Assembly (NCBI GenBank): GCA_022530585.1
Contig: CP092821.1
Coordinates: 134,222-198,221, forward strand
Source of the DNA: Candidatus Nealsonbacteria bacterium DGGOD1a
GTDB lineage: Bacteria; Patescibacteriota; Minisyncoccia; Minisyncoccales; UBA5738
Reading direction: 5' to 3'
DNA: 64,000 bases
Shown here: positions 1-64,000 of the stretch, piece by piece
Position numbering within the stretch: the stretch's first letter is position 1
Layout of the letters: each line of letters starts with the position of its first letter
Position numbers and translations under genes: made by a program
Notes under the pieces: generated by a model
Databases searched by the model: none
What the model was told of the DNA's origin: nothing
Seen by the model: only the letters and a program-made list of their open reading frames with translations

Positions 1-67
1 TTGTTTTTGCGTCAACGGCGCGTTATAATAAACAATAAAACATAGACGACGCTAACGCAATTTCACA

Positions 68-1066
68 ATGAATAAAATTCTTAAAGCGGCTATCGGCCAA
101 TTGGATATTATTGGCCAGTGCGGGAAATACAATGTTCCGTTAAGGCAATGTCCGCAATTTCTTTTTTTGGTGATGGGCGGCGTGATTGTTATTGCCGTGG
201 TTGCCACTTATCTTGTCGGCATACGCTATGGCCAGATCGATCCGGAAATGATCGCTTTGATTGTTATCGGTCTGGCCACGGTGATGCTGGTGATTTCTTT
301 TATTATCGTGCGCAGTTTTGAGCAGTTGGCCGAGGCCAGCCGTTTGAAGACCGAATTTGTCAGTATCGTGTCGCATCAGATACGCTCGCCGCTTACCAAT
401 TTAAAATGGATTGTCGAGATATTAATGTCGGGGATATTGGGAAAAATCGAAGGCAAACAAGAAGAATATTTCCGGATACTGAAGGAAAATTTGGAAAGGA
501 TGCAAACGCTCGTCAACGATCTTTTGACGGTGTCGCGAATCGAGGCGGCCGCGTTTGTTTTAAAAAGGGAAGAATTTTCAATGGAGAATGTGGCGCGCGA
601 TCTGATCGCGGAATTTGAACCAATCGCCAAATCATCAAACATTAAAATCGGGATGAACGCCGAACCCGGATTGCCGAAAATTTACAGCGATCCGTTTCAA
701 ATTCTGCAGGTTCTGGAAAATTTGCTGTATAATGCCGTGCGCTATATGGGTTTTTCTTCCGAAAAATCCGACGGCGAAAGAAAAGTGGAAATCAAACTCT
801 TCCGCAAGGGAGACTATATTTATTGCGAAGTGCAAGACAGCGGCATTGGCATTCCCAAAGACGATCAAAAATATATTTTCCAAAAGTTTTTCCGCGCGGA
901 GAATGTGCGGCGCTATCAAACCAGCGGTTCGGGCTTGGGACTTTATATTTCCAAGAGCATTATCGAAAGATCGGGCGGCAAGATGGGGTTTTCCAGCCGC
1001 GAAGGGTTGGGCGCCACTTTTTGGTTTAAACTGCCGGTGGCGGAAAAGAAAAATTCCAGGCAATAA
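68..1066 (+). CDS. Sensor histidine kinase (membrane-anchored, HisKA + HATPase_c)
   Basis: 332-aa ORF; two N-terminal hydrophobic helices; H-box SIVSHQIRSPLTNL, N-box ENLLYNAVRY, G-boxes DSGIGIP and GSGLGLYISKSI. Confidence 0.85.
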   Translation: MNKILKAAIGQLDIIGQCGKYNVPLRQCPQFLFLVMGGVIVIAVVATYLVGIRYGQIDPEMIALIVIGLATVMLVISFIIVRSFEQLAEASRLKTEFVSIVSHQIRSPLTNLKWIVEILMSGILGKIEGKQEEYFRILKENLERMQTLVNDLLTVSRIEAAAFVLKREEFSMENVARDLIAEFEPIAKSSNIKIGMNAEPGLPKIYSDPFQILQVLENLLYNAVRYMGFSSEKSDGERKVEIKLFRKGDYIYCEVQDSGIGIPKDDQKYIFQKFFRAENVRRYQTSGSGLGLYISKSIIERSGGKMGFSSREGLGATFWFKLPVAEKKNSRQ

Positions 1067-1076
1067 AACAATATAT

Positions 1077-1204
1077 CTTGAATTACGAAACGCTTTGCAT
1101 TTGGGGTCTATCCCTTGCTGCCCGTCCCGAGTATTCCCGAGGGATAATCGCAAGGGTTAGACCCCTTCAAAGCATTCGTATTTAATGGTTTCGCAATCCA
1201 AAGC
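1077..1204. repeat. Palindromic intergenic element, family A, copy 1 (forward orientation)
   Basis: CTTGAATTACGAAACGCTTTGCA...GGGGTCTATCCCTTGC...GCAAGGGTTAGACCCC...GGTTTCGCAATCCAAAG; same architecture at 53874, 56928 and inverted at 32586, 62745. Confidence 0.7.
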
Positions 1205-1222
1205 AATATAATTCTTACGATT

Positions 1223-1603
1223 ATGAATAAAACAATATTATTCGTTGAAGACGAATCGGTAATGCAAAAAACCGTGAGTGAATTTTTGGGCGCCAAAGGT
1301 TATGATGTTATTTCGGCGCTGGATGGCGAATTGGGCGTAAATATGGCGCGGATCCGTAAGCCGGATTTGATTCTTTTGGATATTGTTTTGCCCAAAAAAA
1401 ACGGTTTTGAGGTTTTAAAAGAACTTAAAAGCGACGAGGAAACCAAATCGATTCCGGTGATCGTGCTGACCAACCTTTCGCAGATGAGCGATATCGGCAA
1501 GGTTATGGAATTGGGAGTGACGACTTATCTGGTGAAAAGCGATCAGGGATTGAAAGACATTCTGGCGGTGGTCGATAAAACGCTCGGCGGCGCGCAAAAT
1601 TAA
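1223..1603 (+). CDS. Single-domain response regulator (CheY-like receiver)
   Basis: 126 aa; acidic pocket FVEDE, phospho-acceptor context LILLDIVLP, VLTN and YLVKS signatures; no output domain. Confidence 0.85.
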   Translation: MNKTILFVEDESVMQKTVSEFLGAKGYDVISALDGELGVNMARIRKPDLILLDIVLPKKNGFEVLKELKSDEETKSIPVIVLTNLSQMSDIGKVMELGVTTYLVKSDQGLKDILAVVDKTLGGAQN

Positions 1604-1612
1604 ATTTGTTTT

Positions 1613-3394
1613 ATGAAAGTCGAACCACAGCAGCTTAAAGCGTTTATGCTTGACGCCAACTTGGTGACCGTTGAGCAATTTGATGATTGCGCCCAAGAAG
1701 CCGCCGCGAAAAACAAGCGGACGGAGGATGTTTTGATTGAGCGGAATTTGATTGACGCCGAACAGCTTTTGAAGTTGAAGGCCTACATTTTGGGTATTCC
1801 TTATGTCAATTTGGAGAAAGATATTATTCCTTTTGAAGTTTTGACTCTTATTCCGGAACCGATCGCGCGGGCGAACAATGTGGCGGCGTTCCGCAGGACT
1901 GCCGATTCGCTGGAGGTGGCGATGATCGATCCCGAAGATTTGCGGATCATTGAATCGATTAAAAAAACCACCGGACTGACGGTTTTGCCGCGCTTGACCA
2001 ATCTTCAGGGGATGAAGAGCGCGATAATGCAATACCAAAGGACATTGGCGGCCGAAGTGGGCGATTTGGTGGGTGAACCCGGCGAAGTCGGGGGAAACGA
2101 CGAACCCGGCGAGTTTAAAATGATGGATGAAGGGGCCGGCCGCGAGCTTGGCGGCGACGGCAATGAATTGAAGAAAGCCGCTCAAGATTTGCCGGTGATC
2201 AGAATCGTCGATACGCTGGTCAAACACGCGATATTGGAACGGGCTTCGGATATTCATATCGAACCAACGGAGAAAGAAGTAATCGTGCGCTATCGCGTTG
2301 ACGGAATCTTGCGCGACGCGATGACCTTGCCGAAAAATTCGACCGCCGGGATCGTGGCGCGCATTAAAGTCCTGTCCAATTTGAAGCTTGACGAATGCCG
2401 CCTGCCGCAGGATGGCCGTTTCAAAGTGGAAAGCGACCAATGGAAATATTCTTTGCGCGTTTCAACTTTACCGGTTTTTTACGGGGAAAAGATCGTAATG
2501 AGGCTGCTCTCCGAAGGTACCAAGGCGTTTCCGTTGGAGCAACTCGGTTTTCGGGGCCGGGGCTTGGAAAAGATTAAGAATTCGCTTCAGAAAACAATGG
2601 GAATGATTCTGATGACCGGTCCGACCGGATCGGGCAAAACCACGACGCTTTATTCGATGATGGATGTCTTAAACGAGCCGGGAGTGAACATTTCCACCAT
2701 TGAAGACCCGATTGAATATCAAATGCCGCGGGTGAACCAAACGCAAGTGAACGCCAAGATCGGATTGACTTTCGCGTCGGGTTTGCGCACTCTTTTACGC
2801 CAAGACCCGAACATTATTATGGTGGGAGAAATTCGCGACAACGAAACCGCGGCGCTGGCGATTAACGCGGCGTTGACCGGCCATTTGGTGTTGTCCACTT
2901 TGCACACCAATACGGCCGCCGGCGCCATCCCGCGTTTGATCGATATGAAAGCCGAGCCGTTTTTAATTTCGTCCACGATCGATGTGATCATCGCCCAACG
3001 CTTGATACGGTGCTTGGGCGATTCGCGGGAAGAGTATCGCTTGAAAGAAGCCGATGTCGAACATTTGAAACACTACTGCGATATTAGCCGGATTTTGGCG
3101 ATGTTGAAGGACGAAAAAATTGTTCCGGCCAAAGCAACCTGGAAAAACATTCCTTTTTGGCGGCCTAAATCCGTCAAGGATTGCCCCGACGGGTATAAAG
3201 GACGGGTTGGTATCCACGAAGTTTTATCCGTGTCGCCGAAAATCAAGGATTTGATCGTGAAAAATTCAACCGCGGACGCGGTGCAGGCGCAGGCGGTGAA
3301 AGAGGGAATGGTGACGATGTTTGAAGATGGTTTTATCAAAGCCGCGCAAGGCAAAACTTCCATTGAAGAAGTTTTGCGCGTGATTACCGAATAA
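1613..3394 (+). CDS. pilB: Type IV pilus assembly ATPase PilB/GspE family
   Basis: 593 aa; Walker A GPTGSGKTTT, IMVGEIRD (Walker B/Asp box), TGHLVLSTLHTN (His box); starts 9 nt after the receiver gene. Confidence 0.9.
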   Translation: MKVEPQQLKAFMLDANLVTVEQFDDCAQEAAAKNKRTEDVLIERNLIDAEQLLKLKAYILGIPYVNLEKDIIPFEVLTLIPEPIARANNVAAFRRTADSLEVAMIDPEDLRIIESIKKTTGLTVLPRLTNLQGMKSAIMQYQRTLAAEVGDLVGEPGEVGGNDEPGEFKMMDEGAGRELGGDGNELKKAAQDLPVIRIVDTLVKHAILERASDIHIEPTEKEVIVRYRVDGILRDAMTLPKNSTAGIVARIKVLSNLKLDECRLPQDGRFKVESDQWKYSLRVSTLPVFYGEKIVMRLLSEGTKAFPLEQLGFRGRGLEKIKNSLQKTMGMILMTGPTGSGKTTTLYSMMDVLNEPGVNISTIEDPIEYQMPRVNQTQVNAKIGLTFASGLRTLLRQDPNIIMVGEIRDNETAALAINAALTGHLVLSTLHTNTAAGAIPRLIDMKAEPFLISSTIDVIIAQRLIRCLGDSREEYRLKEADVEHLKHYCDISRILAMLKDEKIVPAKATWKNIPFWRPKSVKDCPDGYKGRVGIHEVLSVSPKIKDLIVKNSTADAVQAQAVKEGMVTMFEDGFIKAAQGKTSIEEVLRVITE

Positions 3395-3472
3395 TGCGAT
3401 GGCATTTGTAACTGTTCACTGGGGAGCAAATTTGTTGAGGTCAACGAATTTGCGGTAAGGGATGGCGCGAAT

Positions 3473-3513
3473 TTGGAGGTCAAACCTCTCGCAAGCCGAG
3501 GATTGACCTCCAA
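3473..3513 (+). terminator. Hairpin downstream of pilB (possible terminator)
   Basis: TTGGAGGTCAA...TTGACCTCCAA 11-bp arms with nested CCTC/GAGG; a T-run follows only after 9 nt, so weak as an intrinsic terminator. Confidence 0.35.
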
Positions 3514-3568
3514 ATCCGCTATTTTTAACCTCCCGGCGAGCGGTTACTGGCATTTGATTTGCATATTT

Positions 3569-3596
3569 CTGTTTACCTTTGTTATAATATAAACAG
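3569..3596 (+). promoter_or_regulatory. Candidate promoter of Cys-rich paralog 1: TATAAT (3583-3588) bracketed by inverted repeat CTGTTTA/TAAACAG
   Basis: TGTTATAAT extended -10-like box; same arrangement conserved upstream of paralog 2 (7631-7658). Confidence 0.4.
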
Positions 3597-3686
3597 AGAT
3601 TTGGTTTTTTGAAAGTTGTATTGCGGCGGAGAGCGGGCGATATTGTTTTGGAAATAATTTTACCTTGTTTCCGCCACATTAAAATA

Positions 3687-4439
3687 ATGAAGAAAAATTA
3701 TCGTTTGTCCGCAATTGTTTGCGCGCTGGCGGTGTCTCTGGCGATGTGCTTTGCGGTTGCGGCGTGGAACAGCCCCGATGGCACTCCGCCCGCCGACAAT
3801 GTCGCCGCGCCGATCAACACTTCAAGCGCGGCGCAAACCAAAGCCGGCGATTTAAGTTTGGGCCATAATATTAATGTTACCAGCGACAGCGCGTCCGGCC
3901 GCTTTTGCCTGGCGGGGGAATGTTGCGCCACATGGGAAGAATGTTTTGGCGGAAGCGGCGGTTGCGGTTGCGATTCTTGGATAAATGCGGGTTGCGGCGC
4001 AGGAGGATGCAACGCGGACCGAATGTACCAAACCAGGACATGCAGTCCTTCGGGATGTGATTCCGAAACCCGTTGCGCGACGGACGGGTCTTGCGGGAGC
4101 GCCCCTTGCGCGCCGGATTGCGACGGCAAGGAATGCGGCGACGACGGGTGCGGCGGCGAATGCGGTTCGTGCTCCGGCGGATTGACATGTATTGGTGGTG
4201 ATTGTTTTGATTGCGCACAAGCTTGCGCTAATCAAGAAGCGACTTGCGGCTGGATATCTGCGCCTTTCGGGTGCGGCGATAATTACTGCGGCGATTGCTC
4301 GTCGGGGATATGTCATGTGAATACTTGCTGGCCATATTGCAGCGAGCTTGATTGTTTGGAGATTATTCCGGGCGGAGGGCTGGATCAATGCGTTATTGGG
4401 GAAGGAGGAGGATTTAATGATGTAATTCTCTGCTTTTAA
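3687..4439 (+). CDS. Secreted Cys-rich protein, paralog 1 (conserved leader/stalk + variable head)
   Basis: ATG 3687 preferred over track start 3609 because MKKNYRLS start and its upstream DNA are conserved at 7746. Signal helix AIVCALAVSLAMCFAVAA|W, boxes PPADNVAAPIN..AQTKAGDL and CLAGECCATWEEC, then Cys-rich tail (CGDDGCGGECGSC). Confidence 0.75.
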   Translation: MKKNYRLSAIVCALAVSLAMCFAVAAWNSPDGTPPADNVAAPINTSSAAQTKAGDLSLGHNINVTSDSASGRFCLAGECCATWEECFGGSGGCGCDSWINAGCGAGGCNADRMYQTRTCSPSGCDSETRCATDGSCGSAPCAPDCDGKECGDDGCGGECGSCSGGLTCIGGDCFDCAQACANQEATCGWISAPFGCGDNYCGDCSSGICHVNTCWPYCSELDCLEIIPGGGLDQCVIGEGGGFNDVILCF

Positions 4440-4667
4440 TTAAAGCATTTATAATTCAATTCTGAATTATGAAATGCCAAAAATGAGTGTATAAAGTCCG
4501 GCCTTGTTTTTATATGTGTGGATTACAGCGAGCGCGTTAGCGGCGGTAAATGCATAAACAATGTATGCTTTTCATATTGCGATAGAACTTCCGGCGATAT
4601 TTTCTGTCGATGGGTGGCTGAAGATTGATAAATTGTTTTAGGGACTATTTTTACCAAAGCATTGAGT

Positions 4668-7448
4668 TTATTGCAATATTGCCAGCTGTTTTTGCAATTC
4701 GGCAATCAATTGAATTATCAGTTGAATCAAGAGTTCTCTAATTTGAGCGATCTTTGCCAAAATTTCCTCACGCCCCATTTGCCGGTTTTGCATTTGCATT
4801 TGTTCTTGTCTTTGCAGTTCATAAATATCATCCGTTGGTTTTTCAAATTCGTTACTTTGGTCATTCACCATTTCCCCAAAATTTTTTAATACACATTTAC
4901 CGTTGGAACAAATTTTTTTGGCCGCCGAACAGTCCGTATCGTCAATCCATAAAAAATTGCTGGCACAGGCGCCATTCATGCAGAATCTCTTTATAATTTG
5001 CTTTTGCGTCCATTCATTGCGGCAACGATAATTATCAGTAGTGGTATCAACACCGCAATTTTCCGCCAATTTTTCTTTGACACCGCATGAATTATACCAA
5101 TAAAGATTACCATCTTCGCATTTTTGGTTTGTTTGCGGCGCGCAATTTTCGACGCATTTTCCGTTAGAACATGTTTTTTCGGTTTTACAAACGCCGCAAT
5201 TTATCGTTTTGCCGCAACCATCGCTCCATAATCCGCATTTGTAATTTCCCAAACTCGCGCAAGTTTTGGGAACGCAAACGGTGGAACATTGGTTATTGGA
5301 GCATATCTGTCCGGGCGGACAATCCGCCGGCACCGACCACTCTAGGCAAGAATCCAAATCATAGTTATCGCAAATTTTATACGCGCTTCCGAAACATTGC
5401 ATTGCTCCGAATGCGGAACATTCATTCGCGCAAGCTGCTTCCTTATGGTCAACTCCCCATACTTCAAGTTCGCCAATACTCACAAAATGAGCGCTCCCGC
5501 CCGCATCGCCAACAATACGAATGCCGTTGCCAACGATATTGTTTAAATTAAAAGTATAAGATTCAAAATTCGGTCCAAATAGGTTCTGATTATTCGTGTT
5601 TGGATACGAGGGAAACAGCGTTGCTTGCGCATCAATCCACGCGCCGTTTTGCAACACTTGAACTCGCAAGCTTCCGTTTGCAAACCATCCGCCATCCCAA
5701 AAATGTTTTCCTTCGGTAAAAATAATCTTGGAAAATTTTTTATTTTTGTTAAAAGTATATCCGTAATGCTCTTCATGAATAGCTCCATTACCGACAAAAG
5801 AATCATATTGAAGTTCAATGGCATCCGAAAAGCAATATCCCGGACAATACGAATCATTATAGCAAGCTTGCGACACGGTCGCAGTCAAAGGAGAAGGCTT
5901 AATCCCGTCACGAATGGTTTCAATATTTTTATTGCCTCCGCCCAAGGGACTGAAAACGCTAGCAATAATATTCCCTTGAGAAGCAATATTAACAGGAGTG
6001 CCACCAACGCTAATCGGTATTTTTTCCCATGTCGTATTCCCCTGCATATCGGTCACATAACAAACCGCTTCATAAGCACCGTTTTGAGCATATTGATGAT
6101 TAACATTGGCTCCATTCGCATAAAAGGTATCGCCAAAAAACCATTGATAGCTTTTTATTCCATCGCTGTCGGCGGCTTGCGCATTGAAAGTAAATGTTCT
6201 GTTCCCAAGATCGGTCGCGTTAACGGTCAAACTAGGCTTCGAATTTGTAATTAGAGGCCATTGTTCAAGAATCGGAGGCACGATAACACTTTGATTTGGA
6301 AGATACCAAACACCGCCGCTGATTGTGCCGCCGGTTGTCGCCAAAGATTTGCGTGCAAGCTCCAGATTAACATTAATTGCATCATTGAATGTATAGCTTG
6401 TATTCGCAAACTTATTCCCCATAACATTGAGCGCGGATTTCCATTTATCCGGAATCGCTGAATAGCCCAAAAAATTACCCATTATACTACCGACAGTTGA
6501 CGGATTGCAATCGCTATCTTGTCCGCAACGCATAGAAATACGCATTGACTGCTCAAAATCGCCATCGCCATATAGCAAGCCGATTAAGACATATGCGGCA
6601 TTCAATTTGGCATCAATATTAAACACATTACTGATGCCTTGCGGGCAACGATCGTCTTGTCCCCATTTACTTTCAAGTAATCTCCAATTTTCTTCCCATG
6701 TCTTGCCCGCATTATTCCATGCAATAACATCTTCAATCACCTGCCTAAATTTACTGCCAACCGGCACTGCCTGTCGCCCCGCTTCAATAATCTCATTTAC
6801 ATTATTGGCCGTAAATGCTTTTGCGTGCATCGCGGCAACAAAAACACCTCCATACACGCCGTCTCCATAATTAATCATATGCCCCGCCCTCCAAGCAAGC
6901 TCAATTGCGGAATTAATCTGTCCGGGATTAATCATACCGGCAAAATCCGCTTCAATTTGCCAATCAATATCATCGGAGTGAGGCGTATTGCTATAATGCG
7001 CATTGTCAGGAACAATTATCCCTTTTTGCAAATTGGCGCGTGAAAAATAATTGGCATGGCACAATCCAAATGAAGTATTCAAAAACTCATTCCCAAAATC
7101 GCTCCATGTGGCATTAACGCCATATTTTTTCATCGCCTCCAAAAAGGGGATTTCAACATAAATATCGTCTTGATTGAACCCATTGTTTACCATTTCCGGC
7201 AACCAAGCGGGAATCTCGTATTCCGCCAGCACTCTGCCCTTCCCTTGGAATTCCGTAGGTGCGCCCCATGCCACACCAGCCATTTGCCCAACCCAACCTC
7301 CTTTGACTTTATCAATTATCGCAGATTCACTTAAAAAGACGCTACCGGCGAAACAAACAGAATCATTTTGATTGCCGTAACAGAAAAACAAAAACATCGC
7401 GCTCAATATAGAAAAGGCGAGCGTATAACCGTTGGTTTTTAAAAACAT
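4668..7448 (-). CDS. Secreted multidomain protein: ADP-ribosylglycohydrolase-fold + PKD + beta-sandwich (discoidin/CBM-like) + Cys-rich repeats + C-terminal coiled coil
   Basis: 926 aa; signal peptide; ARH-like N- and C-terminal motifs (GVAWGAPTEF; GQDSDCNPSTVGSIMGNFLG); PKD signature YQWFFGD..NHQY..GAYEAVCYVTD; ...GELEVWG; C-rich tail; ends LIQLIIQLIAELQKQLAILQ. Confidence 0.7.
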   Translation of the reverse strand: MFLKTNGYTLAFSILSAMFLFFCYGNQNDSVCFAGSVFLSESAIIDKVKGGWVGQMAGVAWGAPTEFQGKGRVLAEYEIPAWLPEMVNNGFNQDDIYVEIPFLEAMKKYGVNATWSDFGNEFLNTSFGLCHANYFSRANLQKGIIVPDNAHYSNTPHSDDIDWQIEADFAGMINPGQINSAIELAWRAGHMINYGDGVYGGVFVAAMHAKAFTANNVNEIIEAGRQAVPVGSKFRQVIEDVIAWNNAGKTWEENWRLLESKWGQDDRCPQGISNVFNIDAKLNAAYVLIGLLYGDGDFEQSMRISMRCGQDSDCNPSTVGSIMGNFLGYSAIPDKWKSALNVMGNKFANTSYTFNDAINVNLELARKSLATTGGTISGGVWYLPNQSVIVPPILEQWPLITNSKPSLTVNATDLGNRTFTFNAQAADSDGIKSYQWFFGDTFYANGANVNHQYAQNGAYEAVCYVTDMQGNTTWEKIPISVGGTPVNIASQGNIIASVFSPLGGGNKNIETIRDGIKPSPLTATVSQACYNDSYCPGYCFSDAIELQYDSFVGNGAIHEEHYGYTFNKNKKFSKIIFTEGKHFWDGGWFANGSLRVQVLQNGAWIDAQATLFPSYPNTNNQNLFGPNFESYTFNLNNIVGNGIRIVGDAGGSAHFVSIGELEVWGVDHKEAACANECSAFGAMQCFGSAYKICDNYDLDSCLEWSVPADCPPGQICSNNQCSTVCVPKTCASLGNYKCGLWSDGCGKTINCGVCKTEKTCSNGKCVENCAPQTNQKCEDGNLYWYNSCGVKEKLAENCGVDTTTDNYRCRNEWTQKQIIKRFCMNGACASNFLWIDDTDCSAAKKICSNGKCVLKNFGEMVNDQSNEFEKPTDDIYELQRQEQMQMQNRQMGREEILAKIAQIRELLIQLIIQLIAELQKQLAILQ

Positions 7449-7463
7449 ATTTTAAAAAATTAT

Positions 7464-7596
7464 CTGAATTACGAAATGCCAAAAATGGCGCAAAATGAGT
7501 AATGCTGGCGGCAGTCGGTTGGCCGCTACTAACATACTTTATTTTACATCATTTCCACATTTTTTTCCACATTTTTGGCATTTCGTAATTCAAAGG
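7464..7596. repeat. Palindromic intergenic element, family A variant (same termini, different core)
   Basis: CTGAATTACGAAATGCCAAAAATG ... CATTTTTGGCATTTCGTAATTCAAAGG; half-copy at 4462-4489. Confidence 0.6.
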
Positions 7597-7630
7597 TATG
7601 CACTTTGCGTAGTGTGCGATTTGCGCGTTT

Positions 7631-7658
7631 CTGTTTATTTTTGTTATAATGAAAACAG
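7631..7658 (+). promoter_or_regulatory. Candidate promoter of Cys-rich paralog 2 (TATAAT 7645-7650 inside CTGTTT/AAACAG inverted repeat)
   Basis: Near-identical to 3569-3596. Confidence 0.4.
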
Positions 7659-7745
7659 AGATTTGACTTTCTAAAAGTTGGGTGGCGGAGAGCGGGCGAT
7701 ATTGTTTTGGAAATAATTTTACCTTGTTTCCGCCACATTAAAATA

Positions 7746-8366
7746 ATGAAGAAAAATTATCGTTTGTCCGCAATTGTTTGCGCGCTGGCGGTGTCTCTGG
7801 CGATGTGCTTTGCGGTTGCGGCTTGGAAAAGTCCCGATGGCACTCCGCCCGCCGACAATGTCGCCGCGCCGATCAACACTTCAAGCGCGGCGCAAACCAA
7901 AGCCGGCGATTTAAGTTTGGGCCATAATATTAATGTTGCCAGCGACAGCGCGTCCGGCCGCTTTTGCTTGGCCGGGGAATGTTGCGCCACATGGGAAGAA
8001 TGCGCCACATTCGGTGGTAGTGGCGGTAGTTGCAAACTTGTACCGATAAGCGATGTCTTGGTAGCCGGTTATGATAAATATCGGTGTAAAGATGATTGCA
8101 CATTTTTTTATTGTTCCTATAATTATTATTGGTGTCCGGCGAACAGTTGCGTTATAGGTTTGGGCGGTCTTGAATATTTCTTTTGGAGCAAAGCTTCCAG
8201 AAGATTATGCGCCGGAAACGGTTATGAGGTGTTCATAGAAGATAGCTCTCAATACAATGATACCGATGATTGCAGTCCGGATGGGGGAGCTCCGCTTAGT
8301 AATTTTACCGCGGGATCGGGAATATATGCTTGCGATAACGGGACATGGGTTAAAACCAGCGATTAG
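7746..8366 (+). CDS. Secreted Cys-rich protein, paralog 2
   Basis: First ~85 codons nearly identical in DNA to paralog 1, diverges right after CCATWEEC into an unrelated Cys/aromatic-rich head. Confidence 0.75.
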   Translation: MKKNYRLSAIVCALAVSLAMCFAVAAWKSPDGTPPADNVAAPINTSSAAQTKAGDLSLGHNINVASDSASGRFCLAGECCATWEECATFGGSGGSCKLVPISDVLVAGYDKYRCKDDCTFFYCSYNYYWCPANSCVIGLGGLEYFFWSKASRRLCAGNGYEVFIEDSSQYNDTDDCSPDGGAPLSNFTAGSGIYACDNGTWVKTSD

Positions 8367-8407
8367 AAATGTTGGAGCAAAATACAGTTTCGTAATTTAA
8401 GATAATT

Positions 8408-9052
8408 ATGAATCATCATTTAAAATTTTATGCGGTGGCGGTGTGCGCGCTAATTGCCGTTTTGGCATTGTGTTTTGTAGCCATGGCATGGAACAATCCC
8501 GGCGGCCCTTCGCCCACCGAAAATGCTGACGCGCCGATCAATGAGGGGGCGACCGCGCAAACGAAAGCCGGCGATTTAAATCTGGGCGGCAAACTGAATG
8601 TTGCCGAAGACAGCGCGTCCGGCCGCTTTTGTTTGGCCGGGGAATGTTGCGCCACATGGGAAGAATGTTTTGGCGTACCGACGCCTTCGACTTGTTCCTG
8701 TGGTAGTTGGGCGTTTGTCGGTCCCGTTTCCAATTGCGGCGTTGAGGATGTGAGTGTTAGCAGGCAAAGCCGGGACTGCTATCCCGATGGTTGCGATTTT
8801 GAAACGAGATGCGTGAGGACAAAATATGATCCGAGCCCGGCACCGGGAATTAGTTGCAGCGCGGATAACGAGTGCGGATTCGGAAGCGCGTACGGATATT
8901 GTTGCGATTCTCATGACGGCTGGTGCGTTCTTCGGGATCAGGAAACGATGAGCGATGCTGAATGGTGCGCTTATAGCGGCCGGGAGTGCGGGACATGGAT
9001 TGCCGCTTGCGGCAGAAGCGTATACTGCGGAATCTGCAGTGAGGGAGAGTGA
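8408..9052 (+). CDS. Secreted Cys-rich protein, paralog 3 (as bounded by in-frame TGA)
   Basis: Signal helix AVAVCALIAVLALCFVAMA|W, APIN..AQTKAGDL, CLAGECCATWEEC boxes; preceded by GTTTCGTAATTTAAG box 7 nt from ATG. Confidence 0.7.
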   Translation: MNHHLKFYAVAVCALIAVLALCFVAMAWNNPGGPSPTENADAPINEGATAQTKAGDLNLGGKLNVAEDSASGRFCLAGECCATWEECFGVPTPSTCSCGSWAFVGPVSNCGVEDVSVSRQSRDCYPDGCDFETRCVRTKYDPSPAPGISCSADNECGFGSAYGYCCDSHDGWCVLRDQETMSDAEWCAYSGRECGTWIAACGRSVYCGICSEGE

Positions 9053-9229
9053 TACTTTTACGGGGAATATTGCGCCAACTGTGGCGCGGAAGGGTACGAA
9101 TGTGGCGAGTTTTGGGATCCGTACGAAGGTATAACGCGGGATTGCGGCGATTGTTCTTCCGGTTGCACGGGAATGCCATGGTCATGCAAATGCACCGGGC
9201 ATGATTGTTCCGGTCCGGGATACAATTAA
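9053..9229 (+). other. In-frame Cys-rich continuation of paralog 3 beyond TGA 9050-9052 (truncated tail or read-through extension)
   Basis: Same frame translates YFYGEYCANCGAEGYECGEFWDPYEGITRDCGDCSSGCTGMPWSCKCTGHDCSGPGYN*; CGDCSSG also occurs in paralog 1. Confidence 0.5.
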
Positions 9230-9337
9230 TTGAAGAATAAACATTGTTATTATTTTAAAAGTCGCGCGGCAGTGCCATGGTGTTAGCCATTTTGAAAAAA
9301 TGGTTCGCTCATGGCGGTGGTCGGGCGGTTGGCGATA

Positions 9338-10087
9338 ATGGATCAAAAAAGGTATTTGTTGGCGGCGATTTGCGCGCTGGCGGTTTGCTTGGCGCTGTGT
9401 TTTGGTATTATGGCGTGGGATTCTCCCGGAGAAAATCCGCCGGACGGCAATGTTGCCGCGCCGATTAATTCCGGCGGCGACGCGCAATATAAAACCGGCG
9501 GTTTGGGCGTGAAGATCGGCGGCGCGATTACCTATTGGATTTCCCAGGCTGGCAATAATCTGGTGTTTAAGACCGGCAATGACTTTGCCACGGCCACCGA
9601 AACGGTGAACATCAATGCTGATGGCCGGATTGGTAATGTTTCTCCCGCAATTGACGATAACGATGTGGTCATCAAGGCTCAACTGGATGCTGCTGGCGGC
9701 GGCGGATCGGGCTATGGCACTTGCGACGGCGATCAGTTGTTCGTCAAATTCACCGCGGCAACATATACGGGAGATTTGGACGGCGTTGGCGGCGCGAATG
9801 CCAAATGCGCGGCGGAATACCCGGGTTACCATTTTTGCCAGAGCGACGAATGGAATGTTGCCGGACGCGCAGGATGTCTGCCGTTGGTTGGACAGTATGG
9901 CGCAATAAGAGGTTGGTGGAATGGTAATGTATCTTACCCGCCCAACGCTGATTGTGATGATTGGACCGATTCAACGATCACGAAACACTTATATGGGACT
10001 TATCTGAGTAGTTTAGAGGAGACTGGCAGTTGGGGAGCAAGCGTAACATTTTGTTCAGACCCATATTCTCTTGCATGTTGCAAATAG
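9338..10087 (+). CDS. Secreted protein, paralog 4 (same leader/APIN module, fibre-like spacer, different Cys-containing C-terminal domain)
   Basis: MDQKRYLLAAICALAVCLALCFGIMA|WDSPGENPPDGNVAAPIN..AQYKTGGL; DDNDVVIKAQLDAA; C-terminal TYTGDLDGVGGANAKC motif (DUF1554-like from memory, low confidence). Confidence 0.7.
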   Translation: MDQKRYLLAAICALAVCLALCFGIMAWDSPGENPPDGNVAAPINSGGDAQYKTGGLGVKIGGAITYWISQAGNNLVFKTGNDFATATETVNINADGRIGNVSPAIDDNDVVIKAQLDAAGGGGSGYGTCDGDQLFVKFTAATYTGDLDGVGGANAKCAAEYPGYHFCQSDEWNVAGRAGCLPLVGQYGAIRGWWNGNVSYPPNADCDDWTDSTITKHLYGTYLSSLEETGSWGASVTFCSDPYSLACCK

Positions 10088-10119
10088 TTTTGGCGGCAGT
10101 TGAATTGTTTGCAAAATTC

Positions 10120-10689
10120 ATGAAAAAAGTTTTAAAAATCGCGATTTTGATTTTGGTGTCGGCACTGGCGATAATCGCAACAATTGCTTTTTGGCCGCGC
10201 CGCGCCGCCAATCCCGAGTCGTTCGCGCCGCCTTGCGAAACCGAGCATGAGGTTTTTGTGATCCGCGGCGATTCGCTGGCGCCGGAATTCGCCGATGGCC
10301 AAGAGGTGAAGTTGTTGCCCCGGTATTATGATTGCCATTCGTTGTCGGCGGGCGACGCGGTGGCCTATCGCTGGGCGGGAAACAAAGACGCGCCGCTGGC
10401 CAAGATCGTGAAAGCCGTTGCCGGCGACCGCTGGCGAATGGAATTGATGCCGGAGCAAAATACCTACCAAATTGAGGTTAATGATCAATGGTTGAAAAAT
10501 TCCGAAGGCGCGCCTTACCAAATTCCCGGGAAAAAGGCAAAAATGCTCTTGCTCTATGCCAATTCCTATCCGCGAATTCCCGAAGGCGCTTGCCTGATCT
10601 TGGGCAATGTTTTGGAGGGCTCCGACGATTCGGTGAAATTCGGCCTGGCGGCGCAAGAAAACATTGTCGGGAAAATCAAGCCGTTCTAA
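10120..10689 (+). CDS. Signal peptidase I-like (S26/S24 fold) membrane protein
   Basis: N-terminal TM; Ser box VIRGDSLAPEF and Lys box AKIVKAVAGDRW match SPase I GDSMxP / KRVxGxPGD pattern. Confidence 0.6.
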   Translation: MKKVLKIAILILVSALAIIATIAFWPRRAANPESFAPPCETEHEVFVIRGDSLAPEFADGQEVKLLPRYYDCHSLSAGDAVAYRWAGNKDAPLAKIVKAVAGDRWRMELMPEQNTYQIEVNDQWLKNSEGAPYQIPGKKAKMLLLYANSYPRIPEGACLILGNVLEGSDDSVKFGLAAQENIVGKIKPF

Positions 10690-10722
10690 AATTTTAATCC
10701 GCGCCTTTAAAACAAAAAACAG

Positions 10723-10750
10723 AAAACATCGCGCTCGGCGCGGTGTTTTT
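10723..10750 (+). terminator. Intrinsic terminator after SPase-like gene
   Basis: AAAACATCGCGC-TCG-GCGCGGTGTTTTT hairpin plus T-run. Confidence 0.5.
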
Positions 10751-10808
10751 GATTGCGCGGGGAAAGTAAAGTAATTGATAAATCGCGAGCGGTTGGTATA
10801 ATCAAGTT

Positions 10809-11654
10809 ATGGAGGAAAATAAAAAACAAAATTATATTTCTTTGGCCGGCGCGGCGAAATTATGTTCATATTCGGAACCCTATTTGCGGTTGCGCGCGCG
10901 GCAGGGAAAATTAAAATCCATCAAACTGGGCAAAAAATGGATGACCACGGCCGCGTGGCTTGATGATTATCAGGCGCGCGCGCAGGAATGGCGCGAAGCG
11001 GCGGAAGCCAAAAGGGCGAACGCGCCGGCCGCGGTTTTCGTGGCCGCGCCTTCGGAGCTGTCGGCGAATGTTGATTGCTCCGTTGCCGGCTTATCCGCCG
11101 AAGCATTGGCGAATGAGGAAATCGAACCTGTTTCTTCCGGGCGATTTCTTGAAGACGCAAAATCTTTGGAGCATATTTCCGACGGGGGGCAATTTTTGCC
11201 TTCGCGGAATTTTGTCGATACAAGCCGTGATCAAGCCGGCAAACCGGCCGCGGTTTTTTGCGCGGATGCCGGATCGCTTTTGCCGCCGCCGATTCCCAAA
11301 AGGCTCCGGGCAATACCGACATCGGGCCAAATTTATCCGCTTCCAAAACCCGAGCAAACGCGAATTGCCGAAATTTCGGATTATGGCTGGTTGGGAGCGT
11401 TGATTTCCGGCGCGGCCAGCGCGTTGTTGCTTTTTGCGCTTTTGAGCCAGTCCGGCGTTCCGAATATTATAAATTCCAATTTTGAAGCGGGCCAAGCCAG
11501 CGTTAGCCGATCGGTTTTCCCGGATTTCGGACAGAATGCCCCGCCGCCAAAAAATTTTGAGAATGTTTTTCCCGCCGCGCCGGAAAACTTTTCCGCGGGC
11601 GATCCGCTTGACGAATTGGTGGAGGCTATCGTGCGTTTTTTCTCCGGTTTTTAA
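10809..11654 (+). CDS. HTH (excisionase/MerR-like) domain protein with C-terminal TM segment
   Basis: N-terminus YISLAGAAKLCSYSEPYLRLRARQGKLKSIKLGKKWMTTAAWLDDY; later hydrophobic GWLGALISGAASALLLFALL. Confidence 0.55.
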   Translation: MEENKKQNYISLAGAAKLCSYSEPYLRLRARQGKLKSIKLGKKWMTTAAWLDDYQARAQEWREAAEAKRANAPAAVFVAAPSELSANVDCSVAGLSAEALANEEIEPVSSGRFLEDAKSLEHISDGGQFLPSRNFVDTSRDQAGKPAAVFCADAGSLLPPPIPKRLRAIPTSGQIYPLPKPEQTRIAEISDYGWLGALISGAASALLLFALLSQSGVPNIINSNFEAGQASVSRSVFPDFGQNAPPPKNFENVFPAAPENFSAGDPLDELVEAIVRFFSGF

Positions 11655-11696
11655 TTTTTTTATACCCCGTCAGCTTGCCGCGGAGTTAATACTCCG

Positions 11697-12923
11697 ATGC
11701 AAGCCAGCAACCAAATGGCGCAATTTTCTTTTCAATCAAAATCAATCGACGGCAAAGAACAGAAAGGGGTTCGCGAGGCGGAAAGCGAAATTGAACTGGC
11801 GCACAGCCTCCGGCGGGAGGGTTTTATTTTAATCCGCGCGACGCCGGCGTCCGCCGCCCGCAAATTTCGCATCCCGACGCTTTCCTTTGGGGTAAGCCTC
11901 AAGGATAAAATGTTTTTTTGCAAAAATTTGCAAGTGATGGCTTCCGCCGGGCTTTCTTTGCCGCGCGCGGTTGGAATTTTGGCCGACCAGAGCGGCAATT
12001 CCGTTTTTCGCCGGACGCTTAATTCGGTCAAAGACGATATGATCCGCGGCGAAGCGTTTTCCGCGGCGATGGAAAAACATCCGAATGTTTTTTCGGATTT
12101 TTTGCGCAGTATGGTTAAAGTGGGCGAAGAGACCGGAACGCTGGAAAATGTTTTGGGAATCGCGGTTAACCAGATGGAAAAAGAATATTCGTTAAAATCA
12201 AAAGTAAAAGGCGCTTTGGTTTATCCAACTGTCATTCTGACCGCGATGGTTGGTATTGGTATGCTGATGCTGGCCACGGTCGTGCCCCAACTGGCGGCGA
12301 CTTTCGCGGAGTTGAAAACCGAGCTTCCCATAACGACCAAGTTCGTGATTGCCGCGGGAATGTTCATGGAAAAATACTGGTGGATCGTGGCGGCCGTTTT
12401 CGCGGCGCTGGTCGCGGTTGCCGCGCGGCTGATAAAAACAAAACCGGGCAAGAAATTGTATGACGGCGTCGCGCTAAAATTTCCGGCGATAAATGTTATC
12501 GTGCGCAATGTCAATTCGGCGTATACTTTGCGCAATTTGAGCGCGCTGATCGGCGCGGGGGTTTCTTTGCCGCGCGCTTTGGAAATCACTTCGGGCACGG
12601 TGGGCAATGTCAATTACCAAAACGCGCTTTTGGGCATTGAAGAACGAGTCAAAAAGGGCGAAAAATTTTCCGCGGCCATCAAAATGTTTGACAATCTTTA
12701 TCCGGCGACCGCGATCCAAATGATCGCCGTGGGCGAGGAGACCGGCGAAACCAGCAACATTTTGTTGAAGTTGGCGGAATTTTACGAAAATGAAGTTGAC
12801 GAAGAAACAAAAAATTTCGCTTCGATCATCGAACCGATGCTGATGATCGTGATCGGCGCGGTGGTGGGATTTTTCGCGATATCAATGGTCCAACCGATGT
12901 ACTCGATGATGGACTCGGTTTAA
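11697..12923 (+). CDS. pilC: Type IV pilus/T2SS platform protein PilC/GspF
   Basis: 408 aa; two GspF repeats, three TM regions; typical C-terminal EPMLMIVIGAVVG..MVQPMYSMM. Confidence 0.85.
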   Translation: MQASNQMAQFSFQSKSIDGKEQKGVREAESEIELAHSLRREGFILIRATPASAARKFRIPTLSFGVSLKDKMFFCKNLQVMASAGLSLPRAVGILADQSGNSVFRRTLNSVKDDMIRGEAFSAAMEKHPNVFSDFLRSMVKVGEETGTLENVLGIAVNQMEKEYSLKSKVKGALVYPTVILTAMVGIGMLMLATVVPQLAATFAELKTELPITTKFVIAAGMFMEKYWWIVAAVFAALVAVAARLIKTKPGKKLYDGVALKFPAINVIVRNVNSAYTLRNLSALIGAGVSLPRALEITSGTVGNVNYQNALLGIEERVKKGEKFSAAIKMFDNLYPATAIQMIAVGEETGETSNILLKLAEFYENEVDEETKNFASIIEPMLMIVIGAVVGFFAISMVQPMYSMMDSV

Positions 12924-12941
12924 ATAGATTTAAATTAACAA

Positions 12942-14738
12942 ATGATTGGCCGAAATTCATTATTATTGGATAAAGCAAAACATTTAAGAGCAGGCAAGAA
13001 TGGCTTTACTTTGATTGAGGCTCTGGTGGGAGTCGCGCTTTTGGGAATTGTTTTTTCCGGGATTTTCGCGTCTTACCGTTTGGGGATGAAGGTGGTTGGG
13101 TTGAGCAAAAATCGGATTGCCGCAACTTCGATCGCTAATGCCCGGATCGAAATGATCCGCAATCTTAATTATGGTTCCGTGGGCGTAGAAAACGCGGAAT
13201 TGCCGTTTGCGGCGGGAATATTGCAACAAGCTTATTCGCAGACAATCGACAATGTCGAATTTATGATTTCAACGCAAGTGCGTTTTATATCTGACGCCGC
13301 CGACGGAACGGGCGTTTCCGATCCATGCAACCTTGATTTTAAAAAAGCCGATGTAACGGTTTCGTGGCAAGGCGTTTATCCGGGCAGCGTTAATTTATCG
13401 ACCAATCTCTCTCCGAAAAACAAGGCGCAGGAAGCGCAATCGTGCCTTGATCAGCCCGGCGGCGTTCTGACGGTAACGGTTTTTGACGAGGGCGGAATTT
13501 TGGTGCCGTCGCCCAACATCTCGGTTTACAATCCGGTAACCAATAATTTGGTTGCCATCGCGGCGCCGGCTTCCGGGGAATATTCTTTTCCTTTGGCGAT
13601 AGGCAATTACCGGGTGGAAACTTCAAAGACCGCTTACAGCGCCGCCCGGACATACAGCGCCGGCGGCGATGACGGAGTCGCGGTTCCCGACAGTCCCAAT
13701 CCGACGGTTTTGGAAGGCGGTGAAGTGCCGTTGAGCCTTTCGATTGACCAAGTCGCGGCGATCTCTGTTGACGGCATTGCTCCCGACGGTCAAGATAATT
13801 TCGCGGACAGTTTTGACGATGCGGCATTAATATCGGCGTCGGATAACATCCAATTTTTGTCCGGAGATATTTTGTTTTCCGGCCCGCCATATTCGGCGAA
13901 CGGATACGCGATTTCCAACGCGATCAATCCGGTCGATTTAACGGTTTGGGATGAATTAAGGTTTGACGATGATCGTCCGGCCGGGACAGGAATTCTCTAT
14001 CAAGTTTTACATTACGACGGTTCCGATTGGGTTTTGGTTCCCGATTCGGATTTGAGCGGAAACAGCGCCGGGTTCGGCAATTCTCCGGTAAATCTGGCAG
14101 GGTTGGATAAGGGTAATTATCCGCAAATTAAAATTAAAAGCAATCTAACGAGCGGCGATCCTGACTTCACTCCGCGGATGCATAATTGGCAGGTTGTTTG
14201 GACGACGGCATCCGGCCCGGCGGTTCCGGGCGCGTTATTCCATATGAGAGGGGCAAAAACTATTGGAGAAGACGCCTTGGGGCAAAAGATTTACAAGTAT
14301 TCGCAGGATCATGTTCTGGATGCCGCCGGCCATTTGGACATCTTTGGTATTGACGCCGATGATTATACTTTTTCGGTTGACCCGGTATCCGGGTTGAGTT
14401 TGATCGCGACCGATCCGGCGGTATTGCCGATTGGCGCTCCGGCCGGCGGCGCGGTTGCGGTGAAATTATTTTTGCGGCCGCAAAACGCGCTTTTGGCAAC
14501 GGTTCAGAACAGCGCGACTCTCGATCCGATATTTTCCGCGGAAGTAAGGTTGTCGAATTCCGGAATCGGATACGATAAAATCCAATATACCGATCAAAAC
14601 GGCCAAACATATTTCGCTCCGCTGGCCAATGGAGTTTATAATATTTCCGTTGGCGCGGCCGGTTACGCCGGAGCTTCAAGCACGGTTTCGGTGGCGGGGC
14701 TAAGCGATTTAACGGTTGATGTCAATCAGAATGAATAA
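12942..14738 (+). CDS. Large prepilin-type N-terminal domain protein (minor pilin/pseudopilin with CarboxypepD_reg-like beta-sandwiches)
   Basis: Class III signal KNG|FTLIEALVGVALLGIVF after 21-aa leader; two ...GNYRV/GVYNISV beta-sandwich modules. Confidence 0.75.
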   Translation: MIGRNSLLLDKAKHLRAGKNGFTLIEALVGVALLGIVFSGIFASYRLGMKVVGLSKNRIAATSIANARIEMIRNLNYGSVGVENAELPFAAGILQQAYSQTIDNVEFMISTQVRFISDAADGTGVSDPCNLDFKKADVTVSWQGVYPGSVNLSTNLSPKNKAQEAQSCLDQPGGVLTVTVFDEGGILVPSPNISVYNPVTNNLVAIAAPASGEYSFPLAIGNYRVETSKTAYSAARTYSAGGDDGVAVPDSPNPTVLEGGEVPLSLSIDQVAAISVDGIAPDGQDNFADSFDDAALISASDNIQFLSGDILFSGPPYSANGYAISNAINPVDLTVWDELRFDDDRPAGTGILYQVLHYDGSDWVLVPDSDLSGNSAGFGNSPVNLAGLDKGNYPQIKIKSNLTSGDPDFTPRMHNWQVVWTTASGPAVPGALFHMRGAKTIGEDALGQKIYKYSQDHVLDAAGHLDIFGIDADDYTFSVDPVSGLSLIATDPAVLPIGAPAGGAVAVKLFLRPQNALLATVQNSATLDPIFSAEVRLSNSGIGYDKIQYTDQNGQTYFAPLANGVYNISVGAAGYAGASSTVSVAGLSDLTVDVNQNE

Positions 14739-15846
14739 CACAAAAACGAGCGGCATAATTTCCAATTTCTTTCGCCGGGCGAGATCCTGCGCCGCGGGAC
14801 GATTTTTGCGCCAAAGGCGCATCCGTTTCCGGCGGGCAATTTCCAACGGAAGAGGCGGTTTCACGATTATTGAAATGCTCGCGGCAATCGCGGTTTTCGG
14901 GTTGCTGATGGCCGCGATCGGGACGGCGATTATAATGATTTACCGAACGCAGGGATATGCCATGGAACAATCAATGGCAATCAGCGAAGCCCGCCGCGGC
15001 GTGGACATAATGGCCAAAGAAGTGAGGCAGGCTCGTTACGGAGAAAACGGCGCTTATCCGATTGAAAAAGGCGCGGGCAAGGAATTCATTTTTTACAGCG
15101 ATGTTGACAATGACGGTCAAACCGAGCGAGTGCGCTATTATTTGGCGACCGTGAATTCCGGTTCTCAAACCAAAGAATGCCATTCTCATTCGCAATCCGG
15201 TTGGCCTTATTGGCAGTCCCCTGCGTGCAGTGTTGATTTCAGCGGTTTTCTGGCCGGGACTTTGAAATCGGCGCAAGTGAGAGTGTCCACCGAGGGATAT
15301 TATGGTACGCCGAGCCGTTATGCCGCGCTTCGCGCCGATGGCGTGGAATTGATGAACAATATGTGCCAGAGCGGTTGTTCCGAATGCATCGAGGCTTGGC
15401 AGGGAACGCAGACTTTTGATGTGACCGCGGCGGCCGCGGATAATTCAATTCAATTCAATATAACCGGCAACGATAAATTGAAAGCGGTTTGCGATTGGAT
15501 CGATCCCGATCACTCAATCAAGGCGAAATTCGAATTTTTCTTCACCGAAGAAATTCCGAGCGTCGGCAATGAATTGCGCCGGGGAGTAATCGAGCCTTCG
15601 GGCAGTCCGTCATCGTATCCGGCCAATCAAGAGCAATCAACCATTATAACTTCGTATGTTCGCAATACGCCGCCGATATTCACTTATTACGATAAAAACG
15701 GCGCGCAGATTATCGACGATCCGTCGATCCTTCATGACACCAAAATGGTGCGGCTTCATATGGTGGTTAACATCAATCCCAATCGCGCGCCGGATGACTA
15801 CGAATTGGAGCAATATGTGCAAATAAGAAACCTTAAAGAAGAATGA
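14731..15846 (+). CDS. Prepilin-type N-terminal domain protein (pseudopilin) with long Arg-rich leader
   Basis: GRGG|FTIIEMLAAIAVFGLLMAAIG; ATG 14731 overlaps upstream stop; alternative starts 14716/14719. Confidence 0.7.
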   Translation: MNNTKTSGIISNFFRRARSCAAGRFLRQRRIRFRRAISNGRGGFTIIEMLAAIAVFGLLMAAIGTAIIMIYRTQGYAMEQSMAISEARRGVDIMAKEVRQARYGENGAYPIEKGAGKEFIFYSDVDNDGQTERVRYYLATVNSGSQTKECHSHSQSGWPYWQSPACSVDFSGFLAGTLKSAQVRVSTEGYYGTPSRYAALRADGVELMNNMCQSGCSECIEAWQGTQTFDVTAAAADNSIQFNITGNDKLKAVCDWIDPDHSIKAKFEFFFTEEIPSVGNELRRGVIEPSGSPSSYPANQEQSTIITSYVRNTPPIFTYYDKNGAQIIDDPSILHDTKMVRLHMVVNINPNRAPDDYELEQYVQIRNLKEE

Positions 15847-17402
15847 GAAAAATTAAAAATATAAATATCAAAATGGAAAATGATAATTTTGGCCGGAAAG
15901 GAATTATCATTACTTATGTGCTGGTTTTCGGCGCGGTGTTTTTGCTGATGCTGGCCGGGCTTTTCGGATACATATTGTTGCAACTGCGCCAGTCTTTGCA
16001 GCGCGTCGCGTCAAGCGAAGCGCTGAATATCGCCGAGGCGGGAATAGATTATTACCGCTGGTGCGCCAATAATGAAGTGCAGGACGGCTGTATCGGAGAA
16101 AAAGATTATTATGACGGCAACGGCGTTTTGGCCGGGAAGTTTTTGATTGTCGCCAGTTCGACTTTGTCGTGCGGCAAAACAACCCAGCTGCAGATCACAT
16201 CCAGCGGTTGGACCGAGCAATTCCCCGGCGTTAAAAGGAGTGTGCGGATAATTTATGGCCGCGAATCAGTGGCCAAATATTCTTATATTTTGAACAGCAG
16301 CGTGTGGATCGGCGGCGATCACGAAATAAACGGGCCCTATCATTCCAACGGCGGGATAAGGATGGACGGGCAGAACAAGTCGCTGATGACCAGCGCGGCT
16401 TTGCTTGTTCTCAACGGTACCACTACCGCGGAATGGATTTGCGATGGAACTTATGGCTGCGGTTCAACCGCTTGCTCGGCTTGGAATACCGATGATTGTT
16501 GCCCGGTTTCGCGCGGCTGTCGGATATCAAGCGGCAAATGCATTTGTCCGGGGATTTTTACCACGACCGCGAATTCAACGCCAAGCTTGTTTAAATTTCC
16601 GGTACCGCCGTTTCCTTTTGACGCGATCACGATGGATTTGGGCGACATTAAAAAAGCGGCTAAAACCGGCGGCGGAATTTATTTCTCGCCTTCGGTCAAA
16701 GAAGTTCCCGGGAGCAAGGGATATCATTTGGTGTTTTTGAGCAACGGCACGGTGCGGGTGTCCACGGTGAGGTCGCTTCATCCGGTTGACGGGTACAATA
16801 ACGAAGAAGGCTGGCACCAGGATCGTTTTATTATCAGCAATGAAGATATTTACACCAAGGATTACGCCGACGGTGTTTACCCGATTCCCGCCGATTGTTC
16901 CGTGGTCTATGTGGAAGATAATTTGTGGGTTGAAGGAACGGTTAGGGGAAAAGTGGTGGTGGCCTCCGCCCATCTTAAAGATACCGGCGACACGGACCCC
17001 GATATCGACACGGATGTTATTTTCCCGGGTAATATAACTTATTCGAGTTATGGGGGTTCCGACGGGATGGCCGTGATCGCCGAAAATAACGCGCTGATAA
17101 GTCCAGCATCTCCCGAGAATATGGATTTGCACGCGATCATCGTGGCGCAAAAGGGAAGGTTTGGAAGAAACCATTATACCAACCGGGATTACCGCGACCG
17201 CGGCACTTTGAGCATTTACGGATCGGTTATCAGCAAGGGCCGAGTTGGAACGCAATGGGTGGATTCCGACAGCGGCCAGATGCTTTCCGGTTATTCCCGG
17301 CGCTACACTTATTTTGACCAGAACCAAGTTTATAATCCGCCGCCGTTCGTGGCAAGCATGAGTTCGGATTACAAGATTGTAAGCTGGCGGGAAATCGACT
17401 AA
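15843..17402 (+). CDS. PilX-like pilus-associated protein (N-terminal hydrophobic helix, no E5)
   Basis: ATGA overlap with previous gene; GRKGIIITYVLVFGAVFLLMLAGL; alternative start ATG 15873 (MENDNF) inside a conserved 17-nt box. Confidence 0.5.
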   Translation: MRKIKNINIKMENDNFGRKGIIITYVLVFGAVFLLMLAGLFGYILLQLRQSLQRVASSEALNIAEAGIDYYRWCANNEVQDGCIGEKDYYDGNGVLAGKFLIVASSTLSCGKTTQLQITSSGWTEQFPGVKRSVRIIYGRESVAKYSYILNSSVWIGGDHEINGPYHSNGGIRMDGQNKSLMTSAALLVLNGTTTAEWICDGTYGCGSTACSAWNTDDCCPVSRGCRISSGKCICPGIFTTTANSTPSLFKFPVPPFPFDAITMDLGDIKKAAKTGGGIYFSPSVKEVPGSKGYHLVFLSNGTVRVSTVRSLHPVDGYNNEEGWHQDRFIISNEDIYTKDYADGVYPIPADCSVVYVEDNLWVEGTVRGKVVVASAHLKDTGDTDPDIDTDVIFPGNITYSSYGGSDGMAVIAENNALISPASPENMDLHAIIVAQKGRFGRNHYTNRDYRDRGTLSIYGSVISKGRVGTQWVDSDSGQMLSGYSRRYTYFDQNQVYNPPPFVASMSSDYKIVSWREID

Positions 17403-17534
17403 AATAAATGTAAAATTGAGAAATCAAAATGGAAAATGACAATGCAAAATTAAAGGTGTTGAGATTCCGACATTTTAACATTTTCAATTGTCATTTTAAT
17501 CTTTGATATTTACATTTTCAATTTTGGTTATGAT

Positions 17535-18746
17535 ATGGTTGAATTCTTAAGTTTGTCAAAAGAAGCTTTCGGCTTGGAAATAACCGATACCGCCGTCAGA
17601 GTGATGAAGCTTGCTCGCCGGAAAGGAAAGCTGGCGGCGGTTTCGCTGGGATTGGCGGCATTGGAAAAAGGGATAATAAAAGAGGGCGTTATCCAGGACG
17701 GAGAAAAGCTGGCCGCCGCGATAAAAGCGGCGTTGGCCGGCGCGGCCGGAGAAAAAATCCGGACCCGCTATGTTGTCGTTTCCCTGCCGGAGAGCAAGGC
17801 TTTTTTGCAGGTGATTACGATGCCGAAATTGAAAGGCAACGATTTGCGCGCCGCGGTTGTTTTTGAGGCCGAAAATTACATTCCTTTGCCGCTGGAAAAG
17901 GTCTACCTTGATTTTGAGATTGTGCCGCCGGTTTTGGAAAGGCCGGATTGCTGCGAGGTTTTGATCGCGGCGATTCCCCGGGAGATAATCGATTCCCGCG
18001 TTTGCGCCATTGGCAAAGCGGGATTGATCCCGATCGTTATGGAGCTTGAATCGCAGGCGCTGGCGCGGATATTGTCCAAAGAAAAGGAGATGAAATCTCC
18101 CACGGTGATTATCCAGATTGGCGATGCCAAGACGATTTTGGCGGTCTACTCCGAAAATTCGATCAGATTTTCTTTCACCATACCGATTTCAAACCGTTAT
18201 TTCATTGAAACGATAATGGATAGCGTCCAAGCGGACGCCGTTTGGGCCGAGCGTTTGAAAGTCGAATGCGGAATTGAAGAATTCGCGCGCCCGGACGGCG
18301 CGAAAAATTCCGAGGCCGAACCGGCCGGAGAGAAAAGAAAAATTTTTGAGGCGCTGGTTCCGGGATTGGTTGATTTTGTCCAGCAGATACAAAAATGCAT
18401 TCGATATTATCAAACTCACGAAGATGCCGGTACCGGGTCGTGGAAAAAAAATTTTGACAAAGTTTTAATTTGCGGCAGCGGTTCGAACTTGAAAGGATTG
18501 GATGAATTTCTCGCGTTAAAACTTAACGCGCCGGTCTGGCGGGCGCAACTGCCGCTTGATTTTGATCGAGCCGGATTGAAAATTACGGATCAGTTTGCCG
18601 AGAATGAATTCGGATTCGCGGTCGCCGCCGGGCTGGCGTTGCGCGCGCTGGATCAAGCCGGCGGAGAAACGAAAACTATGCCGAAAAATAAAATACCGGC
18701 GCCCGAAAAAAATCTGCGCGGCCGGGTGCGCGTGAAATCAAAATAA
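17535..18746 (+). CDS. pilM: Type IV pilus assembly protein PilM (actin-like ATPase fold)
   Basis: 403 aa; AFGLEITDTAVRVMKL start, ..VIIQIGDAKT.., LICGSGSNLKGLDEFL. Confidence 0.75.
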   Translation: MVEFLSLSKEAFGLEITDTAVRVMKLARRKGKLAAVSLGLAALEKGIIKEGVIQDGEKLAAAIKAALAGAAGEKIRTRYVVVSLPESKAFLQVITMPKLKGNDLRAAVVFEAENYIPLPLEKVYLDFEIVPPVLERPDCCEVLIAAIPREIIDSRVCAIGKAGLIPIVMELESQALARILSKEKEMKSPTVIIQIGDAKTILAVYSENSIRFSFTIPISNRYFIETIMDSVQADAVWAERLKVECGIEEFARPDGAKNSEAEPAGEKRKIFEALVPGLVDFVQQIQKCIRYYQTHEDAGTGSWKKNFDKVLICGSGSNLKGLDEFLALKLNAPVWRAQLPLDFDRAGLKITDQFAENEFGFAVAAGLALRALDQAGGETKTMPKNKIPAPEKNLRGRVRVKSK

Positions 18747-18763
18747 TTTTCGCCGTTAAACCG

Positions 18764-19294
18764 ATGATTAATTTATTGCCCCAATACTGGCAAAACAAAT
18801 TGCGCCAAGAAGAAATGTCCAAGATTGCCGCGATCCTCGGCATTGTGGCCGTATTCTCGCTGGTTTTGTTTATTTTTATGTTGGCGCTGGTGCGGGTTTT
18901 TTATTACGCCCAGCTTGAATCCGGACTGGTGGTTTTGGCGGAGAAGGAACGGCAAATGGCGATTTTTAATGTTGAAGAGATTGAAAAGCAAGCCGTTGAC
19001 CGCGGCAATCTGGCTTCCAAGATCGCCGATTTTTACGCAAAGCAGATTAAGGTTACGGAAGTTTTCACCAAGGTGGCCGCGACCTTGCCGCCGGGAGTGG
19101 TTTTGTCAAAGTTTGGCTATGTATCGCCGAGCGTTTATTTGGAGGGGTATTCTCCCGACCGCGCCGCGCTGGTGATTTTCAAAGAAAATTTGGAAAAGCA
19201 AGCCGATTTTAAGAAAATGGTTTTCCCTCCCGAAAACTGGCTTACGGCGCGGGATATCAAGTTTGGCGTTAATTTTGAATATGCAAAACCTTAA
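18764..19294 (+). CDS. pilN: PilN-like fimbrial assembly protein
   Basis: MINLLPQ start, single TM, 176 aa, directly after pilM. Confidence 0.65.
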   Translation: MINLLPQYWQNKLRQEEMSKIAAILGIVAVFSLVLFIFMLALVRVFYYAQLESGLVVLAEKERQMAIFNVEEIEKQAVDRGNLASKIADFYAKQIKVTEVFTKVAATLPPGVVLSKFGYVSPSVYLEGYSPDRAALVIFKENLEKQADFKKMVFPPENWLTARDIKFGVNFEYAKP

Positions 19295-19835
19295 AAACAA
19301 ACCATTGATTGTTGCGGCGGTGTTCGCGGCAATCGTGTTGGCGCTGGTTTTTCTCGTTGCCGCGCCGTTGATCGCAAATATCAATAATGCCGGTTTGCGG
19401 ATTGCCCAACAGCAAGTCAAGATTGACGACTATGACCGGCGCCTTTCGGATGTTCGCGAATTTATCGCGTTTAAAAAAGACGAAAAAATTAATTTTGAAA
19501 GAATGGAGAAAGTTTTTGTTGACAGCCGGATGCCGCTTGATTTCATAAATTTTCTGGAAGCCGCGGCCCAAGACTGCGGCGTTGGCATTAAATTTTCATC
19601 GTCAATGCCGCGGCAAGCCGTTAAGGGGGAATGGCCTTCGATTTCGATTGAAGCGGATATTTCGGGAAACATTTCCAATATCTTTCAATTTGTCGAAAAG
19701 ATCGAGAACAGTCCCTATTTGCTGGCGGCGCAGAATTTCGAGATTAGCTCCAATTTGCCGGATGCCGCCGCGCCGGAATTATCCGCGAGCGGCGGCGGCA
19801 AGGCGCATATTTTATTGAAAGCTTATGCGGAATAA
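19281..19835 (+). CDS. pilO: PilO-like protein
   Basis: N-terminal TM (LIVAAVFAAIVLALVFLVAAPL) then coiled-coil, position after pilN; ATG 19281 preferred to 19263. Confidence 0.5.
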   Translation: MQNLKNKPLIVAAVFAAIVLALVFLVAAPLIANINNAGLRIAQQQVKIDDYDRRLSDVREFIAFKKDEKINFERMEKVFVDSRMPLDFINFLEAAAQDCGVGIKFSSSMPRQAVKGEWPSISIEADISGNISNIFQFVEKIENSPYLLAAQNFEISSNLPDAAAPELSASGGGKAHILLKAYAE

Positions 19836-20151
19836 CGATCAAAACAAATTCCAATCGGCGGTAGGGGCGTTTTTTAAAAAAATCGCGCTCAAGCCGTTTT
19901 TGGCGTTTTTCTTTTTGGCGGTGGTCGGCGCGGCGTTTTCAGCGTTGATTTTTTTAAATGTTCAGCGTTTGGCGACGGACATTGAAACAACGGCGATGGC
20001 GGATAAATCGTTTGGCGCGGTTAAAGCGAAGAAATTTCGCGATGTTTTTCTGGCGCTGGATCGGCGAAATGAGAGTATTGGCCAAACGCCCGCTTCGACC
20101 TATCCGGATGTATTTTTGCGCCCGGCCGGATTGACCGATTCCGAAAATTAA
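19825..20151 (+). CDS. Small membrane protein, last gene of pilMNO operon
   Basis: 108 aa, one TM (FLAFFFLAVVGAAFSALIFL), 11-nt overlap with pilO-like gene. Confidence 0.4.
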   Translation: MRNNDQNKFQSAVGAFFKKIALKPFLAFFFLAVVGAAFSALIFLNVQRLATDIETTAMADKSFGAVKAKKFRDVFLALDRRNESIGQTPASTYPDVFLRPAGLTDSEN

Positions 20152-20235
20152 GCAATAATCCTTTTGCCGGCGTTTGTTTGCTGTTTATGGTTAGCCGGCG
20201 CGTTTTGCGTTTCCCTGTTTTTTTATTAATAAAAC

Positions 20236-20307
20236 GCCCCTATAGCTTAATGGATAAAGCTACTGCCTTCTAAGCCGTAGATGCAGGTCCGATTCCTGCT
20301 AGGGGCA
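20236..20307 (+). tRNA. tRNA-Arg (anticodon TCT)
   Basis: Manual cloverleaf: acceptor GCCCCTA/TAGGGGC, D arm GCTT/AAGC, anticodon loop CTTCTAA, T arm GCAGG-TCCGATT-CCTGC; 72 nt, no encoded CCA. Confidence 0.85.
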
Positions 20308-20396
20308 CTGATTAAAAATTTTCAAATGAATACAAGATATGAGGCGGGCTGGATTTTTTGATTAAAATAAGGTATTATCGTTTTGTAAAGTTTTAT

Positions 20397-20470
20397 GGTG
20401 GGCGTAGCTCAACGGTTAGAGTTTCGCACTGTGGATGCGAAGGTTGGGGGTCCGAATCCCCTCGCTCACC
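20397..20470 (+). tRNA. tRNA-His (anticodon GTG) with G-1
   Basis: Extra 5' G, acceptor GTGGGCG/CGCTCAC, anticodon stem TCGCA/TGCGA with loop CTGTGGA, T arm GGGGG-TCCGAAT-CCCCT. Confidence 0.85.
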
Positions 20471-20550
20471 CTGCTAGAATTTGAAGCTAAAATTTAATAC
20501 CCTCTACGGGAAATCCGAACCGCTTAACATTTGTTGAGCTTTTTGGTTTG
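20471..20550 (+). repeat. tRNA-His 3'-flank unit, copy U1 (repeated at 28901 and 30349)
   Basis: CTGCTAGAATTTGAAGCTAAAATTTAATACCCTCTACGGGAAATCCGAACC...; followed by TTGACA(20559)-16 nt-TAGTAT(20581). Confidence 0.6.
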
Positions 20551-20653
20551 GCAGCGAGTTGACAGAAATCTGTTTTCGTATAGTATTTTAGGGTAAGATC
20601 GTGAGCACATCTGCTCATAAAAAATAAGGTCGGATTATTAAGGAGAGGATACA

Positions 20654-21127
20654 GTGATACTGGATAAGAGTTTAATCCAAAAAGCGATTGAATTGGTAAC
20701 GCCTGGTGCCGTTGCCATATTGAACAGCGAGGGGACTACATGGGGACCAAAGTTTGCTCATGGGTATGTATACGCAGAAGAATCTGGAGCCGGAGATGTT
20801 GAATTCCATTTCGGCGACATAACTGTTCCATGGGATTCAAAATGGGGCGAGCAAAAAGATTTTGCTTATGTTGCATGGAGAAAGCTCAACGCCGCATGGC
20901 GCGAGAAGAAATCAACAAGTGAGGTTGTTGCCCTTGATCCTTGGCGACTGCGAGAAAAGGAATTTCTCTATTCCGGAGGGGCATACAGATATGGAATTGC
21001 AGTAGGTGTATCAGGGGCCTTGGGTAGAACCGATGAAGCTCTGGCCGAGATGGTTCTTTCTGCGATCATTATGTTAGCAAGGATTGAGGCCGATAAGAGA
21101 ATGGCTGAGCATAGGATGGAAATATAA
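20654..21127 (+). CDS. Hypothetical protein, possibly GlcG/DUF336-like
   Basis: GTG start with strong SD AAGGAGAGG; C-terminal GIAVGVSGALGRTDEALAEMV resembles the DUF336 GAIGVSG..D motif (weak). Confidence 0.5.
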   Translation: MILDKSLIQKAIELVTPGAVAILNSEGTTWGPKFAHGYVYAEESGAGDVEFHFGDITVPWDSKWGEQKDFAYVAWRKLNAAWREKKSTSEVVALDPWRLREKEFLYSGGAYRYGIAVGVSGALGRTDEALAEMVLSAIIMLARIEADKRMAEHRMEI

Positions 21128-21196
21128 AGTTTCAATAAAGGGCTTTGCCCGCTGGGGAATATCAACCTCAGTCTTTTTTTACTCACGCTGCTGTAG

Positions 21197-21231
21197 TCAA
21201 ATAGGTTCGAACATCGTATGCCAGACGACCC
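21197..21231 (+). repeat. Cassette-boundary motif copy 1 of 5 (core CGAACATCG-N-W-TGCCAGAYGACC)
   Basis: TCAAATAGGTTCGAACATCGTATGCCAGACGACCC. Confidence 0.7.
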
Positions 21232-21376
21232 AAGTTATTATATCGTCCCGTTGGAGGGCCGATTTTATCGAAATTATAACCAAAAGGATTATTTTCGGTT
21301 TTTAGTTAATTACGATTGTTGGTATTTACAAAAAATATAAATTGTGGTAAATTAATACTACACTAATTCCAAAAAA

Positions 21377-21754
21377 ATGTTCAAAAATCTTAAAAAGTTT
21401 GGTCAACATTTGAAGGAGTTGCGAACCGAAAAGGGGCTAGGATTAAGGGAGTTTTGCAAAATAGTTGATTACGACCCAAGCAATTGGAGCAAAATTGAAA
21501 GAGGTATAATTGCTCCTCCGGCAGATGAAGAAATTTTGAGAAAGTGGGCGAAAGTATTGGGTATTTCGGGAAAGGAGGAGGCTTTGAGAGATTTTGTTGA
21601 CGAGGCAAGCATAGCCCAAGGTATAATTCCCGAAGATATCCTTTCAAAGGAAAATGCAGTTGAGTATTTGCCCGCTTTTTTCCGTACCGTTCGTAATGAA
21701 AAGCCGACGAAGGAAGATATTGACAATCTTATCAACACAATAAGAAATGCATAG
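21377..21754 (+). CDS. XRE-family HTH transcriptional regulator
   Basis: LKELRTEKGLGLREFCKIVDYDPSNWSKIERG. Confidence 0.8.
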   Translation: MFKNLKKFGQHLKELRTEKGLGLREFCKIVDYDPSNWSKIERGIIAPPADEEILRKWAKVLGISGKEEALRDFVDEASIAQGIIPEDILSKENAVEYLPAFFRTVRNEKPTKEDIDNLINTIRNA

Positions 21755-21817
21755 AGAAGGCTATGAAAAATACCGGTTGAAAAATTCAGGCAGAAAGTAT
21801 GGGACGATACCATTCCG

Positions 21818-22336
21818 GTGGATATTGAGAGGATTGTTGAATTTGGCTTAAAAATAGACATAATACCTACGCCTGGATTGGCGAGATTGTCCAACGCGGA
21901 CGCGCTCATCACTTCCAATTGGGAAGCGGTTTATATTGATAATGCGAAATATATGGACGAGCGTTATCAAAGCCGGATTCGTTTTTCTTTGGCCCACGAA
22001 ATAGGGCATTTTATTTTACACAAGAAGCTTTACGGAACTTTCGGGATAAACGATATTACAGATTTTTATAAATTTTTTGAGCAAATTTCGACAATTCAAT
22101 ACGGATATTTGGAATCACAGGCAAATAAATTCGCCAATCTCTTATTAATACCTCGCGGCAAATTATCGCAAGAAAGGAATAGTTTTTTGCGGGACTTGGA
22201 GGCGATGGGGAATATGCCATCAATTGAAGATGAAAATGTGTTTAATTCATATTTAGCTATTCCTATGGCCAAAGTTTTCGGGGTATCAGAGAAAGTGGCA
22301 GAAATAGCGTTGGGCAATATAAGGGGAGAAAAGTAG
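21818..22336 (+). CDS. ImmA/IrrE-family metallopeptidase
   Basis: HEXXH LAHEIGHFILH; GTG start is the first start codon after the upstream in-frame stop (21764-21766); paired with upstream XRE gene. Confidence 0.75.
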   Translation: MDIERIVEFGLKIDIIPTPGLARLSNADALITSNWEAVYIDNAKYMDERYQSRIRFSLAHEIGHFILHKKLYGTFGINDITDFYKFFEQISTIQYGYLESQANKFANLLLIPRGKLSQERNSFLRDLEAMGNMPSIEDENVFNSYLAIPMAKVFGVSEKVAEIALGNIRGEK

Positions 22337-22534
22337 AAAATAGGGTAAATGGGAAAGCGCCGTGAAATCAATAAGCTTTGATTTTTAATAAATATCTAAG
22401 AACTTGGACAAATAAAGGGGAATTTACAATAATTCCTTTACCGCGGCGATTTTGTAGCGCAAATCTTCCATATATGCCTCGTCTTGGAGGATTTTGATTA
22501 CTTCGGTTATTAGAGCGGATGGTTCCTGACCCTG

Positions 22535-22936
22535 CTAAAAATTAAGTTCAAATTTGATATGCTGTTTTGTCGTTATCCATTCTTCGGGTTTGGCTTTGAG
22601 CTTGATTTTAAAAAATTTGATTTGGAAAAGCAAAATCATAAAAAATTGTTCGCCCTCGAATAGACCTATTCTTTCGCCCAATGCTTGGAAATTGTCGGTG
22701 ATAAAATACCGCCAGCTACTTTCTTTGGAAATTTTGGGATTGAGATAAATTCGATTGTTTTCCGTGTCCGCTATTCCTAAAAGTTTCTTTTTAGCTTTCC
22801 ACCTAACCAACGGACATTTCCCGCGCCTAAAATAAGGGTTCGCGAATTTTTGCAATAATCTGATTTTTGGTTTCATATTTTGTTGTTGTCCCGTTATGTA
22901 TTTTTCCCATTTTATACTTTTTTTATAAATTAACAA
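22535..22936 (-). CDS. Hypothetical protein (TAG stop followed by in-frame 36-codon conserved segment 22424-22534)
   Basis: 133-aa ORF, no recognisable intact motif. Confidence 0.4.
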   Translation of the reverse strand: MLIYKKSIKWEKYITGQQQNMKPKIRLLQKFANPYFRRGKCPLVRWKAKKKLLGIADTENNRIYLNPKISKESSWRYFITDNFQALGERIGLFEGEQFFMILLFQIKFFKIKLKAKPEEWITTKQHIKFELNF

Positions 22937-23039
22937 AAATCAATAAATATAGAAGTCAAACTTGATAACAGGTAAAATTGAAGTTGACTTTTAAGCGTAA
23001 TGTTATATTTTGATTATTAGCAATTTAGAGGTGATTTCT

Positions 23040-23270
23040 GTGGCATTTGAAGTTAAAGAAGGCGAAAGTTTTGCAGATGCTCTTAAAAGAGAAGTCCGCA
23101 ACGGGGTGTTTGTTGAGATATGTGATGTGCAAAGAATGTGGGCGCAACAAAAGAATATCGCGCGGCGATATTTGTGCCCGTTGCCAAGAAAAACTCGTAC
23201 GCAAAAAGAGAAGACAATAAATCTTCTCATTTTAATTTTTAATGATGAGCGATTGTCTGTTTTAAAATAA
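23040..23270 (+). CDS. Small hypothetical protein
   Basis: GTG 23040 preceded by GAGGTGA SD-like; no motif. Confidence 0.3.
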   Translation: MAFEVKEGESFADALKREVRNGVFVEICDVQRMWAQQKNIARRYLCPLPRKTRTQKEKTINLLILIFNDERLSVLK

Positions 23271-23313
23271 AAAAGACGATGGGCGAATTGATTTTATCTT
23301 CGCAACATCGACC

Positions 23314-23964
23314 TTATGCGTATTGTTCTATTGGGCTAAGGCAATTTGTTTTTGTAAATTCCAAATTTTGCAAATCAATTGCCAAATCCAGCATTTTTCT
23401 AAACTCTTGTAAATTCAATTTTCCTTTTATCCTTACCTCCATTTTTCTGCTTACGGCATTGTATATATGCACCTGCCAATCCTCAAACCCCGTAAGCCAG
23501 CAGTAGCATTGGGCTTGGAATGTTCCCGCTATTATTTGCCGTTCTTTGTTGCAAGGATAGCGGTAGGTTTTCAACTCCAAGGCTTCACCGGTATCAATGT
23601 TTAACTTGTCGGGCTGTCCCACAACTTTAATTCTTTGCCCGATATTCTTGCAATAATAATACCGGGGGAATATTTCATCCTGCTCGTATCCCAGGAGCCT
23701 GTGCAGTTCGTTTCCGTTCGGGATTGAACTTTCCGGCCTCCAAGTGGTGTTTAGCCACCAAGTTTCATCTCCGTTAAAGAACAACAGCTTTGTCGCTTCT
23801 CCCGCGGTTATTTTCCTTTCATTCGGCGCAATGTTTTCAACGCATATCCGTATTTTGCTTTTGATGACACCACACCCTTTTTGCCCGCTTATTTTTAGTG
23901 GCTTGTCGAATTTTAAATTTGTAAGCCACTGTATAATGGTGGCATAAATCGAACAATAAGGCAA
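23314..23964 (-). CDS. PD-(D/E)XK nuclease-like (RecB/Cas4-like core motifs)
   Basis: 216 aa; GQPDKL ... EALELKT (D..ExK) followed by QAQCYCW (QxxxY). Confidence 0.45.
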   Translation of the reverse strand: MPYCSIYATIIQWLTNLKFDKPLKISGQKGCGVIKSKIRICVENIAPNERKITAGEATKLLFFNGDETWWLNTTWRPESSIPNGNELHRLLGYEQDEIFPRYYYCKNIGQRIKVVGQPDKLNIDTGEALELKTYRYPCNKERQIIAGTFQAQCYCWLTGFEDWQVHIYNAVSRKMEVRIKGKLNLQEFRKMLDLAIDLQNLEFTKTNCLSPIEQYA

Positions 23965-24123
23965 TTAAGTTTTTTTAAAAGGAATTAAGCTATATTGCGG
24001 CCAATTTTAGCTCGTTGATTGCCTTGATTTTGAACATTAGGCTTTCAATATAATTTCGGTCTTCCAGTATCTTCATTAACTGCGTTATAATACCATTTGG
24101 TACGCGACCCCATTTGCCCGTTA

Positions 24124-24357
24124 TTATAACTTGCTTGTTTTCAAGCAAAGTTTGAAATAAAAGGGTAGGAGTAGCTTTAATGATTTTTTGGTAGCGATAC
24201 CGCCGGCTTGTTTGAATATCGCCAGCGATAATACTTGGATGATCGGCAATGCCAATTTTCGACCGGTTTTGTTTGTGAGCTTGTCAATTTTTAATTGTTG
24301 TGAAAAAATACTTACCACCTTCCTGATTTCGTTGTAAAATGGAATTACAACTTTCAT
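24124..24357 (-). CDS. Short hypothetical ORF, possibly a gene remnant
   Basis: 77 aa; double stop; a homolog of the 22424-22534 segment follows in another frame (23990-24123). Confidence 0.3.
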   Translation of the reverse strand: MKVVIPFYNEIRKVVSIFSQQLKIDKLTNKTGRKLALPIIQVLSLAIFKQAGGIATKKSLKLLLPFYFKLCLKTSKL

Positions 24358-24441
24358 GTTGGTGTTGAGTCGGCGATTTACCGGTCGCCGGCTCTGGTGT
24401 CATTTTAGCATTTTTTAGGAGTTTCGTAATTCAAAGAAATT

Positions 24442-24684
24442 ATGAAGAAGATTTTAATCGTTTTATTTTTATTGGTTGGTTTACACTTAATATACTTAAT
24501 ATGGTATTTTGGGGGCTATTTGATTCCAGATAGGGCCGATTGCAGTTTGTATAATTACGAGAGGTGCCCTGTTGGTTGCGAAGCGAGTTGTCATAGTAGC
24601 TGTAAAGCGTGTCTGGATAAAATTTGCGATTGTTCTTCCGGGACCGATGTTAGCATATTCCATTATTTTGGGTGGGGTGAATAA
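24442..24684 (+). CDS. Small membrane-anchored Cys-rich protein
   Basis: 80 aa; TM then CSLYNYERCPVGCEASCHSSCKACLDKICDC; GTTTCGTAATTCAAAG box 5 nt upstream of ATG. Confidence 0.5.
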   Translation: MKKILIVLFLLVGLHLIYLIWYFGGYLIPDRADCSLYNYERCPVGCEASCHSSCKACLDKICDCSSGTDVSIFHYFGWGE

Positions 24685-24789
24685 TTAAGTGTTATGCACA
24701 GATTTTATCCTTTGAGAGATGATATTCAGAGTTGGTGCCATCTTTCTTAAAAGTCAAGGCGGTATGGATATTCTAATTTTTTAAAAAGT

Positions 24790-25182
24790 ATGCAAAACAA
24801 AATCAATAAATTTGTTTATTGGGCGCCGCGAATATTATCAATACTGTTTATATTGTTTTTGGCGATGTTTTCGCTGGATGTTTTTGAAGAGGGCAGGAGC
24901 TGGCAGGAAATCGCCATTGCGTTATTTATGCACAATGTTCCGGTGTTGGCTTTGCTGGCGGTATTGATTATTTCCTGGAAGCGTGAAATCGTGGGCGGCG
25001 TTGCGTTTATCTTGGCGGGCATATTGTATATTGCGATGGTAGCGGCGGGTGTTTTGAAAAATGGGTTTGAGTGGTATATGGTTTCGTGGTTTTTAACAAT
25101 TTCGGGGCCGGCGTTTTTGATTGGCGGTTTATTTTTGGTTGCTTGGCATAGAAAGAAGGATAAAACTATCAAAAAATCTTAA
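24790..25182 (+). CDS. Integral membrane protein (4 predicted TM)
   Basis: 130 aa, four hydrophobic stretches. Confidence 0.6.
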   Translation: MQNKINKFVYWAPRILSILFILFLAMFSLDVFEEGRSWQEIAIALFMHNVPVLALLAVLIISWKREIVGGVAFILAGILYIAMVAAGVLKNGFEWYMVSWFLTISGPAFLIGGLFLVAWHRKKDKTIKKS

Positions 25183-25279
25183 CGGTGAAAATTGCAATAT
25201 AAATTCTCATATTATAAGTTTCGCCGCGAAGTTATAATATGGGATTTGACTACACATTGATAATGTGTATAATTGAGGT

Positions 25280-25543
25280 ATGGAAAATCAAAATAATTCT
25301 ACAACTTATCAGCGGGTTGACATTACCCTTCCGAAGGAAACAGTCAGATTGCTTGAAAAAATCGCCAAGCGAGGCGATAGGAGCCGGTTGGTTGACCAGG
25401 CGATTCGTTATTTTGCCAAGGAAATGAGCCGAACTAATTTGAAAAAGCAGTTGAAAGATGGTGCGATAGTTAACGCTTCGCGAGATTTGAATTTGGTTGA
25501 AGAGTGGTTTTCAATCGATAATGAAGTATGCCCAAGCAAATAA
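25280..25543 (+). CDS. Ribbon-helix-helix (CopG/MazE-like) antitoxin
   Basis: YQRVDITLPKETVRLLEKIAKRGDRSRLVDQAIRYF; 16-nt overlap with mazF. Confidence 0.75.
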   Translation: MENQNNSTTYQRVDITLPKETVRLLEKIAKRGDRSRLVDQAIRYFAKEMSRTNLKKQLKDGAIVNASRDLNLVEEWFSIDNEVCPSK

Positions 25544-25890
25544 TTCCAAAACGAGGCGAGGTTTATTTGGTTAATTTTGACCCAACCATCGGTTCGGAAA
25601 TCAGAAAAACGAGGCCGGCTTTGATTATTCAAAATGATATTGCCAATCGTTATAGCCCGATAACGATTGTCGCGGCGATAACTTTGCAAGTTGGGGAGCG
25701 GATTTATCCAACCGAGGTGTTGATAGAGTTCGGGCGGAGTGATTTAGGCAAGCGGTGCGTGGTTTTGTTGAATCAAGTACGGGCGATTGATAAACAACGA
25801 TTAGTTAAAAGATTGGCGGTTTTTGATTCGGTTTTGATGGAAAAGATAAATCAGGCGTTGGAGATTAGCTTGGGATTAGTGGATTTATAA
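25528..25890 (+). CDS. mazF: MazF/PemK-family endoribonuclease toxin
   Basis: PKRGEVYLVNFDPTIGSEIRKTRPALIIQND. Confidence 0.85.
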   Translation: MPKQIIPKRGEVYLVNFDPTIGSEIRKTRPALIIQNDIANRYSPITIVAAITLQVGERIYPTEVLIEFGRSDLGKRCVVLLNQVRAIDKQRLVKRLAVFDSVLMEKINQALEISLGLVDL

Positions 25891-25921
25891 ACAGAAAGAG
25901 AGGGTTGAATTACCTCTCTAA

Positions 25922-26506
25922 TTATTGTTGCATAAACCAGGGCATCCCTACTCTTGCACTTGTTGCGTCCTCAAGGCCATTTCCGTCATCAAAAATTTCC
26001 TTTAATGTTAGTGGGAAATCTCTGATTAGTGGGAGGGGGCCGAGAAGATTTGTGAGCGAGAAGAACATTTCAGTTGTTTCCTCGTCAACTTTTACGGGAA
26101 GTCCAAGATTGTGTGCGTAGCTTGCCAGTTTGTTGACGCAATCCCATTGATGGAACCCTCCAAGAATTATCTCGGTTATATTTGAGATTTGGCCAAAGAT
26201 AGATTCCGGGTTAGGGTATTTGCGATGTTGGGTATGTTCTTTGAAGGATAATCCTGCCGAAATTATGGTGTCTTCCGGCTCTATTGTTATCCAACTGGCG
26301 AGCAAATCTTTGTCCGGTTTGTTCGGCGCGTTTTCTTGACCGAATAAAAGCCAGACTATTTTGTATTTTTTCTTACGATACCGTGCGCGAATGATGTCGT
26401 TTAATCTGCGCACATCATATTTGCCGTTTCTGAATTGATAAAAATTACCTATCTCATTTTCAAAGAACGGCTTAATTGGATAGAGGAATAAGAAAACCTT
26501 CATCAA
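25922..26506 (-). CDS. Hypothetical protein, weak isochorismatase/cysteine-hydrolase-like pattern
   Basis: 194 aa; IILGGFHQWDCVNKLASYAHNLGLPVKVDEE resembles the G..td.CV..Ta motif. Confidence 0.4.
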   Translation of the reverse strand: MMKVFLFLYPIKPFFENEIGNFYQFRNGKYDVRRLNDIIRARYRKKKYKIVWLLFGQENAPNKPDKDLLASWITIEPEDTIISAGLSFKEHTQHRKYPNPESIFGQISNITEIILGGFHQWDCVNKLASYAHNLGLPVKVDEETTEMFFSLTNLLGPLPLIRDFPLTLKEIFDDGNGLEDATSARVGMPWFMQQ

Positions 26507-26556
26507 ATTACCTCAATGGCATATTACACCATAATCATTCAAAATCAAGAATTGAT

Positions 26557-26590
26557 GAAGCAGGTGCGAACATCGATTGCCAGACGACCA
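26557..26590 (+). repeat. Cassette-boundary motif copy 2 of 5
   Basis: GAAGCAGGTGCGAACATCGATTGCCAGACGACCA. Confidence 0.7.
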
Positions 26591-26702
26591 AGCTTCAAAA
26601 AGTCGCTCAGCGGGCGGTTTTTTGGCTGGATGGGCGTAGGCGGGGTTTAGAAAAACCAGAGTTGACACCATTTTCACGACACCATTTTTCGTGCGCCAAA
26701 CC

Positions 26703-28170
26703 TGTCAAATACAAGTAGAAATGTCATACCCGGAATTTAAGTAGAAATGTCATACTTGACTTTTGTAGAATTAGTATTGTTATTTCCGGAAAAATATTTT
26801 AACAATTGATTTTTGCGATTTCAGCGGCGATTTGTTTGCGCCAAGGATGATCCGCCGGTGGCTTGGAGATGATTCTTTTTGCCGGTATGGCGGCAATCAA
26901 TTCTTTGGCTTTCAACGGCTTGGCCGGCAGGATTTTGAAGTTTAAATATTTATCCCGCAGACGGATCGCCAGCGATCCGTCGAGCCGCTCTTCCATCAAA
27001 ATTTCATCCTTGCGGCGCACGGTGGCGATCTGCTCTTTGGCGATCTGTATCCATTGGTTTTTGAACCTTATCGTGAAATCATTCTGTACCCGCCTTTGCG
27101 ATTGGACGGAAAATATCGCGTCAAGATTTGAACTTTGAAAATCGGGCAGCTGCCGGTGCAGATCGTTTTTCTTTTTGGGAATCACCGAAAATCTTTGATT
27201 GAAATCCGGAATGAATTCTTCTTTTAAGAATTTGCTGGCCGCGGCGATATCGCTGATGCCGCGCAATCGCAATTCCTTGACCAGCCGGTCCTGCAAAGTG
27301 TCAAAGAGCCGTTCGATTCGGCCTTTGGCTTGCGGGCTGTTGGCGGTGATCAGGGTTATATCCAGTTCCCGGGCGGCTCTCTGAAACTGGGTGATCATTT
27401 CGCTGTTGTCTTTTGCATTTTTGTGATTGATCTTATATGTACTGAATTTATCCAGGTAGATGGCTATCGGTTTGCCTGATTCTTGGAGGTAGCCTTTCCA
27501 GAATTGAAACACATTGATGACGCTTTCGCTATCCGTGAATTCCGCCCGGGTGATCCGGCCGGTGGCATCGTCGACGGAGGCCAACAAACAAGATTCATCG
27601 CCGCGTTTCTCAAACCAGAAGTGGTAACAGCCGTCGAATTGTTCCAGCTCGCCCGGCGATTCTTTGCGTTCTCTTTGGCAGCGGAATTCCTGGTTTTGTT
27701 TTCTTGGTTTGGGCATCCAAATCTTTTTTGCGATCATTAAATTGCGCGTGGTCTGCTTGCCAATTTTTATTCCTTCAACCTCAACCAGTTTTTCATGCGC
27801 CAAGGTCGGGCCGAAATCAGGATACTTTTCTGAAATTATTTGTCCGGATTTTTCCCAGATTTTAAGATCGGTCTTATTGTTGCTTTGCTTGCCTCGCAAG
27901 CCGTGAATGATCCCATTGGCGCCTTTCTCCCGCACTTTGTTGCGCAATCGCTTTACCTGCCTTACCGACCGCCCCAGCTGCTTGGCCGCATCGCCCGGAG
28001 TGATTTCTTTGGCGATCAATTTTCTTATTACTTCATACCTGTCCAGCTCTTTTTGCGTCATCTTGAATAATTCTTTTTCCATATTGGTGGGTTATGTTTT
28101 ATCCACCAATCATACCAGGTATGACATTTCTACTTGGACGCAAGTATGACATTACTACTTTTAAATGACA
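26703..28170 (-). mobile_element. Insertion sequence, ISNCY/IS1202-group-like, with 15-bp direct duplication
   Basis: ~27-bp imperfect terminal IRs starting TGTCA (23/27 match). Each end holds two copies of AAGTAGAAATGTCATAC (26713, 26739; inverted at 28119, 28144). Flanked by TTCGTGCGCCAAACC at 26688-26702 and 28171-28185. Confidence 0.75.
26799..28082 (-). CDS. DDE (rve-type) transposase, ISNCY/IS1202-like
   Basis: 427 aa; N-terminal HTH MTQKELDRYEVIRKL..AAKQLGRSVRQVKRL..GLRGKQSNNK; catalytic region DD..D..SPQAKGRIERLFDTLQDRLVKELRL. Confidence 0.85.
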   Translation of the reverse strand: MEKELFKMTQKELDRYEVIRKLIAKEITPGDAAKQLGRSVRQVKRLRNKVREKGANGIIHGLRGKQSNNKTDLKIWEKSGQIISEKYPDFGPTLAHEKLVEVEGIKIGKQTTRNLMIAKKIWMPKPRKQNQEFRCQRERKESPGELEQFDGCYHFWFEKRGDESCLLASVDDATGRITRAEFTDSESVINVFQFWKGYLQESGKPIAIYLDKFSTYKINHKNAKDNSEMITQFQRAARELDITLITANSPQAKGRIERLFDTLQDRLVKELRLRGISDIAAASKFLKEEFIPDFNQRFSVIPKKKNDLHRQLPDFQSSNLDAIFSVQSQRRVQNDFTIRFKNQWIQIAKEQIATVRRKDEILMEERLDGSLAIRLRDKYLNFKILPAKPLKAKELIAAIPAKRIISKPPADHPWRKQIAAEIAKINC

Positions 28171-28267
28171 TTCGTGCGCCAAACCTTGACAGAATGAGCC
28201 AAAAACTGGTATCTTTTAACTATCAACGCCCCGGCCAGCCGTAAGGTCCGCCGGGGTTTTCCTAAAC

Positions 28268-28870
28268 ATGGAAAGCATATTATTTGTCGATGGCCGCAAT
28301 TTTATCAATAAGATTGAAGTTGTTTTGCGCGAAAATAAAATCAAGAGCATTGATTATTCTTTGTATAATTTTGGCGGGTTGATGGATAAAGTTTTGACGG
28401 GAATAAGAGTTGACCGCCGATTGTTCTATTTTGGAAAACTGGTCAAACATTCGGAAACTTTGGAGAAATCAGCCAAACTTATCGAAAACCAAAGAAAACT
28501 AAAAACCAGCTTGGAAAAGCAAGGTTTTGAAATTGTCATTGCCGGCAGGATTCGCGGCCATTTGGAAAAATGCCAAAAGGGACATGAAATGTTGGTTTTT
28601 AAGGAAAAGGGCGTGGATGTGAAACTTGCGGTTGATATGGTTACGTTGGCTTGCAATAATAAACTGAAAACAGCCATTGTTGGCAGTTCGGATTCTGATT
28701 TGCAGCCGGCAATCAGTGAATTAAAAACGCACGGTGTTGAAAGAATCTATCTTGGCTTTGAAACGGCTCCCAACAAGGGGCTAACATTTACCACCAACAG
28801 AACGATCCTTATTAGAAATTCCGAGGTTTTGGAATTTTTACCAAAAACCTTATTCTCAAAAGATAGTTAA
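28268..28870 (+). CDS. NYN-domain (LabA-like) predicted RNase
   Basis: ILFVDGRNF ... GVDVKLAVDM ... IVGSSDSDLQPAI. Confidence 0.75.
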   Translation: MESILFVDGRNFINKIEVVLRENKIKSIDYSLYNFGGLMDKVLTGIRVDRRLFYFGKLVKHSETLEKSAKLIENQRKLKTSLEKQGFEIVIAGRIRGHLEKCQKGHEMLVFKEKGVDVKLAVDMVTLACNNKLKTAIVGSSDSDLQPAISELKTHGVERIYLGFETAPNKGLTFTTNRTILIRNSEVLEFLPKTLFSKDS

Positions 28871-28901
28871 ACAGGCTCGAACATCGTTTGCCAGACGACC
28901 C
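28867..28901 (+). repeat. Cassette-boundary motif copy 3 of 5
   Basis: TTAAACAGGCTCGAACATCGTTTGCCAGACGACCC, starts inside the NYN stop codon region. Confidence 0.7.
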
Positions 28902-28985
28902 TGCCAGAATTTGAAGCTGAAATCGACTTACCCTCTACGGGGAATCCGAACCCGCGAACATGCGTTGAGCGGTTTTGGGTATAGT
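28901..28985 (+). repeat. tRNA-His 3'-flank unit, copy U2
   Basis: CTGCCAGAATTTGAAGCTGAAATCGACTTACCCTCTACGGGGAATCCGAACCC... about 80 percent identical to U1 by eye; followed by TTGACA at 28999. Confidence 0.6.
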
Positions 28986-29061
28986 TGGTGTGCTTTGCTT
29001 GACATAATGTATACTAAAGTGTTATATAGTATATATCTTAATGATCTAAGCATACTAACTT

Positions 29062-30192
29062 ATGAAAATAGAGATAGGCAAGCTCCAAGGACAAAAAGAA
29101 GGATTTTCTGCCTTCGTTCCTTCTCAGTTTCCGCCAGAAGGTATTTTTGATTTAACCGCGTCCACTCTCATTAAGACTTCAGAGGCGGCGCGGTTAGTTG
29201 GAAAATTGGACGGTATTACTCATACGCTTCCCGATTTGGAGTATTTTCTAACGATGTTTGTTAAAAAAGACGCGGCATCGTCGGCGCAAATCGAGGGAAC
29301 AAGAGCGACAATGATCGACGCCATTGAAAAAGCCGCTGGCGTGGCGACTTCGGAAACTGACGCCGATGACATTTTGTTTTACATTAAAGCTCTCGATTAC
29401 GGAGTCGTGCGACTGAAGGAATTTCCGCTTTCGCTAAGATTGATAAGAGAAATCCACGCCCAATTGATGACTGGCGCCCGCGCAAGCCATTTTGCCGATC
29501 CGGGAGAATTCAGAAAATCACCGAACTGGATCGGTGGAACAACCCCATCGAATGCGTTATTCGTTCCGCCGCCAGTCGAAGAAATGCATCGGGCGCTCAA
29601 CGATTTTGAAAAATTCCTTCATAACGAAAAATCAACTTTGCCGCTGGTCCATATTGCCATCGCGCACGGGCAATTCGAAACTATCCATCCTTTTTTGGAT
29701 GGAAACGGAAGGACGGGCCGGTTACTGATTACTATGTTGTTGTGCCATAGAAATTTGCTGGAGCGGCCAGTGCTTTTCCTCTCCTCCTATTTCAAAAAGC
29801 ACCAAAAAATTTATTATCAGAAGCTTCATGGTTACCATTACGGCGAAGTTGAAGAATGGATAAATTTTTTTCTGGACGGAGTGATTGAAACCGCTAACGA
29901 ATCAATTGCCATATCAAAGTTGATAACCAAAATTCGTGGAAACGACTTAGAGAAAATACAATCGCTGGCCAAAAGAGAATCGGAGAGCGGAGTCAAGGTT
30001 CTTCGGAAATTATACGCGCAACCGATAGTGGCTTCGAAAACGATTATGGACTGGACCGGGTTTACCAGGGCGGGTGCACAGAAGCTGATCGACCGATTTG
30101 TGAAAATCGGAATTTTGGAATTAAAGGAAAACAAAACTGGCTACGACCGTTCCTATATTTATCGCGAATACACAGATGCGTTTTCGGCTTAG
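29062..30192 (+). CDS. Fic-family protein (AMPylase-type, canonical motif)
   Basis: HPFLDGNGRTGRLL; Fic_N-like N-terminus and C-terminal winged-helix region. Confidence 0.9.
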   Translation: MKIEIGKLQGQKEGFSAFVPSQFPPEGIFDLTASTLIKTSEAARLVGKLDGITHTLPDLEYFLTMFVKKDAASSAQIEGTRATMIDAIEKAAGVATSETDADDILFYIKALDYGVVRLKEFPLSLRLIREIHAQLMTGARASHFADPGEFRKSPNWIGGTTPSNALFVPPPVEEMHRALNDFEKFLHNEKSTLPLVHIAIAHGQFETIHPFLDGNGRTGRLLITMLLCHRNLLERPVLFLSSYFKKHQKIYYQKLHGYHYGEVEEWINFFLDGVIETANESIAISKLITKIRGNDLEKIQSLAKRESESGVKVLRKLYAQPIVASKTIMDWTGFTRAGAQKLIDRFVKIGILELKENKTGYDRSYIYREYTDAFSA

Positions 30193-30259
30193 GGAAATAA
30201 ATGGCGGGTTAAGGGGCGGGGTAATCGTTAAAGCGAATTTGACGCTGTATAATATTCCG

Positions 30260-30294
30260 TCAAACAGGCGCGAACATCGGTTGCCAGATGACCC
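30260..30294 (+). repeat. Cassette-boundary motif copy 4 of 5
   Basis: TCAAACAGGCGCGAACATCGGTTGCCAGATGACCCC. Confidence 0.7.
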
Positions 30295-30348
30295 CTTCTA
30301 CGCTAAAGCTTCGAAGGGCAAGCTCTTCGACAAGTTCAGGCCTGCGGT

Positions 30349-30420
30349 CTGCCAATTTTGAAACTAAAATTTGCTATCCTCTGCGGCAAATCCGCGCTGA
30401 TTTTAAGCTAGTTGTTTTGT
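30349..30420 (+). repeat. tRNA-His 3'-flank unit, copy U3 (more diverged)
   Basis: CTGCCAATTTTGAAACTAAAATTTGCTATCCTCTGCGGCAAATCCGCGC... Confidence 0.5.
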
Positions 30421-30431
30421 TGCAGTTAGTT

Positions 30432-30482
30432 GCCTTAATCGTATCAAAATGATACGATTAAGGCATATAAATGATACGATTA
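30432..30482 (+). promoter_or_regulatory. Candidate operator: perfect 14-bp-arm palindrome plus a third half-site over the Fic-like gene start
   Basis: GCCTTAATCGTATC-AAAAT-GATACGATTAAGGC, then GATACGATTA again at 30473-30482. Confidence 0.55.
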
Positions 30483-31540
30483 TGCAACAATTATCCCAAA
30501 AACAGCAAAAAATCCTTTCGATTTTGGTAAAAAATGGCAAGATGTCGTCTTCAGCTATTCGCGAGGCGTTGCTCAAAGCAAAAGAAAATGTGGCACTGAT
30601 TACTGTTAAAAGAGCGTTATCGGAAATGGTTGATGCCGGGGTTATAATTGAGGCCGGCGGGGGAAGATCAACCGTTTATGGAATTGGTATTCCCGGCAGG
30701 GTATTTTTTGATATTGATGCAAGGGATTATTGCGCCGTTGAACCGGATTGGCGTTATGGGTTGAGCCGCTATAATTTTGATTTGTTTGCAAAGATGCCCA
30801 CGGAAGTATTTTATGACGAAGAAAGGGCAAGGCTTGAGGCGGCGACAAAAACCTACAAACAAAGATCGCAAAATGTTACACCGGTAACGCAAAAAAAAGA
30901 ATTGGAGCGGCTGATAATTGAGCTATCGTGGAAATCTTCAAAAATAGAGGGCAACACTTACACATTGTTGGAAACCGAAAAACTTATTTTGGAAAATAAA
31001 AAGGCAGTTGGCCGCAGCGAAAACGAAACCCAGATGATATTGAACCATAAAGACGCTTTTGATTTTGTTCGCCAAAACCAGCAGGAATTCAAAAAAATAA
31101 GCCGCGCCAATCTTGAAAAACTCCACTCGATTTTAGTGAAAGATATGGAGGTCGGTTTTGGTTTGCGCAAGGCGCCGGTTGGGATCACGGGCACCAAATA
31201 CCAGCCGCTTGATAATATTTACCAGGTCGAAGAAGCGGTTAAGACGCTTTCCGCGGCGGCGGATAGAATGGAGAATATTTTTGCAAAGTCATTGCTGGCG
31301 GTTTTGGGCATAAGCTATGTTCAGCCGTTTGAAGACGGCAACAAGCGCACCGGCCGCTTAATGGCCAATGCATTGCTTTTATCCCACAGTCTGGCGCCGC
31401 TTTCGTATCGCAGCGTCGACGAAACGGATTACCGCCAGGCAACAATAGTATTTTACGAACTCAATTCGATGATACCTTTCAAAGAGATTTTTATCGGACA
31501 ATGCGAATTTGCGGCCAATAATTACGCGCTTGGATTATAA
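30482..31540 (+). CDS. wHTH + Fic-fold protein with degenerate active-site motif
   Basis: QPFEDGNKRTGRLMANALL in place of HxFx(D/E)GNGRxxR; N-terminal ILSILVKNGKMSSSAIREAL..ITVKRALSEMV; ATG 30482 preferred to 30449, which lies inside the palindrome. Confidence 0.75.
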   Translation: MQQLSQKQQKILSILVKNGKMSSSAIREALLKAKENVALITVKRALSEMVDAGVIIEAGGGRSTVYGIGIPGRVFFDIDARDYCAVEPDWRYGLSRYNFDLFAKMPTEVFYDEERARLEAATKTYKQRSQNVTPVTQKKELERLIIELSWKSSKIEGNTYTLLETEKLILENKKAVGRSENETQMILNHKDAFDFVRQNQQEFKKISRANLEKLHSILVKDMEVGFGLRKAPVGITGTKYQPLDNIYQVEEAVKTLSAAADRMENIFAKSLLAVLGISYVQPFEDGNKRTGRLMANALLLSHSLAPLSYRSVDETDYRQATIVFYELNSMIPFKEIFIGQCEFAANNYALGL

Positions 31541-31574
31541 GAACAAATGCGAACATCGTATGCCAGACGACCCC
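31541..31574 (+). repeat. Cassette-boundary motif copy 5 of 5
   Basis: GAACAAATGCGAACATCGTATGCCAGACGACCCC, 1 nt after the Fic-like stop. Confidence 0.7.
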
Positions 31575-31595
31575 GGTAGGGGATGATTTTGTGTC

Positions 31596-31695
31596 ATTGG
31601 AAAAAAATTGCTAATTGGCGGTTTTTAATTTGGTTTTGATGGAAAAAGTAAATCAAGCTTTATAAATGAACTTGGGGTCGGTGGTTGATTTATAA
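31596..31695 (+). pseudogene. Remnant of a second mazF/pemK 3' end
   Basis: Translates NLAVFNLVLMEKVNQAL*MNLGSVVDL* versus RLAVFDSVLMEKINQALEISLGLVDL* at 25811-25890. Confidence 0.55.
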
Positions 31696-31719
31696 CCTTT
31701 TGGGGTTTATAAAATTAAT

Positions 31720-32493
31720 ATGGCTAAAGAGAATAAATTAATAAATGAATCCAACTTAAGATTGATTTGCGAATTGCATTTGGGGTTGGAGCGGCAGGGG
31801 CCGGGCAGTCCTGAAATGACTATCAAGGCATTGAGCTTTGTGGATAATCTTGATAAAAATTCGCGGGTGGCGGATTTGGGTTGCGGAACCGGCGGGCAGA
31901 CGATGGTTTTGGCGCAAAATATTGACGGGAATATCACCGGCGTGGATTTTTTCCCCGGTTTTATAGATATTTTTAACGACAATGCCAAAAAATTAAATCT
32001 TCAAGGAAGGGTGAAGGGGATTGTCGGTTCAATGGAGAATCTTTCTTTTCAAAAAGAAGAATTTGACTTGATATGGTCGGAAGGGGCGATTGCCGGGATT
32101 GGTTTTGAGAAAGGGTTAAATTATTGGAGGGATTTTCTAAAAAAAGACGGCTATGTTGCTTTAACTTACGAGTCGTGGTTTACCGATGAACGCCCGGCGG
32201 AAATTGAAAAGTGGTGGGTTGATAATGTTCCTGAAATAAGCACGATAGGAAATAATATTTCAATAATGCAAAAATCGGGATATATTCCTGTTGCCGCATT
32301 TATATTGCCCGAAAATTGCTGGACGGACAATTATTTTGTCCCGCGGGAAGCGGCGGGAAAAGCGCTTTTGGAAAAATACGCCGGGAACAAAACTGTGGAA
32401 GATTTTATCGCAAATATGAGATACGAAGCGGAATTGTATTCAAAATACAAGCAGTATTACGGATATGTTTTTTATATCGGGAAAAAGATTTAA
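31720..32493 (+). CDS. Class I SAM-dependent methyltransferase
   Basis: Motif I VADLGCGTGGQTMVLA; 257 aa. Confidence 0.8.
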   Translation: MAKENKLINESNLRLICELHLGLERQGPGSPEMTIKALSFVDNLDKNSRVADLGCGTGGQTMVLAQNIDGNITGVDFFPGFIDIFNDNAKKLNLQGRVKGIVGSMENLSFQKEEFDLIWSEGAIAGIGFEKGLNYWRDFLKKDGYVALTYESWFTDERPAEIEKWWVDNVPEISTIGNNISIMQKSGYIPVAAFILPENCWTDNYFVPREAAGKALLEKYAGNKTVEDFIANMRYEAELYSKYKQYYGYVFYIGKKI

Positions 32494-32585
32494 CGGCTTT
32501 CCAAAATTGGTGGAACTCAATTAAAATTTCTCAGAAGCAAGACACCTGCGAACCACACATGCTATAATTAAAGATAATAATAACT

Positions 32586-32687
32586 TTACATTACGAAACC
32601 ATCGTTTTTAAATGTTTTGAAGGGGTCGCACCCCTGCGATTACACAGGGGAACGACCCCAAAATGCAAAGCGTTTCGTGATTCAAAA
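32586..32687. repeat. Palindromic intergenic element family A, short-core copy (inverted orientation)
   Basis: CATTACGAAACC...GAAGGGGTCGCACCCCTGCGATTACACAGGGGAACGACCCC...CAAAGCGTTTCGTGATTCAAAA. Confidence 0.65.
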
Positions 32688-32702
32688 TAATAAATAAAAA
32701 AT

Positions 32703-33191
32703 ATGGAAAAAAAGATATTCGCGGTTGTTTTATTTTCGTTTTCCTTGTTTACATTTTCGCCGTTGGCGGCGAACGCGGCGTGTTCGCAGGTGGCGGGGAA
32801 AACATATTATAGCGATAGCGTGAGTTACTTTAAGGATTCGGCGTGCCACCAAGAAATGAGTGCGGCCGATGTCGAGGCGGCGGGCGTTGGTTATATTTCC
32901 ACGGGAAGCGCGAATTGCAAATATAATATTTCAAAAAAACAATATACCGACGGCACTTCTTTTTTTCTCAATAATAAATGTACCGATGAAGCCGCGCCGG
33001 GAGAAACCGCGGCCGCGCCCACGACTCAAACCGTGACTGCCCAAACCCAAACCCAAACGCAAGCGCAGGTTGCGGTCGCTGACGCGACTCAATACGCGCA
33101 AATGAACCAGAGGATCGCGGCGCTTGAAAATCAAGTAAAAATTTTAATGCAAATTATCACGCAGGTCTTGGCGCTGTTGGCGAATAGATAA
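32703..33191 (+). CDS. Secreted protein with Thr/Gln-rich linker and C-terminal coiled-coil tail
   Basis: Signal peptide ending LAANA|A; ends QRIAALENQVKILMQIITQVLALLANR. Confidence 0.6.
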   Translation: MEKKIFAVVLFSFSLFTFSPLAANAACSQVAGKTYYSDSVSYFKDSACHQEMSAADVEAAGVGYISTGSANCKYNISKKQYTDGTSFFLNNKCTDEAAPGETAAAPTTQTVTAQTQTQTQAQVAVADATQYAQMNQRIAALENQVKILMQIITQVLALLANR

Positions 33192-33267
33192 AAGGGAAGC
33201 ATTGCGCTTGTTTTATGCGCGAGTTGCCCGACGGCGTGTATATTTTTGATTAAGTTCTTGTTATAAT

Positions 33268-33427
33268 GGGTCTGTCGCCGAATTGGCTTCAACCGCGATT
33301 TCCATTTTTCGGCTGCAAAGAATTCATCATTCGTCGCCGGATTTAGCTTAAATATGCCTCCTCATTCTTCATTCTTTTCGCTCGAAAACTGAAAATTTCG
33401 TTCTGAAGCTAATTCGGCGACAGACCC
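33268..33427. mobile_element. 160-bp MITE-like element, family B, copy 1
   Basis: TIRs GGGTCTGTCGCCGAATTGGCTTCA / TGAAGCTAATTCGGCGACAGACCC; flanked by ATAAT on both sides. Confidence 0.65.
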
Positions 33428-33505
33428 ATAATGAACGCGGGAGGGCGCCGCATCAAAATCGGCGGTTGCGATTTTGCCGGTTTGCCGTAACAAAATCAAA
33501 TCAAT

Positions 33506-33898
33506 ATGAGCGAAACAAAAAAAGTTTTGGTCATTGACGACGAAATCGTTCTGCTTGATCTTTTGAGTTCAAAAATAAGCCAAAACGGTTTTTTCGTGAT
33601 CGAGGCGCATGACGGCGACGAGGGCTTGCAAAAAGCGCTGGCCGAACATCCCGATCTGGTGTTGCTGGATATTATAATGCCCAAGATGGATGGCATCACA
33701 ATGCTGAAGAAACTGCGAGAAGATCCTTGGGGAAAAACGGCACGGGTGATCATTCTTTCCAATTTGAATACCGCCGAGGCGGTGGAAAAATCTTTGGCCA
33801 ACGGCGCTTATGATTATTTGGTGAAGATCGACTACACGCTTGACGATTTGGTGAGGATTGTTAAAAAAAGGCTTGAAAAGAAAAGGGATTCCCGATGA
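33506..33898 (+). CDS. Single-domain response regulator (receiver)
   Basis: VIDDE, LVLLDIIMPKMDG, ILSN, YLVK. Confidence 0.85.
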   Translation: MSETKKVLVIDDEIVLLDLLSSKISQNGFFVIEAHDGDEGLQKALAEHPDLVLLDIIMPKMDGITMLKKLREDPWGKTARVIILSNLNTAEAVEKSLANGAYDYLVKIDYTLDDLVRIVKKRLEKKRDSR

Positions 33899-33907
33899 TC
33901 AATAAAT

Positions 33908-34105
33908 ATGGAAGAAGATATTCAAAAAAAGTTGGAAGATCAAGGCAAAAAACTCGACGATATTTACAATTCGGTCGAGAAAACGAGAAAATATTTCTTG
34001 TGGATACTTGTCGTAACCGCGGTTATGATAATTTTACCTTTGATCGGTTTGGCAATCGCGATCCCGCAATTTTTGGACGCATACGCCGCCGCGCTGAATT
34101 TTTAG
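33908..34105 (+). CDS. Small membrane protein
   Basis: 65 aa, charged N-terminus then one TM (FLWILVVTAVMIILPLIGLAIAI). Confidence 0.45.
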   Translation: MEEDIQKKLEDQGKKLDDIYNSVEKTRKYFLWILVVTAVMIILPLIGLAIAIPQFLDAYAAALNF

Positions 34106-34242
34106 CATCTTGCCAAGTCGGGATTTGACTTTCAGCCTTTTTTGCGGTTAAATAGAGCCGTGTTTGATTTTGATGTCGGAATTTATGATTTTTTGAAAAT
34201 TGGAAATTAGAAATTGAAAATTGTCCCGCCGCGGCGGGACTC

Positions 34243-34314
34243 GCGGGCGTCGTATAGTGGCTATTATGTGACCTTGCCAAGGTTAAGACGAGAGTTCGAT
34301 TCTCTTCGCCCGCT
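34243..34314 (+). tRNA. tRNA-Gly (anticodon GCC)
   Basis: Acceptor GCGGGCG/CGCCCGC, anticodon stem TGACC/GGTTA with loop TTGCCAA, T arm GAGAG-TTCGATT-CTCTT; 72 nt. Confidence 0.85.
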
Positions 34315-34359
34315 CAAATTTAAGAGCCGCTCTTGCAAGAGCGGCTCTTAAATTTGAGC
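34312..34359 (+). terminator. Intrinsic terminator after tRNA-Gly
   Basis: GCTCAAATTTAAGAGCCGCTCT-TGCA-AGAGCGGCTCTTAAATTTGAGC followed by GGTTTTTGTTTTT. Confidence 0.65.
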
Positions 34360-34478
34360 GAGGTTTTTGTTTTTCGTTCGGTTGGTGTTTATTTGACAAC
34401 GGCTTTTTTGTTTGCGAAAATGAATCAATGGGGATAGTGTTTTTTGTTGAATAATTAATATTCCCGAAAAATTCATTT

Positions 34479-35384
34479 ATGAATAAAGAACTCGTTGATT
34501 ATATTAAGCAACAAATAGAAATCAATGTTCCGAAAAATAAAATAACAAACATTCTTTTAAAGCAGGGCTGGCACCAATCGGAGATTGACGACGCGTTTCT
34601 CGCGGCTGGCGCCGGGATCAACAGTCCGGAAGGGTCGGGCGCCGGCGGGTTTGAAGACGGCGGGTTTGATGATCCCGACCAAGATAAAAACGGGGTTGGC
34701 TCGAGCCGAAAGATGATTTTCACGGTCGCGGTCGCGCTGGCGGTTTTGGCGATTATCGCGGGGATCGTGGTCTTTTCTCCGTTTGGAGATAAAAAGGAAG
34801 AAACGGCGCCATCGGGCGCGGGGACGACGACCGATGCGGGCGCCGGCGACACTGCGGCAAATCAACCCGCCGCCGGCGAAGAAACGGAAGTTGGCGCCGA
34901 GGTTTTGACTTTAATCAAAGAACTGAAAACATCGATACAGCCGCCGTCCGGCTGGGTCGCGCGCGAAGGCACGATACGCTCGCGGCCTTTGGCGGCTTTT
35001 TTCAAGGCCGTTCCGGAGAAAGACAGTTCCGGAAAAACGATTTTTAATGAAAACATAAGCGTTACTCTGGACAATTTCGGATCGGCCGGCGTTGGCGACG
35101 GGGCCGCGTATATCGCCAAGTCCAAAACAACGCTTCAGGCAAAGATAGAGAATTACAAGATGTTGACGGAGCGCAAGGTAAACTTGGGAGACGGTTCCGA
35201 GGCAACGCTGATTAACAGCTCTTTCACGCAAAACGGGCTTGATTTGAAAAATATGCAAATGTTCGCCGTTAAAAATGACAATGTTTACATAGTCACCGGC
35301 GTGGCGCTGGCTTCGAATTGGGACAAGGAAAAGGATATGATCGGAATGGCGATAATGTCGTTCAAATTTCCGTCCGGACAATAA
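34479..35384 (+). CDS. Membrane-anchored extracytoplasmic protein, unknown function
   Basis: 301 aa; short cytoplasmic N-domain, TM (IFTVAVALAVLAIIAGIVVF), low-complexity linker, ~170-aa C-terminal domain. Confidence 0.6.
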   Translation: MNKELVDYIKQQIEINVPKNKITNILLKQGWHQSEIDDAFLAAGAGINSPEGSGAGGFEDGGFDDPDQDKNGVGSSRKMIFTVAVALAVLAIIAGIVVFSPFGDKKEETAPSGAGTTTDAGAGDTAANQPAAGEETEVGAEVLTLIKELKTSIQPPSGWVAREGTIRSRPLAAFFKAVPEKDSSGKTIFNENISVTLDNFGSAGVGDGAAYIAKSKTTLQAKIENYKMLTERKVNLGDGSEATLINSSFTQNGLDLKNMQMFAVKNDNVYIVTGVALASNWDKEKDMIGMAIMSFKFPSGQ

Positions 35385-35403
35385 TTTTTTGGCTTTTAAC
35401 GAG

Positions 35404-35432
35404 ACCCCTTTCGCAGAGGGGTTTTGATTTTT
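35404..35432 (+). terminator. Intrinsic terminator
   Basis: ACCCCT-TTCGCAG-AGGGGT followed by TTTGATTTTT. Confidence 0.6.
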
Positions 35433-35630
35433 ATGGCAAATAAAAATGATATGTCGGACCTGGTGCGTTTTTTTTCCGCGCTGGCGGGAATCGTGATCGT
35501 GATGACTTTCATTTTGTCGTTTGGCTATGTTGTCGCGGATAAAAAATACGGTAAAAACATCCGCTATTGGAAAGCGTGCGTTTCAAGCTATATTAACCAG
35601 CAGTGGTATCAGGCGAAGAGCGCAAAGTGA
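35433..35630 (+). CDS. Small membrane protein (uncertain)
   Basis: MANKNDMSDLVRFFSALAGIVIVMTFILSFGYVV; the track start 35424 lies inside the terminator. Confidence 0.35.
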   Translation: MANKNDMSDLVRFFSALAGIVIVMTFILSFGYVVADKKYGKNIRYWKACVSSYINQQWYQAKSAK

Positions 35631-35647
35631 TTTTTGTCGATAATCAT

Positions 35648-36685
35648 ATGGGGAAAACAATATATATTGTCGGGATCGGCGGCCGGACCGGCGCGATGTT
35701 TTGCCGCGAACTGCAGGGCGCGGCGCGGATCATCGGCGTGGGTATGGATCGCGAAATCGAGGCGATCAACAATGGGAAAATTAAAACGCGGAGAGGCGCG
35801 GGCCAGCCGGAAATTTTAAAAACCGAAATTGTCCGATCCGCGGATTTTGCCGTGGCGGCCGAATTGAATCCTCCCGATTTCATCTGGCTGGCGACCAAGA
35901 ATCCGGTGATCGAGACGGTTAAATTTTATTACCGTGGTTTTAAAGGCAAAGAAAAATTGCCGGCGCTGGTTATTTCGCAGAACGGATTGTCGGCAATCAA
36001 CGACGCCAGAGCCGGTTTGTTCGAAGTGTTGGGACAAGCGGCCGACCGAGTGCGGATCATCCGGGTGAGTCTGATCAACGGAGTCGATCTTCGGGCGGAG
36101 GGGGGTGTTCTCGCCGAAACCGCGGCGAGCCCGAATGGGACATCCGTTATAAGTTACAAAATTCCGATTAAGCTCGGTTTTGGCGTGATCGACGGCAAAA
36201 GTTTTGATTTCAAGGAGATTTTGCTTGCCGGCCGGATTAAAGCGCGGGAATTTCCGGGGGCGGAAGTTTTTGAAATGGAAAATTCAAAATTGTTCACGAA
36301 CTTGATCGGCATGGCGGCCGCGGTTAACGGGATGGATGCCGGCCAAGGGTTGCGCGACAAGAAAGTTTTTAAAGAGGAAGTCGCGGCGCTCAAAGAATAT
36401 GTTTTGGCGATTAAAAAATCCGGCGGCGGGTTTGTCGGTGATTTTTGCGGTTATCCGATCAAATTTTTGGCTCAAATGATGTTGTGGCCGTTATGGTTGC
36501 TTTTGCCTTGGCGCGGCTTGCTGGCGGATATCGTGGCCAAAGGCCGCAACCGCCCCAAAGACCTGTCCGAAATCGATTACTACAACGGCGAAGTCGCGCG
36601 GCTGGGCAAGCGCGCCGGCGTGCCCACGCCGATGAATGAAGAAATAATTGCAAAAGCCAAAGAAATTAACAATCAACGCGCGTAA
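35648..36685 (+). CDS. Ketopantoate reductase (ApbA/PanE) family oxidoreductase
   Basis: Rossmann IYIVGIGGRTGAMF; C-terminal SEIDYYNGEVARLGKRAGVPTPMNEEI matches PanE C-domain pattern. Confidence 0.65.
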   Translation: MGKTIYIVGIGGRTGAMFCRELQGAARIIGVGMDREIEAINNGKIKTRRGAGQPEILKTEIVRSADFAVAAELNPPDFIWLATKNPVIETVKFYYRGFKGKEKLPALVISQNGLSAINDARAGLFEVLGQAADRVRIIRVSLINGVDLRAEGGVLAETAASPNGTSVISYKIPIKLGFGVIDGKSFDFKEILLAGRIKAREFPGAEVFEMENSKLFTNLIGMAAAVNGMDAGQGLRDKKVFKEEVAALKEYVLAIKKSGGGFVGDFCGYPIKFLAQMMLWPLWLLLPWRGLLADIVAKGRNRPKDLSEIDYYNGEVARLGKRAGVPTPMNEEIIAKAKEINNQRA

Positions 36686-36710
36686 ATAAAAAGATGGTGG
36701 CCGGATGTGG

Positions 36711-37346
36711 TCACCAATCTGGATCGTAATCAATCCTCTCGAAGACATCATTAAACATGTAGTCTTCGTCGTAACCCAGATATCTGGGTACGCGAGGCAT
36801 GCAAGATATTCTAGGCAATCTTTGATCAAAGTCGATGATGTAATTTTCACCTTTGGCTTTGCACTCAACCCACATATGCCCTTGGTGGGTTGTTTTGTTG
36901 TAGCCGCGGACTACCATTGCCGGATAGCCTTTGGCAATCAACAGGGAGCACATGAAGGTTGACAGATCATTGCAATCTCCTTTTAGGGTAGTCCCTGTTA
37001 TGGCTACTTCCTGCCAATATTCGGCACATTCGGGATACACATCCCGATCGCTGGCGTATGCGATATTAAGTTGGCGGCCGGTTTCATTAAAAAAGAAACC
37101 TTCTCCTATTTTAAATGTAACTCTTGCCGCGAACCACCGGATTATTGGATCATCCGGTTGGATATATTTGCTATATCCGGTGGTATAACTCTTTATCCAT
37201 GGAGCGCAGTCTTCCCTGTAACTTACGCTTTGATCATGCGGTGCGGTTTCATATGAGGAACTTGCTTCAACCGCAAAGACTATTATTATTGCTACAATTG
37301 TCGCGAACAGTTTAACATTAATAATGAATTCCCCCTTTGTAATCAA
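36711..37346 (-). CDS. Transglutaminase-like cysteine protease-fold protein, membrane-anchored
   Basis: GDCNDLSTFMCSLLIAKGYPAMVVRGY...QGHMWVE (Cys-His core); N-terminal TM. Confidence 0.7.
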   Translation of the reverse strand: MITKGEFIINVKLFATIVAIIIVFAVEASSSYETAPHDQSVSYREDCAPWIKSYTTGYSKYIQPDDPIIRWFAARVTFKIGEGFFFNETGRQLNIAYASDRDVYPECAEYWQEVAITGTTLKGDCNDLSTFMCSLLIAKGYPAMVVRGYNKTTHQGHMWVECKAKGENYIIDFDQRLPRISCMPRVPRYLGYDEDYMFNDVFERIDYDPDW

Positions 37347-37528
37347 CTGGTATTCTTATAAAATAACTTTATTAATTTGTCAAATTTTTTTGGAAAAATT
37401 TGCGGTTCAAAAATTGTTGCAAACTTATTCACAAACTTATTCACAATTGACATTGCGTTTTAACTTTGGGAAAATAAAACAATGAACTTTGTTTTCTAAT
37501 TTTTAATTGGAATTATTTCCAAAACATT

Positions 37529-40500
37529 ATGGACATAAAAAATCTCGCTAGTCATTTTCCCGCTCATGTTAAAACAGTTGCTTTTTTTGTTCTTCCGCTG
37601 GCAATGGCTTTTATTATTTTTAATATCGTGGTGCATGCCGCCGATTCAGACTGTACGAATTTGTGTGATAATGAAAGGGTGGATAATGTTCTGAAATGGA
37701 CTTGTAGCGAAGGCGGGTTCAGCGAAACCGACACTATCAGGTCCAGGGCTTGCGATAAATTAAAAGCAGATTTATCCAAGGCGGAGACAGCCGCGCCTGC
37801 TTCAACGGCGGTTACGGCAAAATCAACGGTAGATTTAATAACAGAGGTTAATAAAGAGGTTTATAAAGATGAATTGGCCGAGGCTCGTTCCCAGTTTGCG
37901 GGTTCGTCTTCAAGCGCGGCCGGCGGCGCGAGTGTAGCAGATTCTCAATCTGGCGCGGGAAGCGGTTGTTATGATATGATCGGCAGAAGTTGCGTGGATG
38001 TTTGCAGGGAGGCAGACACTGATTGCGGCCAAAAACGCTGCGTGTGCGATGCCAATGGTTTTTTGACGGGAGAGGAGATGTATTGCAAGGGTGCTAGCCA
38101 TAGATGGACTTTGAGGCAAAGCAGCGACTGTACTGCGGACCAGAATTTGGATCAGGTTTCCGGCGGCAATCCGGCGGCATCTGGCAGCCCAAGCAGCACG
38201 GCCAATAGTTCGGCGGCAAATATTCAATGTAGCGGCGCGTGCGACAATAGGGCGGGCCACACTTGCGGTTGGCAGGTAAGTACGCAGCGGCATTGTTATT
38301 GCGATCCGAACGATAAATCTAAAGGTGAAAACGGGACATTCCACCTTGATACCGACTTGACCAAATACTGCACTTATTGTGCGTGGGATTCCGCGGCTTG
38401 CAATTGTCTCTACACTTTTGCCGATGGCACGACAAAGAAAACGCTGGCTTTTGGCGCGGCGGTGTGCGAGGAGAGCGGTAAATCGCAGAATTTCAGCATG
38501 GTTTGCAAGGGCGGGGAAATTGAAGGAGGAGACGGCTGTTTGAATCAGGTTTGCAACAGTTCCAATCCGCTTTGCTATAACGATGGCAATACCGAAACTT
38601 GCAACAAACTGGACGAAGCGATCATCGCGGTGGCGGGCGGAAAAGATTATATTACCAGTTCGTGTTCGGAAAAAGAAATAGAAAAAAGAGAAAAGTTCAA
38701 AGCCGATAATAGCTATTGCGCGGATAGCGAGGTGTTGCGCGACCAAATGAACATTGTGATCGGGAAAGGTATTTTTTCATCGGTTTTAAACAATGCTTCC
38801 GCGATAAATAATTTGGCGCAGGGAGACGCCAAAAAAATCGCGTGTTCGAACACAAATCTCACTTCTTGCGAGAAGAGCGATGATAAAACCAACGAATACC
38901 AATGCGTGAACAGCGGCGGTTGCCGGCTTTGGAATTGGGTTACGGGCGGCGGCAAATTATGTTCGGTTAAAAATCCCGATACCGGAACAAACTGCACTTC
39001 TGTTAAGGACGGGGGGGACAAGTGTTATAAATATATTGAGCTTGTGGCAGGCAATAATTGCGTAGGTATAGGCAAAAATGAAGGCAAAACAACCCTATCC
39101 GGCGAATATAGTTGCGGGGGCAAGCCCGAAACCGCCGATAAATCGTATTTGTGCGCCAACGGCGAATTCACCGAATCAGAAAATTGCGCCTCAAAAGGCG
39201 GCTGCGAACCGGCGACCGGCAAATGCCGCGGTGATTATTCCGAACAATGCAAGGCCGGGACTTTCCCGTGCGATAAAAACGAAGAATGCGATGCGTGCGG
39301 AAGCGATTATGAATGCAAGATTTCGTCTTCGTCGGGCGGTTCGGCGTCAGGTTATACCAACGCATATAACGACGCAGATTATACCGCCGGCGGCAAGAAA
39401 GGCGTTTGCCGAAAGAAAGACGGCATAACCGGCGAGTGCAGTTTCAGCGTTGACGCGGGAACTCCCAGCGCCAGCAGTTCGAAGTGCAAAACCGGGTCAA
39501 GCTACGGCGTATATGTGCCGTTCACGGTCGATACCGAAGGAGAATGTTCGGGTATTAATTGCACAGTGGCCAACGATTTTGACAACACTTCGGTAACCGC
39601 CACGCAATCGGGAGGATCAAGCTGGTACGCGTGCGCCAAACCGCAATCAAGTTCTTCGAGTTCGGACGGGTCAAAAGGAGATAATCCGAGCAGACTGAAT
39701 TTCACGATTTCCTGCACCGACGGCAAAAAAACTTCCCAAGATACCGCCAGTTGCGCGTTTCCCACCGCGGATGACAATAAATTCAAACAAGCCGAAGAAG
39801 ATGAACAAGCCAGCACGACCGAGGACAAGGCCAACGAAGAGGAGCAGAAAAAACAGGATGGCACCGCGCCCAAAGTAACGGTGAACAGCCCCAAAGACAC
39901 GATTTCGACCAAGACCGCGGAGTTGAATGTGACCACGGATATCGGCGCGACCTGCAAATATATGGACAGCAAGAACGGATCGTTCTCGGCGTCCAATTTT
40001 TCCGGCAACGGCATGGCGATGAGCGGATCGGGCGGCACGACCCACACGGTTACGCTGGGCAATCTGACCGAAGGAACCGCCGATGACTGCAAATACAACC
40101 ATACGATCGTCGTGCTTTGCAAGAACAGCAAAGCTTCATCGAACGCGACATCCGGCGCGATCGGTTCGGGCCAGACATCGTTTACGGTCGATCTCTCCAA
40201 GAACGCCGAAAACGCGCCCAAGGTGGCGAACGGGATGAGCTCGGGAAAAATCACAATTGCCAATCCCATATTAAAGGTTAGCACCGATCGGCCCGCGGAT
40301 TGCGAATATAAAGAAGGCGGCAGTTTCACTTTCAGTTCGGGTAAAAAATTCGATTCCACCGGCAATTACAACCATACCGCGCAATTGAGCGGCTTGACCG
40401 GCAAAGATTACGATTATTATGTGATTTGCAAAGACAAGGAAACCTGCGCGAAGAGTTCCGCCGATTTCAAAGTTGAGTTTACGGTCGATCTGGCGCTTGA

Positions 40501-42472
40501 TCCGGCCAACGCGCCCAAGATTACCGCCACCACGCCCGCGACCCAGACGGTGGCCAATCCGACATTGTCGATAACCACGGAAAAAGCGGCCACCTGCCAA
40601 TACAAGAAAGATGCCACTTTCACTTATGGCGATTCCTCCGCGACCCAGTTTACCACCGATGGCGACTTGGGACACACTGTGCTGTTGACGGCATGGCCGG
40701 ACGGCAAATATACTTTTTATGTGGCGTGCAAAGACAAAGCCACGGGCGCGGTGAAAACTTTGGAGCAGGCGATTGTCACCACATTGGATCGGGGGCAGGG
40801 AGCGCCGACAATTGTCAGCGTTACTCCGGAAATCCAAACCGTGGATAACCCGGCGCTGTCGGTGACAACCGATATTCCGGCCACCTGCCAATACAAGAAA
40901 GACGCCACTTTCACTTATGGTTCCGGCACCGCGCTTGAAAGCGCCGATGGTTACAGCCACAAAATCTCTATTGCCGGTTTGGCTGACGGCACGCACACTT
41001 TTTATGTGGCGTGCAAATCGAAAGACGCGAGCGGAACGGCAAAAACAATGGGAAACCCGATTGTAACCAAGCTTAGCCGTACCGGGACGGTGCCGGTGAT
41101 CACCAATACCACCGCCGGCAATCAAACCACGAATTCGCCCACGCTTTCGGTGAACACTTCCGCGGCCGCCACTTGCCAATATAAAGAAGGCGGCGATTTC
41201 ACTTATGGCGGCGGCACTCAATTTATTACCGACGGAAGCACAAACCATAGCGCGCAGTTGGCCAATATCGCCAACGGCCAGCATACTTATTATGTGGTTT
41301 GCAAAGATACCGCTTCCGGGAATACCAATCCTTCCGGCGCGCAAATTGTTTTCACGGTTAACACTACGACCGGCGCGCCGGTGATTTCCAACACCACGCC
41401 CAACAATCAGTCCGCCGGCGCGGTCACGCTTCTCATAACCACTTCCGCGGCCGCCACTTGCCAATATAAAGAAGGCGGCGAATTCACTTATGGCGGCGGC
41501 ATTCAGTTTACCACCGATGGCGGAACCGGCCATAGCGCGGTTTTAGGCAATCTTGGCGACGGCGCGCACACTTTTTATGTGGTTTGCAAAGACACGGCGA
41601 CGGGTGCGACTAACGGTTCGCCGGCGCAAGTGATCTTTACGGTCACATCGGCGGCAACTTGCGCCGATTTATCGACCAACGACAAGCAAAATGACAATGA
41701 TCGCAATGTTGACAACGAAGACGAATCGGATTCGGATTATTTGTGGCGCTCGCTGGAAGCCGGCACCCGCGATAAATTTACCAAAGTCGACTGGTATGCC
41801 GGGTATCAGTTCACAACCGAAAAAGACGGCCAGGTTACCCAACTCTGCGGTTATTTCGATGACGGCAGTTCCAACAAAGTGAGCTTGTACGGCGCTTCAT
41901 ATGCCGAATTGGCCAGCGTGCAGATTTCCGGAACAGGCGACTGGAAATGCGCCAGTATCAGCCCGGTTCCGGTTAAAACCGATAAACGGTATTATGTGAT
42001 TGCGCGGGTGAAGGATGGTCCGATTTACTATGAATATAAATCCGGATTACTGCCGCGCGATAACGATAACGCCACGGTTGAAGCGGGCATCCGGCAATTG
42101 GCCGGCGAAAAATTCGGCAAAGATATTAAAAAATACGACTATATGGTGTTCGGGCTGGTTGACGCCAAAATAAAATTCACATCCGAAAGCAATAAAGGGC
42201 CGGAGGTCGATACCGCCATTCCCGTGGGCACGATTTCGGGAAACGACACAATGATCTCGGTGGCGACCGATATCGAAGCGACTTGCAAATTCAGCCGCGA
42301 GGATGTTGAATACGCGGATATGAAATACTCTTTCGCCAAGACCGGCAACAAGACGCACGAACAAAAGGTTTGCAGTCTCGACGACGGCCCTTTCACTTTC
42401 TATATTCGCTGTAAGGGCGAGACCGGGACCAACGACGCGTCGACTTTGATCCAGTTTGAAGTGAGCGATTAG
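37529..42472 (+). CDS. Giant secreted surface protein (Cys-rich N-half, 7 two-Cys ~93-aa repeats, DUF4082-like module)
   Basis: 1647-aa uninterrupted ORF; signal anchor; six tandem repeats 39864-41650, seventh 42190-42469; DUF4082-like 41736-42180. Confidence 0.85.
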   Translation: MDIKNLASHFPAHVKTVAFFVLPLAMAFIIFNIVVHAADSDCTNLCDNERVDNVLKWTCSEGGFSETDTIRSRACDKLKADLSKAETAAPASTAVTAKSTVDLITEVNKEVYKDELAEARSQFAGSSSSAAGGASVADSQSGAGSGCYDMIGRSCVDVCREADTDCGQKRCVCDANGFLTGEEMYCKGASHRWTLRQSSDCTADQNLDQVSGGNPAASGSPSSTANSSAANIQCSGACDNRAGHTCGWQVSTQRHCYCDPNDKSKGENGTFHLDTDLTKYCTYCAWDSAACNCLYTFADGTTKKTLAFGAAVCEESGKSQNFSMVCKGGEIEGGDGCLNQVCNSSNPLCYNDGNTETCNKLDEAIIAVAGGKDYITSSCSEKEIEKREKFKADNSYCADSEVLRDQMNIVIGKGIFSSVLNNASAINNLAQGDAKKIACSNTNLTSCEKSDDKTNEYQCVNSGGCRLWNWVTGGGKLCSVKNPDTGTNCTSVKDGGDKCYKYIELVAGNNCVGIGKNEGKTTLSGEYSCGGKPETADKSYLCANGEFTESENCASKGGCEPATGKCRGDYSEQCKAGTFPCDKNEECDACGSDYECKISSSSGGSASGYTNAYNDADYTAGGKKGVCRKKDGITGECSFSVDAGTPSASSSKCKTGSSYGVYVPFTVDTEGECSGINCTVANDFDNTSVTATQSGGSSWYACAKPQSSSSSSDGSKGDNPSRLNFTISCTDGKKTSQDTASCAFPTADDNKFKQAEEDEQASTTEDKANEEEQKKQDGTAPKVTVNSPKDTISTKTAELNVTTDIGATCKYMDSKNGSFSASNFSGNGMAMSGSGGTTHTVTLGNLTEGTADDCKYNHTIVVLCKNSKASSNATSGAIGSGQTSFTVDLSKNAENAPKVANGMSSGKITIANPILKVSTDRPADCEYKEGGSFTFSSGKKFDSTGNYNHTAQLSGLTGKDYDYYVICKDKETCAKSSADFKVEFTVDLALDPANAPKITATTPATQTVANPTLSITTEKAATCQYKKDATFTYGDSSATQFTTDGDLGHTVLLTAWPDGKYTFYVACKDKATGAVKTLEQAIVTTLDRGQGAPTIVSVTPEIQTVDNPALSVTTDIPATCQYKKDATFTYGSGTALESADGYSHKISIAGLADGTHTFYVACKSKDASGTAKTMGNPIVTKLSRTGTVPVITNTTAGNQTTNSPTLSVNTSAAATCQYKEGGDFTYGGGTQFITDGSTNHSAQLANIANGQHTYYVVCKDTASGNTNPSGAQIVFTVNTTTGAPVISNTTPNNQSAGAVTLLITTSAAATCQYKEGGEFTYGGGIQFTTDGGTGHSAVLGNLGDGAHTFYVVCKDTATGATNGSPAQVIFTVTSAATCADLSTNDKQNDNDRNVDNEDESDSDYLWRSLEAGTRDKFTKVDWYAGYQFTTEKDGQVTQLCGYFDDGSSNKVSLYGASYAELASVQISGTGDWKCASISPVPVKTDKRYYVIARVKDGPIYYEYKSGLLPRDNDNATVEAGIRQLAGEKFGKDIKKYDYMVFGLVDAKIKFTSESNKGPEVDTAIPVGTISGNDTMISVATDIEATCKFSREDVEYADMKYSFAKTGNKTHEQKVCSLDDGPFTFYIRCKGETGTNDASTLIQFEVSD

Positions 42473-42491
42473 ATGTTTGAGATTCGCGATA

Positions 42492-42525
42492 AGGCCGGCC
42501 CCGGCGTATTTAACGGGGCCGGCCT
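42492..42525 (+). terminator. GC-rich hairpin between giant genes 1 and 2
   Basis: AGGCCGGCCCCG-GCGTATTTAA-CGGGGCCGGCCT; TATAAT at 42533-42538 just downstream; no T-run. Confidence 0.5.
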
Positions 42526-42560
42526 CCGAGTCGTATAATTTGAATTCATTAACAAAAATT

Positions 42561-45500
42561 ATGCCATTATCATTGTTTTCAATAAACCAAAAAAGCATTT
42601 TAGCTTTATTGTTGGGCGGATTGATTGCCTTGACCGCCGGCGCGGCTTTGGCCGCGGATTTGGTTTGGATGCCGGATTGGATTGAAAATAATGATCTTAA
42701 TTTTGGCGGTTTTTCCAATTTTATCGACGCGGCGGCCGGAGCCGGATTAACCGAAGACGAAACAAGAGCGATGATAGTGGCGCTGATCAATTCCAAATTC
42801 GGCGAAGAAGATTTTCTAACGGTGTTGCGCGAGAGCAATGCTTCAGCCGCTGGCAAACTGGCGGCTTTGGCAACTGCTGATCCTACATTCCAACAGCTTC
42901 TCGATGGTATTGACATGTATGCCAAAACATCCGAAGGCAAGAATGATCTGAAAAAAATTCAAGACCAACTTGCGAATAATACAACAGGTAATACAACAGG
43001 CAATACTGAGAGCAAAGCTCAAGCAATCAAAGATTATCAGGCAAAAATAGACACCGGCACGGCAACGGAAAAAGACAAAGAGGCCTATATCGCGGCTTTG
43101 AAAGCGTCGGGAGACACGATCGTGACCGATCCTTTGACCGGCAAATCATGGGCTTATTCAAGTTACGATCCTTCCGATCCGAAAAATGAAAAAGGAAAAA
43201 ATGTGATTGATACCGCGGCGCAATTCTCGCTGGACACCGGTTACGACCCTTGTCTTGACGGTTTTATGGTTGGCGGCGGCGATGAGGGCGGGGGAAGCGG
43301 GAGCGGGAGCGGGAGCGGATCGGGCAATGCTTCGGTAGTTTGCAATACTTATATTTATAATGATTGGGGGGCTTGCGCGGGAGGAACTCAATCGCGGACC
43401 ATTTTTTCCAAGGGGCCTTCGGGATGCACCGACACTTCTTCGGCGCAGTTGACGCAATCGTGCGCCGTTTCCTGCACTTCCTACACCTACAGCGATTGGA
43501 GCGCGTGTTCCAACGGCAGTCAGAGCCGGACGATTAAAACTCAATCGCCGGCAGGATGCACGAATACTTCTTCGGCGGATTTGACCAATGATTGCACCGG
43601 GAATGACGGTACAGCTTGCACTTCCTACACCTACAGCGATTGGAGCGCGTGTTCCAACGGCAGTCAGAGCCGGACGATTAAAACTCAATCGCCGGCGGGA
43701 TGCACAAATACTTCTTCGGCGGATTTGGCGCAGTCATGCACGGTTCAGACAGCTGTGTGCGCTTCATATACCTACAGTGATTGGAGCGCGTGCGTGAACG
43801 GCGGCCAAACCCGGTCAATGATTTCGCGGGTGCCGGCGGAATGCACCGATACTTCTTCGGCGATATTCACGCAATCCTGCGGCGTCGCCCAGCCGCCGAT
43901 AGTCGCCAATACCACGAACGCGGTTCAAATCAGCTCCAATCCGGTTTTGTCGGTAACCACCAATCAGGCGGCGGTTTGCCAATATGCCGAGGCGGGCGGT
44001 TTCAGTTATGGCAACGGCGCAACCTTCAATACTACCGGCGGGTACAACCATAACACCGGCTTGAACAATGTTAATAGCGGCCAGCATACTTTTTATGTGA
44101 TTTGCAAAGACAATGCCACGGGTGGCATCAGTACGGTTTTGAAAATAGATTTTAATGTCGATCTTTCGTTGGACCCGGCCAGCGCGCCGGTAATCGTTAG
44201 CGCGACTCCGGCCAAACAAACCGGCTCCAATCCGGTTTTGTCGATAACCACCGACCGGCCGGCGGCGTGCCAATATAAAAAAGACGCCGTTTTCGCGTAT
44301 GGCGCGGGCGTTTCAATTTCCACGACCGATAATTATAGCCACAGCGTTTCGATTTCTTCGCTGGCGGACGGCAGTTACAATTTTTACGCGGTTTGCAAAG
44401 ATAAAACCACCGGGGCGGTAAGCGCGGCGAAACAAATATCGACCGCGATTGACCGGAGCGGCAACAATCCCGCCGCGCCCGCGCTTGTTAACAACACGGA
44501 TACCTATCAAACGGTTAATAATCCGATATTGGCGGTGTCCACGGACAAAGCCGCGGTTTGCCAATACGGTTCCGGCAGTTTTACTTACGGCGCCGGCATC
44601 CAGTTTGCGACCGATGGCGGCACCAGCCATAGCGTTCAACTGTCCAATATCGCCAATGGCCAGCATACTTATTATGTGATTTGTAAAGATGCCGCGACCG
44701 GAGCGGTCAGCAATGCCGGATATCAGATTATTTTCACGGTTGATGTTCTCGATGGCGATAATTGCGCCGACCTTTCGTCCAATGACCGCAAGAGTGACTC
44801 GAACCGTTCCAATTCCGGCGGCGGGAATGCCAATTCAAGCTATCTTTGGCAATCGGTTGAAACCGGCACGCGGGAAAGATTCAGCGATGTTGATTGGTAT
44901 GCCGGTTACCAGTTTACTCCGGAAAAAGACGGGCGGATTACCCAGTTATGCGGTTATTTTGACAGCGGCGCCACCAATAAAGTTTCCATATACAACGGTT
45001 CCTACGCCGAGATTGCCAGCGCCCAAGTGGCCGGCAATGATTCGTGGAAATGCGTTGATATCAGCCCGCTGGAAATAGACGCCGACAGCCGTTATTATGT
45101 GATCGCGCGAGTGCAGAATAATCCGATTTATTTTGAATATAAGTCCGGAATGTTGCCGCGCCAATCCGGCGATGCCATCATTGAGGCCGGGGTCAGGCAG
45201 ACGATTATCGATCAGAAATTTAAGACTGATGTGGTTAAATACGATTATATGATCTTCGGCTTGGTGGATGTGAAAATTTCTTATGATCCGGCAAGCAATT
45301 CCGGTCCGGCAATAAGCTCGGTGGGTCCGGTGGGAACGATTGACGGTTCAAGCGCCACGATATCGGCGCAAACCGATCGGCAATCGTCATGCAAATTTGA
45401 TCGGGAAGATGTTGTTTATTCTTCGATGAAATACGCCTTTTCAAACAGTTCGGCGGGTAATTTCAGCCAAAAAGTGTGCGGGCTGGAAAGCGGCAATTAT

Positions 45501-45581
45501 ACCTTTTATGTGCGGTGCAAAAATGACGCGGGAAACGAGAATAATGTATCCAAGATCATACAATTCAGTATCTCGCGATAA
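42561..45581 (+). CDS. Giant secreted protein (4 TSP1-like Cys repeats, 4 two-Cys repeats, DUF4082-like module)
   Basis: ATG 42561 (MPLSLFSINQKSILALLLGGLIALTAGAALA signal) preferred to 42477, which spans the hairpin; GSGSGSGSGSG linker; repeats listed in findings. Confidence 0.8.
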   Translation: MPLSLFSINQKSILALLLGGLIALTAGAALAADLVWMPDWIENNDLNFGGFSNFIDAAAGAGLTEDETRAMIVALINSKFGEEDFLTVLRESNASAAGKLAALATADPTFQQLLDGIDMYAKTSEGKNDLKKIQDQLANNTTGNTTGNTESKAQAIKDYQAKIDTGTATEKDKEAYIAALKASGDTIVTDPLTGKSWAYSSYDPSDPKNEKGKNVIDTAAQFSLDTGYDPCLDGFMVGGGDEGGGSGSGSGSGSGNASVVCNTYIYNDWGACAGGTQSRTIFSKGPSGCTDTSSAQLTQSCAVSCTSYTYSDWSACSNGSQSRTIKTQSPAGCTNTSSADLTNDCTGNDGTACTSYTYSDWSACSNGSQSRTIKTQSPAGCTNTSSADLAQSCTVQTAVCASYTYSDWSACVNGGQTRSMISRVPAECTDTSSAIFTQSCGVAQPPIVANTTNAVQISSNPVLSVTTNQAAVCQYAEAGGFSYGNGATFNTTGGYNHNTGLNNVNSGQHTFYVICKDNATGGISTVLKIDFNVDLSLDPASAPVIVSATPAKQTGSNPVLSITTDRPAACQYKKDAVFAYGAGVSISTTDNYSHSVSISSLADGSYNFYAVCKDKTTGAVSAAKQISTAIDRSGNNPAAPALVNNTDTYQTVNNPILAVSTDKAAVCQYGSGSFTYGAGIQFATDGGTSHSVQLSNIANGQHTYYVICKDAATGAVSNAGYQIIFTVDVLDGDNCADLSSNDRKSDSNRSNSGGGNANSSYLWQSVETGTRERFSDVDWYAGYQFTPEKDGRITQLCGYFDSGATNKVSIYNGSYAEIASAQVAGNDSWKCVDISPLEIDADSRYYVIARVQNNPIYFEYKSGMLPRQSGDAIIEAGVRQTIIDQKFKTDVVKYDYMIFGLVDVKISYDPASNSGPAISSVGPVGTIDGSSATISAQTDRQSSCKFDREDVVYSSMKYAFSNSSAGNFSQKVCGLESGNYTFYVRCKNDAGNENNVSKIIQFSISR

Positions 45582-45637
45582 CTGATTCGTGTTTCGTTCG
45601 CGATCCGGCCAACCCGCGTTCGCGCGTTTCAACCGAA

Positions 45638-46378
45638 ATGAAAATCTTTAAAGCAATTTTATTTCTGATTATCTTTACGATCGCGGCCGGCTTTCCGGCA
45701 AAACCGGCTTGTCGCGCGGATGATGCGGCGGCGAAGGCGGGCGTTGCCGATTCCAAAACGGAAAAAAGCTATAATTTGGATTTGAGCTACGATAACGGCC
45801 AGCTTTCGGTGAAAGGTATCACGGTGGAAAATTTCCGCGCGCCGGACCGCCGCGTCCAACCCCAGGATGGCTGGATTTGCGATATTGTTTCATCCGGCGG
45901 CCAGCTGATATATTCTTTCAGATTTTCCATTCCGGATATAACTTGCCGCGACCAGCCCGGAACGGCGGGCAACTTGGAAGGCGGATGCCAGGCGGTTGCC
46001 GCAAAGGATTTTATTTTGATCGCGCCTTATTATTCCAACGGCGCGAAGATTGTCGTTTATTCGCCCGAGGGCAACGAGGTCTTTGGCATTGATACGGTCA
46101 AGTTCGCGGATTTGTGCGGAGATGATGTGTGCCAAGCGGGCGAGAATCGCCTGACTTGCGCCAAAGATTGCCGTTCCGGAGTGAAAGACGGCGTTTGCGA
46201 TGGAATCGCCGACGGTACTTGCGACGCGGATTGTTCGGAAAAAACCGACAGCGATTGTTCTCGCGGTCCGCAAGGAGTGTTGATTTATTCATTGATTGCC
46301 GCGGTTCTGGGGTTGGCTGTTTTAACAAGCTTTATCATCTGGCGGATAAACAAAAGAAAAAACAGTGATTTTATATGA
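45638..46378 (+). CDS. Secreted, C-terminally TM-anchored protein with CGDDVC..C..DC Cys cluster
   Basis: Signal peptide, DLCGDDVCQAGENRLTCAKDC..DGVCDG..CDADC, TM LIYSLIAAVLGLAVLTSFIIW + RINKRK. Confidence 0.65.
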   Translation: MKIFKAILFLIIFTIAAGFPAKPACRADDAAAKAGVADSKTEKSYNLDLSYDNGQLSVKGITVENFRAPDRRVQPQDGWICDIVSSGGQLIYSFRFSIPDITCRDQPGTAGNLEGGCQAVAAKDFILIAPYYSNGAKIVVYSPEGNEVFGIDTVKFADLCGDDVCQAGENRLTCAKDCRSGVKDGVCDGIADGTCDADCSEKTDSDCSRGPQGVLIYSLIAAVLGLAVLTSFIIWRINKRKNSDFI

Positions 46379-49300
46379 TTAATTTATTTTGGCGATTGTT
46401 AAAATTAAAATATCTCGCCCGGCGATTATTGTCCGCGGCGTTGGTATCCGCGATTATTGCCGGCAGTTTTCCGGTCGGAATGTCGGAAGTCCGGGCGGCT
46501 TTGCCGCAAGGAGAAAAAGAATCTTTGTCCGGCCAGGCCGGAGGCGATTACCTTTGGCAGTCGCTGGAAGCCGGCGATTTGGGAGGAATTGAAAACACAT
46601 CGCAATACGCGGGTTGGCGTTTTTCGGCGTTGAAAGATGCTTATGTTACCGAGCTTTGCGGCTATTTCAAGGGGGTTTATTCGGTGAATTTGTATGACGG
46701 CGCGTATAATCTCAAGGCCAGCGGCCAGATTACCGGTTACGAACAATGGAATTGCGCTTCAATCGCTCCGATCGCGGTTTTCAAGGGCGAGAAATATTAT
46801 GTCGTCGCCGAAATTTTGAACAGTCCGGTTTATTACCGGAGCGGCGCTTCGATGTTGCCGCGGCAGAATAAAGAGGCGATAATCGAAAGCGGAATAACGC
46901 AGAGAATCAATCAGCCGTTCGGATCGGATATGAAATCGGATGACAGTCGGGTTTTTGGCATGGTTGATGTAAAAATCACTTCCAAGCAGGAAGCGGAAAT
47001 TTTGATTAAAAAAGCGGGCGCCAGTTTGGCGCAAGCGGTGAGCGGCGCGGCCGGAAACGAAGCGGCCGGTAATTTTTCCGCCGTTGTGCGTAATTGCGCG
47101 CATGGAAAATGCATCGCTTGCGCCGCGGAAAGCTGCCGGATTGAAAGCGACGAACAGTCGAAAGATCAGAAAGAAAATACTTTTATTCAGATTTGCGCCA
47201 AAGGAAATTGCTGGAGTTGCACCAATGAAAATTGCGCCAAAACCGATGCGGCGGGATTTGTTAAAACCGGTTATTCATTCAAGAATTGCAAGAACAATAA
47301 ATGCATAAATTGCTTAAACGGCCAATGCAATGTTACCGGTGGCCAAGAGCCGACTTATTATAAGTGGGATGCGGCCGGCGGCGGAATGGATGGCGGCAGT
47401 TTCTTTATGGATACCGGTACGGGCGGAAGCGGCGGCGGGGGTTCGGGCGCGTGGGAAAGTTATTATGGCGGTAATTATTCCGGCGACGCTTTTGGCGGCG
47501 GCGGAGGAGGAGGCTTTGACGCCAAAGCCGCGGCAGTGGCGCTAGTTAATCATGCTTTCACTGACCAGGATTTTATTGACGCGTTGTTGGCTTATATGGC
47601 GGCCGCCAAAGAAGAAGGAATTACCAATACAACTCCGACTTACGGCCAGCTTGCCGAGTTTATCAATCGTGCCGCGGGCGAAACACTGATAGACACAGAT
47701 TCGGTTTCCGTTAAAGAACAATCAACGGTGAGTTCGGCAATCGAGACAATGGCGCCGATCTATTCGGCTTTTAGCATGACAAAAACCGATCCCAAAACCG
47801 GCGCGCTTGTGGTAACTCCCGGAAATCCGGAAACCGCGGCTTCCACTCGGGCATCCAGTTTGACTACCGGTTGGGGTTCCAAGATGAACGCGCCGGTGGC
47901 AAAAGACGCCGACGGAAAAGAAATTTATGTCGCGGTAAATGTGGGAGAAGAGGTTACGGCCGGCAGTTCGTTTTCGGTCCCGTTGTATGTTTTGGAAAAC
48001 GGCAAAATTGTTTCAAAGGGAGTAACCGGTTACAGCGTCAAAAATTCCGCGACCGCGCCTCATTCTTCCGAGGAAGCCAACGCGATAAACGCGAATGGCG
48101 GTATAGTATATGTTCCGGTGAGGGAATCGACGCCTGCCTATGGGCTTTTGAATTCCTCAACCGCGGCGACATTTACCAATAACGGGAAAAAAGCGGCCGG
48201 CGGCGGTGTTTCGCAGGTGGCGGCCGGTTTGCCGGCCAACGCGATTGTCGTTGACGCGCCTTCGGTTTCGGATAATTCTTCAACTCAAGGCGCGACGGTC
48301 GCGTCATCGGTGATTTCGGACTGGCTGCCGACCGGGTCGGCGGATAAGACCGCGGCGGCAACAACCAAAACCGGCGGCGCGGCGGCAACGGTTTATGTTC
48401 CGAAAGTTGTTGCGGCATCGCCAACCGCGATTGCTTCGGCGGATGGAACGGCCAAGATCGAATCCGATCCGCAAACCGTGGCCGATAATTCTCGAAAAAT
48501 TATCGATGAAATAAAATCGCAAATGAGCGAAACCGTAGTGGACGAATCCACCGGTGAAATTGAAATTATTCCTCCGGCAAGCGAAAGAACCAATGATTTG
48601 ATTTATGCTTGGGGTTCAAACACGCTTGGGCAGGCGGTGGGCCAAATCGAGGTAACGGCCAACGCGGATGGAACGCCGATAAACGCATCAACCGTAATCG
48701 CGCACCAGGCGATAACATATTCCCCGGCGGCGGTTCGGACGATTACTGAAGGCGGCGAAGCAAAGACATCATTGGTTTATGCCGCTCCGACAACCTATTA
48801 TTTGACTGAAGAAGATGTCGCGTCGATTAAAGCGGGAAATGTTCTTTATGCGCCGGTAGTCGCGGCCGAGCCGCTTAGTTTGAATTCCGGAATCGGATCG
48901 GAGTTTCAACCGGTGGAGAAAACCGGCAACGCGAACACATTGACCACCGGCGCGCCCGGACATTCTTTCCAAGCAACGGCTCAAGTGTCGGATTCTTCGG
49001 CCGGCGGCGCTCAACAAAATGATACGGTTTCCGATACGGCGCGGGCGATAGAAAATACCGGCGGGTTGTCTCTCGTTGACAGTCAGAAAAATTTTTTGGA
49101 CGACGGCAACGAGATACCGTTAAGCACGGAGATATTTTATAGCGACGCGGTAAATTGGCTGCGTTTGCCGTCCGGTTCAATTAAAGATTCTTACGAAACG
49201 ATTGCCGCGGCGGATTACCGGCGGGCGGGGTATTTTGAATTCAGAGACGCCGGTTTGTCTTTTAAAAAAATAATTTCCAAATCTTCCGGTTCGGCGGCCG

Positions 49301-50637
49301 CGGCAGTCGGCGATCTGTCGGCCGGAAGCGGCGATGCTTCCGCGGCCGGCACCGCGGCCAAATCCAAAAATAAAGGGCCGTTCGTGATTGGTTACGATCC
49401 GGTGATTACCGGCAATCAGATGCCGGAAATTTCCGTCAAAACCGACAGAAAAGCGGTTTGCAAGGCCGCGCCCTATGATCTCGAATATGGTTTGATGTGG
49501 AATATATTGGAAACTGCCGATGGCAAAAACCATCAAAAGAAATTTACCGCGCAGTTAAACGAGGGAACATATACTTTTTATGTCCGCTGCAAGGATGAAG
49601 CGGGAAATTTAAATATGTTTTCCCAAAAAATTGTATTTACGGTTGATAAAAGTTTTGACGAAAAAATTGCTTTTAACGAGGTGCCGCCAACCATAAGTTC
49701 CGCGGGCGCGCAAGTTCTAAATTCCAATGCCAAGATATCGGCGAACATCAAGAGCGGGGTGCCGGTGGACGGAGTCGAAGCGCGGGTGCGCGACCGAAAC
49801 GGCCGTTTTGTCGCGGCGTTTATTTTGGCGGATGGCGGCAACGGCAATTGGAATTATGACTGGCAAAATGTTGCCGGCATCGGCGCGGGCGAATACAAAA
49901 TTGATATATTCGCGAAAGACGCGTCGGAAAATTTTTCCGAGCAAAAAAACGCCGTTGCTTTTACCGTGGCGGCAACCGCCGCCGGCAATTGCAAAGATAT
50001 GAAAATGGGAGGTTCGTTCGCGAAAAAGATCGATGTGGTTTTCGTTCCCTGCGGTTATGGAAGCGATCTGGTTTCTTTTGAAGCGGATGCCGAACGCCAG
50101 ATTGAACAGTTTTCCAAATTCGCGCCGGTTGCCCAAAATATCGATAAATTCAATTTCCGCGCGGTGGAAGTTTCCGGTCTTGATTGCGCCGATGATTTGA
50201 AGGATAATATGGATAAGGATGCCGAAATTTTTCGCCAAGTCGCGCGGCCTTGCCTGCCGGACGCGGTGATGGTTTTGAAAAAAAATTCCCAAGGATCGGC
50301 CCACGGCATTTCTTTGGCGGGCGCGGGAATAGGGTTTGTTTCGGCTCAAGCGCCGACCGCTTCCATCCATGAACTCGGACACGCTTTTTTCAATTTGAAC
50401 GATGAATACAGTTATGGTTGCACTTATACCGATATGTCAAATTCTCCAAATTGTTCCAATGAACCGAAATGCGAAAAATGGAAAGATTTGGCGGGCGCGG
50501 GGTGCTATTCGGGGTGTACTTGCGAGGGTAATTACCGATCGTCAAACGATAGCGTGATGCTTGATCCGTCGCGGGCCACGCAGTTCAGTCCGGCGGCCAG
50601 CCGCCAAATTTTAAAAATACTGACTGTTTTTGAATAA
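46375..50637 (+). CDS. Giant secreted protein: N-terminal DUF4082-like module, long low-complexity region, one two-Cys repeat, Ig-like domain, C-terminal M64-like zinc metalloprotease
   Basis: 1420 aa; ATGA overlap with upstream gene; HELGHAFFNLNDEY at 50368-50409. Confidence 0.8.
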   Translation: MINLFWRLLKLKYLARRLLSAALVSAIIAGSFPVGMSEVRAALPQGEKESLSGQAGGDYLWQSLEAGDLGGIENTSQYAGWRFSALKDAYVTELCGYFKGVYSVNLYDGAYNLKASGQITGYEQWNCASIAPIAVFKGEKYYVVAEILNSPVYYRSGASMLPRQNKEAIIESGITQRINQPFGSDMKSDDSRVFGMVDVKITSKQEAEILIKKAGASLAQAVSGAAGNEAAGNFSAVVRNCAHGKCIACAAESCRIESDEQSKDQKENTFIQICAKGNCWSCTNENCAKTDAAGFVKTGYSFKNCKNNKCINCLNGQCNVTGGQEPTYYKWDAAGGGMDGGSFFMDTGTGGSGGGGSGAWESYYGGNYSGDAFGGGGGGGFDAKAAAVALVNHAFTDQDFIDALLAYMAAAKEEGITNTTPTYGQLAEFINRAAGETLIDTDSVSVKEQSTVSSAIETMAPIYSAFSMTKTDPKTGALVVTPGNPETAASTRASSLTTGWGSKMNAPVAKDADGKEIYVAVNVGEEVTAGSSFSVPLYVLENGKIVSKGVTGYSVKNSATAPHSSEEANAINANGGIVYVPVRESTPAYGLLNSSTAATFTNNGKKAAGGGVSQVAAGLPANAIVVDAPSVSDNSSTQGATVASSVISDWLPTGSADKTAAATTKTGGAAATVYVPKVVAASPTAIASADGTAKIESDPQTVADNSRKIIDEIKSQMSETVVDESTGEIEIIPPASERTNDLIYAWGSNTLGQAVGQIEVTANADGTPINASTVIAHQAITYSPAAVRTITEGGEAKTSLVYAAPTTYYLTEEDVASIKAGNVLYAPVVAAEPLSLNSGIGSEFQPVEKTGNANTLTTGAPGHSFQATAQVSDSSAGGAQQNDTVSDTARAIENTGGLSLVDSQKNFLDDGNEIPLSTEIFYSDAVNWLRLPSGSIKDSYETIAAADYRRAGYFEFRDAGLSFKKIISKSSGSAAAAVGDLSAGSGDASAAGTAAKSKNKGPFVIGYDPVITGNQMPEISVKTDRKAVCKAAPYDLEYGLMWNILETADGKNHQKKFTAQLNEGTYTFYVRCKDEAGNLNMFSQKIVFTVDKSFDEKIAFNEVPPTISSAGAQVLNSNAKISANIKSGVPVDGVEARVRDRNGRFVAAFILADGGNGNWNYDWQNVAGIGAGEYKIDIFAKDASENFSEQKNAVAFTVAATAAGNCKDMKMGGSFAKKIDVVFVPCGYGSDLVSFEADAERQIEQFSKFAPVAQNIDKFNFRAVEVSGLDCADDLKDNMDKDAEIFRQVARPCLPDAVMVLKKNSQGSAHGISLAGAGIGFVSAQAPTASIHELGHAFFNLNDEYSYGCTYTDMSNSPNCSNEPKCEKWKDLAGAGCYSGCTCEGNYRSSNDSVMLDPSRATQFSPAASRQILKILTVFE

Positions 50638-50655
50638 TCATAAATAACCAAAATT

Positions 50656-52302
50656 ATGCCATTGATTAAATTTGTTTCGATTAAAAAATGCGCCGCGTAT
50701 TTGTCTTTGGCGGGGCTCGCCTTGGGGATTTTGGTTTTTGGGATCGTTCTCGCCGACAGCGGCCCGGTTTTGAAGAATGTGAATCCGCAAGGCACGGTGA
50801 CATCTTCAAGCGTTAAAATAACTTTGGACACCGAAGATCTCGCGCGTTGCCGGTATTCGACCAGTGACGGCGGTTATGACAGCATGGGAAACAATCTCGA
50901 TACTCCGGACGGGTTATATCATTCGGCGTTGCTGGGAACGCTTAACGCGGGGCCTTATACCTATTATGTCCGCTGTAAAGATTTTGAAGGCAATGCCAAT
51001 GGTTCAAGCGCGGTCGTTAAATTTACGGTGGGGAATATCTCTTGCGTGGGCGAAAATTGCCCCACGACCACGCCGTCGTCGGGCGGCGGTACGGCACCGG
51101 TTCTTTCCGGATTGTTGCCGTCGGGGACGACTTATAATTCCTATGTCACTTTGTCGGTGAAAACCAATGAAGCCGCCAATTGCCGTTATAGCTGGTATGA
51201 CAAGGCTTTTGATGATATGACCTTGGTGTTTTCCACCTCGGATCAAAAATACCATACCGCGACCGCGTCTTTATCCAACTACGGTTATTACACTTATAAT
51301 GTCAGGTGCCGCAATACCGCGGGAAATGTGAACCAGGTGGCGGGAAAAATTTCTTTCCGTTACGCCAATAAAAATCCGGTCGTATCCACTCCGGTTGTCA
51401 CCGCGCCCAAAGATACCGCCGCGCCTGGGATTTCCAATTTGTCGCCTGCCGGGGATGTTAACGCGGCCAGCACCACCATTTCTTGCGTTACCGATGAAAC
51501 GGCGACATGCAAATACGATACTTCCGATACCAGTTATGATTCAATGGCCAATACGATGGATGGCGCCGGAAGCAAAAATCACAGCAAGATCGTGGCGTTG
51601 GACGCGGCCGGTCGCTACACTTACTATATCCGTTGCAACGATAAATCCGGGAATAAGAGCGATAGCTCAAGCCAGATCGGTTTCAATTATGTCGCGCCCG
51701 TCAAGGAAGGTCCGGCGATTTCCAATCTTCAGCCGACCGGCGCGATCTATCAAAGCAATGTGGCGTTAATCGTGACAACCGATAAAGCCGCGGATTGCCG
51801 GTATTCGGACAGCGACGCGGATTTTGAAGCGATGCATGATTCATTTTCCACCAACGACGGTTCGCTCCATCAGGCAACGGTTAATTTGGATAACTACGGA
51901 ACATACGCTTATTATGTGCGTTGCCGCGATACCCAAGGCAACGCGGATGACCGGTCCGAGGTGATCAATTTTGAATACAAGAATCCGAATCCGGATGAAA
52001 TTATTGGCGAAACCCCCGACGAAATCCAGCCCACGCCGCCCGCGGAAGCGACATGCGCGGAAACGAAGAACGGGGACAAAGACGGGGTATGCGACACAAC
52101 CGCGGATTGTATTTGTGATTTGGATTGTCCGGTAAGCGGCGACGACGCGGATCCCGATTGCGCGAATGTCGCGCCGGCGCCGGCAAACAACGGCTGGATC
52201 GCGATCATTCTTATCGGATTGGCGCTATTGATTATTATCATAATAATTATTGCGGTCATTAAAAGGAGGAGCGCCGGCGAGGAAGATGTGGAATTGCCGT
52301 AA
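50656..52302 (+). CDS. Secreted, C-terminally anchored protein with 4 two-Cys repeats
   Basis: 548 aa; signal anchor; 4 repeats (..C[RK]Y..D..[YF]..M....H....L..G.Y.Y.[VI]RC..); DGVCD..C.CDLDC cluster; TM IAIILIGLALLIIIIIIIAVI + KRR. Confidence 0.8.
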   Translation: MPLIKFVSIKKCAAYLSLAGLALGILVFGIVLADSGPVLKNVNPQGTVTSSSVKITLDTEDLARCRYSTSDGGYDSMGNNLDTPDGLYHSALLGTLNAGPYTYYVRCKDFEGNANGSSAVVKFTVGNISCVGENCPTTTPSSGGGTAPVLSGLLPSGTTYNSYVTLSVKTNEAANCRYSWYDKAFDDMTLVFSTSDQKYHTATASLSNYGYYTYNVRCRNTAGNVNQVAGKISFRYANKNPVVSTPVVTAPKDTAAPGISNLSPAGDVNAASTTISCVTDETATCKYDTSDTSYDSMANTMDGAGSKNHSKIVALDAAGRYTYYIRCNDKSGNKSDSSSQIGFNYVAPVKEGPAISNLQPTGAIYQSNVALIVTTDKAADCRYSDSDADFEAMHDSFSTNDGSLHQATVNLDNYGTYAYYVRCRDTQGNADDRSEVINFEYKNPNPDEIIGETPDEIQPTPPAEATCAETKNGDKDGVCDTTADCICDLDCPVSGDDADPDCANVAPAPANNGWIAIILIGLALLIIIIIIIAVIKRRSAGEEDVELP

Positions 52303-52334
52303 ATAATTTAAAATTTAAAGATCAAAATTAAAAA

Positions 52335-52372
52335 TTTTAGCGTCCCTTCCGTAGCAGGAAGGGACGCTAAAA
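52335..52372 (+). terminator. Terminator hairpin after the giant-protein cluster
   Basis: TTTTAGCGTCCCTTCC-GTAGCA-GGAAGGGACGCTAAAA followed by TTTCATCTTAATTTT. Confidence 0.6.
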
Positions 52373-52475
52373 TTTCATCTTAATTTTACATTTTGATTTT
52401 TTAATTTTTAATCAAAAAACCGCAGATAATTTCAATATCGGCGTGTTTTTTAAATCTAATCGCAGAAGCATCGGC

Positions 52476-52952
52476 CTATGAGATGTTGTAGGCGATTTTT
52501 TTGATTTTGCAATTTATTTTTCCGGACGGATCAATTTTAATCAAGTCGCCGGTTTTTTTACCAAGCAATATTTTCCCAACCGGAGATTCGTTGGAAATCA
52601 TTCCTCGGTCGGGATCGGCTTCAAGCGTGCCCACGATAGTGAATTTGCTGTCTTTGCCGTTGATGTTTACCAATACGGTCGCGCCCAGTCCAACCGAGGC
52701 TTGCGCGGTTTTAGCCGGATTTTTGATGATGCTGGCGTTTTTAAGAATGGCTTCAATCTCGGCCAGCCTGATGTCGAGCAGTCCGAGATCTTCCTGCAGG
52801 GCGATATATTCCGGATTGACATCTTCGGAAACCAATATCGCCGGAGCCTCGCCTTTGGTTTTTGAAAGCTTTATTCGCTTGAGTTCCTCGTATTCCTTCT
52901 TTATTTTTTTAAGTCCTTGGCGCGTCAGATAGAAATTTTTTTCTTCGAGCAT
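52476..52952 (-). CDS. greA: Transcription elongation factor GreA
   Basis: MLEEKNFYLTRQGLKKIKKEYEEL coiled-coil N-domain, C-domain ..ISNESPVGKILLGKKTGD; ATG 52952 preferred to 53003. Confidence 0.85.
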   Translation of the reverse strand: MLEEKNFYLTRQGLKKIKKEYEELKRIKLSKTKGEAPAILVSEDVNPEYIALQEDLGLLDIRLAEIEAILKNASIIKNPAKTAQASVGLGATVLVNINGKDSKFTIVGTLEADPDRGMISNESPVGKILLGKKTGDLIKIDPSGKINCKIKKIAYNIS

Positions 52953-53219
52953 GGCCTTGTGCCTTCGCGGGCTTTTTTGCCCGCGATCAAAGATTACTGG
53001 CAAAAAACGCCGCGCGCGGGCTTTTCAAAAAATTCCCTCGAGATGGGGAAATTTCATACGCGGATTGAATTTCATTTTTCTGTTATTATTATTCTATGCC
53101 TAGCCTTTTTTTTGTCAACTTGTCCCTTGCCGGCGGCGGAAGGGACAAGTTGACTGCCGAATGCGCGGTTGTTAGGCTATAAATAGCGGTTGCCGCAAAC
53201 AGGATTAACCCGGTTTAGA

Positions 53220-53861
53220 ATGATTAAATTCAAAGTTAATCGAATTATCAAATTTTTGCTTTTGTCGGATTTTGTTTTCTGGAGCGGTTGGGGTTTGGTC
53301 GCGCCGATATTCGCGATTTTTATCGTTGATAAAGTCGTGGGCGGGAATGAATTCGTGGTCGGAATTTCCACCGCGATCTACTCGGCGCTTTCGGCGCTGT
53401 TGAGAATTCCGTTGGGATTGTTTTTGGACAATCAGCCGCATGAAAGATCCGACCTTTGGTTTGCCATAACCGGATTGTGGATCGCATCGTTGAGTTCGCT
53501 GTTCTTCGCGTTCGCGTTCTTGCCGTGGCATATTTATGTTTTGCAAGCGATCCATGCGACCGGCATGGCAATGAACCTTTCGGGTTGGACCGCGCTGTAC
53601 ACTCGCCATATCGATAAAGGCCGGGAATCGACCGAATGGGGCATCAGCGCCGTATCGGTGGGCGTGGGCGCCGCGCTGACCGCGGTTATCGGCGGATGGA
53701 TGGCCGCCAATTTCGGTTTTAAAGTGGTTTTTATATGCGTGGGAATAACCGGTTTTCTCGGTTCGGCAATGCTGTTGTTTATTTACCGCCAGATACAAAA
53801 AGGCTCCGGCCACGGTTTGTATTTCAGTTTGAAGGAATTGGCGCGGAAAGCCGGAGAATAA
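53220..53861 (+). CDS. Six-TM MFS-like half-transporter
   Basis: 213 aa, six hydrophobic helices, LRIPLGLFLDN loop motif. Confidence 0.55.
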   Translation: MIKFKVNRIIKFLLLSDFVFWSGWGLVAPIFAIFIVDKVVGGNEFVVGISTAIYSALSALLRIPLGLFLDNQPHERSDLWFAITGLWIASLSSLFFAFAFLPWHIYVLQAIHATGMAMNLSGWTALYTRHIDKGRESTEWGISAVSVGVGAALTAVIGGWMAANFGFKVVFICVGITGFLGSAMLLFIYRQIQKGSGHGLYFSLKELARKAGE

Positions 53862-53873
53862 TTTTATAATTTC

Positions 53874-54000
53874 TTTGGATTACGAAACGCTTTGTATTCG
53901 GGGTCTATCCCTCGCGCCTGTCCCGAGGCTTTTGCGAGGGATAATCGCAAGGGTTAGACCCCTTCAAGGTATTTGAATTTAATGGTTTCGTAATTCAAAG
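53874..54000. repeat. Palindromic intergenic element family A, copy (forward)
   Basis: CTTTGGATTACGAAACGCTTTG..GGGGTCTATCCCTCGCGCCTGTCCCGAGGCTTTTGCGAGGGATAATCGCAAGGGTTAGACCCC..GGTTTCGTAATTCAAAG, 6 nt before polX ATG. Confidence 0.75.
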
Positions 54001-54006
54001 TAATTT

Positions 54007-55749
54007 ATGCCAAACAATCAGCTGGCCAAAATTTTTTATGAGATTGCCGATATGCTCGATGCCGACAATACGCCGTTTAAGCCGTTTTCTTATCGCAAGG
54101 CCGCCCGCGCTCTGGCCGATTTGAAAGATGATGTCGCCGAAATTTATCGGCGCGGCGGTTTGAAGGCGATTGAAGAAATTCCGGGAGTCGGCGCCAGTAT
54201 CGGCGCGAAAATAGAAGAATATATTCTAAAGGGCGGAATTGATTATTACGAGGCGCAAAAGCGCCGCTTGCCCGCGGATTTGAGCGAAATCGCCGCGGTG
54301 GAGGGGCTGGGCTTCAAAAAAGCCAAGGTTTTATATGAAAAATTGGGCGTGAAAAATTTGGCGGATTTGGAAACCGCGGCGCGCGCCGGAAACATCGCGC
54401 CGCTGTTCGGGTTTGGCGAAAAATCCCAAGCCAATATCTTGCAGGGGATTGAATTCCGCAAATCGTCCGGCGGCCGGTTTTTGCTGGATCAAATCTTGCC
54501 GCGAGCGCTGGCGGTCAAAGATATTTTGGAAAAACACGGCGGCTTGGCGCGGGTGGAAATTGCCGGATCGCTGCGCCGGCGCAAGGAAACCATCGGCGAT
54601 ATCGATCTTTTGGCCGCGATAAAGCCGGGCGCGGACGCGGCCAAGATTATGGATTTTTTCACCGCCCTGCCCGAAATTGAAAAAATCTGGGCCAAAGGGG
54701 CGACGAAATCGTCGGCGAGAACAAAATACGGTTTTGATATGGACTTGCGTTTGGTGCCGCCGGCGTCTTTCGGCGCGGCGTGGCAGTATTTCACCGGCTC
54801 AAAGGATCATAATATCGTTTTGCGGTGCATCGCCAAAGAAAAAGGATTCAAGCTTTCCGAATACGGGTTATTCCGCGGCGCGGAAATGATCGGCGGCGCA
54901 AACGAGGAAGAGATTTATCAAAAATTGGGATTGGAATGGATTTGTCCGGAATTGCGGGAGAACCGCGGCGAGATTGAGGCCGCGCGAAATCATAATTTGC
55001 CCGATTTGATCGGCGATCGCGGTTTGCGCGGCGATCTTCATTGCCATTCGGATTGGAACGGCGGCGACAATTCCATTGAAGAAATCGCCGCCGCCGCGGG
55101 CGCGATGGGCTATGAATATGTCGGCATTGCCGATCACACGAAATTTTTGAGAATTGAAAACGGACTTGATGAAGCGGCGCTGGCGCGGCGCAATCTCGCG
55201 ATTGACGCGCTCAACAAGCGAAACGCCGGTATCCTTGTTTTGAAAGGATGCGAGGCCAATATTATGGCCGACGGAACGATTGATATCGCCGACGAATCGT
55301 TGGCCGAACTTGATTTTGCCATTGCCGGCGTTCATTCGGGTTTAAAAATGAAACGCAAAGAAATGACGGCGCGGATCATTCGCGCGATGGAGAATCCCTG
55401 GGTTGATATCATCTCGCATCCCACTGCAAGATTGCTCAAAAAACGGCCGGAGTGCGAAATTGATTTTGACGCGATTTGCGCCGCGGCGGCGGCGACCGGC
55501 ACGATTTTGGAAATAAATTCCCATCCGGATCGTCTGGATCTAAACGATCGGCATATCCGCATCGCCGCGGCGCGCGGAGTGAAAATGGCAATCAATACCG
55601 ACAGCCACGATGTTTCCCATTTGCGGTTTGCCGAATTCGGCATCGCGCAGGCGCGGCGCGGCTGGGCGGCCGCGAGCGATATTGTTAACGCCTTGCCGTG
55701 GCCGGAAGCAAAGAAAATCTTGAAAAGAAACCGAAAAAGAGTAAATTAA
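54007..55749 (+). CDS. polX: Family X DNA polymerase with C-terminal PHP domain
   Basis: 580 aa; HhH motifs, GSLRRRKETIGDIDLL, PHP HCHSDWNGG ... DSHD. Confidence 0.85.
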   Translation: MPNNQLAKIFYEIADMLDADNTPFKPFSYRKAARALADLKDDVAEIYRRGGLKAIEEIPGVGASIGAKIEEYILKGGIDYYEAQKRRLPADLSEIAAVEGLGFKKAKVLYEKLGVKNLADLETAARAGNIAPLFGFGEKSQANILQGIEFRKSSGGRFLLDQILPRALAVKDILEKHGGLARVEIAGSLRRRKETIGDIDLLAAIKPGADAAKIMDFFTALPEIEKIWAKGATKSSARTKYGFDMDLRLVPPASFGAAWQYFTGSKDHNIVLRCIAKEKGFKLSEYGLFRGAEMIGGANEEEIYQKLGLEWICPELRENRGEIEAARNHNLPDLIGDRGLRGDLHCHSDWNGGDNSIEEIAAAAGAMGYEYVGIADHTKFLRIENGLDEAALARRNLAIDALNKRNAGILVLKGCEANIMADGTIDIADESLAELDFAIAGVHSGLKMKRKEMTARIIRAMENPWVDIISHPTARLLKKRPECEIDFDAICAAAAATGTILEINSHPDRLDLNDRHIRIAAARGVKMAINTDSHDVSHLRFAEFGIAQARRGWAAASDIVNALPWPEAKKILKRNRKRVN

Positions 55750-55762
55750 ACGGCAGGGAGCG
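55681..55762 (+). repeat. Direct repeat copy 1 (native 3' end of polX)
   Basis: ATTGTTAACGCCTTGCCGTGGCCGGAAGCAAAGAAAATCTTGAAAAGAAACCGAAAAAGAGTAAATTAAACGGCAGG.. recurs at 56828-56899 with a 9-nt deletion. Confidence 0.75.
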
Positions 55763-55782
55763 TGCCGGGATTTAAATCATAG

Positions 55783-56613
55783 ATGAAAATACTTTATATT
55801 GACGAATCCGGGGATACAGCGCCATTGTTTCAAGAGGGGAGCAGAATTTTGGTTTTGACGGGGTGTATCATTGATGAAAACGACAAAAGATAAATTGACG
55901 CGCGCCTGCGCGGAATAAAGATAAAGTTTTACCAGAATACGGAAATTGAATTTAAATCTAATTTTTTGCGCTACGCAAATCCGAAAATTAACAATCCAAA
56001 AATAAATTCGCCGATAAAGCTGTTTGACCAAGCCCAATATGACGCGTTGCAAAAAGAAATTCAGTTGTTTTTAAAAGAAATTCCGGTTTCTTTGATTTCG
56101 GTGGTGATTGATAAAAAAGGTTATTGGACAAAATATCCGTCTCAAAATCCCTACCATGCGGCTTATATTTTTCTTTTGGAAAGATTCCAAACTTACCTGA
56201 ACTGTGAAAATGCGGCTGGAATTTGCATTATTGATCCGCGCGAGGGAAGAGTGGTTGATAAAAGAAACATAGATAAAGAATTAAACGATATCCATCGGCT
56301 TCTCCAGTGGGAGAAGGGCGGATTTTGGAAGCCGTGCCCAAGAATTATTGAAAAAGTTTTATTTTCCGATTCATCTCTGACAACTGGGATTCAAATTGCC
56401 GACTTATATTGTTATCCTGTTTACCATATTTTTCAATATGACAAACAAGGGAAAGAATATGATTGGTTCAACGGAATTACTAAACCTAAATTTTACTATC
56501 ATTTAAAACGCATCGAATCAACAAACCTGAAACAAATCGAACCGGTTATCGATGGCACGGGATTAAAATTTTTTCCGACTGAAACAAAAAAGGACTTCCG
56601 ATTTTATCAGTAG
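55783..56613 (+). pseudogene. DUF3800-like gene interrupted by one in-frame TAA (55891-55893)
   Basis: MKILYIDESGD start typical of DUF3800 (from memory); frame continues through TAA into the 55966-56613 ORF. Confidence 0.55.
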
Positions 56614-56827
56614 TCCGCTTTTGATGGGCGAGGTCTTTTGCCTCCTCGACCAATTATATTTTAACATAGAGAGTAATTTATTGTCAAATTTATCTTTAAA
56701 CTTATAGTATTGCATCAAAATTTTCCGACAAATCCTTATGAAATTCTTGATCCGGCAATCCGGTGGTTTTTGGCGGATGATAATTCGCGCGACAAGGACG
56801 ATGAAAAGCGGTTGCCGCCGCTGTGGC

Positions 56828-56899
56828 ATTGTTAACGCCTTGGAAGCAAAGAAAATCTTGAAAAGAAACCGAAAAAGAGTAAATTAAACGGCAGGAGCG
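56828..56899 (+). repeat. Direct repeat copy 2 (duplicated polX 3' end)
   Basis: See 55681-55762. Confidence 0.75.
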
Positions 56900-56927
56900 C
56901 GTTATGATTTTAAATTTGCGAAATTGT

Positions 56928-57054
56928 CTTGAACCGCGAGACGCTTTGCATTTTGGGGTCTATCCCTCGCGCTTGTCCCGAGGCTTTCGCGAGGGATAAT
57001 CGCGAGGGTTAGACCCCTTCAATGCATTTGAATTTAATGGTTTCGTAATTCAAA
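56928..57054. repeat. Palindromic intergenic element family A, copy (forward)
   Basis: Near-identical core to 53874-54000; GGTTTCGTAATTCAAAAG ends 6 nt before NUDIX ATG. Confidence 0.75.
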
Positions 57055-57060
57055 AGAAAT

Positions 57061-57507
57061 ATGAAATTTGAAAAATCCGCCGGAGCGATAATTTTTCGCG
57101 ATGATAACGGGATCAATAGATTCCTGCTTTTGCGTTATCCGGCGGTTTGCCACCGTTCGGGCCGGGATTATTGGGATTTCGTGAAAGGCCATGTGGAAGC
57201 GGGGGAAAGCGAATTGGAAACGATAATACGCGAAGCCGAGGAAGAAACAGGATTGCGCGACTTGGAATTTGTCCCGGGTTTTTCGCAAAAAATGGAATAT
57301 TTTTTCACCTTTAAAGATCAAAAGATTTTCAAGATCGTTAATTTCCGTTTGGCGCAAACATTTTCAAAAGACATTGTTTTGTCTGATGAGCACAATGATT
57401 TCGCTTGGCGGCCTTATGATGAAGCGTGCGCGGCGTTGTCGTTTGGCAATGCCAAAACGGTTTTAAAAAGCGCGAATGATTTTTTGGAAAAATTAAAAAA
57501 ATTATGA
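57061..57507 (+). CDS. NUDIX hydrolase
   Basis: Nudix box GHVEAGESELETIIREAEEETGL. Confidence 0.85.
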   Translation: MKFEKSAGAIIFRDDNGINRFLLLRYPAVCHRSGRDYWDFVKGHVEAGESELETIIREAEEETGLRDLEFVPGFSQKMEYFFTFKDQKIFKIVNFRLAQTFSKDIVLSDEHNDFAWRPYDEACAALSFGNAKTVLKSANDFLEKLKKL

Positions 57508-58427
57508 GAAAGACAAAAGCGCTGGCGCTGTTTTCCGGCGGATTGGATTCAATGCTGGCGGCCAAGATTTTGGAAGCGCAAGGGATTGCCGCGGTTCCGA
57601 TTTGTTTTGAGAGTTGTTTTTTTTCTTGCGCCGCGGCGCGCGATTCCGCGGCGGCAATCGGAATGAAACTGCGCGTTGAGGATATTTCCCGGCCGCACTT
57701 GGAAATCGTGAGAAATCCGGCGCACGGATACGGCGGCGCGATCAATCCGTGCATTGATTGCCATTTGCTGATGTTAAAAACCGCCAAGGCGATAATGGAC
57801 AAAGAAGGGTTTGATTTTGTGGCCACGGGCGAAGTGCTGGGCGAGCGGCCGATGTCGCAGAACAAGCAATCGCTGGATACCGTGGAGCGGGAATCGGGCT
57901 TGTCCGGAATTTTATTGCGGCCGTTGTCGGCCAAACTCTTGCCGGAAACCGTGTCGGAAACAAACGGCCTTGTCGATCGCGGCCGATTGTGTGATATTTC
58001 CGGCCGGTCGCGCCGGCCGCAAATGGAGATGGCCAAGCAATTCGGCATCATTGATATTCCCCAGCCCGGGGGCGGTTGTATTCTGACCGAAACCGATTAC
58101 GGCCAAAGATTGAGAAAACTTATTTCGATAAAACCCGATTTTGACGGTTCGGACGCGAAAGTTTTGCAAAACTGCCGTCCCGTCTGGGAAGGCGATGTTT
58201 TGTTCGCGGTCGCGCGTAACCAAGCGGATTGCGCCGCGCTGAAAGGCCTGGCCAAGCCCGGCGATACCATATTCGAGCCGCAAAACTTTCCCGGCCCGGT
58301 TGTGCTGGCGCGCAATTTCGGCGCAGAGGCGGGGCAAGAAGAAATTGAGCCGTTGGGGAAAAAATATTTATTGCAATACTCCAAAAAAGCGCCGCAAAAT
58401 CCGAAAATTTCAGTAACAATGATTTAA
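57504..58427 (+). CDS. PP-loop ATP pyrophosphatase family protein (ThiI/MnmA-like tRNA thiolation enzyme candidate)
   Basis: ALFSGGLDS PP-loop; NPCIDCH..; VATGEVLGERPMSQ; ATGA overlap with NUDIX gene. Confidence 0.65.
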   Translation: MRKTKALALFSGGLDSMLAAKILEAQGIAAVPICFESCFFSCAAARDSAAAIGMKLRVEDISRPHLEIVRNPAHGYGGAINPCIDCHLLMLKTAKAIMDKEGFDFVATGEVLGERPMSQNKQSLDTVERESGLSGILLRPLSAKLLPETVSETNGLVDRGRLCDISGRSRRPQMEMAKQFGIIDIPQPGGGCILTETDYGQRLRKLISIKPDFDGSDAKVLQNCRPVWEGDVLFAVARNQADCAALKGLAKPGDTIFEPQNFPGPVVLARNFGAEAGQEEIEPLGKKYLLQYSKKAPQNPKISVTMI

Positions 58428-58448
58428 AAATATCGATGTTCTCATATT

Positions 58449-58608
58449 GGGTTTGTTGCCGAATTGGCTTCAACCGCAATTTCCATTTTTCGGCGGCAAA
58501 GAATTCATCATTCGTCGCCGGATTTAGCTTAAATATGCCTCCTCATTCTTCATTCTTTTCGCTCGAAAACTGAAAATTTCGTTCTGAAGCCAATTCGGCG
58601 ACAGACCC
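58449..58608. mobile_element. 160-bp MITE-like element, family B, copy 2
   Basis: Nearly identical by eye to 33268-33427; flanked by ATATT on both sides. Confidence 0.65.
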
Positions 58609-58731
58609 ATATTAACTTGAATATCACTCAACCCTGGAATAAAGCTAAATTTAAGGGTTCGGCTATTCAACTTAATCAGAGAGGGTCGATAGCATCAATT
58701 TTTTAATCCATATATCCCGAAGATTTTAATA

Positions 58732-58767
58732 TCGATGTAATTTTTGCGATCGCAAGATTTACATCGG
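58732..58767. repeat. Hairpin repeat family C, copy 1
   Basis: TCGATGTAATTTTTGCGATCGCAAGATTTACATCGGA. Confidence 0.6.
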
Positions 58768-58784
58768 AATGTTAGAATATTGTT

Positions 58785-59357
58785 ATGGCTGGGGTTAAAA
58801 GAAATACCGTAAAAACTATTTTGAGATATTTGCTTACGATGGGGCTGATCGCCGTGGCGGCGACAAATCCGAGGTTCGGTCCGTCGCTTTTGCGCGCGGC
58901 AATCCGGGATTATAAATATAAAAATAAATTTAAGAAAAATAATCCGAAAAATTTTTACAGCGCGTTTGCATATTTGCGAAAGAAGGGACTGATTCATATT
59001 GAATATAAAGGCCAGCAGATGTATTTTTCGCTGACCGAGGAGGGTAAAAGGCGTGCCGGAAGATATAAGGTTGACGATCTTAAAATTGAGAAATCAAAGA
59101 AATGGAACGGCAAATGGCACATATTGATTTTTGACATAGAGGACAAGCAAAAAATAAAAAGAGAGGCATTGCGGGGGAAATTAAAAGAATTGGAATTGTA
59201 CCAATTACAAAAAAGCGTTTGGGTTTACCCGTACAGCTTTGGAAAGCAAATCGGGCTTTTAAGGGATTTCTTCGGTTTGACGGACAAAGAGATGAAAATT
59301 ATCATCGCCGATAGCATAGAAAATGATAAACCGATCCGCGATTTTTTCAAGGTCTGA
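58785..59357 (+). CDS. PaaX-like/Cas2-fold-like putative regulator (family common in CPR, function unknown)
   Basis: WNGKWHILIFDIEDKQKIKREALRGKLKELELYQLQKSVWVYPY pattern recalled from PaaX C-domain-like proteins. Confidence 0.45.
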   Translation: MAGVKRNTVKTILRYLLTMGLIAVAATNPRFGPSLLRAAIRDYKYKNKFKKNNPKNFYSAFAYLRKKGLIHIEYKGQQMYFSLTEEGKRRAGRYKVDDLKIEKSKKWNGKWHILIFDIEDKQKIKREALRGKLKELELYQLQKSVWVYPYSFGKQIGLLRDFFGLTDKEMKIIIADSIENDKPIRDFFKV

Positions 59358-59408
59358 TATTTTCCAATCATTTTTAGCTTTTTGAAGTCAAAAATTTAAA
59401 AAACCATT

Positions 59409-59445
59409 CAGATGTAATTTTTGCGATCGCAAGATTTACATTGGA
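59409..59445. repeat. Hairpin repeat family C, copy 2
   Basis: CAGATGTAATTTTTGCGATCGCAAGATTTACATTGG. Confidence 0.6.
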
Positions 59446-59507
59446 ATGGTTGAGGATGAATCAGGTTATAAAAAAGATTTAATACGAAATAAAGTTATGT
59501 TCAAGCT

Positions 59508-60356
59508 ATGAAAACAAATGAGATTTGGGTTAAATCGGCGCTGACAAAATCTCGGTTACCAGATGCGGATTGGGTGGTTAATCCGTATATCGGTTGCGCT
59601 TTCGGTTGCAAGTATTGTTATGCGGCGTTCATCGGCCGCTGGAAACATCCGGATGAAACTTGGGGCGAATTTGTTGATATAAAAACCAATGCGCCGGATA
59701 TTTTGAAAAATGAACTGGAAAAATCAAATAAAAAATTTCAAAGCAAAGATTTTGGTTCCATATTTTTTTCGTCGGTGACCGACCCTTACCAAGGCGCAGA
59801 AAATAAGCATAAAATTACTCGGAATTGCTTGAAAGTTTTGGCAGAATTCGGCTATGAGGGTAAAATTTCAATTTTAACCAAATCGCCGTTAGTTTGCCGA
59901 GATATTGATATTTTTAACAGCTTCAAGAATGTAGAGGTTGGTCTGACGGTAACTTCGCTTGACGATAATGTGGCGCGATTTTTGGAAGGCAACGCGCCGC
60001 CGGTGTCCTTGCGGATAGATGCTTTGAAAACATTGCATGACTCCGGAATTCCAACCTATGCGTTTGTCGGGCCGCTTTTGCCTTATTTCACCGCAAGAAT
60101 CGATAAGCTTGAGGAGATTTTCAGCGGTTTGAAGAATGCCGGCGTAGATAGGGCGTATATTGAACATATCAATTTATCGTCCAAAATCAGAGATCGACTT
60201 TTTAATCATTTGGCGAAAACTCCGGATTTGATTCCGTATTTTAAAAAAGCGCAAACTGACGATTATCGCAAAAATTTGGAAAGAGCAATCTATCCGCTGG
60301 CGGAAAAGAATGGCGTTAAGATTATCGGCGGAAAGGTGATATTGCATGGCCGTTAA
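59508..60356 (+). CDS. Radical SAM protein (SplB/DNA-photolyase-like, COG1533 type)
   Basis: NPYIGCAFGCKYCYA CxxxCxxC cluster near N-terminus. Confidence 0.75.
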   Translation: MKTNEIWVKSALTKSRLPDADWVVNPYIGCAFGCKYCYAAFIGRWKHPDETWGEFVDIKTNAPDILKNELEKSNKKFQSKDFGSIFFSSVTDPYQGAENKHKITRNCLKVLAEFGYEGKISILTKSPLVCRDIDIFNSFKNVEVGLTVTSLDDNVARFLEGNAPPVSLRIDALKTLHDSGIPTYAFVGPLLPYFTARIDKLEEIFSGLKNAGVDRAYIEHINLSSKIRDRLFNHLAKTPDLIPYFKKAQTDDYRKNLERAIYPLAEKNGVKIIGGKVILHGR

Positions 60357-60364
60357 AAATTGAA

Positions 60365-60399
60365 CCGATGTAATTTTTGCGATAGCAAAAATTACATCG
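60365..60399. repeat. Hairpin repeat family C, copy 3 (perfect 15-bp stem)
   Basis: CCGATGTAATTTTTGC-GATA-GCAAAAATTACATCG. Confidence 0.6.
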
Positions 60400-60421
60400 T
60401 AATTATCAAATATTTTGATTT

Positions 60422-60796
60422 ATGGTTATGACATTTAAACAAAAAGTTTTTGCCGCGGTTAAAAAAATTCCCCGGGGTGGGACATTGAGCTATAAACAGG
60501 TGGCCGAAATGGCGGGAAGTCCTTTGGCCTGCCGGGCGGTGGGAAATATTTTGCGTGCCAATTATGATCCGGCGATTCCCTGCCACCGGGTTGTCCGATC
60601 CGACGGCAAAACCGGCGGTTACAACCGCGGCGCGGAAGCGAAGAAAGAAATATTAAAGTCGGAGTGTGGATTTTGCAGGGGCGTTCCGTGTAATCGCCCG
60701 GATTGGCATTTCAACGCGGGCGAAAACATGGTTTCGCCCCTACGAATTGGTGCGCGCGATGGCAACGCCGATGACTTTCGCCGCGCCCGCGCGTGA
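60422..60796 (+). CDS. MGMT/Ogt-family DNA-binding domain protein
   Basis: IPRGGTLSYKQVAEMAG..RAVGNILRAN..IPCHRVV; the last ~45 aa look non-native and overlap comF on the other strand. Confidence 0.75.
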   Translation: MVMTFKQKVFAAVKKIPRGGTLSYKQVAEMAGSPLACRAVGNILRANYDPAIPCHRVVRSDGKTGGYNRGAEAKKEILKSECGFCRGVPCNRPDWHFNAGENMVSPLRIGARDGNADDFRRARA

Positions 60797-61426
60797 TAGG
60801 ACGCGGGCGCATTCGTTGATGGTCGCTCCGGTCGTAATCACATCGTCGACGATGAGCACCGGTTTATTTTTGAAAGGAGCGTTGTTCGCGCAAGCAAACG
60901 CTTCTTTTATATTTGTCAGGCGTTCGGCTTGTCCCAGATCGGCTTGATTTTTTGTTTCCAAAACCCGCGCCAGACAATTTCCCGCGACCGGAGCATCCAA
61001 AAGGCGGCCAAGTTCGCGGGCGATAATATCGGCTTGGTTGAATCCGCGCCAGCGCAATCTTTTTTCGGCCAGCGGCACGGGCACGATAACAAATTCGCGA
61101 AGATTAAAATTTTGTTCGGCGAGTTTGAAATGGCCGGCGATCAGTTCGGCCAGCGGGCATGCCAATTCTTTGCGGAAGGGCTCGTATTTCAATCCGCGGA
61201 TCATTTTTTGGACATACTTGTTTTCATAGCCGCAGGCCGCGAAAATATCGGCCAGATATTTATGATTCCGGTCGGGCCGATGCACGCGGGAAATATCAAA
61301 CAGCGTTTGGCAATCGGCGCAAAGAAGATCGCCGTATCTTTTGCAGATAAAACAGCGCGTCGGAAAAAATATTTCTTTGGCTTGTCCGCCGATGCTTTTC
61401 CACAGACTGTTTCTTTTGTTTTGCAT
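60740..61426 (-). CDS. comF: ComF-family phosphoribosyltransferase
   Basis: N-terminal CFICKR..LCADC zinc finger, RGFNQADIIAREL, PRTase VLIVDDVITTGATI; ATG 61426 preferred. Confidence 0.8.
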   Translation of the reverse strand: MQNKRNSLWKSIGGQAKEIFFPTRCFICKRYGDLLCADCQTLFDISRVHRPDRNHKYLADIFAACGYENKYVQKMIRGLKYEPFRKELACPLAELIAGHFKLAEQNFNLREFVIVPVPLAEKRLRWRGFNQADIIARELGRLLDAPVAGNCLARVLETKNQADLGQAERLTNIKEAFACANNAPFKNKPVLIVDDVITTGATINECARVLSRAGAAKVIGVAIARTNS

Positions 61427-61583
61427 TTGGTTGTATGATATAATTATAATATGTAATTCAAAATGGAAAATCAAAATGCGCATCGCATTTTAAGATATAA
61501 AATTTTTTAATCTGATTTTTCATTTTTCCCGCCATTGCGGGATGCGCGCGGGGCGCAGATATTTAATTTTTAAATTTTTTCCC

Positions 61584-62681
61584 GTGTTGCCAAAACTTTT
61601 CGCGAAAAAATTTTTAGGCATCGATATCGGCACTTCGTCGATCAGGTTGGTGGAACTTGAGAAATCCGGCCAGGTGTTTGGTTTATCCAATTACGGCCAG
61701 ATAGATATTGATCAGATCGAGAGCGACATCCCCAAACTGTCAAAGAGGGCGGTGTCGGTTTTTTCCACCGGCGAAATCGCGGAAATGATTCAGGCCGTAT
61801 CGGCCGCCGCCAAGATTCACACGCGGCAATGCGCTTTTTCCATTCCGGATTTTTCAACTTTTTTCACCGCTTTTTGTTTGCCGCCGATGACCAAAAAAGA
61901 ACTTCCCGAGGCGGTGATGTATGAAGCGCGCCAGCACATTCCCTTGCCGGTGGAGAGCGTGAATATCGATTGGCAACTGGTCGGAGGCGTACCGGGATCG
62001 TCCGAAAAACTGGAAGTTACCGTGGCGGCCATACCCAATGAGATTATCGCCCAATACCGCGAAATTGCCGCGAAGGCAAAATTGGAAGTGGTGTTGATGG
62101 AAGCGGAGATGTTTGGTTTGGCCCAAGCTTTGGTCCCCAAAAAAGAAGAGCGTTGCGTTTGCCTCATTGATATCGGCTCTCAAAGCACGGTTTGCAGCTT
62201 GGTTGAAAAGCAAATATTGAGATATTCCCACAGTTTTGACCGGGGAAGCGGTTATTTGACCGATGAGCTTGTGCGGCGCTTGCCGGTAAACCATGAAGTT
62301 GCGATAAGAATCAAAGAAAATTACGGGTTGAAAATGATTTCCATGATTGAACCGGGAATCAGGGAAAGGGTCAAGGCCGACTTTCGCGACGCGCTGTTGC
62401 CGATTTTTCGGGAAATCGAAACAATGTTTGGCAGTTATCGGAGATTTTCCAATTCCGAAGTCGTTAAAATAATACTTTCGGGAGGTATCGGCGCGAATAT
62501 GGAGATAAAAGATATTTTTGCCGATTATTTTAAGAAAGAGGTCGAGATCGCCGATCCGTTCAAAAACATTGATCATTCGGCCGCGATTGAAAAAAATTTG
62601 AAGAGTATCGGTCCGGTTTACGCGGTTGCGGCCGGGATGGCCCAACGAGGATTGGAATTTTCCAAACGGCGCAAAAAATAA
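61584..62681 (+). CDS. pilM: PilM-like protein, second copy
   Basis: KKFLGIDIGTSSIRLVEL, IDIGSQSTV, ILSGGIGANM; GTG 61584/TTG 61587 more plausible than ATG 61542. Confidence 0.7.
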   Translation: MLPKLFAKKFLGIDIGTSSIRLVELEKSGQVFGLSNYGQIDIDQIESDIPKLSKRAVSVFSTGEIAEMIQAVSAAAKIHTRQCAFSIPDFSTFFTAFCLPPMTKKELPEAVMYEARQHIPLPVESVNIDWQLVGGVPGSSEKLEVTVAAIPNEIIAQYREIAAKAKLEVVLMEAEMFGLAQALVPKKEERCVCLIDIGSQSTVCSLVEKQILRYSHSFDRGSGYLTDELVRRLPVNHEVAIRIKENYGLKMISMIEPGIRERVKADFRDALLPIFREIETMFGSYRRFSNSEVVKIILSGGIGANMEIKDIFADYFKKEVEIADPFKNIDHSAAIEKNLKSIGPVYAVAAGMAQRGLEFSKRRKK

Positions 62682-62744
62682 TTTGGCAGTCGCGCCCGAT
62701 TTTTGGCGGTCCGGCGATTCATCGCAATTAATTTTTATAAATTA

Positions 62745-62872
62745 CTTTGAATTACGAAATCATTAAATTCAAATATTGTTGAAGGGGTTTAACCCTTGCG
62801 ATTATCCCTCGCGAAAGCCTCGGGACAAGCGCGAGGGATAGGCCTCGAATACAAAGCGTTTCGTGATTCAAG
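62745..62872. repeat. Palindromic intergenic element family A, copy (inverted orientation)
   Basis: Reverse complement aligns with 53874-54000; CAAAGCGTTTCGTGATTCAAG faces the downstream gene. Confidence 0.75.
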
Positions 62873-62890
62873 AAAATTATTTTTAAAAAT

Positions 62891-63418
62891 ATGGATATAT
62901 CAACTAAAAAAAAATCAGGATTTTCTTTGGAAAACGCGGCATTTTATATTTCGCTGCTGTTGTTCGCGGCGGTTGTCGGCGGATTTTTTTACTTGGGCCA
63001 TCTGATTACCCAAAAAGAAGGAGAGTTTGCCGAAGCCAGTGTTCAAGCCGCCAAAATAAAAACCGAGGGACAAAAGAATTTGGAAGACAAGATGTTGCTT
63101 TTCCGGCAGAAGTTGGATGATTTTTCCAATATTTTGGCCAATCGGAAAATCAGCACCGGATTTTTTGGCAAACTCGAAAGCGCGGTTCTGCCGGAAGTAT
63201 ATTTTTCCGATTGCGAGCTTGATTTGGATAAGATGACCGCCGGTCTTTCGGGCCACGCGGATAATTTTCAGGCGCTGGGGCAGCAAATAATGTTATTCGA
63301 AAATTCCAAAAACAATATTAAAAAAGTGAATCTCGGAAAAGTCGATATCAATAAAGAGGGAGGTATTGACTTTGATGTCAGTTTTGAAGTCGCTTCAGGC
63401 ATGGTCGCTTCAAAGTGA
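62891..63418 (+). CDS. PilN-like protein, second copy
   Basis: 175 aa, N-terminal TM (AAFYISLLLFAAVVGGFFYLG), coiled coil, position after pilM-like. Confidence 0.5.
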   Translation: MDISTKKKSGFSLENAAFYISLLLFAAVVGGFFYLGHLITQKEGEFAEASVQAAKIKTEGQKNLEDKMLLFRQKLDDFSNILANRKISTGFFGKLESAVLPEVYFSDCELDLDKMTAGLSGHADNFQALGQQIMLFENSKNNIKKVNLGKVDINKEGGIDFDVSFEVASGMVASK

Positions 63419-63607
63419 CCGGCTTGAATTTTCCTTCCAAAAAGTTGATTTTGCCGCGCGGCGGCAATAAAAAAATACATTGATGCCGGGGTATTAACCC
63501 CGCCATCAACCAAAGGATGTTTCCTTTGGAATCCTCATTCTTTTTGTCCCCCGCGGCAAGTTGACGGGGTATAAAAAGAATAAACTTAAAAATATAATAT
63601 ATTTCAT

Positions 63608-64000
63608 ATGTCAAGAAATTATTTGGAAGCGTTCGTGGTTACCGTTATCGCTTTGGCCTTGGGGTATTTTATGGTTTTGCCCAAATTCGGTGAATTGCAA
63701 AGCGTCAAGCAGAGATTGGAGGAGAAAAATGTCGAAATCCAAACCCGCCAAAATTATTTTGCCAGTCTGGAGAAAATGTCGGATGATTTGGACCGGCATT
63801 CGGACGGTTTGAAAAAAATGGAGACGGCCTTGCCGGCCAATCCCGATGTGCCGGCGTTCATGAATTTCGCGCAGGCGACCGCGATGCAGTCGGGGTTGAT
63901 ATTGAAAAGTATCGATTATTCCGGGCAGAACAAAATTTCGGACGCCATGACGCTGTCGGCCGAAGAATTTGTGGACGAAGAAGCCGCGCCGTCCGCTTAT
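63608..64000 (+). CDS. PilO-like protein, second copy (3'-truncated by window end; not in ORF track)
   Basis: ATG 63608 MSRNYLEAFVVTVIALALGYFMVLPKFGELQSVKQRLEEKNVEIQ.. open to position 64000. Confidence 0.5.
   Translation, partial: MSRNYLEAFVVTVIALALGYFMVLPKFGELQSVKQRLEEKNVEIQTRQNYFASLEKMSDDLDRHSDGLKKMETALPANPDVPAFMNFAQATAMQSGLILKSIDYSGQNKISDAMTLSAEEFVDEEAAPSAY

Follow-up and report, generated by a model that had tools for sequence, protein, structure and literature searches.

A near-invariant 33-nucleotide element at the junctions of gene cassettes that come and go downstream of tRNA-His in Patescibacteria

The variable island behind tRNA-His of Candidatus Nealsonbacteria DGGOD1a (one of the ultra-small Patescibacteria) raises the question of why one short sequence recurs at the ends of successive accessory gene units. 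The window, by which we mean the whole stretch of 64 kb that was analysed, contains five copies of a conserved 33-nt unit, termed M (AAACAGGTKCGAACATCGNTTGCCAGACGACCC), all on the plus strand, which confirms the original prediction of five same-orientation copies, whose starts were accurate to within 2 nt. The core pattern CGAACATCGNNTGCCAGAYGACC matches the window exactly five times, always on the plus strand and with no mismatch (21208, 26567, 28878, 30271 and 31550); allowing up to three mismatches adds no further match in the window, and 100 dinucleotide shuffles of it contain none. Random intergenic scatter is not seen in the window, since all five copies are confined to the island and the remaining 50 kb is free of them. 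The complement of M is found nowhere else in the window, and the literature searched held no description of the element. The island and its flanks comprise:

20398-20471, plus strand: tRNA-His (GTG), identified by ARAGORN and Rfam; proximal anchor of the array, ending in ...CTCACCC
20472-20549, plus strand: U1, the conserved tRNA-His trailer of about 80 nt (TGCYARAATTTGAAGCTAAAWTT..TACCCTCTRCGGGAAATCCGAACCG), terminator at 20522-20539
20550-21198, plus strand: body of cassette 1, with a promoter-like site (20559-20586), a gene for 157 aa (20654-21127) and a terminator (21151-21172)
21199-21231, plus strand: M1, AAATAGGTTCGAACATCGTATGCCAGACGACCC, found by pattern and profile search
21232-26557, no single strand: cassette 2, multi-gene, with HTH (21377-21754), M78 peptidase (21818-22336), DUF7670 (24790-25182) and MazF (25528-25890)
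22535-22936, 23314-23964 and 25922-26506, minus strand: ORFs of cassette 2
26558-26590, plus strand: M2, AAGCAGGTGCGAACATCGATTGCCAGACGACCA, with a bidirectional terminator module (TTCAAAAAGTCGC..GCGGTTTTTTGG) behind it
26591-28868, plus strand: cassette 3, with the terminator module, an inserted IS (26703-28170), a promoter-like site (28186-28215) and the NYN gene (28268-28870)
28869-28901, plus strand: M3, AAACAGGCTCGAACATCGTTTGCCAGACGACCC, its first bases overlapping the NYN stop codon
28902-30261, plus strand: cassette 4, with U2 (28902-28979), a promoter region and the Fic gene (29062-30192)
30262-30294, plus strand: M4, AAACAGGCGCGAACATCGGTTGCCAGATGACCC
30295-31540, plus strand: cassette 5, with a 54-nt palindromic insert (30295-30348), the degenerate U3 (30349-30399) and the HTH-Fic gene (30449-31540)
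31541-31573, plus strand: M5, GAACAAATGCGAACATCGTATGCCAGACGACCC, the window's final copy, found by pattern and profile search
31614-31695, plus strand: copy of the mazF 3' end, 80% identical to 25812-25890, just before a methyltransferase gene (31720-32493)
32703-33191 and 33506-33898: distal flank genes for a 162-aa secreted protein and a response regulator
34243-34315, plus strand: tRNA-Gly, conserved distal flank of the variable region

The genes that M was said to follow are correctly placed: M1, M4 and M5 come 72, 70 and 1 nt after the stops of gene 20654-21127, Fic and Fic-like, respectively, M3 overlaps that of NYN, and the ORF preceding M2 is on the minus strand. Each cassette consists of a terminator/promoter module (U or the bidirectional terminator), one or few accessory genes and a terminal M. 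The U repeat is real as well, U1 directly following tRNA-His and U2 directly following M3, and the degenerate U3 stands after M4 with the 54-nt insert between them. A further, weak copy of M that had been suspected inside U2 (about 28954-28968) turned out to belong to the terminator of U itself, whose stem it forms (other U copies read CCGMTTAACATTTGTTGRGC here), and the M profile search does not pick it up. The 157-aa gene of cassette 1 has no Pfam family, the IS of cassette 3 is matched by an empty site in locus L064, and L046, L064 and L065 contain homologues of cassette 5 that begin at M; the distal flank is the same in L046 and L064. In L056, mazEF is directly followed by the methyltransferase gene, and therefore the intervening segment of the window looks like a later rearrangement.

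The wider search for M revealed 86 copies in about 36 other non-redundant, low-GC, Patescibacteria-like contigs. In 76 copies both edges of the element are sharp, and free variation is limited to position 8 (G/T, 38:38) and position 18 (A 46, T 21, G 5, C 4). Whichever frame is read from the base counts of these copies, most third-codon positions do not vary, in line with the earlier view that M is not a coding remnant. Homologous cassettes share 68-86% nucleotide identity, in contrast to the nearly invariant M, and judging from these sequences selection would act on M rather than on the cassette genes. All 20 multi-copy loci carry M in a single orientation at a median spacing of 860 bp, with no inverted copy in any locus, and this orientation tracks the array and not the adjoining gene, as seen for M2 after its minus-strand ORF. 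M starts 0-122 nt past the stop of a co-oriented ORF in 67 of 77 copies, and at least 30% of copies have a terminator in the next 110 nt, compared to 7% of random positions. Since M is thus mostly located between stop codon and terminator, it is probably transcribed; at least 17% of the copies, M1 included, lie downstream of a terminator. Beside intact genes in L002, L046 and L011, M is decayed or truncated. Viral contigs (2.9 million), phage records and plasmid records contain neither M nor U.

The comparison of arrays for insertion and deletion boundaries showed that close relatives differ by whole M-bounded cassettes. Between arrays, similarity ends exactly at the edges of M, i.e. identity in the alignments begins at its position 0 or stops at GACC(C), and only 3 of the 35 copy pairs with a shared flanking gene have both flanks in common; genes to the left and right of M assort independently. 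Within one array, L048 contains a duplicated cassette (98.7% identical, with M at both ends), and cassette 1 of the window is present there twice, at internal, M-bounded positions. L033 and L037 share 1437 bp at 99.2% identity, which ends 24 nt past the second M. The close relative L064, which is 94-99% identical to the window in shared blocks, carries an additional cassette of 2036 bp exactly between its M3 counterpart and U2, and an additional block of 2318 bp between its M4 counterpart and the sequence that follows M4 in the window; of the M2 counterpart only the 3' 12 nt are left, fused to unrelated sequence. A third relative, L065, has other genes at the M3 and M4 junctions. M3 of the window has the right flank of the right-hand L064 copy but, at all five diagnostic positions, the bases of the left-hand one, which places the exchange between positions 19 and 32 of M. 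Breakpoints within M, at about positions 17-20, are also found in L046, L064 and L002. Copies that differ at positions 8 and 18 share exact runs of just 8, 9 and 14 nt, which is short for RecA-dependent exchange. From these results we conclude that M is where breakpoints fall as cassettes are gained or lost, duplicate and re-assort.

The arrays whose start is visible all begin at tRNA-His, with the first M about 400-1100 nt downstream on the same strand in nine independent loci. The genes upstream of tRNA-Arg and tRNA-His form a type IV pilus operon, and the genes of the first cassette are unlike between tRNA-His loci except for L033 and L037, which have them in common. tRNA-His leads directly into U in all eight loci examined, and U recurs after M in many cassettes (RNAalifold gave no consensus structure for it), which bears out the earlier remark that M occupies the place of the tRNA-His 3' end relative to U. 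M contains a block resembling a tRNA T-loop (CAGGTTCGAA) and an ACCC end. Aligned with one tRNA-His type of other loci, it reaches z values of 3.4-5.3, the T-arm and the ACCC end being paired, with about 60% identity and M being 5 nt longer. The corresponding value for the window's own tRNA-His is 0.7, and tRNA-Arg reaches about 3 because of the shared T-loop; the likeness of M to the 3' half of tRNA-His thus appears modest.

We favour, at about even confidence, an interpretation of M as the attachment-type recombination site of integrase-less cassettes that are served by a recombinase encoded elsewhere. In Paceibacteria-type Patescibacteria, cassettes would pile up head-to-tail downstream of tRNA-His, and the recombinase, encoded elsewhere in the genome, would recognise M as a double-stranded, asymmetric site of 33 bp, made up of the putative blocks AAACAGGT, CGAACATCG and TTGCCAGACGACCC that two unconstrained positions ten bases apart would separate. 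Strands would be exchanged close to or at the 3' edge (...GACC^CTG). The end of tRNA-His has this short sequence too (...CACC^CTGC), and the anchoring of the arrays there would follow from it. Given the T-loop-like block and the ACCC end, M may derive from, or mimic, the tRNA-His 3' half that the enzyme would bind.

Several observations stand against the attachment-site reading. No recombinase gene was found in the loci or window ORFs scanned: integrase, resolvase or HUH domains were reported neither in 103 ORFs of at least 170 aa from array loci (11 weak families being unlisted), nor in the scanned ORFs of the window (island ORFs of at least 125 aa and 20 elsewhere), nor in the precomputed Pfam annotations of L059-L067. 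M is also unlike a classical core site, with no dyad, inverted partner or single-stranded hairpin. Its 33 nearly invariant nucleotides exceed the information of a typical protein-binding site and could reflect recognition by base pairing or an RNA function. Some breakpoints lie inside M, the M4 junction is uninformative on the exchange point, M is probably transcribed, and neither circular cassettes nor excision products have been seen.

An alternative that we regard as unlikely, yet as the most serious, is that M primarily acts at the RNA level in the 3' untranslated end of cassette transcripts and that the shuffling is a by-product of recombination between repeats. As such it might direct processing or stability at ...ACC^C by mimicking the tRNA-His end, serve as the seed of a small RNA that derives from the 3' UTR and stops at the next terminator, or be bound by an RNA-binding protein or a trans-acting antisense RNA. 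Its location behind co-oriented stops, the excess of terminators shortly after it and the same U trailer with terminator following both M and tRNA-His agree with this; near-invariance over 33 nt suits base pairing better than protein binding, and M is unstructured, as seed regions of small RNAs generally are. However, copies such as M1 lie past a terminator, the ORF before M2 is on the minus strand, intact homologous genes stand beside a lost or truncated M, the orientation of M follows the array, the window holds no complementary sequence elsewhere, and no Rfam family, RNA structure or covariation was found (Rfam 15 returned just three tRNAs at gathering score, and nothing better than E = 8 for M3 with U2). 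Somewhat less probable still is a field of scars, in which larger, integrase-bearing elements targeting tRNA-His integrated serially, in the manner of tycheposons and other tRNA islands, and lost their integrases, leaving cargo genes set apart by attR-type partial tRNA copies, with M as one such functionless remnant. The nine arrays adjoining the tRNA-His 3' end, the alignment of M with one tRNA-His type and the sequence ...GGCACCC, which resembles the tRNA-His acceptor end and precedes some U copies (L006, L034 and L022), fit such an origin, and tycheposons show tandem integrations separated by partial tRNAs (10.1101/2020.12.28.424599). M is no copy of the resident tRNA-His, though, and its conservation, far above that of the surrounding cassettes, is not expected of a functionless scar. 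Moreover, the units are mostly single genes, the loci scanned contain no integrase gene or fragment, viral, phage and plasmid records lack M and U, and close relatives differ at M by recent single cassettes.

That M is a selfish short repeat, REP/MITE-like or an IS or transposon end, which accumulated in the island by chance, seems improbable to us. M is indeed a short intergenic sequence present in several copies, small palindromic inserts of other kinds occupy the same junctions, and 39 transposases have been reported for the DGGOD1a host genome (10.1101/2022.04.20.488981). Against this, M has neither palindrome nor inverted partner nor target duplication, occurs in one orientation, is confined to the island within the window, is fixed at the 3' end of cassettes and bears no relation to the inverted repeats of the IS within the array; the palindromes TTCGAA and ATCGAT within M are incidental and arise only where position 8 is T or position 18 is A. 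Even more remote is the idea of a true integron fragment (CALIN) with M as part of attC. Its appeal lies in short, co-oriented cassettes, each with a conserved repeat just past the ORF, and in a cargo rich in toxin-antitoxin and defence-type genes, whereas the fold and symmetry tests largely refute it. Folded as single-stranded DNA with 20-30 nt of flanking sequence to either side, neither strand of the five window copies formed a hairpin (z from -1.06 to +1.41), and R''/R' or L''/L' inverted-repeat partners are not reported at M. In addition, the junction has no GTTRRRY, the loci and window ORFs scanned yielded no intI gene, and the cassettes bear their own promoters and terminators. The original prediction had offered a recombination site (att, attC or dif-like) or a 3'-UTR element. 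The breaks at the edges of M sustain the recombination junction, the attC and dif labels lack support, the latter in view of the missing dyad or inverted-repeat partner, and the 3'-UTR alternative is weakened but retains some probability.

The architecture of M arrays is integron-like, yet M is neither attC nor dif. As in integrons, CALINs and sedentary chromosomal integrons with their array-specific attC, cassettes are co-oriented and mostly of a single gene with the site directly after the ORF, they assort independently and are duplicated, close relatives differ by whole cassettes, and the cargo mainly consists of toxin-antitoxin, defence and unknown genes. In contrast to attC, whose imperfect palindrome folds in single-stranded form and which carries a GTTRRRY core, M is linear, unstructured, asymmetric and conserved at the level of bases, with the junction consensus ...GACGACC/C(T)G(C) instead of the GTTRRRY crossover core. 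No counterpart of the intI/attI/Pc platform was found in M arrays, which start at tRNA-His, and M cassettes, unlike integron cassettes, bring their own terminator/promoter module. Xer/dif and pdif sites (about 28 bp) consist of two 11-bp arms in inverted orientation that flank a 6-bp spacer, whereas M has no dyad symmetry; REP, BIME and MITE sequences are palindromic and dispersed in both orientations, whereas M is island-only in the 64 kb, with one orientation and no palindrome; and IS or transposon ends have an inverted partner, a transposase between them and a target duplication, whereas no locus contains an inverted M.

The R64 shufflon site sfx is an asymmetric site of a tyrosine recombinase (Rci) with one conserved and one non-conserved arm, and thus a precedent for M beside its variable right flank. 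It differs in that sfx sites, of 19 bp and in inverted orientation, serve inversions within one gene cluster with the recombinase gene adjacent. Minimal mobile elements and intergenic mosaic repeat arrays of Neisseria resemble M arrays in that alternative cassettes occupy a fixed chromosomal site in bacteria thought to take up DNA and in that the junctions are mosaics of short repeated modules; there, homologous recombination acts in long conserved flanking genes, whereas the M array has a 33-bp site after every cassette. Islands anchored at tRNA genes can also be built by repeated site-specific integration, one form being the tandem accretion of integrase-less, cis-mobilisable elements next to ICEs. 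The tycheposon islands of Prochlorococcus (10.1101/2020.12.28.424599) also abut a specific tRNA 3' end in a streamlined genome, with direct repeats between units in place of the tRNA 3' end and some units integrase-less. The repeats of such islands are true partial copies of the target tRNA, and integrase-bearing elements occur in them, whereas M is a distinct, better-conserved 33-mer, the units of M arrays are much smaller, and no M array scanned has an integrase.

Tentatively, and with less confidence than in the attachment-site reading itself, we consider that M arrays could represent a patescibacterial gene-capture platform that is analogous to integrons but works by another mechanism, with single-gene cassettes, in an array anchored at tRNA-His, inserted and excised at a linear, unstructured 33-bp site by an enzyme encoded elsewhere; given the near-invariance of M, a nucleic-acid guide or an HUH-type nickase, instead of a classical integrase, could be what recognises it. 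With neither a hairpin nor a nearby recombinase gene, gene cassettes in M arrays come and go at one sequence, much as they do in an integron.

The 23-nt core named in the original prediction has five perfect matches in the window, all on the plus strand; allowing up to 3 mismatches added none, and dinucleotide shuffles contained none. From the flanks of these matches we read a full unit of 33 nt, AAACAGGTKCGAACATCGNTTGCCAGACGACCC, referred to as M, with the following copies:

M1, 21199-21231, plus strand, 33-nt unit
M2, 26558-26590, plus strand, 33-nt unit
M3, 28869-28901, plus strand, 33-nt unit
M4, 30262-30294, plus strand, 33-nt unit
M5, 31541-31573, plus strand, 33-nt unit

As had been predicted, four of the five lie shortly (0-72 nt) past the stop codon of a plus-strand gene, encoding an unknown 157-aa protein, NYN, Fic and HTH-Fic, and the remaining copy comes after a minus-strand ORF. 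The weak additional copy that had been suspected inside U2, the second copy of the ~80-nt element U, turned out to be the stem of U's own terminator, which a profile of M does not detect.

Exact-pattern scans located M in 11 low-GC genome-bin contigs, most of them carrying a Patescibacteria or Paceibacterota label, and in about 29 low-GC contigs from metagenomes. About 16-18 high-GC matches were discarded, being coding sequence (reverse strand V-V-W-Q-x-M-F) that lacks the AACAGG block. The non-redundant set comprises 86 copies at 36 loci; in all 20 multi-copy loci every copy lies on one strand, at a spacing of 185-5360 bp (median 860 bp). Based on 76 copies, the boundaries of M are sharp on both sides: the bases to the left are unconserved apart from a T-rich tract at about -22 to -9, and to the right conservation fades across four bases (C, t, G, y). 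Free variation is confined to position 8 (G/T, 38:38) and position 18 (A 46, T 21, G 5, C 4), ten bases apart, where the invariance of the core is in part a product of the pattern used to find the copies, while the AAACAGG block and the final CC lie outside that pattern. A T at position 8 creates the 6-bp palindrome TTCGAA (positions 7-12) and an A at position 18 creates ATCGAT (positions 14-19), each broken by any other base, which may be incidental.

A gene-level comparison of the sequence around M (420 nt on the left side and, on the right, 450 nt beginning 90 nt from M) revealed 21 pairs of M copies with a common right gene and different left genes, 11 pairs with the opposite arrangement, and only 3 pairs sharing both flanks. 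Alignment similarity begins at the first A of M or ends at ...GACC(C). Judged from these flanks, M is the junction at which cassettes assort independently. A small module 3' of M, either U or a bidirectional terminator leading directly into an extended -10 element, usually moves with the right-hand gene, from which we conclude that a cassette consists of a terminator/promoter module, the gene or genes, and M. A purine-rich module (TAGTTGATGAG) with further GATGAG-like repeats is also found 3' of M in several cassettes, namely in the compared loci L001, L011 (3 copies) and L002 (4330-4350; compare window 31574-31600). In L048, an 873-bp unit that starts at one M and extends through the next is present twice in one array at 98.7% identity, and the left-hand M copies of the two units are not the same. 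L033 and L037 are 99.2% identical across tRNA-Arg, tRNA-His and two cassettes and are unrelated from 24 nt past the second M.

Two relatives of the window organism, L064 and L065, were reached via homologues of the HTH-Fic protein. The blocks that L064 shares with the window are 94-99% identical; L064 carries an additional 2036-bp cassette precisely between its M3 counterpart and U2, and an additional 2318-bp block, containing 2-hydroxyacid dehydrogenase and EamA genes and a degenerate M, precisely between its M4 counterpart and the sequence 3' of M4. L065, a more distant relative with tRNA-His, has other genes at the M3 and M4 junctions, a 219-aa ORF and PhdYeFM-ParE (one each). Indeed, the proposed check of whether M copies mark insertion/deletion boundaries is positive in this three-way comparison, and three states at the same two M sites in three lineages are hard to explain by deletion alone. 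M3 of the window agrees with the left-hand L064 copy at all five diagnostic bases and has the right flank of the right-hand copy, which places the exchange between positions 19 and 32 of M. The junction at M4 carries no information on the exchange point.

The window array is further interrupted by an insertion:

26703-28170 (region 26688-28185), IS-like element inserted in the array
26799-28082, minus strand, 427-aa ORF of the IS-like element, with HTH domains at the N-terminus only

Each terminal inverted repeat of this element contains two ~20-nt subrepeats (AAGTAGAAATGTCATAC), and on both sides of the element lies the direct repeat TTCGTGCGCCAAACC, which at 15 bp is unusually long. The site is uninterrupted in L064, with one copy of the 15-mer, and the insertion in the window is therefore recent. 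Separately, the 3' end of mazF (25812-25890) recurs with 80% identity at 31614-31695, just past M5 and before a methyltransferase gene. Since the methyltransferase gene lies directly 3' of mazEF in L056, the 5.7 kb between the two mazF copies looks like a later insertion or rearrangement.

Homologous cassettes on different contigs are 68-86% identical at the nucleotide level and M is almost invariant, so that M is kept for its own sake. The gene beside it can nevertheless do without it: behind the HTH-Fic gene, M has an internal deletion in L002 and is truncated in L046, the M of the L011 NYN cassette is broken by a small hairpin insert, and just the 3' 12 nt are left of the M2 counterpart in L064. 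Several of these breakpoints lie near positions 17-20, adjoining variable position 18, and may or may not reflect a cleavage point.

We rejected M as a coding remnant or tiny ORF, in agreement with the original prediction. Inspection by eye of three plus and three minus frames against the per-position base counts showed that in each frame several third-codon positions never vary and that some variants, namely C-to-T changes, produce stop codons; the minor variants lean slightly to the third positions of one plus-strand frame. A sigma-54 or ECF type promoter was dismissed because of the wrong spacing, judged by eye against consensus sequences. Rfam returned nothing relevant for the window at gathering score, nor in E-value mode for M3+U2 and the E1 insert, which speaks against a known RNA family. 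No inverted repeat was reported at M in the window, and single-stranded DNA folding of both strands of all five copies was no better than for shuffles (z -1.06 to +1.41), which speaks against an attC-like hairpin.

In nine independent loci (window, L001, L007/L046, L027, L033, L037, L044, L052 and L065) tRNA-His (GTG) precedes the array on the same strand, at a distance of about 400-1100 nt; just upstream of tRNA-His there is often tRNA-Arg, with a type IV pilus operon further up. The U repeat noted earlier is real: ~80 nt directly 3' of tRNA-His (20472-20549), a second copy directly after M3 (28902-28979) and a degenerate one after M4, separated by a 54-nt insert. U directly follows tRNA-His in 8 of 8 loci examined, and the gene 3' of it differs per locus, except that L033 and L037 have it in common. 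RNAalifold predicted zero pairs for 38 U copies, and we dropped the idea of a structure in U. M starts with the T-arm-like CAGGTTCGAA and ends in ACCC like tRNA-His, and its best local alignment is with the tRNA-His type of L001, L027, L044 and L046 (ACGGGTTCGAATCCCGTTGGTCACCC; z 3.4-5.3 vs shuffled M), compared to z 0.7 for the tRNA-His of the window itself and z of about 3, from the T-loop alone, for tRNA-Arg. The resemblance to tRNA-His is thus real but modest. As stated before, M cannot be folded as a tRNA 3' half; no T-arm can form from it, and it exceeds the tRNA part by 5 nt. Upstream of some U copies (L006, L034, L022) there are ...GGCACCC ends instead of M, which suggests that the decisive part is the short ACC^CTGC junction.

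The M/U junction looks like a hot spot at which small palindromic repeats collect. Exactly between M and U there are short inserts of the CTTCGACAAG / CTCAGG / GGCAAG type in the window (30295-30348), L018, L007/L046, L039, L034 and L003, and one near 5590 of L011 lies within the 3' end of M. A hairpin-rich insert of 110-130 nt, always between M and U, is found in L034 (821-930 and ~3088-3197) and in L006 (between the M copies at 4754 and 4199 and the U that follows). Besides long-range pairing (CTGTAGTAG...ACACTACAG) it has a terminator-like hairpin inside and a second stem of 10 bp; it ends ...GGCA(A)CCC and is without an Rfam match. Either a small mobile element targeting the junction or an RNA gene could be involved.

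The distal flank, consisting of genes for a secreted 162-aa protein and a response regulator and of tRNA-Gly, is kept in the window, L046 and L064. The leader of the 162-aa protein gene (window 32621-32660) contains a conserved nested-helix motif, GGGGTCGCACCCCYG...(variable hairpin)...CRGGGGAACGACCCC, also present in two intergenic regions (4040-4098, 8128-8180) of L059, another Patescibacteria contig; the motif, to which no Rfam family corresponds at gathering score, may represent a cis-regulatory RNA not yet described. The response-regulator gene is preceded by a 29-nt inverted repeat (93% complementary, arms 112 nt apart; region 33263-33432), and in L064 the 170-nt stretch containing it is found again at 98% identity and also, inverted, at about 71%. 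A perfect 25+25-nt palindrome directly 3' of tRNA-Gly (34311-34360) is probably its terminator.

We searched for an enzyme encoded near the arrays by clustering the ORFs of all loci fetched by then and running Pfam on 103 non-redundant ORFs of at least 170 aa, as well as on window ORFs (within the island those of 125 aa or more, and 20 elsewhere); for loci fetched later, precomputed annotations were consulted. No integrase, resolvase or HUH protein was among the families listed, which for the 103 locus ORFs left out 11 weak families. The cargo comprises Fic, DUF2726, staphylococcal-type nucleases, NYN, DNA methylases, restriction enzymes, M78 peptidases, RelE/ParE/MazF toxins, APH-type kinases, binding proteins and AbiEii. 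Since besides this cargo the scanned ORFs yielded just two DDE-type IS transposases, we rejected a nearby enzyme.

A phage or plasmid origin was rejected as well, since neither M nor U occurs in IMG/VR viral contigs (three pattern scans including U) and a joint M3+U2 query had no match in INPHARED phages or PLSDB plasmids. Homologues of the 157-aa cassette protein (L059-L063) lead to no further arrays, as their regions lack M. L059, from the genome bin of L011, harbors a second accessory-gene island without M (Fic, GmrSD, HNH, ArsP and others), which has intergenic repeats of its own, a terminator hairpin family and a ~79-nt promoter-region repeat present four times. A degenerate M (GGTGCGAAGATTGATTGCCAAACGGCCC; L066 11133-11162, L067 6995-7024) accompanies an HTH-Fic homologue of 83% identity, situated about 5.7 kb past tRNA-Lys in a genome in which canonical M was not seen; decayed cassettes may thus also lie at other tRNA loci.

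Of the mechanisms considered, site-specific recombination at M is the likeliest: an enzyme encoded elsewhere in the genome would carry out the strand exchange, with tRNA-His/U as a related site for it. This would account for the sharp junctions, for single-cassette indels and the insertion of various cassettes at the same M, for arrays of uniform polarity, for selection acting on M itself and for the two tolerant positions one helical turn apart. General homologous recombination seems less likely on general grounds, since copies that are unlike at positions 8 and 18 share exact runs of just 8, 9 and 14 nt and insertion of a cassette at a single M requires a circular intermediate. The main rival is a role of M as RNA, which its usual location between stop codon and terminator and its near-invariance, fitting base pairing, would favour; however, some copies, M1 among them, lie behind terminators or are found beside divergent genes, and a gene can persist after its neighbouring M has gone.

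The arrays resemble integrons in their architecture but show none of the attC features tested (hairpin, GTTRRRY core, adjacent intI), and the dyad of dif is absent from M, so that neither the attC-like nor the dif-like label originally offered is supported. In position they resemble tRNA-anchored islands. They differ from tycheposon islands (10.1101/2020.12.28.424599) in that the M repeats are not plain partial tRNA copies and, unlike there, the arrays scanned contain no integrases.

Patescibacteria (candidate phyla radiation) have tiny genomes, and their routes of gene acquisition are poorly characterised. M is undescribed in the searchable literature on integrons in Patescibacteria/Parcubacteria, on tRNA-His islands there and on the sequence itself. 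One protein encoded beside the window's tRNAs has an identical counterpart in Candidatus Nealsonbacteria bacterium DGGOD1a, a Parcubacteria/Paceibacteria symbiont. The paper on the closed 1.16-Mb genome of DGGOD1a describes genomic islands with toxin-antitoxin genes and 39 transposases and does not mention M (10.1101/2022.04.20.488981). DGGOD1a grows in laboratory enrichment culture, which makes the predictions testable. M marks a defined hot spot at which toxin, nuclease, Fic, restriction-modification and other accessory genes are swapped cassette by cassette, also among closely related genomes. Should a dedicated enzyme act on M, this would amount to a new system of cassette recombination whose site is simple, linear and 33 bp long, which would be of interest to mobile-element biologists and could serve as a tool. 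Even without such an enzyme, M is a practical marker to find and delimit the flexible gene pool of these uncultivated bacteria.

Follow-up and report, generated by a model that had tools for sequence, protein, structure and literature searches.

A predicted exported M64-type metalloprotease that shares a divergent DUF4082 module with its neighbors in Candidatus Nealsonbacteria bacterium DGGOD1a

A 64 kb stretch of DNA from Candidatus Nealsonbacteria bacterium DGGOD1a (hereafter the window) contains five same-strand genes, A, B, p246, C and p548 (37529-52302, +), which probably form a mosaic surface-protein cluster of this CPR/Patescibacteria bacterium of the Minisyncoccales. Judged from profile searches and a structural model, the C-terminal domain of protein C is a compact M64 domain with all of its catalytic elements intact. 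Near its N-terminus, C carries a module of ~145 aa that recurs in the giant proteins A and B, and that we class as a divergent member of DUF4082. The reading that we prefer, and consider reasonably likely, is that C is an exported multidomain M64 zinc endopeptidase, targeted by its module and tethered by the small anchored protein p246, within a surface-protein cluster.

The gene cluster and its context

The order of the genes is the same in two further contigs (L001 and L003), one of the two being annotated as a Minisyncoccales MAG. In a hydropathy scan, an N-terminal hydrophobic segment was found in all five proteins, and a C-terminal transmembrane anchor only in p246 and p548. An Ig-like repeat of ~80 aa recurs across the cluster, including A, B, C, and p548. 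A search of NCBIfam with all five proteins gave no match. The features, numbered along the window, are as follows:

37447-37475, +: promoter-like site (TTGACA-17-GAAAAT with TG), ~55 nt upstream of gene A; a consensus match only
37529-42472, +: giant protein A, 1647 aa; N-terminal signal/anchor segment, Cys-rich N-terminal half, seven ~80-aa Ig-like repeats (the last at 42200-42433) and the DUF4082-like module
41735-42172, +: module copy A, aa 1403-1548
42561-45581, +: giant protein B, 1006 aa; signal peptide, four 41-aa Cys repeats (43341-43880), four Ig-like repeats (the last at 45306-45545) and the DUF4082-like module
44838-45278, +: module copy B, aa 788-934 of the ORF listed from 42477
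45638-46378, +: p246, 246 aa; signal peptide, ~110-aa conserved domain (KSYNLxLSY...PYY), then a Cys-rich stalk (CGDDVCQAGENRLTCAKDC...) and a transmembrane anchor
46375-50637, +: protein C, 1420 aa; multidomain metalloprotease of M64/igalysin type
46375-46500, +: predicted signal peptide of C; basic n-region, hydrophobic LLSAALVSAIIAGSF, ...EVRA/A
46546-46977, +: module copy C, aa 58-201; predicted beta-sandwich
47095-47328, +: three copies of a C-x4-C-x2-C-x4-C motif in C (CAHGKCIACAAESC, CAKGNCWSCTNENC, CKNNKCINCLNGQC)
47365-49340, +: long Ala/Gly/Ser/Thr-rich linker of C, variable in length
49378-49611, +: single ~80-aa Ig-like repeat of C, Big_13/Y_Y_Y-like
49987-50634, +: compact M64/igalysin catalytic domain of C, aa 1205-1420, 216 aa
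50656-52302, +: p548, the last gene of the cluster; four Ig-like repeats, Cys-rich stalk, C-terminal transmembrane anchor
52332-52375, unstranded: near-perfect hairpin of 19-20 bp, 30 nt 3′ of the p548 stop codon

The operon status of 37529-52302 was judged from gene spacing and consensus scans. The stop codon of p246 overlaps the start of C by ATGA (46375-46378), the hairpin behind p548 probably serves as the cluster's terminator, and gene B may have a separate promoter. Protein B probably starts at the ATG at 42561, downstream of the listed start (TTG at 42477), which would be too early; its ortholog in L001 begins with MPLPLF. The cluster is flanked by tRNAs, a type IV pilus locus, PolX, and a ketopantoate-reductase-like gene, the last two of which are also kept in L001. 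With such flanks, a viral or mobile origin of the cluster is unsupported.

The signal peptide of C was called by sequence inspection together with the hydropathy scan. The three C-x4-C-x2-C-x4-C motifs are kept in all orthologs; their stretch gave no family match, the Pfam matches in C being found only at aa 1011-1376. The linker holds a TTGWG..KMNAPV element (47863), of which the ortholog P0002 has three iterations.

The M64 domain of protein C and its putative partner p246

How firmly can the end of protein C be placed among the M64 peptidases? Its zinc-protease motif HELGHAFFNLNDEY (aa 1332-1345) lies at 50368-50409, exactly where the sequence-only reading had put it, and the M64 membership proposed there is upheld by Pfam, profile, and structure comparisons. 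Protein C matches PF09471 (Peptidase_M64) with 38.2 bits at aa 1287-1376 (cut-off 26 bits, E 1.2e-9). The same family is among the precomputed annotations of all nine compact relatives (profile search), and of the orthologs P0002, P0003, and P0005-P0007, though not of P0004. A profile of the C-terminal domains of seven orthologs matches 4df9/9qdi (E 4e-8) and 3p1v (E 1.6e-7), which are M64 structures, as well as the T. ramosa IgA protease 9ekk. The AlphaFold (AF2) model of the catalytic domain, which has a pLDDT of 76 with low confidence at residues 140-200 (a Cys-rich connecting segment), predicts an M64 fold. With this model as the query, the top 17 Foldseek matches are all M64 structures: 9qdi comes first (E 2.4e-9, TMq 0.69), followed by 3p1v and 4df9, and the IgAse 9i4z has an E of 1.9e-6.

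In the M64 motif HExxHxxxGxxD, two His and one Asp act as ligands and the Glu is catalytic, with one extra residue before the Gly (PMC12402451, PMC12237041), and the third ligand is directly followed by a family-specific Glu and Tyr, the “tyrosine switch” (PMC12237041). The zinc motif of C, H1332-E-L-G-H1336-A-F-F-N1340-L-N-D1343, has identical spacing, and its key residues are H1332, E1333, H1336, D1343, E1344, Y1345, and the Met-turn S-V-M1395. Across seven orthologs of 54-69% identity, the H, E, H, and D of the motif are invariant, as are the Glu-Tyr and the Met-turn Met, and the position of the motif Gly is occupied by Asn (N1340) in C and by N, Y, G, or R in the orthologs. D1343-E1344-Y1345 is the invariant counterpart of D550-E551-Y552 in IgAse, and the Met-turn S-V-M1395, itself invariant, aligns with C-R-M of BF3526 in a low-scoring segment.

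Protein C thus has the metzincin-type catalytic fold of the T. ramosa IgAse (9i4z, 9qa6, 9qdh, 9ekk), B. fragilis BF3526 (4df9, 9qdi), and B. ovatus BACOVA_00663 (3p1v), as far as the model can tell. Common to these structures and C are the extended motif HExxHxxx-x-xxDEY with Asp as third ligand before Glu-Tyr, the Met-turn, the C-terminal helix (domain residues 202-212 of the model), and an N-terminal strand motif (KIDVVFVPCGYG vs. IDVAILAEGYT). Like the Thomasclavelia ramosa IgAse, C is large, multidomain, and predicted to be exported. Its catalytic domain is however smaller, with ~216 aa vs. 313 in IgAse and ~269 in BF3526. The structural-zinc site is absent. Its three Cys are replaced, by Ser in the Met-turn (its first residue) and by Ser or Ala in the helix; C has no Cys beyond Cys1383, in its last 37 residues, and the counterpart of FCPVCQ in BF3526 is FSPAAS. 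Six invariant Cys are found in the connecting segment (1349-1383). Absent too is the wrapping (FN3) domain, which IgAse needs for folding and activity (PMC12237041), since C ends at the C-terminal helix (aa 1420); BF3526 also does without it, and the wrapping domain is therefore not a family-wide feature of M64. IgA would be an implausible substrate, because the bacterium that carries C is an environmental member of the CPR.

The second tier of Foldseek matches is made up of the adamalysin/ADAM and fragilysin metzincins (E 4e-5 to 1e-2, TM ~0.5). As in the ADAMs, the catalytic domain of C belongs to a multidomain, Cys-rich, and presumably surface-tethered protein. Unlike ADAM and fragilysin, C has Asp as third zinc ligand with one extra residue before it, and has neither prodomain nor disintegrin domain; in sequence and fold it is clearly nearer to M64.

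The small anchored protein encoded beside C has no described counterpart for IgAse or BF3526. A p246-like gene directly adjoins the M64 gene in both Woesearchaeota loci, and lies beside it in all six of the metagenome loci that are long enough to include the neighboring gene. In the protease ortholog P0002, p246 is fused to the N-terminus, and in L012 the catalytic domain is followed, within one fused protein, by a p246-like domain. p246 is, in short, a conserved neighbor of compact M64 proteases, or fused to them, in CPR bacteria and Woesearchaeota. For p246, a Pfam search at E<=10 and a profile search of the PDB returned nothing relevant, only OspA-like noise. The idea that p246 is a homolog of the M64 N-terminal beta-sandwich or of the IgAse wrapping domain has no Pfam or PDB support, the analogy being one of position only. 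That p246 is conserved, anchored, and sometimes fused points to a protease tethered at the cell surface rather than freely released. The protease had been described as secreted: export agrees with the predicted signal peptide, and it is the free release that the anchored p246 speaks against.

The module shared by proteins A, B, and C

A six-frame scan of the window with the module profile finds exactly three copies, all on the + strand, as expected from the claim that three giant proteins share it. By BLASTP, copies A and B are 63% identical (E 3e-75) and copies A and C 46% (E 4e-45), with 51 alignment columns invariant across the three, a likeness far above chance. The C type is 41-46% identical to the A/B type, and the two are kept as separate lineages. 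The coordinates first given for the module were right to within 0-8 nt without being exact. Its placement within the proteins needed more correction: in C it is indeed N-terminal, the first domain after the signal peptide, but in A and B it is penultimate rather than last, with one ~80-aa Ig-like repeat behind it.

Single copies of the module fall short of the gathering score of Pfam PF13313 (DUF4082), which is 28.4 bits. Copy A comes just under it (27.6-27.9 bits, E ~2e-6 to 3e-6), copy B reaches 20.1 bits (E 7e-4), and copy C gives no match to PF13313; nine of the ten module family members match at E<=1. In a profile-profile comparison with hhalign, however, the module alignment matches eight genuine DUF4082 domains, each of which passes PF13313 on its own, with a probability of 99.5% and an E of 2e-23 (2.3e-23) over 144 columns. 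It is this match that, despite the sub-cut-off scores, shows the module to be a divergent DUF4082 subfamily, and the resemblance already proposed to DUF4082 is sustained. A search with the module profile also recovers proteins scoring 67-150 bits on PF13313. Relatives were few in a word-indexed protein search (nine for the module, nine for the M64 domain), and an exhaustive search of representatives with the module profile (eight rows) gave 447 matches.

The module has the length of DUF4082 (~145 aa) and its G-[YF]-x-F, L-[WC]-G, W, P-V, Y-Y, and G-x-V-D motifs, and, like DUF4082, it is found as one copy or as tandem copies beside Ig-like domains in extracellular proteins of large size. Unlike the Pfam family, the subfamily has two invariant Cys (LCGYF and WxC) and an N-terminal YLWQS motif, and its single sequences give 20-28 bits or, for the C type, none. 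When PDB sequences were searched, neither the profile of the three modules nor one of genuine DUF4082 domains turned up a relative, spurious WD40 matches being the only ones, so that no solved DUF4082 structure is usable. The literature found on DUF4082/PF13313 consists of two passing mentions, with no ligand or functional data.

The predicted structure of the module is an all-beta sandwich (pLDDT 88). Among solved or predicted folds, it comes closest to those of PHR, PA14, CBM, and lectin domains, and to the distal domains of phage tail fibers or minor tail proteins, but these matches are weak (TM 0.5-0.68 or, more broadly, 0.3-0.68; E about 1e-3 to 3e-5; sequence identity 7-17%) and speak for a generic beta-sandwich only. 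PA14, CBM6/35/61, the F-type lectin of lectinolysin, PHR, and the phage tail domains are all-beta sandwiches of similar size, and are likewise accessory modules for recognition on enzymes and adhesins. They offer no transferable ligand-binding residues and no sign of homology to the module. It is a reasonable inference that the module is a non-catalytic targeting or binding domain, which fits both its beta-sandwich fold and the variety of enzymes to which it is attached.

Proposed function and its meaning

How might such a protein work? As a non-catalytic recognition domain, the DUF4082 module would direct the protease and the two adhesin-like proteins to a related target, the best candidate being a glycan or a surface polymer, on the host cell or on the substrate. 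Long and flexible, the linker would, together with the Ig-like domains, project the enzyme away from the cell. The protease has no anchor of its own; p246 would hold it at the cell surface and might in addition stabilize its fold. The enzyme would then cut proteins at the contact site, either remodeling the host envelope or releasing nutrients for an auxotrophic episymbiont. Two studies describe an obligate parasite of methanogenic archaea within the Minisyncoccales, and, in related enrichment cultures, the high expression of secreted peptidase-like proteins and of proteins with Ig-like or galactose-binding folds (PMC12281837, PMC10936435).

It is possible, if on the unlikely side, that C is instead a nutrient-scavenging exoenzyme, digesting environmental protein for an amino-acid-auxotrophic cell while its module grips particulate organic matter. 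The wider module family adjoins Peptidase_C25, S8, C1, M28, M64, GH2, and alkaline phosphatase domains as well as Ig-like repeats (the M64 motif ends 14 of ~158 module-bearing representative proteins), and these degradative enzymes, like the CBM/lectin-type folds nearest to the module and the reduced biosynthesis of CPR bacteria (PMC11665869), would suit such a role. The adhesin-like cluster, the type IV pilus locus in the same window, and the coupling to a membrane anchor argue rather for contact-dependent action. Scavenging could also coexist with host interaction.

Could the module serve for assembly, joining A, B, and C into one protease-bearing surface fiber or complex? It occurs in three proteins of one cluster, an arrangement kept in the syntenic L001; the cluster proteins all carry the same Ig-like repeat, and similar folds are known from phage fiber proteins, which are oligomeric. 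We nevertheless think this improbable: most proteins of the wider family have just one copy of the module, attached to unrelated enzymes that are encoded outside clusters of this kind, and the C type has diverged from the A/B type into a lineage of its own. We are just as skeptical that the protease acts on its own cell, maturing or shedding A, B, and p548 rather than attacking an external substrate. Its structural likeness to the adamalysin/ADAM sheddases would be in keeping with this, as would its being co-encoded with possible substrates that have its Ig-like repeat and module, but no evidence of processing sites was found, and in the Woesearchaeota loci the protease-p246 pair has no A-, B-, or p548-like neighbors among the ORFs inspected around it. 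Finally, a catalytically dead M64 domain kept for binding, as the replaced Gly and the missing structural-zinc Cys might suggest, is rejected as highly improbable, since the catalytic residues are all invariant in the seven orthologs and are also found in 14 distant representatives, and since an Asn in place of this Gly is tolerated among metzincins (PMC12237041).

The preferred reading of C as a module-targeted, p246-tethered protease can be carried further, by analogy and with considerable doubt. Compact M64 and p246 might make up a previously undescribed two-part surface protease common to ultra-small episymbionts in both prokaryotic domains, CPR bacteria and Woesearchaeota/DPANN archaea. 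In this system p246 would supply in trans the beta-rich domain that other M64 enzymes have in cis, packed on the catalytic domain as the IgAse wrapping domain is, and also the membrane anchor. The pair would have been kept, reordered, and repeatedly fused, and the Minisyncoccales protease would have gained, as a means of reaching the host envelope, the DUF4082 targeting module that it has in common with the adhesins encoded beside it.

The kinds of domain involved (DUF4082, M64) are known already; what is new is the variant and the architecture. This is an advance at the level of annotation, together with one lead worth following, and it leaves current concepts unchanged. CPR/Patescibacteria and DPANN cells live attached to their hosts, and the proteins that make the contact are scarcely known. 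The cluster offers a concrete and conserved set of candidates for that role, in which a protease and two adhesin-like giants have the recognition module in common and two further proteins are anchored. For DUF4082, it provides a functional context that can be tested, namely that of a common targeting module. The M64/igalysin family, structurally defined only recently and known from gut bacteria, now appears in a stripped-down form in environmental episymbionts, and the pairing of protease and p246, with fusions in both orders, makes their physical partnership a testable prediction.

Five surface-protein genes

The cluster consists of five ORFs on one strand: A, B, p246, C and p548.

37529-42472, +: gene A, 1647 aa
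42477 (listed TTG start; probable ATG at 42561) to 45581, +: gene B
45638-46378, +: gene p246
46375-50637, +: gene C, 1420 aa
50656-52302, +: gene p548
39869-42433 (A), 43896-45545 (B), 49378-49611 (C), 50764-51951 (p548): Ig-like repeats
42493-42524: GC-rich hairpin, A/B spacer
42510-42539: promoter-like site containing TATAAT, A/B spacer
52332-52375, both strands: near-perfect 19-20 bp inverted repeat, 30 nt 3' of p548, the last cluster gene

Genes are separated by 19-89 nt, while p246 and C share an ATGA overlap. The listed TTG is probably not the start of B, since the ortholog begins MPLPLF and the signal-peptide position also favours the ATG. A promoter-like site lies 5' of A and, given the hairpin and TATAAT site in the A/B spacer, B may have its own promoter. 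The inverted repeat is a likely bidirectional terminator.

All five proteins carry an N-terminal hydrophobic export segment, and only p246 and p548 have a C-terminal transmembrane anchor. An Ig-like repeat of ~80 aa (Big_13/Y_Y_Y-like, ending FYVxCKD) occurs in 16 copies in four of the five (A 7, B 4, C 1, p548 4). Protein B also contains four tandem 41-aa Cys repeats (43341-43880; C-x-S-Y-x-Y-S-D-W-S-A-C-x-x-G-x-Q-S-R-T...C), whose core W-S-x-C...G-x-Q-x-R resembles thrombospondin type-1 repeats; Pfam gives them no TSP_1 match at E<=1.

Among genomes the best match is L003, a Minisyncoccales MAG whose M64 domain is 95% identical and whose genes run in the same order. Synteny with a metagenomic contig of 84 kb (L001) extends from a ketopantoate-reductase-like gene via the five surface genes to PolX. 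Elsewhere the window holds a type IV pilus locus, three tRNAs and two Fic genes, contents that suit a CPR chromosome better than a mobile element.

1613-19835: type IV pilus locus, ~18 kb upstream of the cluster
1613-3394: PilB-like ATPase
11697-12923: PilC-like protein
12942-15846: two large proteins, each with an N-terminal methylation motif; a CarboxypepD_reg domain in one
17535-18746: PilM
29062-30192 and 30449-31540: neighbouring Fic/DOC-domain genes, the second with an N-terminal winged-helix domain
4668-7448, -: 926-aa protein with ADP-ribosylglycohydrolase and PKD domains, an unusual pair for an apparently extracellular architecture

The DUF4082-like module

The sequence-only reading had described a motif shared by three giant proteins. 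It is indeed present in A (41735-42172), B (44838-45278) and C (46546-46977), 0-8 nt from where it had been placed, and a module profile run over all six frames of the window finds exactly these three copies. By pairwise BLASTP, the A module is 63% identical to that of B (E 3e-75) and 46% to that of C (E 4e-45), with 51 columns invariant among the three. The module had been called C-terminal in two proteins; in A and B it is in fact penultimate, followed by one ~80-aa Ig-like repeat.

Taken alone, module A scores 27.6-27.9 bits (E ~3e-6) on Pfam DUF4082 (PF13313, cut-off 28.4 bits) and module B 20.1 bits, while module C has no match, so that the modules fall just outside DUF4082 by Pfam's own threshold; nine of ten family members match at E<=1. 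The suggested resemblance to DUF4082 is nevertheless borne out, and homology is firm, because a module profile of eight sequences, in an exhaustive HMMER search, retrieves 447 representative proteins (245 at E<=1e-10), the more distant of which score 67-150 bits on PF13313, and because hhalign matches the window-type alignment to eight PF13313-passing domains with 99.5% probability (E 2.3e-23, 144 columns).

The AlphaFold model is an all-beta sandwich (pLDDT 88.4, pTM 0.87). Its closest solved folds are PHR, PA14, CBM and lectin domains and a mycobacteriophage central-fibre protein (E ~1e-3, TM 0.3-0.59), and the predicted viral structures it resembles are distal parts of minor tail proteins and of fibre proteins with collagen repeats (TM 0.6-0.68). 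All this points to a generic sandwich of the recognition type, no more. No solved DUF4082 structure was found by sequence search, nor any functional study in the literature searched. Across the family, one to eight copies per protein occur at any position, alongside Ig-like repeats, peptidases (Peptidase_C25, S8, C1, M28, M64), GH2 TIM barrels and alkaline phosphatase. Judged by these partners, the pattern is that of an accessory rather than a catalytic domain, which makes a binding or targeting role a reasonable inference.

The compact M64 domain of protein C

The zinc-protease motif claimed for C, HELGHAFFNLNDEY, lies at aa 1332-1345 (nt 50368-50409), and the proposed M64 membership holds by three routes. 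Whole C scores 38.2 bits on Peptidase_M64 (cut-off 26 bits). A profile built from seven orthologous C-terminal domains of 216 aa matches M64 structures (4df9/9qdi, E 4e-8; 3p1v, E 1.6e-7) and reaches the Thomasclavelia ramosa IgA protease (IgAse) at E 8e-4. With the AlphaFold model of the catalytic domain (pLDDT 76, weak over residues 140-200), the best 17 Foldseek matches are all M64 structures (top E 2.4e-9, TMq 0.69), followed by adamalysins/ADAMs.

M64 features were taken from two 2025 structural papers (PMC12237041, PMC12402451). In C, the extended zinc motif is correctly spaced (H1332, E1333, H1336, D1343), a Glu-Tyr pair directly follows the third zinc ligand, the Met-turn methionine (S-V-M1395) is invariant, and a C-terminal helix closes the domain. 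However, Asn takes the place of the motif glycine (N/Y/G/R in orthologs), Ser, Ser and Ala stand where IgAse and the Bacteroides fragilis protein BF3526 have their three structural-zinc cysteines, and the connecting segment has six other invariant cysteines. The domain is clearly smaller than those of IgAse/BF3526 type and, since the protein stops at the helix, lacks the wrapping domain of IgAse. By these comparisons it is a true M64 domain of a compact, variant type and very probably active.

The six orthologs of C (P0002-P0007; 40-61% identity) keep the order signal peptide, module, triple Cys motif, long variable linker, Ig-like domain(s), M64. The M64 motif ends 14 of ~158 module-bearing representatives.

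47095-47328: three copies of C-x4-C-x2-C-x4-C, just 3' of the module in C, conserved in all orthologs

This triple motif has no family match and may fold into a small domain stabilised by disulfides or metal.

The p246 partner and possible roles

p246 comprises a signal peptide, a ~110-aa domain, a Cys-rich stalk and a C-terminal anchor; no relatives were found in Pfam, NCBIfam or the PDB. With its relatives, which in CPR bacteria and Woesearchaeota are encoded next to compact M64 protease genes or fused to them, it makes up a family of small membrane-anchored proteins that has no annotation.

p246-like genes
window 45638-46378
L001 9288-9986
L003 ~5670-6413
L004 (Woesearchaeota) 10678-11406
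L005 (Woesearchaeota) 10675-11427
L012 2-1252
L013 6752-7663
Woesearchaeota M64-like genes
L004 8459-10681
L005 8501-10678

In the window, L001 and L003 alike, the gene directly precedes the protease gene, and ortholog P0002 is a fusion with p246 at the N-terminus of the protease. In the two Woesearchaeota genomes a homolog (BLASTP E 2e-12) lies immediately downstream of a Cys-rich, M64-ending protein of 725-740 aa, with an ATGA overlap as in the window; the compact M64 domain is 28-31% identical over the full 216 aa. The archaeal zinc motif, HELGHMMGLDDEY, is spaced as in standard metzincins, one residue short of the M64 motif, and a long N-terminal Cys-rich repeat region replaces the DUF4082 and Ig-like domains. 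A metagenome-contig scan with the p246 alignment gave nine loci. An M64-motif ORF adjoins in six, including one contig with M64 on both sides and L012, where the catalytic domain is fused straight to the p246-like domain, stalk and anchor; in two the contig ends just after the start of a module-bearing ORF, and one is too short for a neighbour call. At L010 (541-10127) the p246-like gene stands between two M64-motif frames, the upstream of 2080 aa without the module, the downstream of 826 aa with it.

Gene order is opposite in CPR bacteria and Woesearchaeota. That fusions exist in both orders, and that the genes stay adjacent in bacteria and archaea alike, speaks for physical association of the two proteins; most simply, p246 would tether the protease, which has no anchor of its own, to the membrane. 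In IgAse the wrapping domain comes after the catalytic domain, and so does the p246 domain in L012 and the archaeal loci, which makes a structural role in trans conceivable.

C is a multidomain, exported protein whose compact M64 catalytic domain is intact. It shares a divergent DUF4082 sandwich with two adhesin-like neighbours, and its anchored partner is conserved. The module would recognise a surface polymer, thereby directing A, B and C to related targets; the long linker rich in Ala/Gly/Ser/Thr, together with the Ig-like domains, would push the enzyme out from the cell, p246 would keep it at the surface, and it would cut proteins at the contact site. According to two reports (PMC12281837, PMC10936435), one member of the order Minisyncoccales is an obligate parasite of methanogenic archaea, and expression of secreted peptidase-like and Ig-like/galactose-binding-fold proteins is strong in related enrichment cultures, which makes host-envelope proteolysis or nutrient release the leading possibilities. 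Three alternatives are not clearly disfavoured: that A, B and C self-assemble through their modules, that the protease sheds the cell's own surface proteins, and that it is a general scavenging enzyme. Only a dead protease is clearly disfavoured.

Both family names first proposed, DUF4082 and M64, are correct, and both domains belong to known families. What is new is a divergent DUF4082 subfamily, a compact M64 variant without structural-zinc cysteines or wrapping domain, a recurring module-Ig-M64 architecture, and a protease-p246 gene pair common to CPR bacteria and DPANN archaea, relevant mainly to episymbiont-host contact and metzincin evolution.
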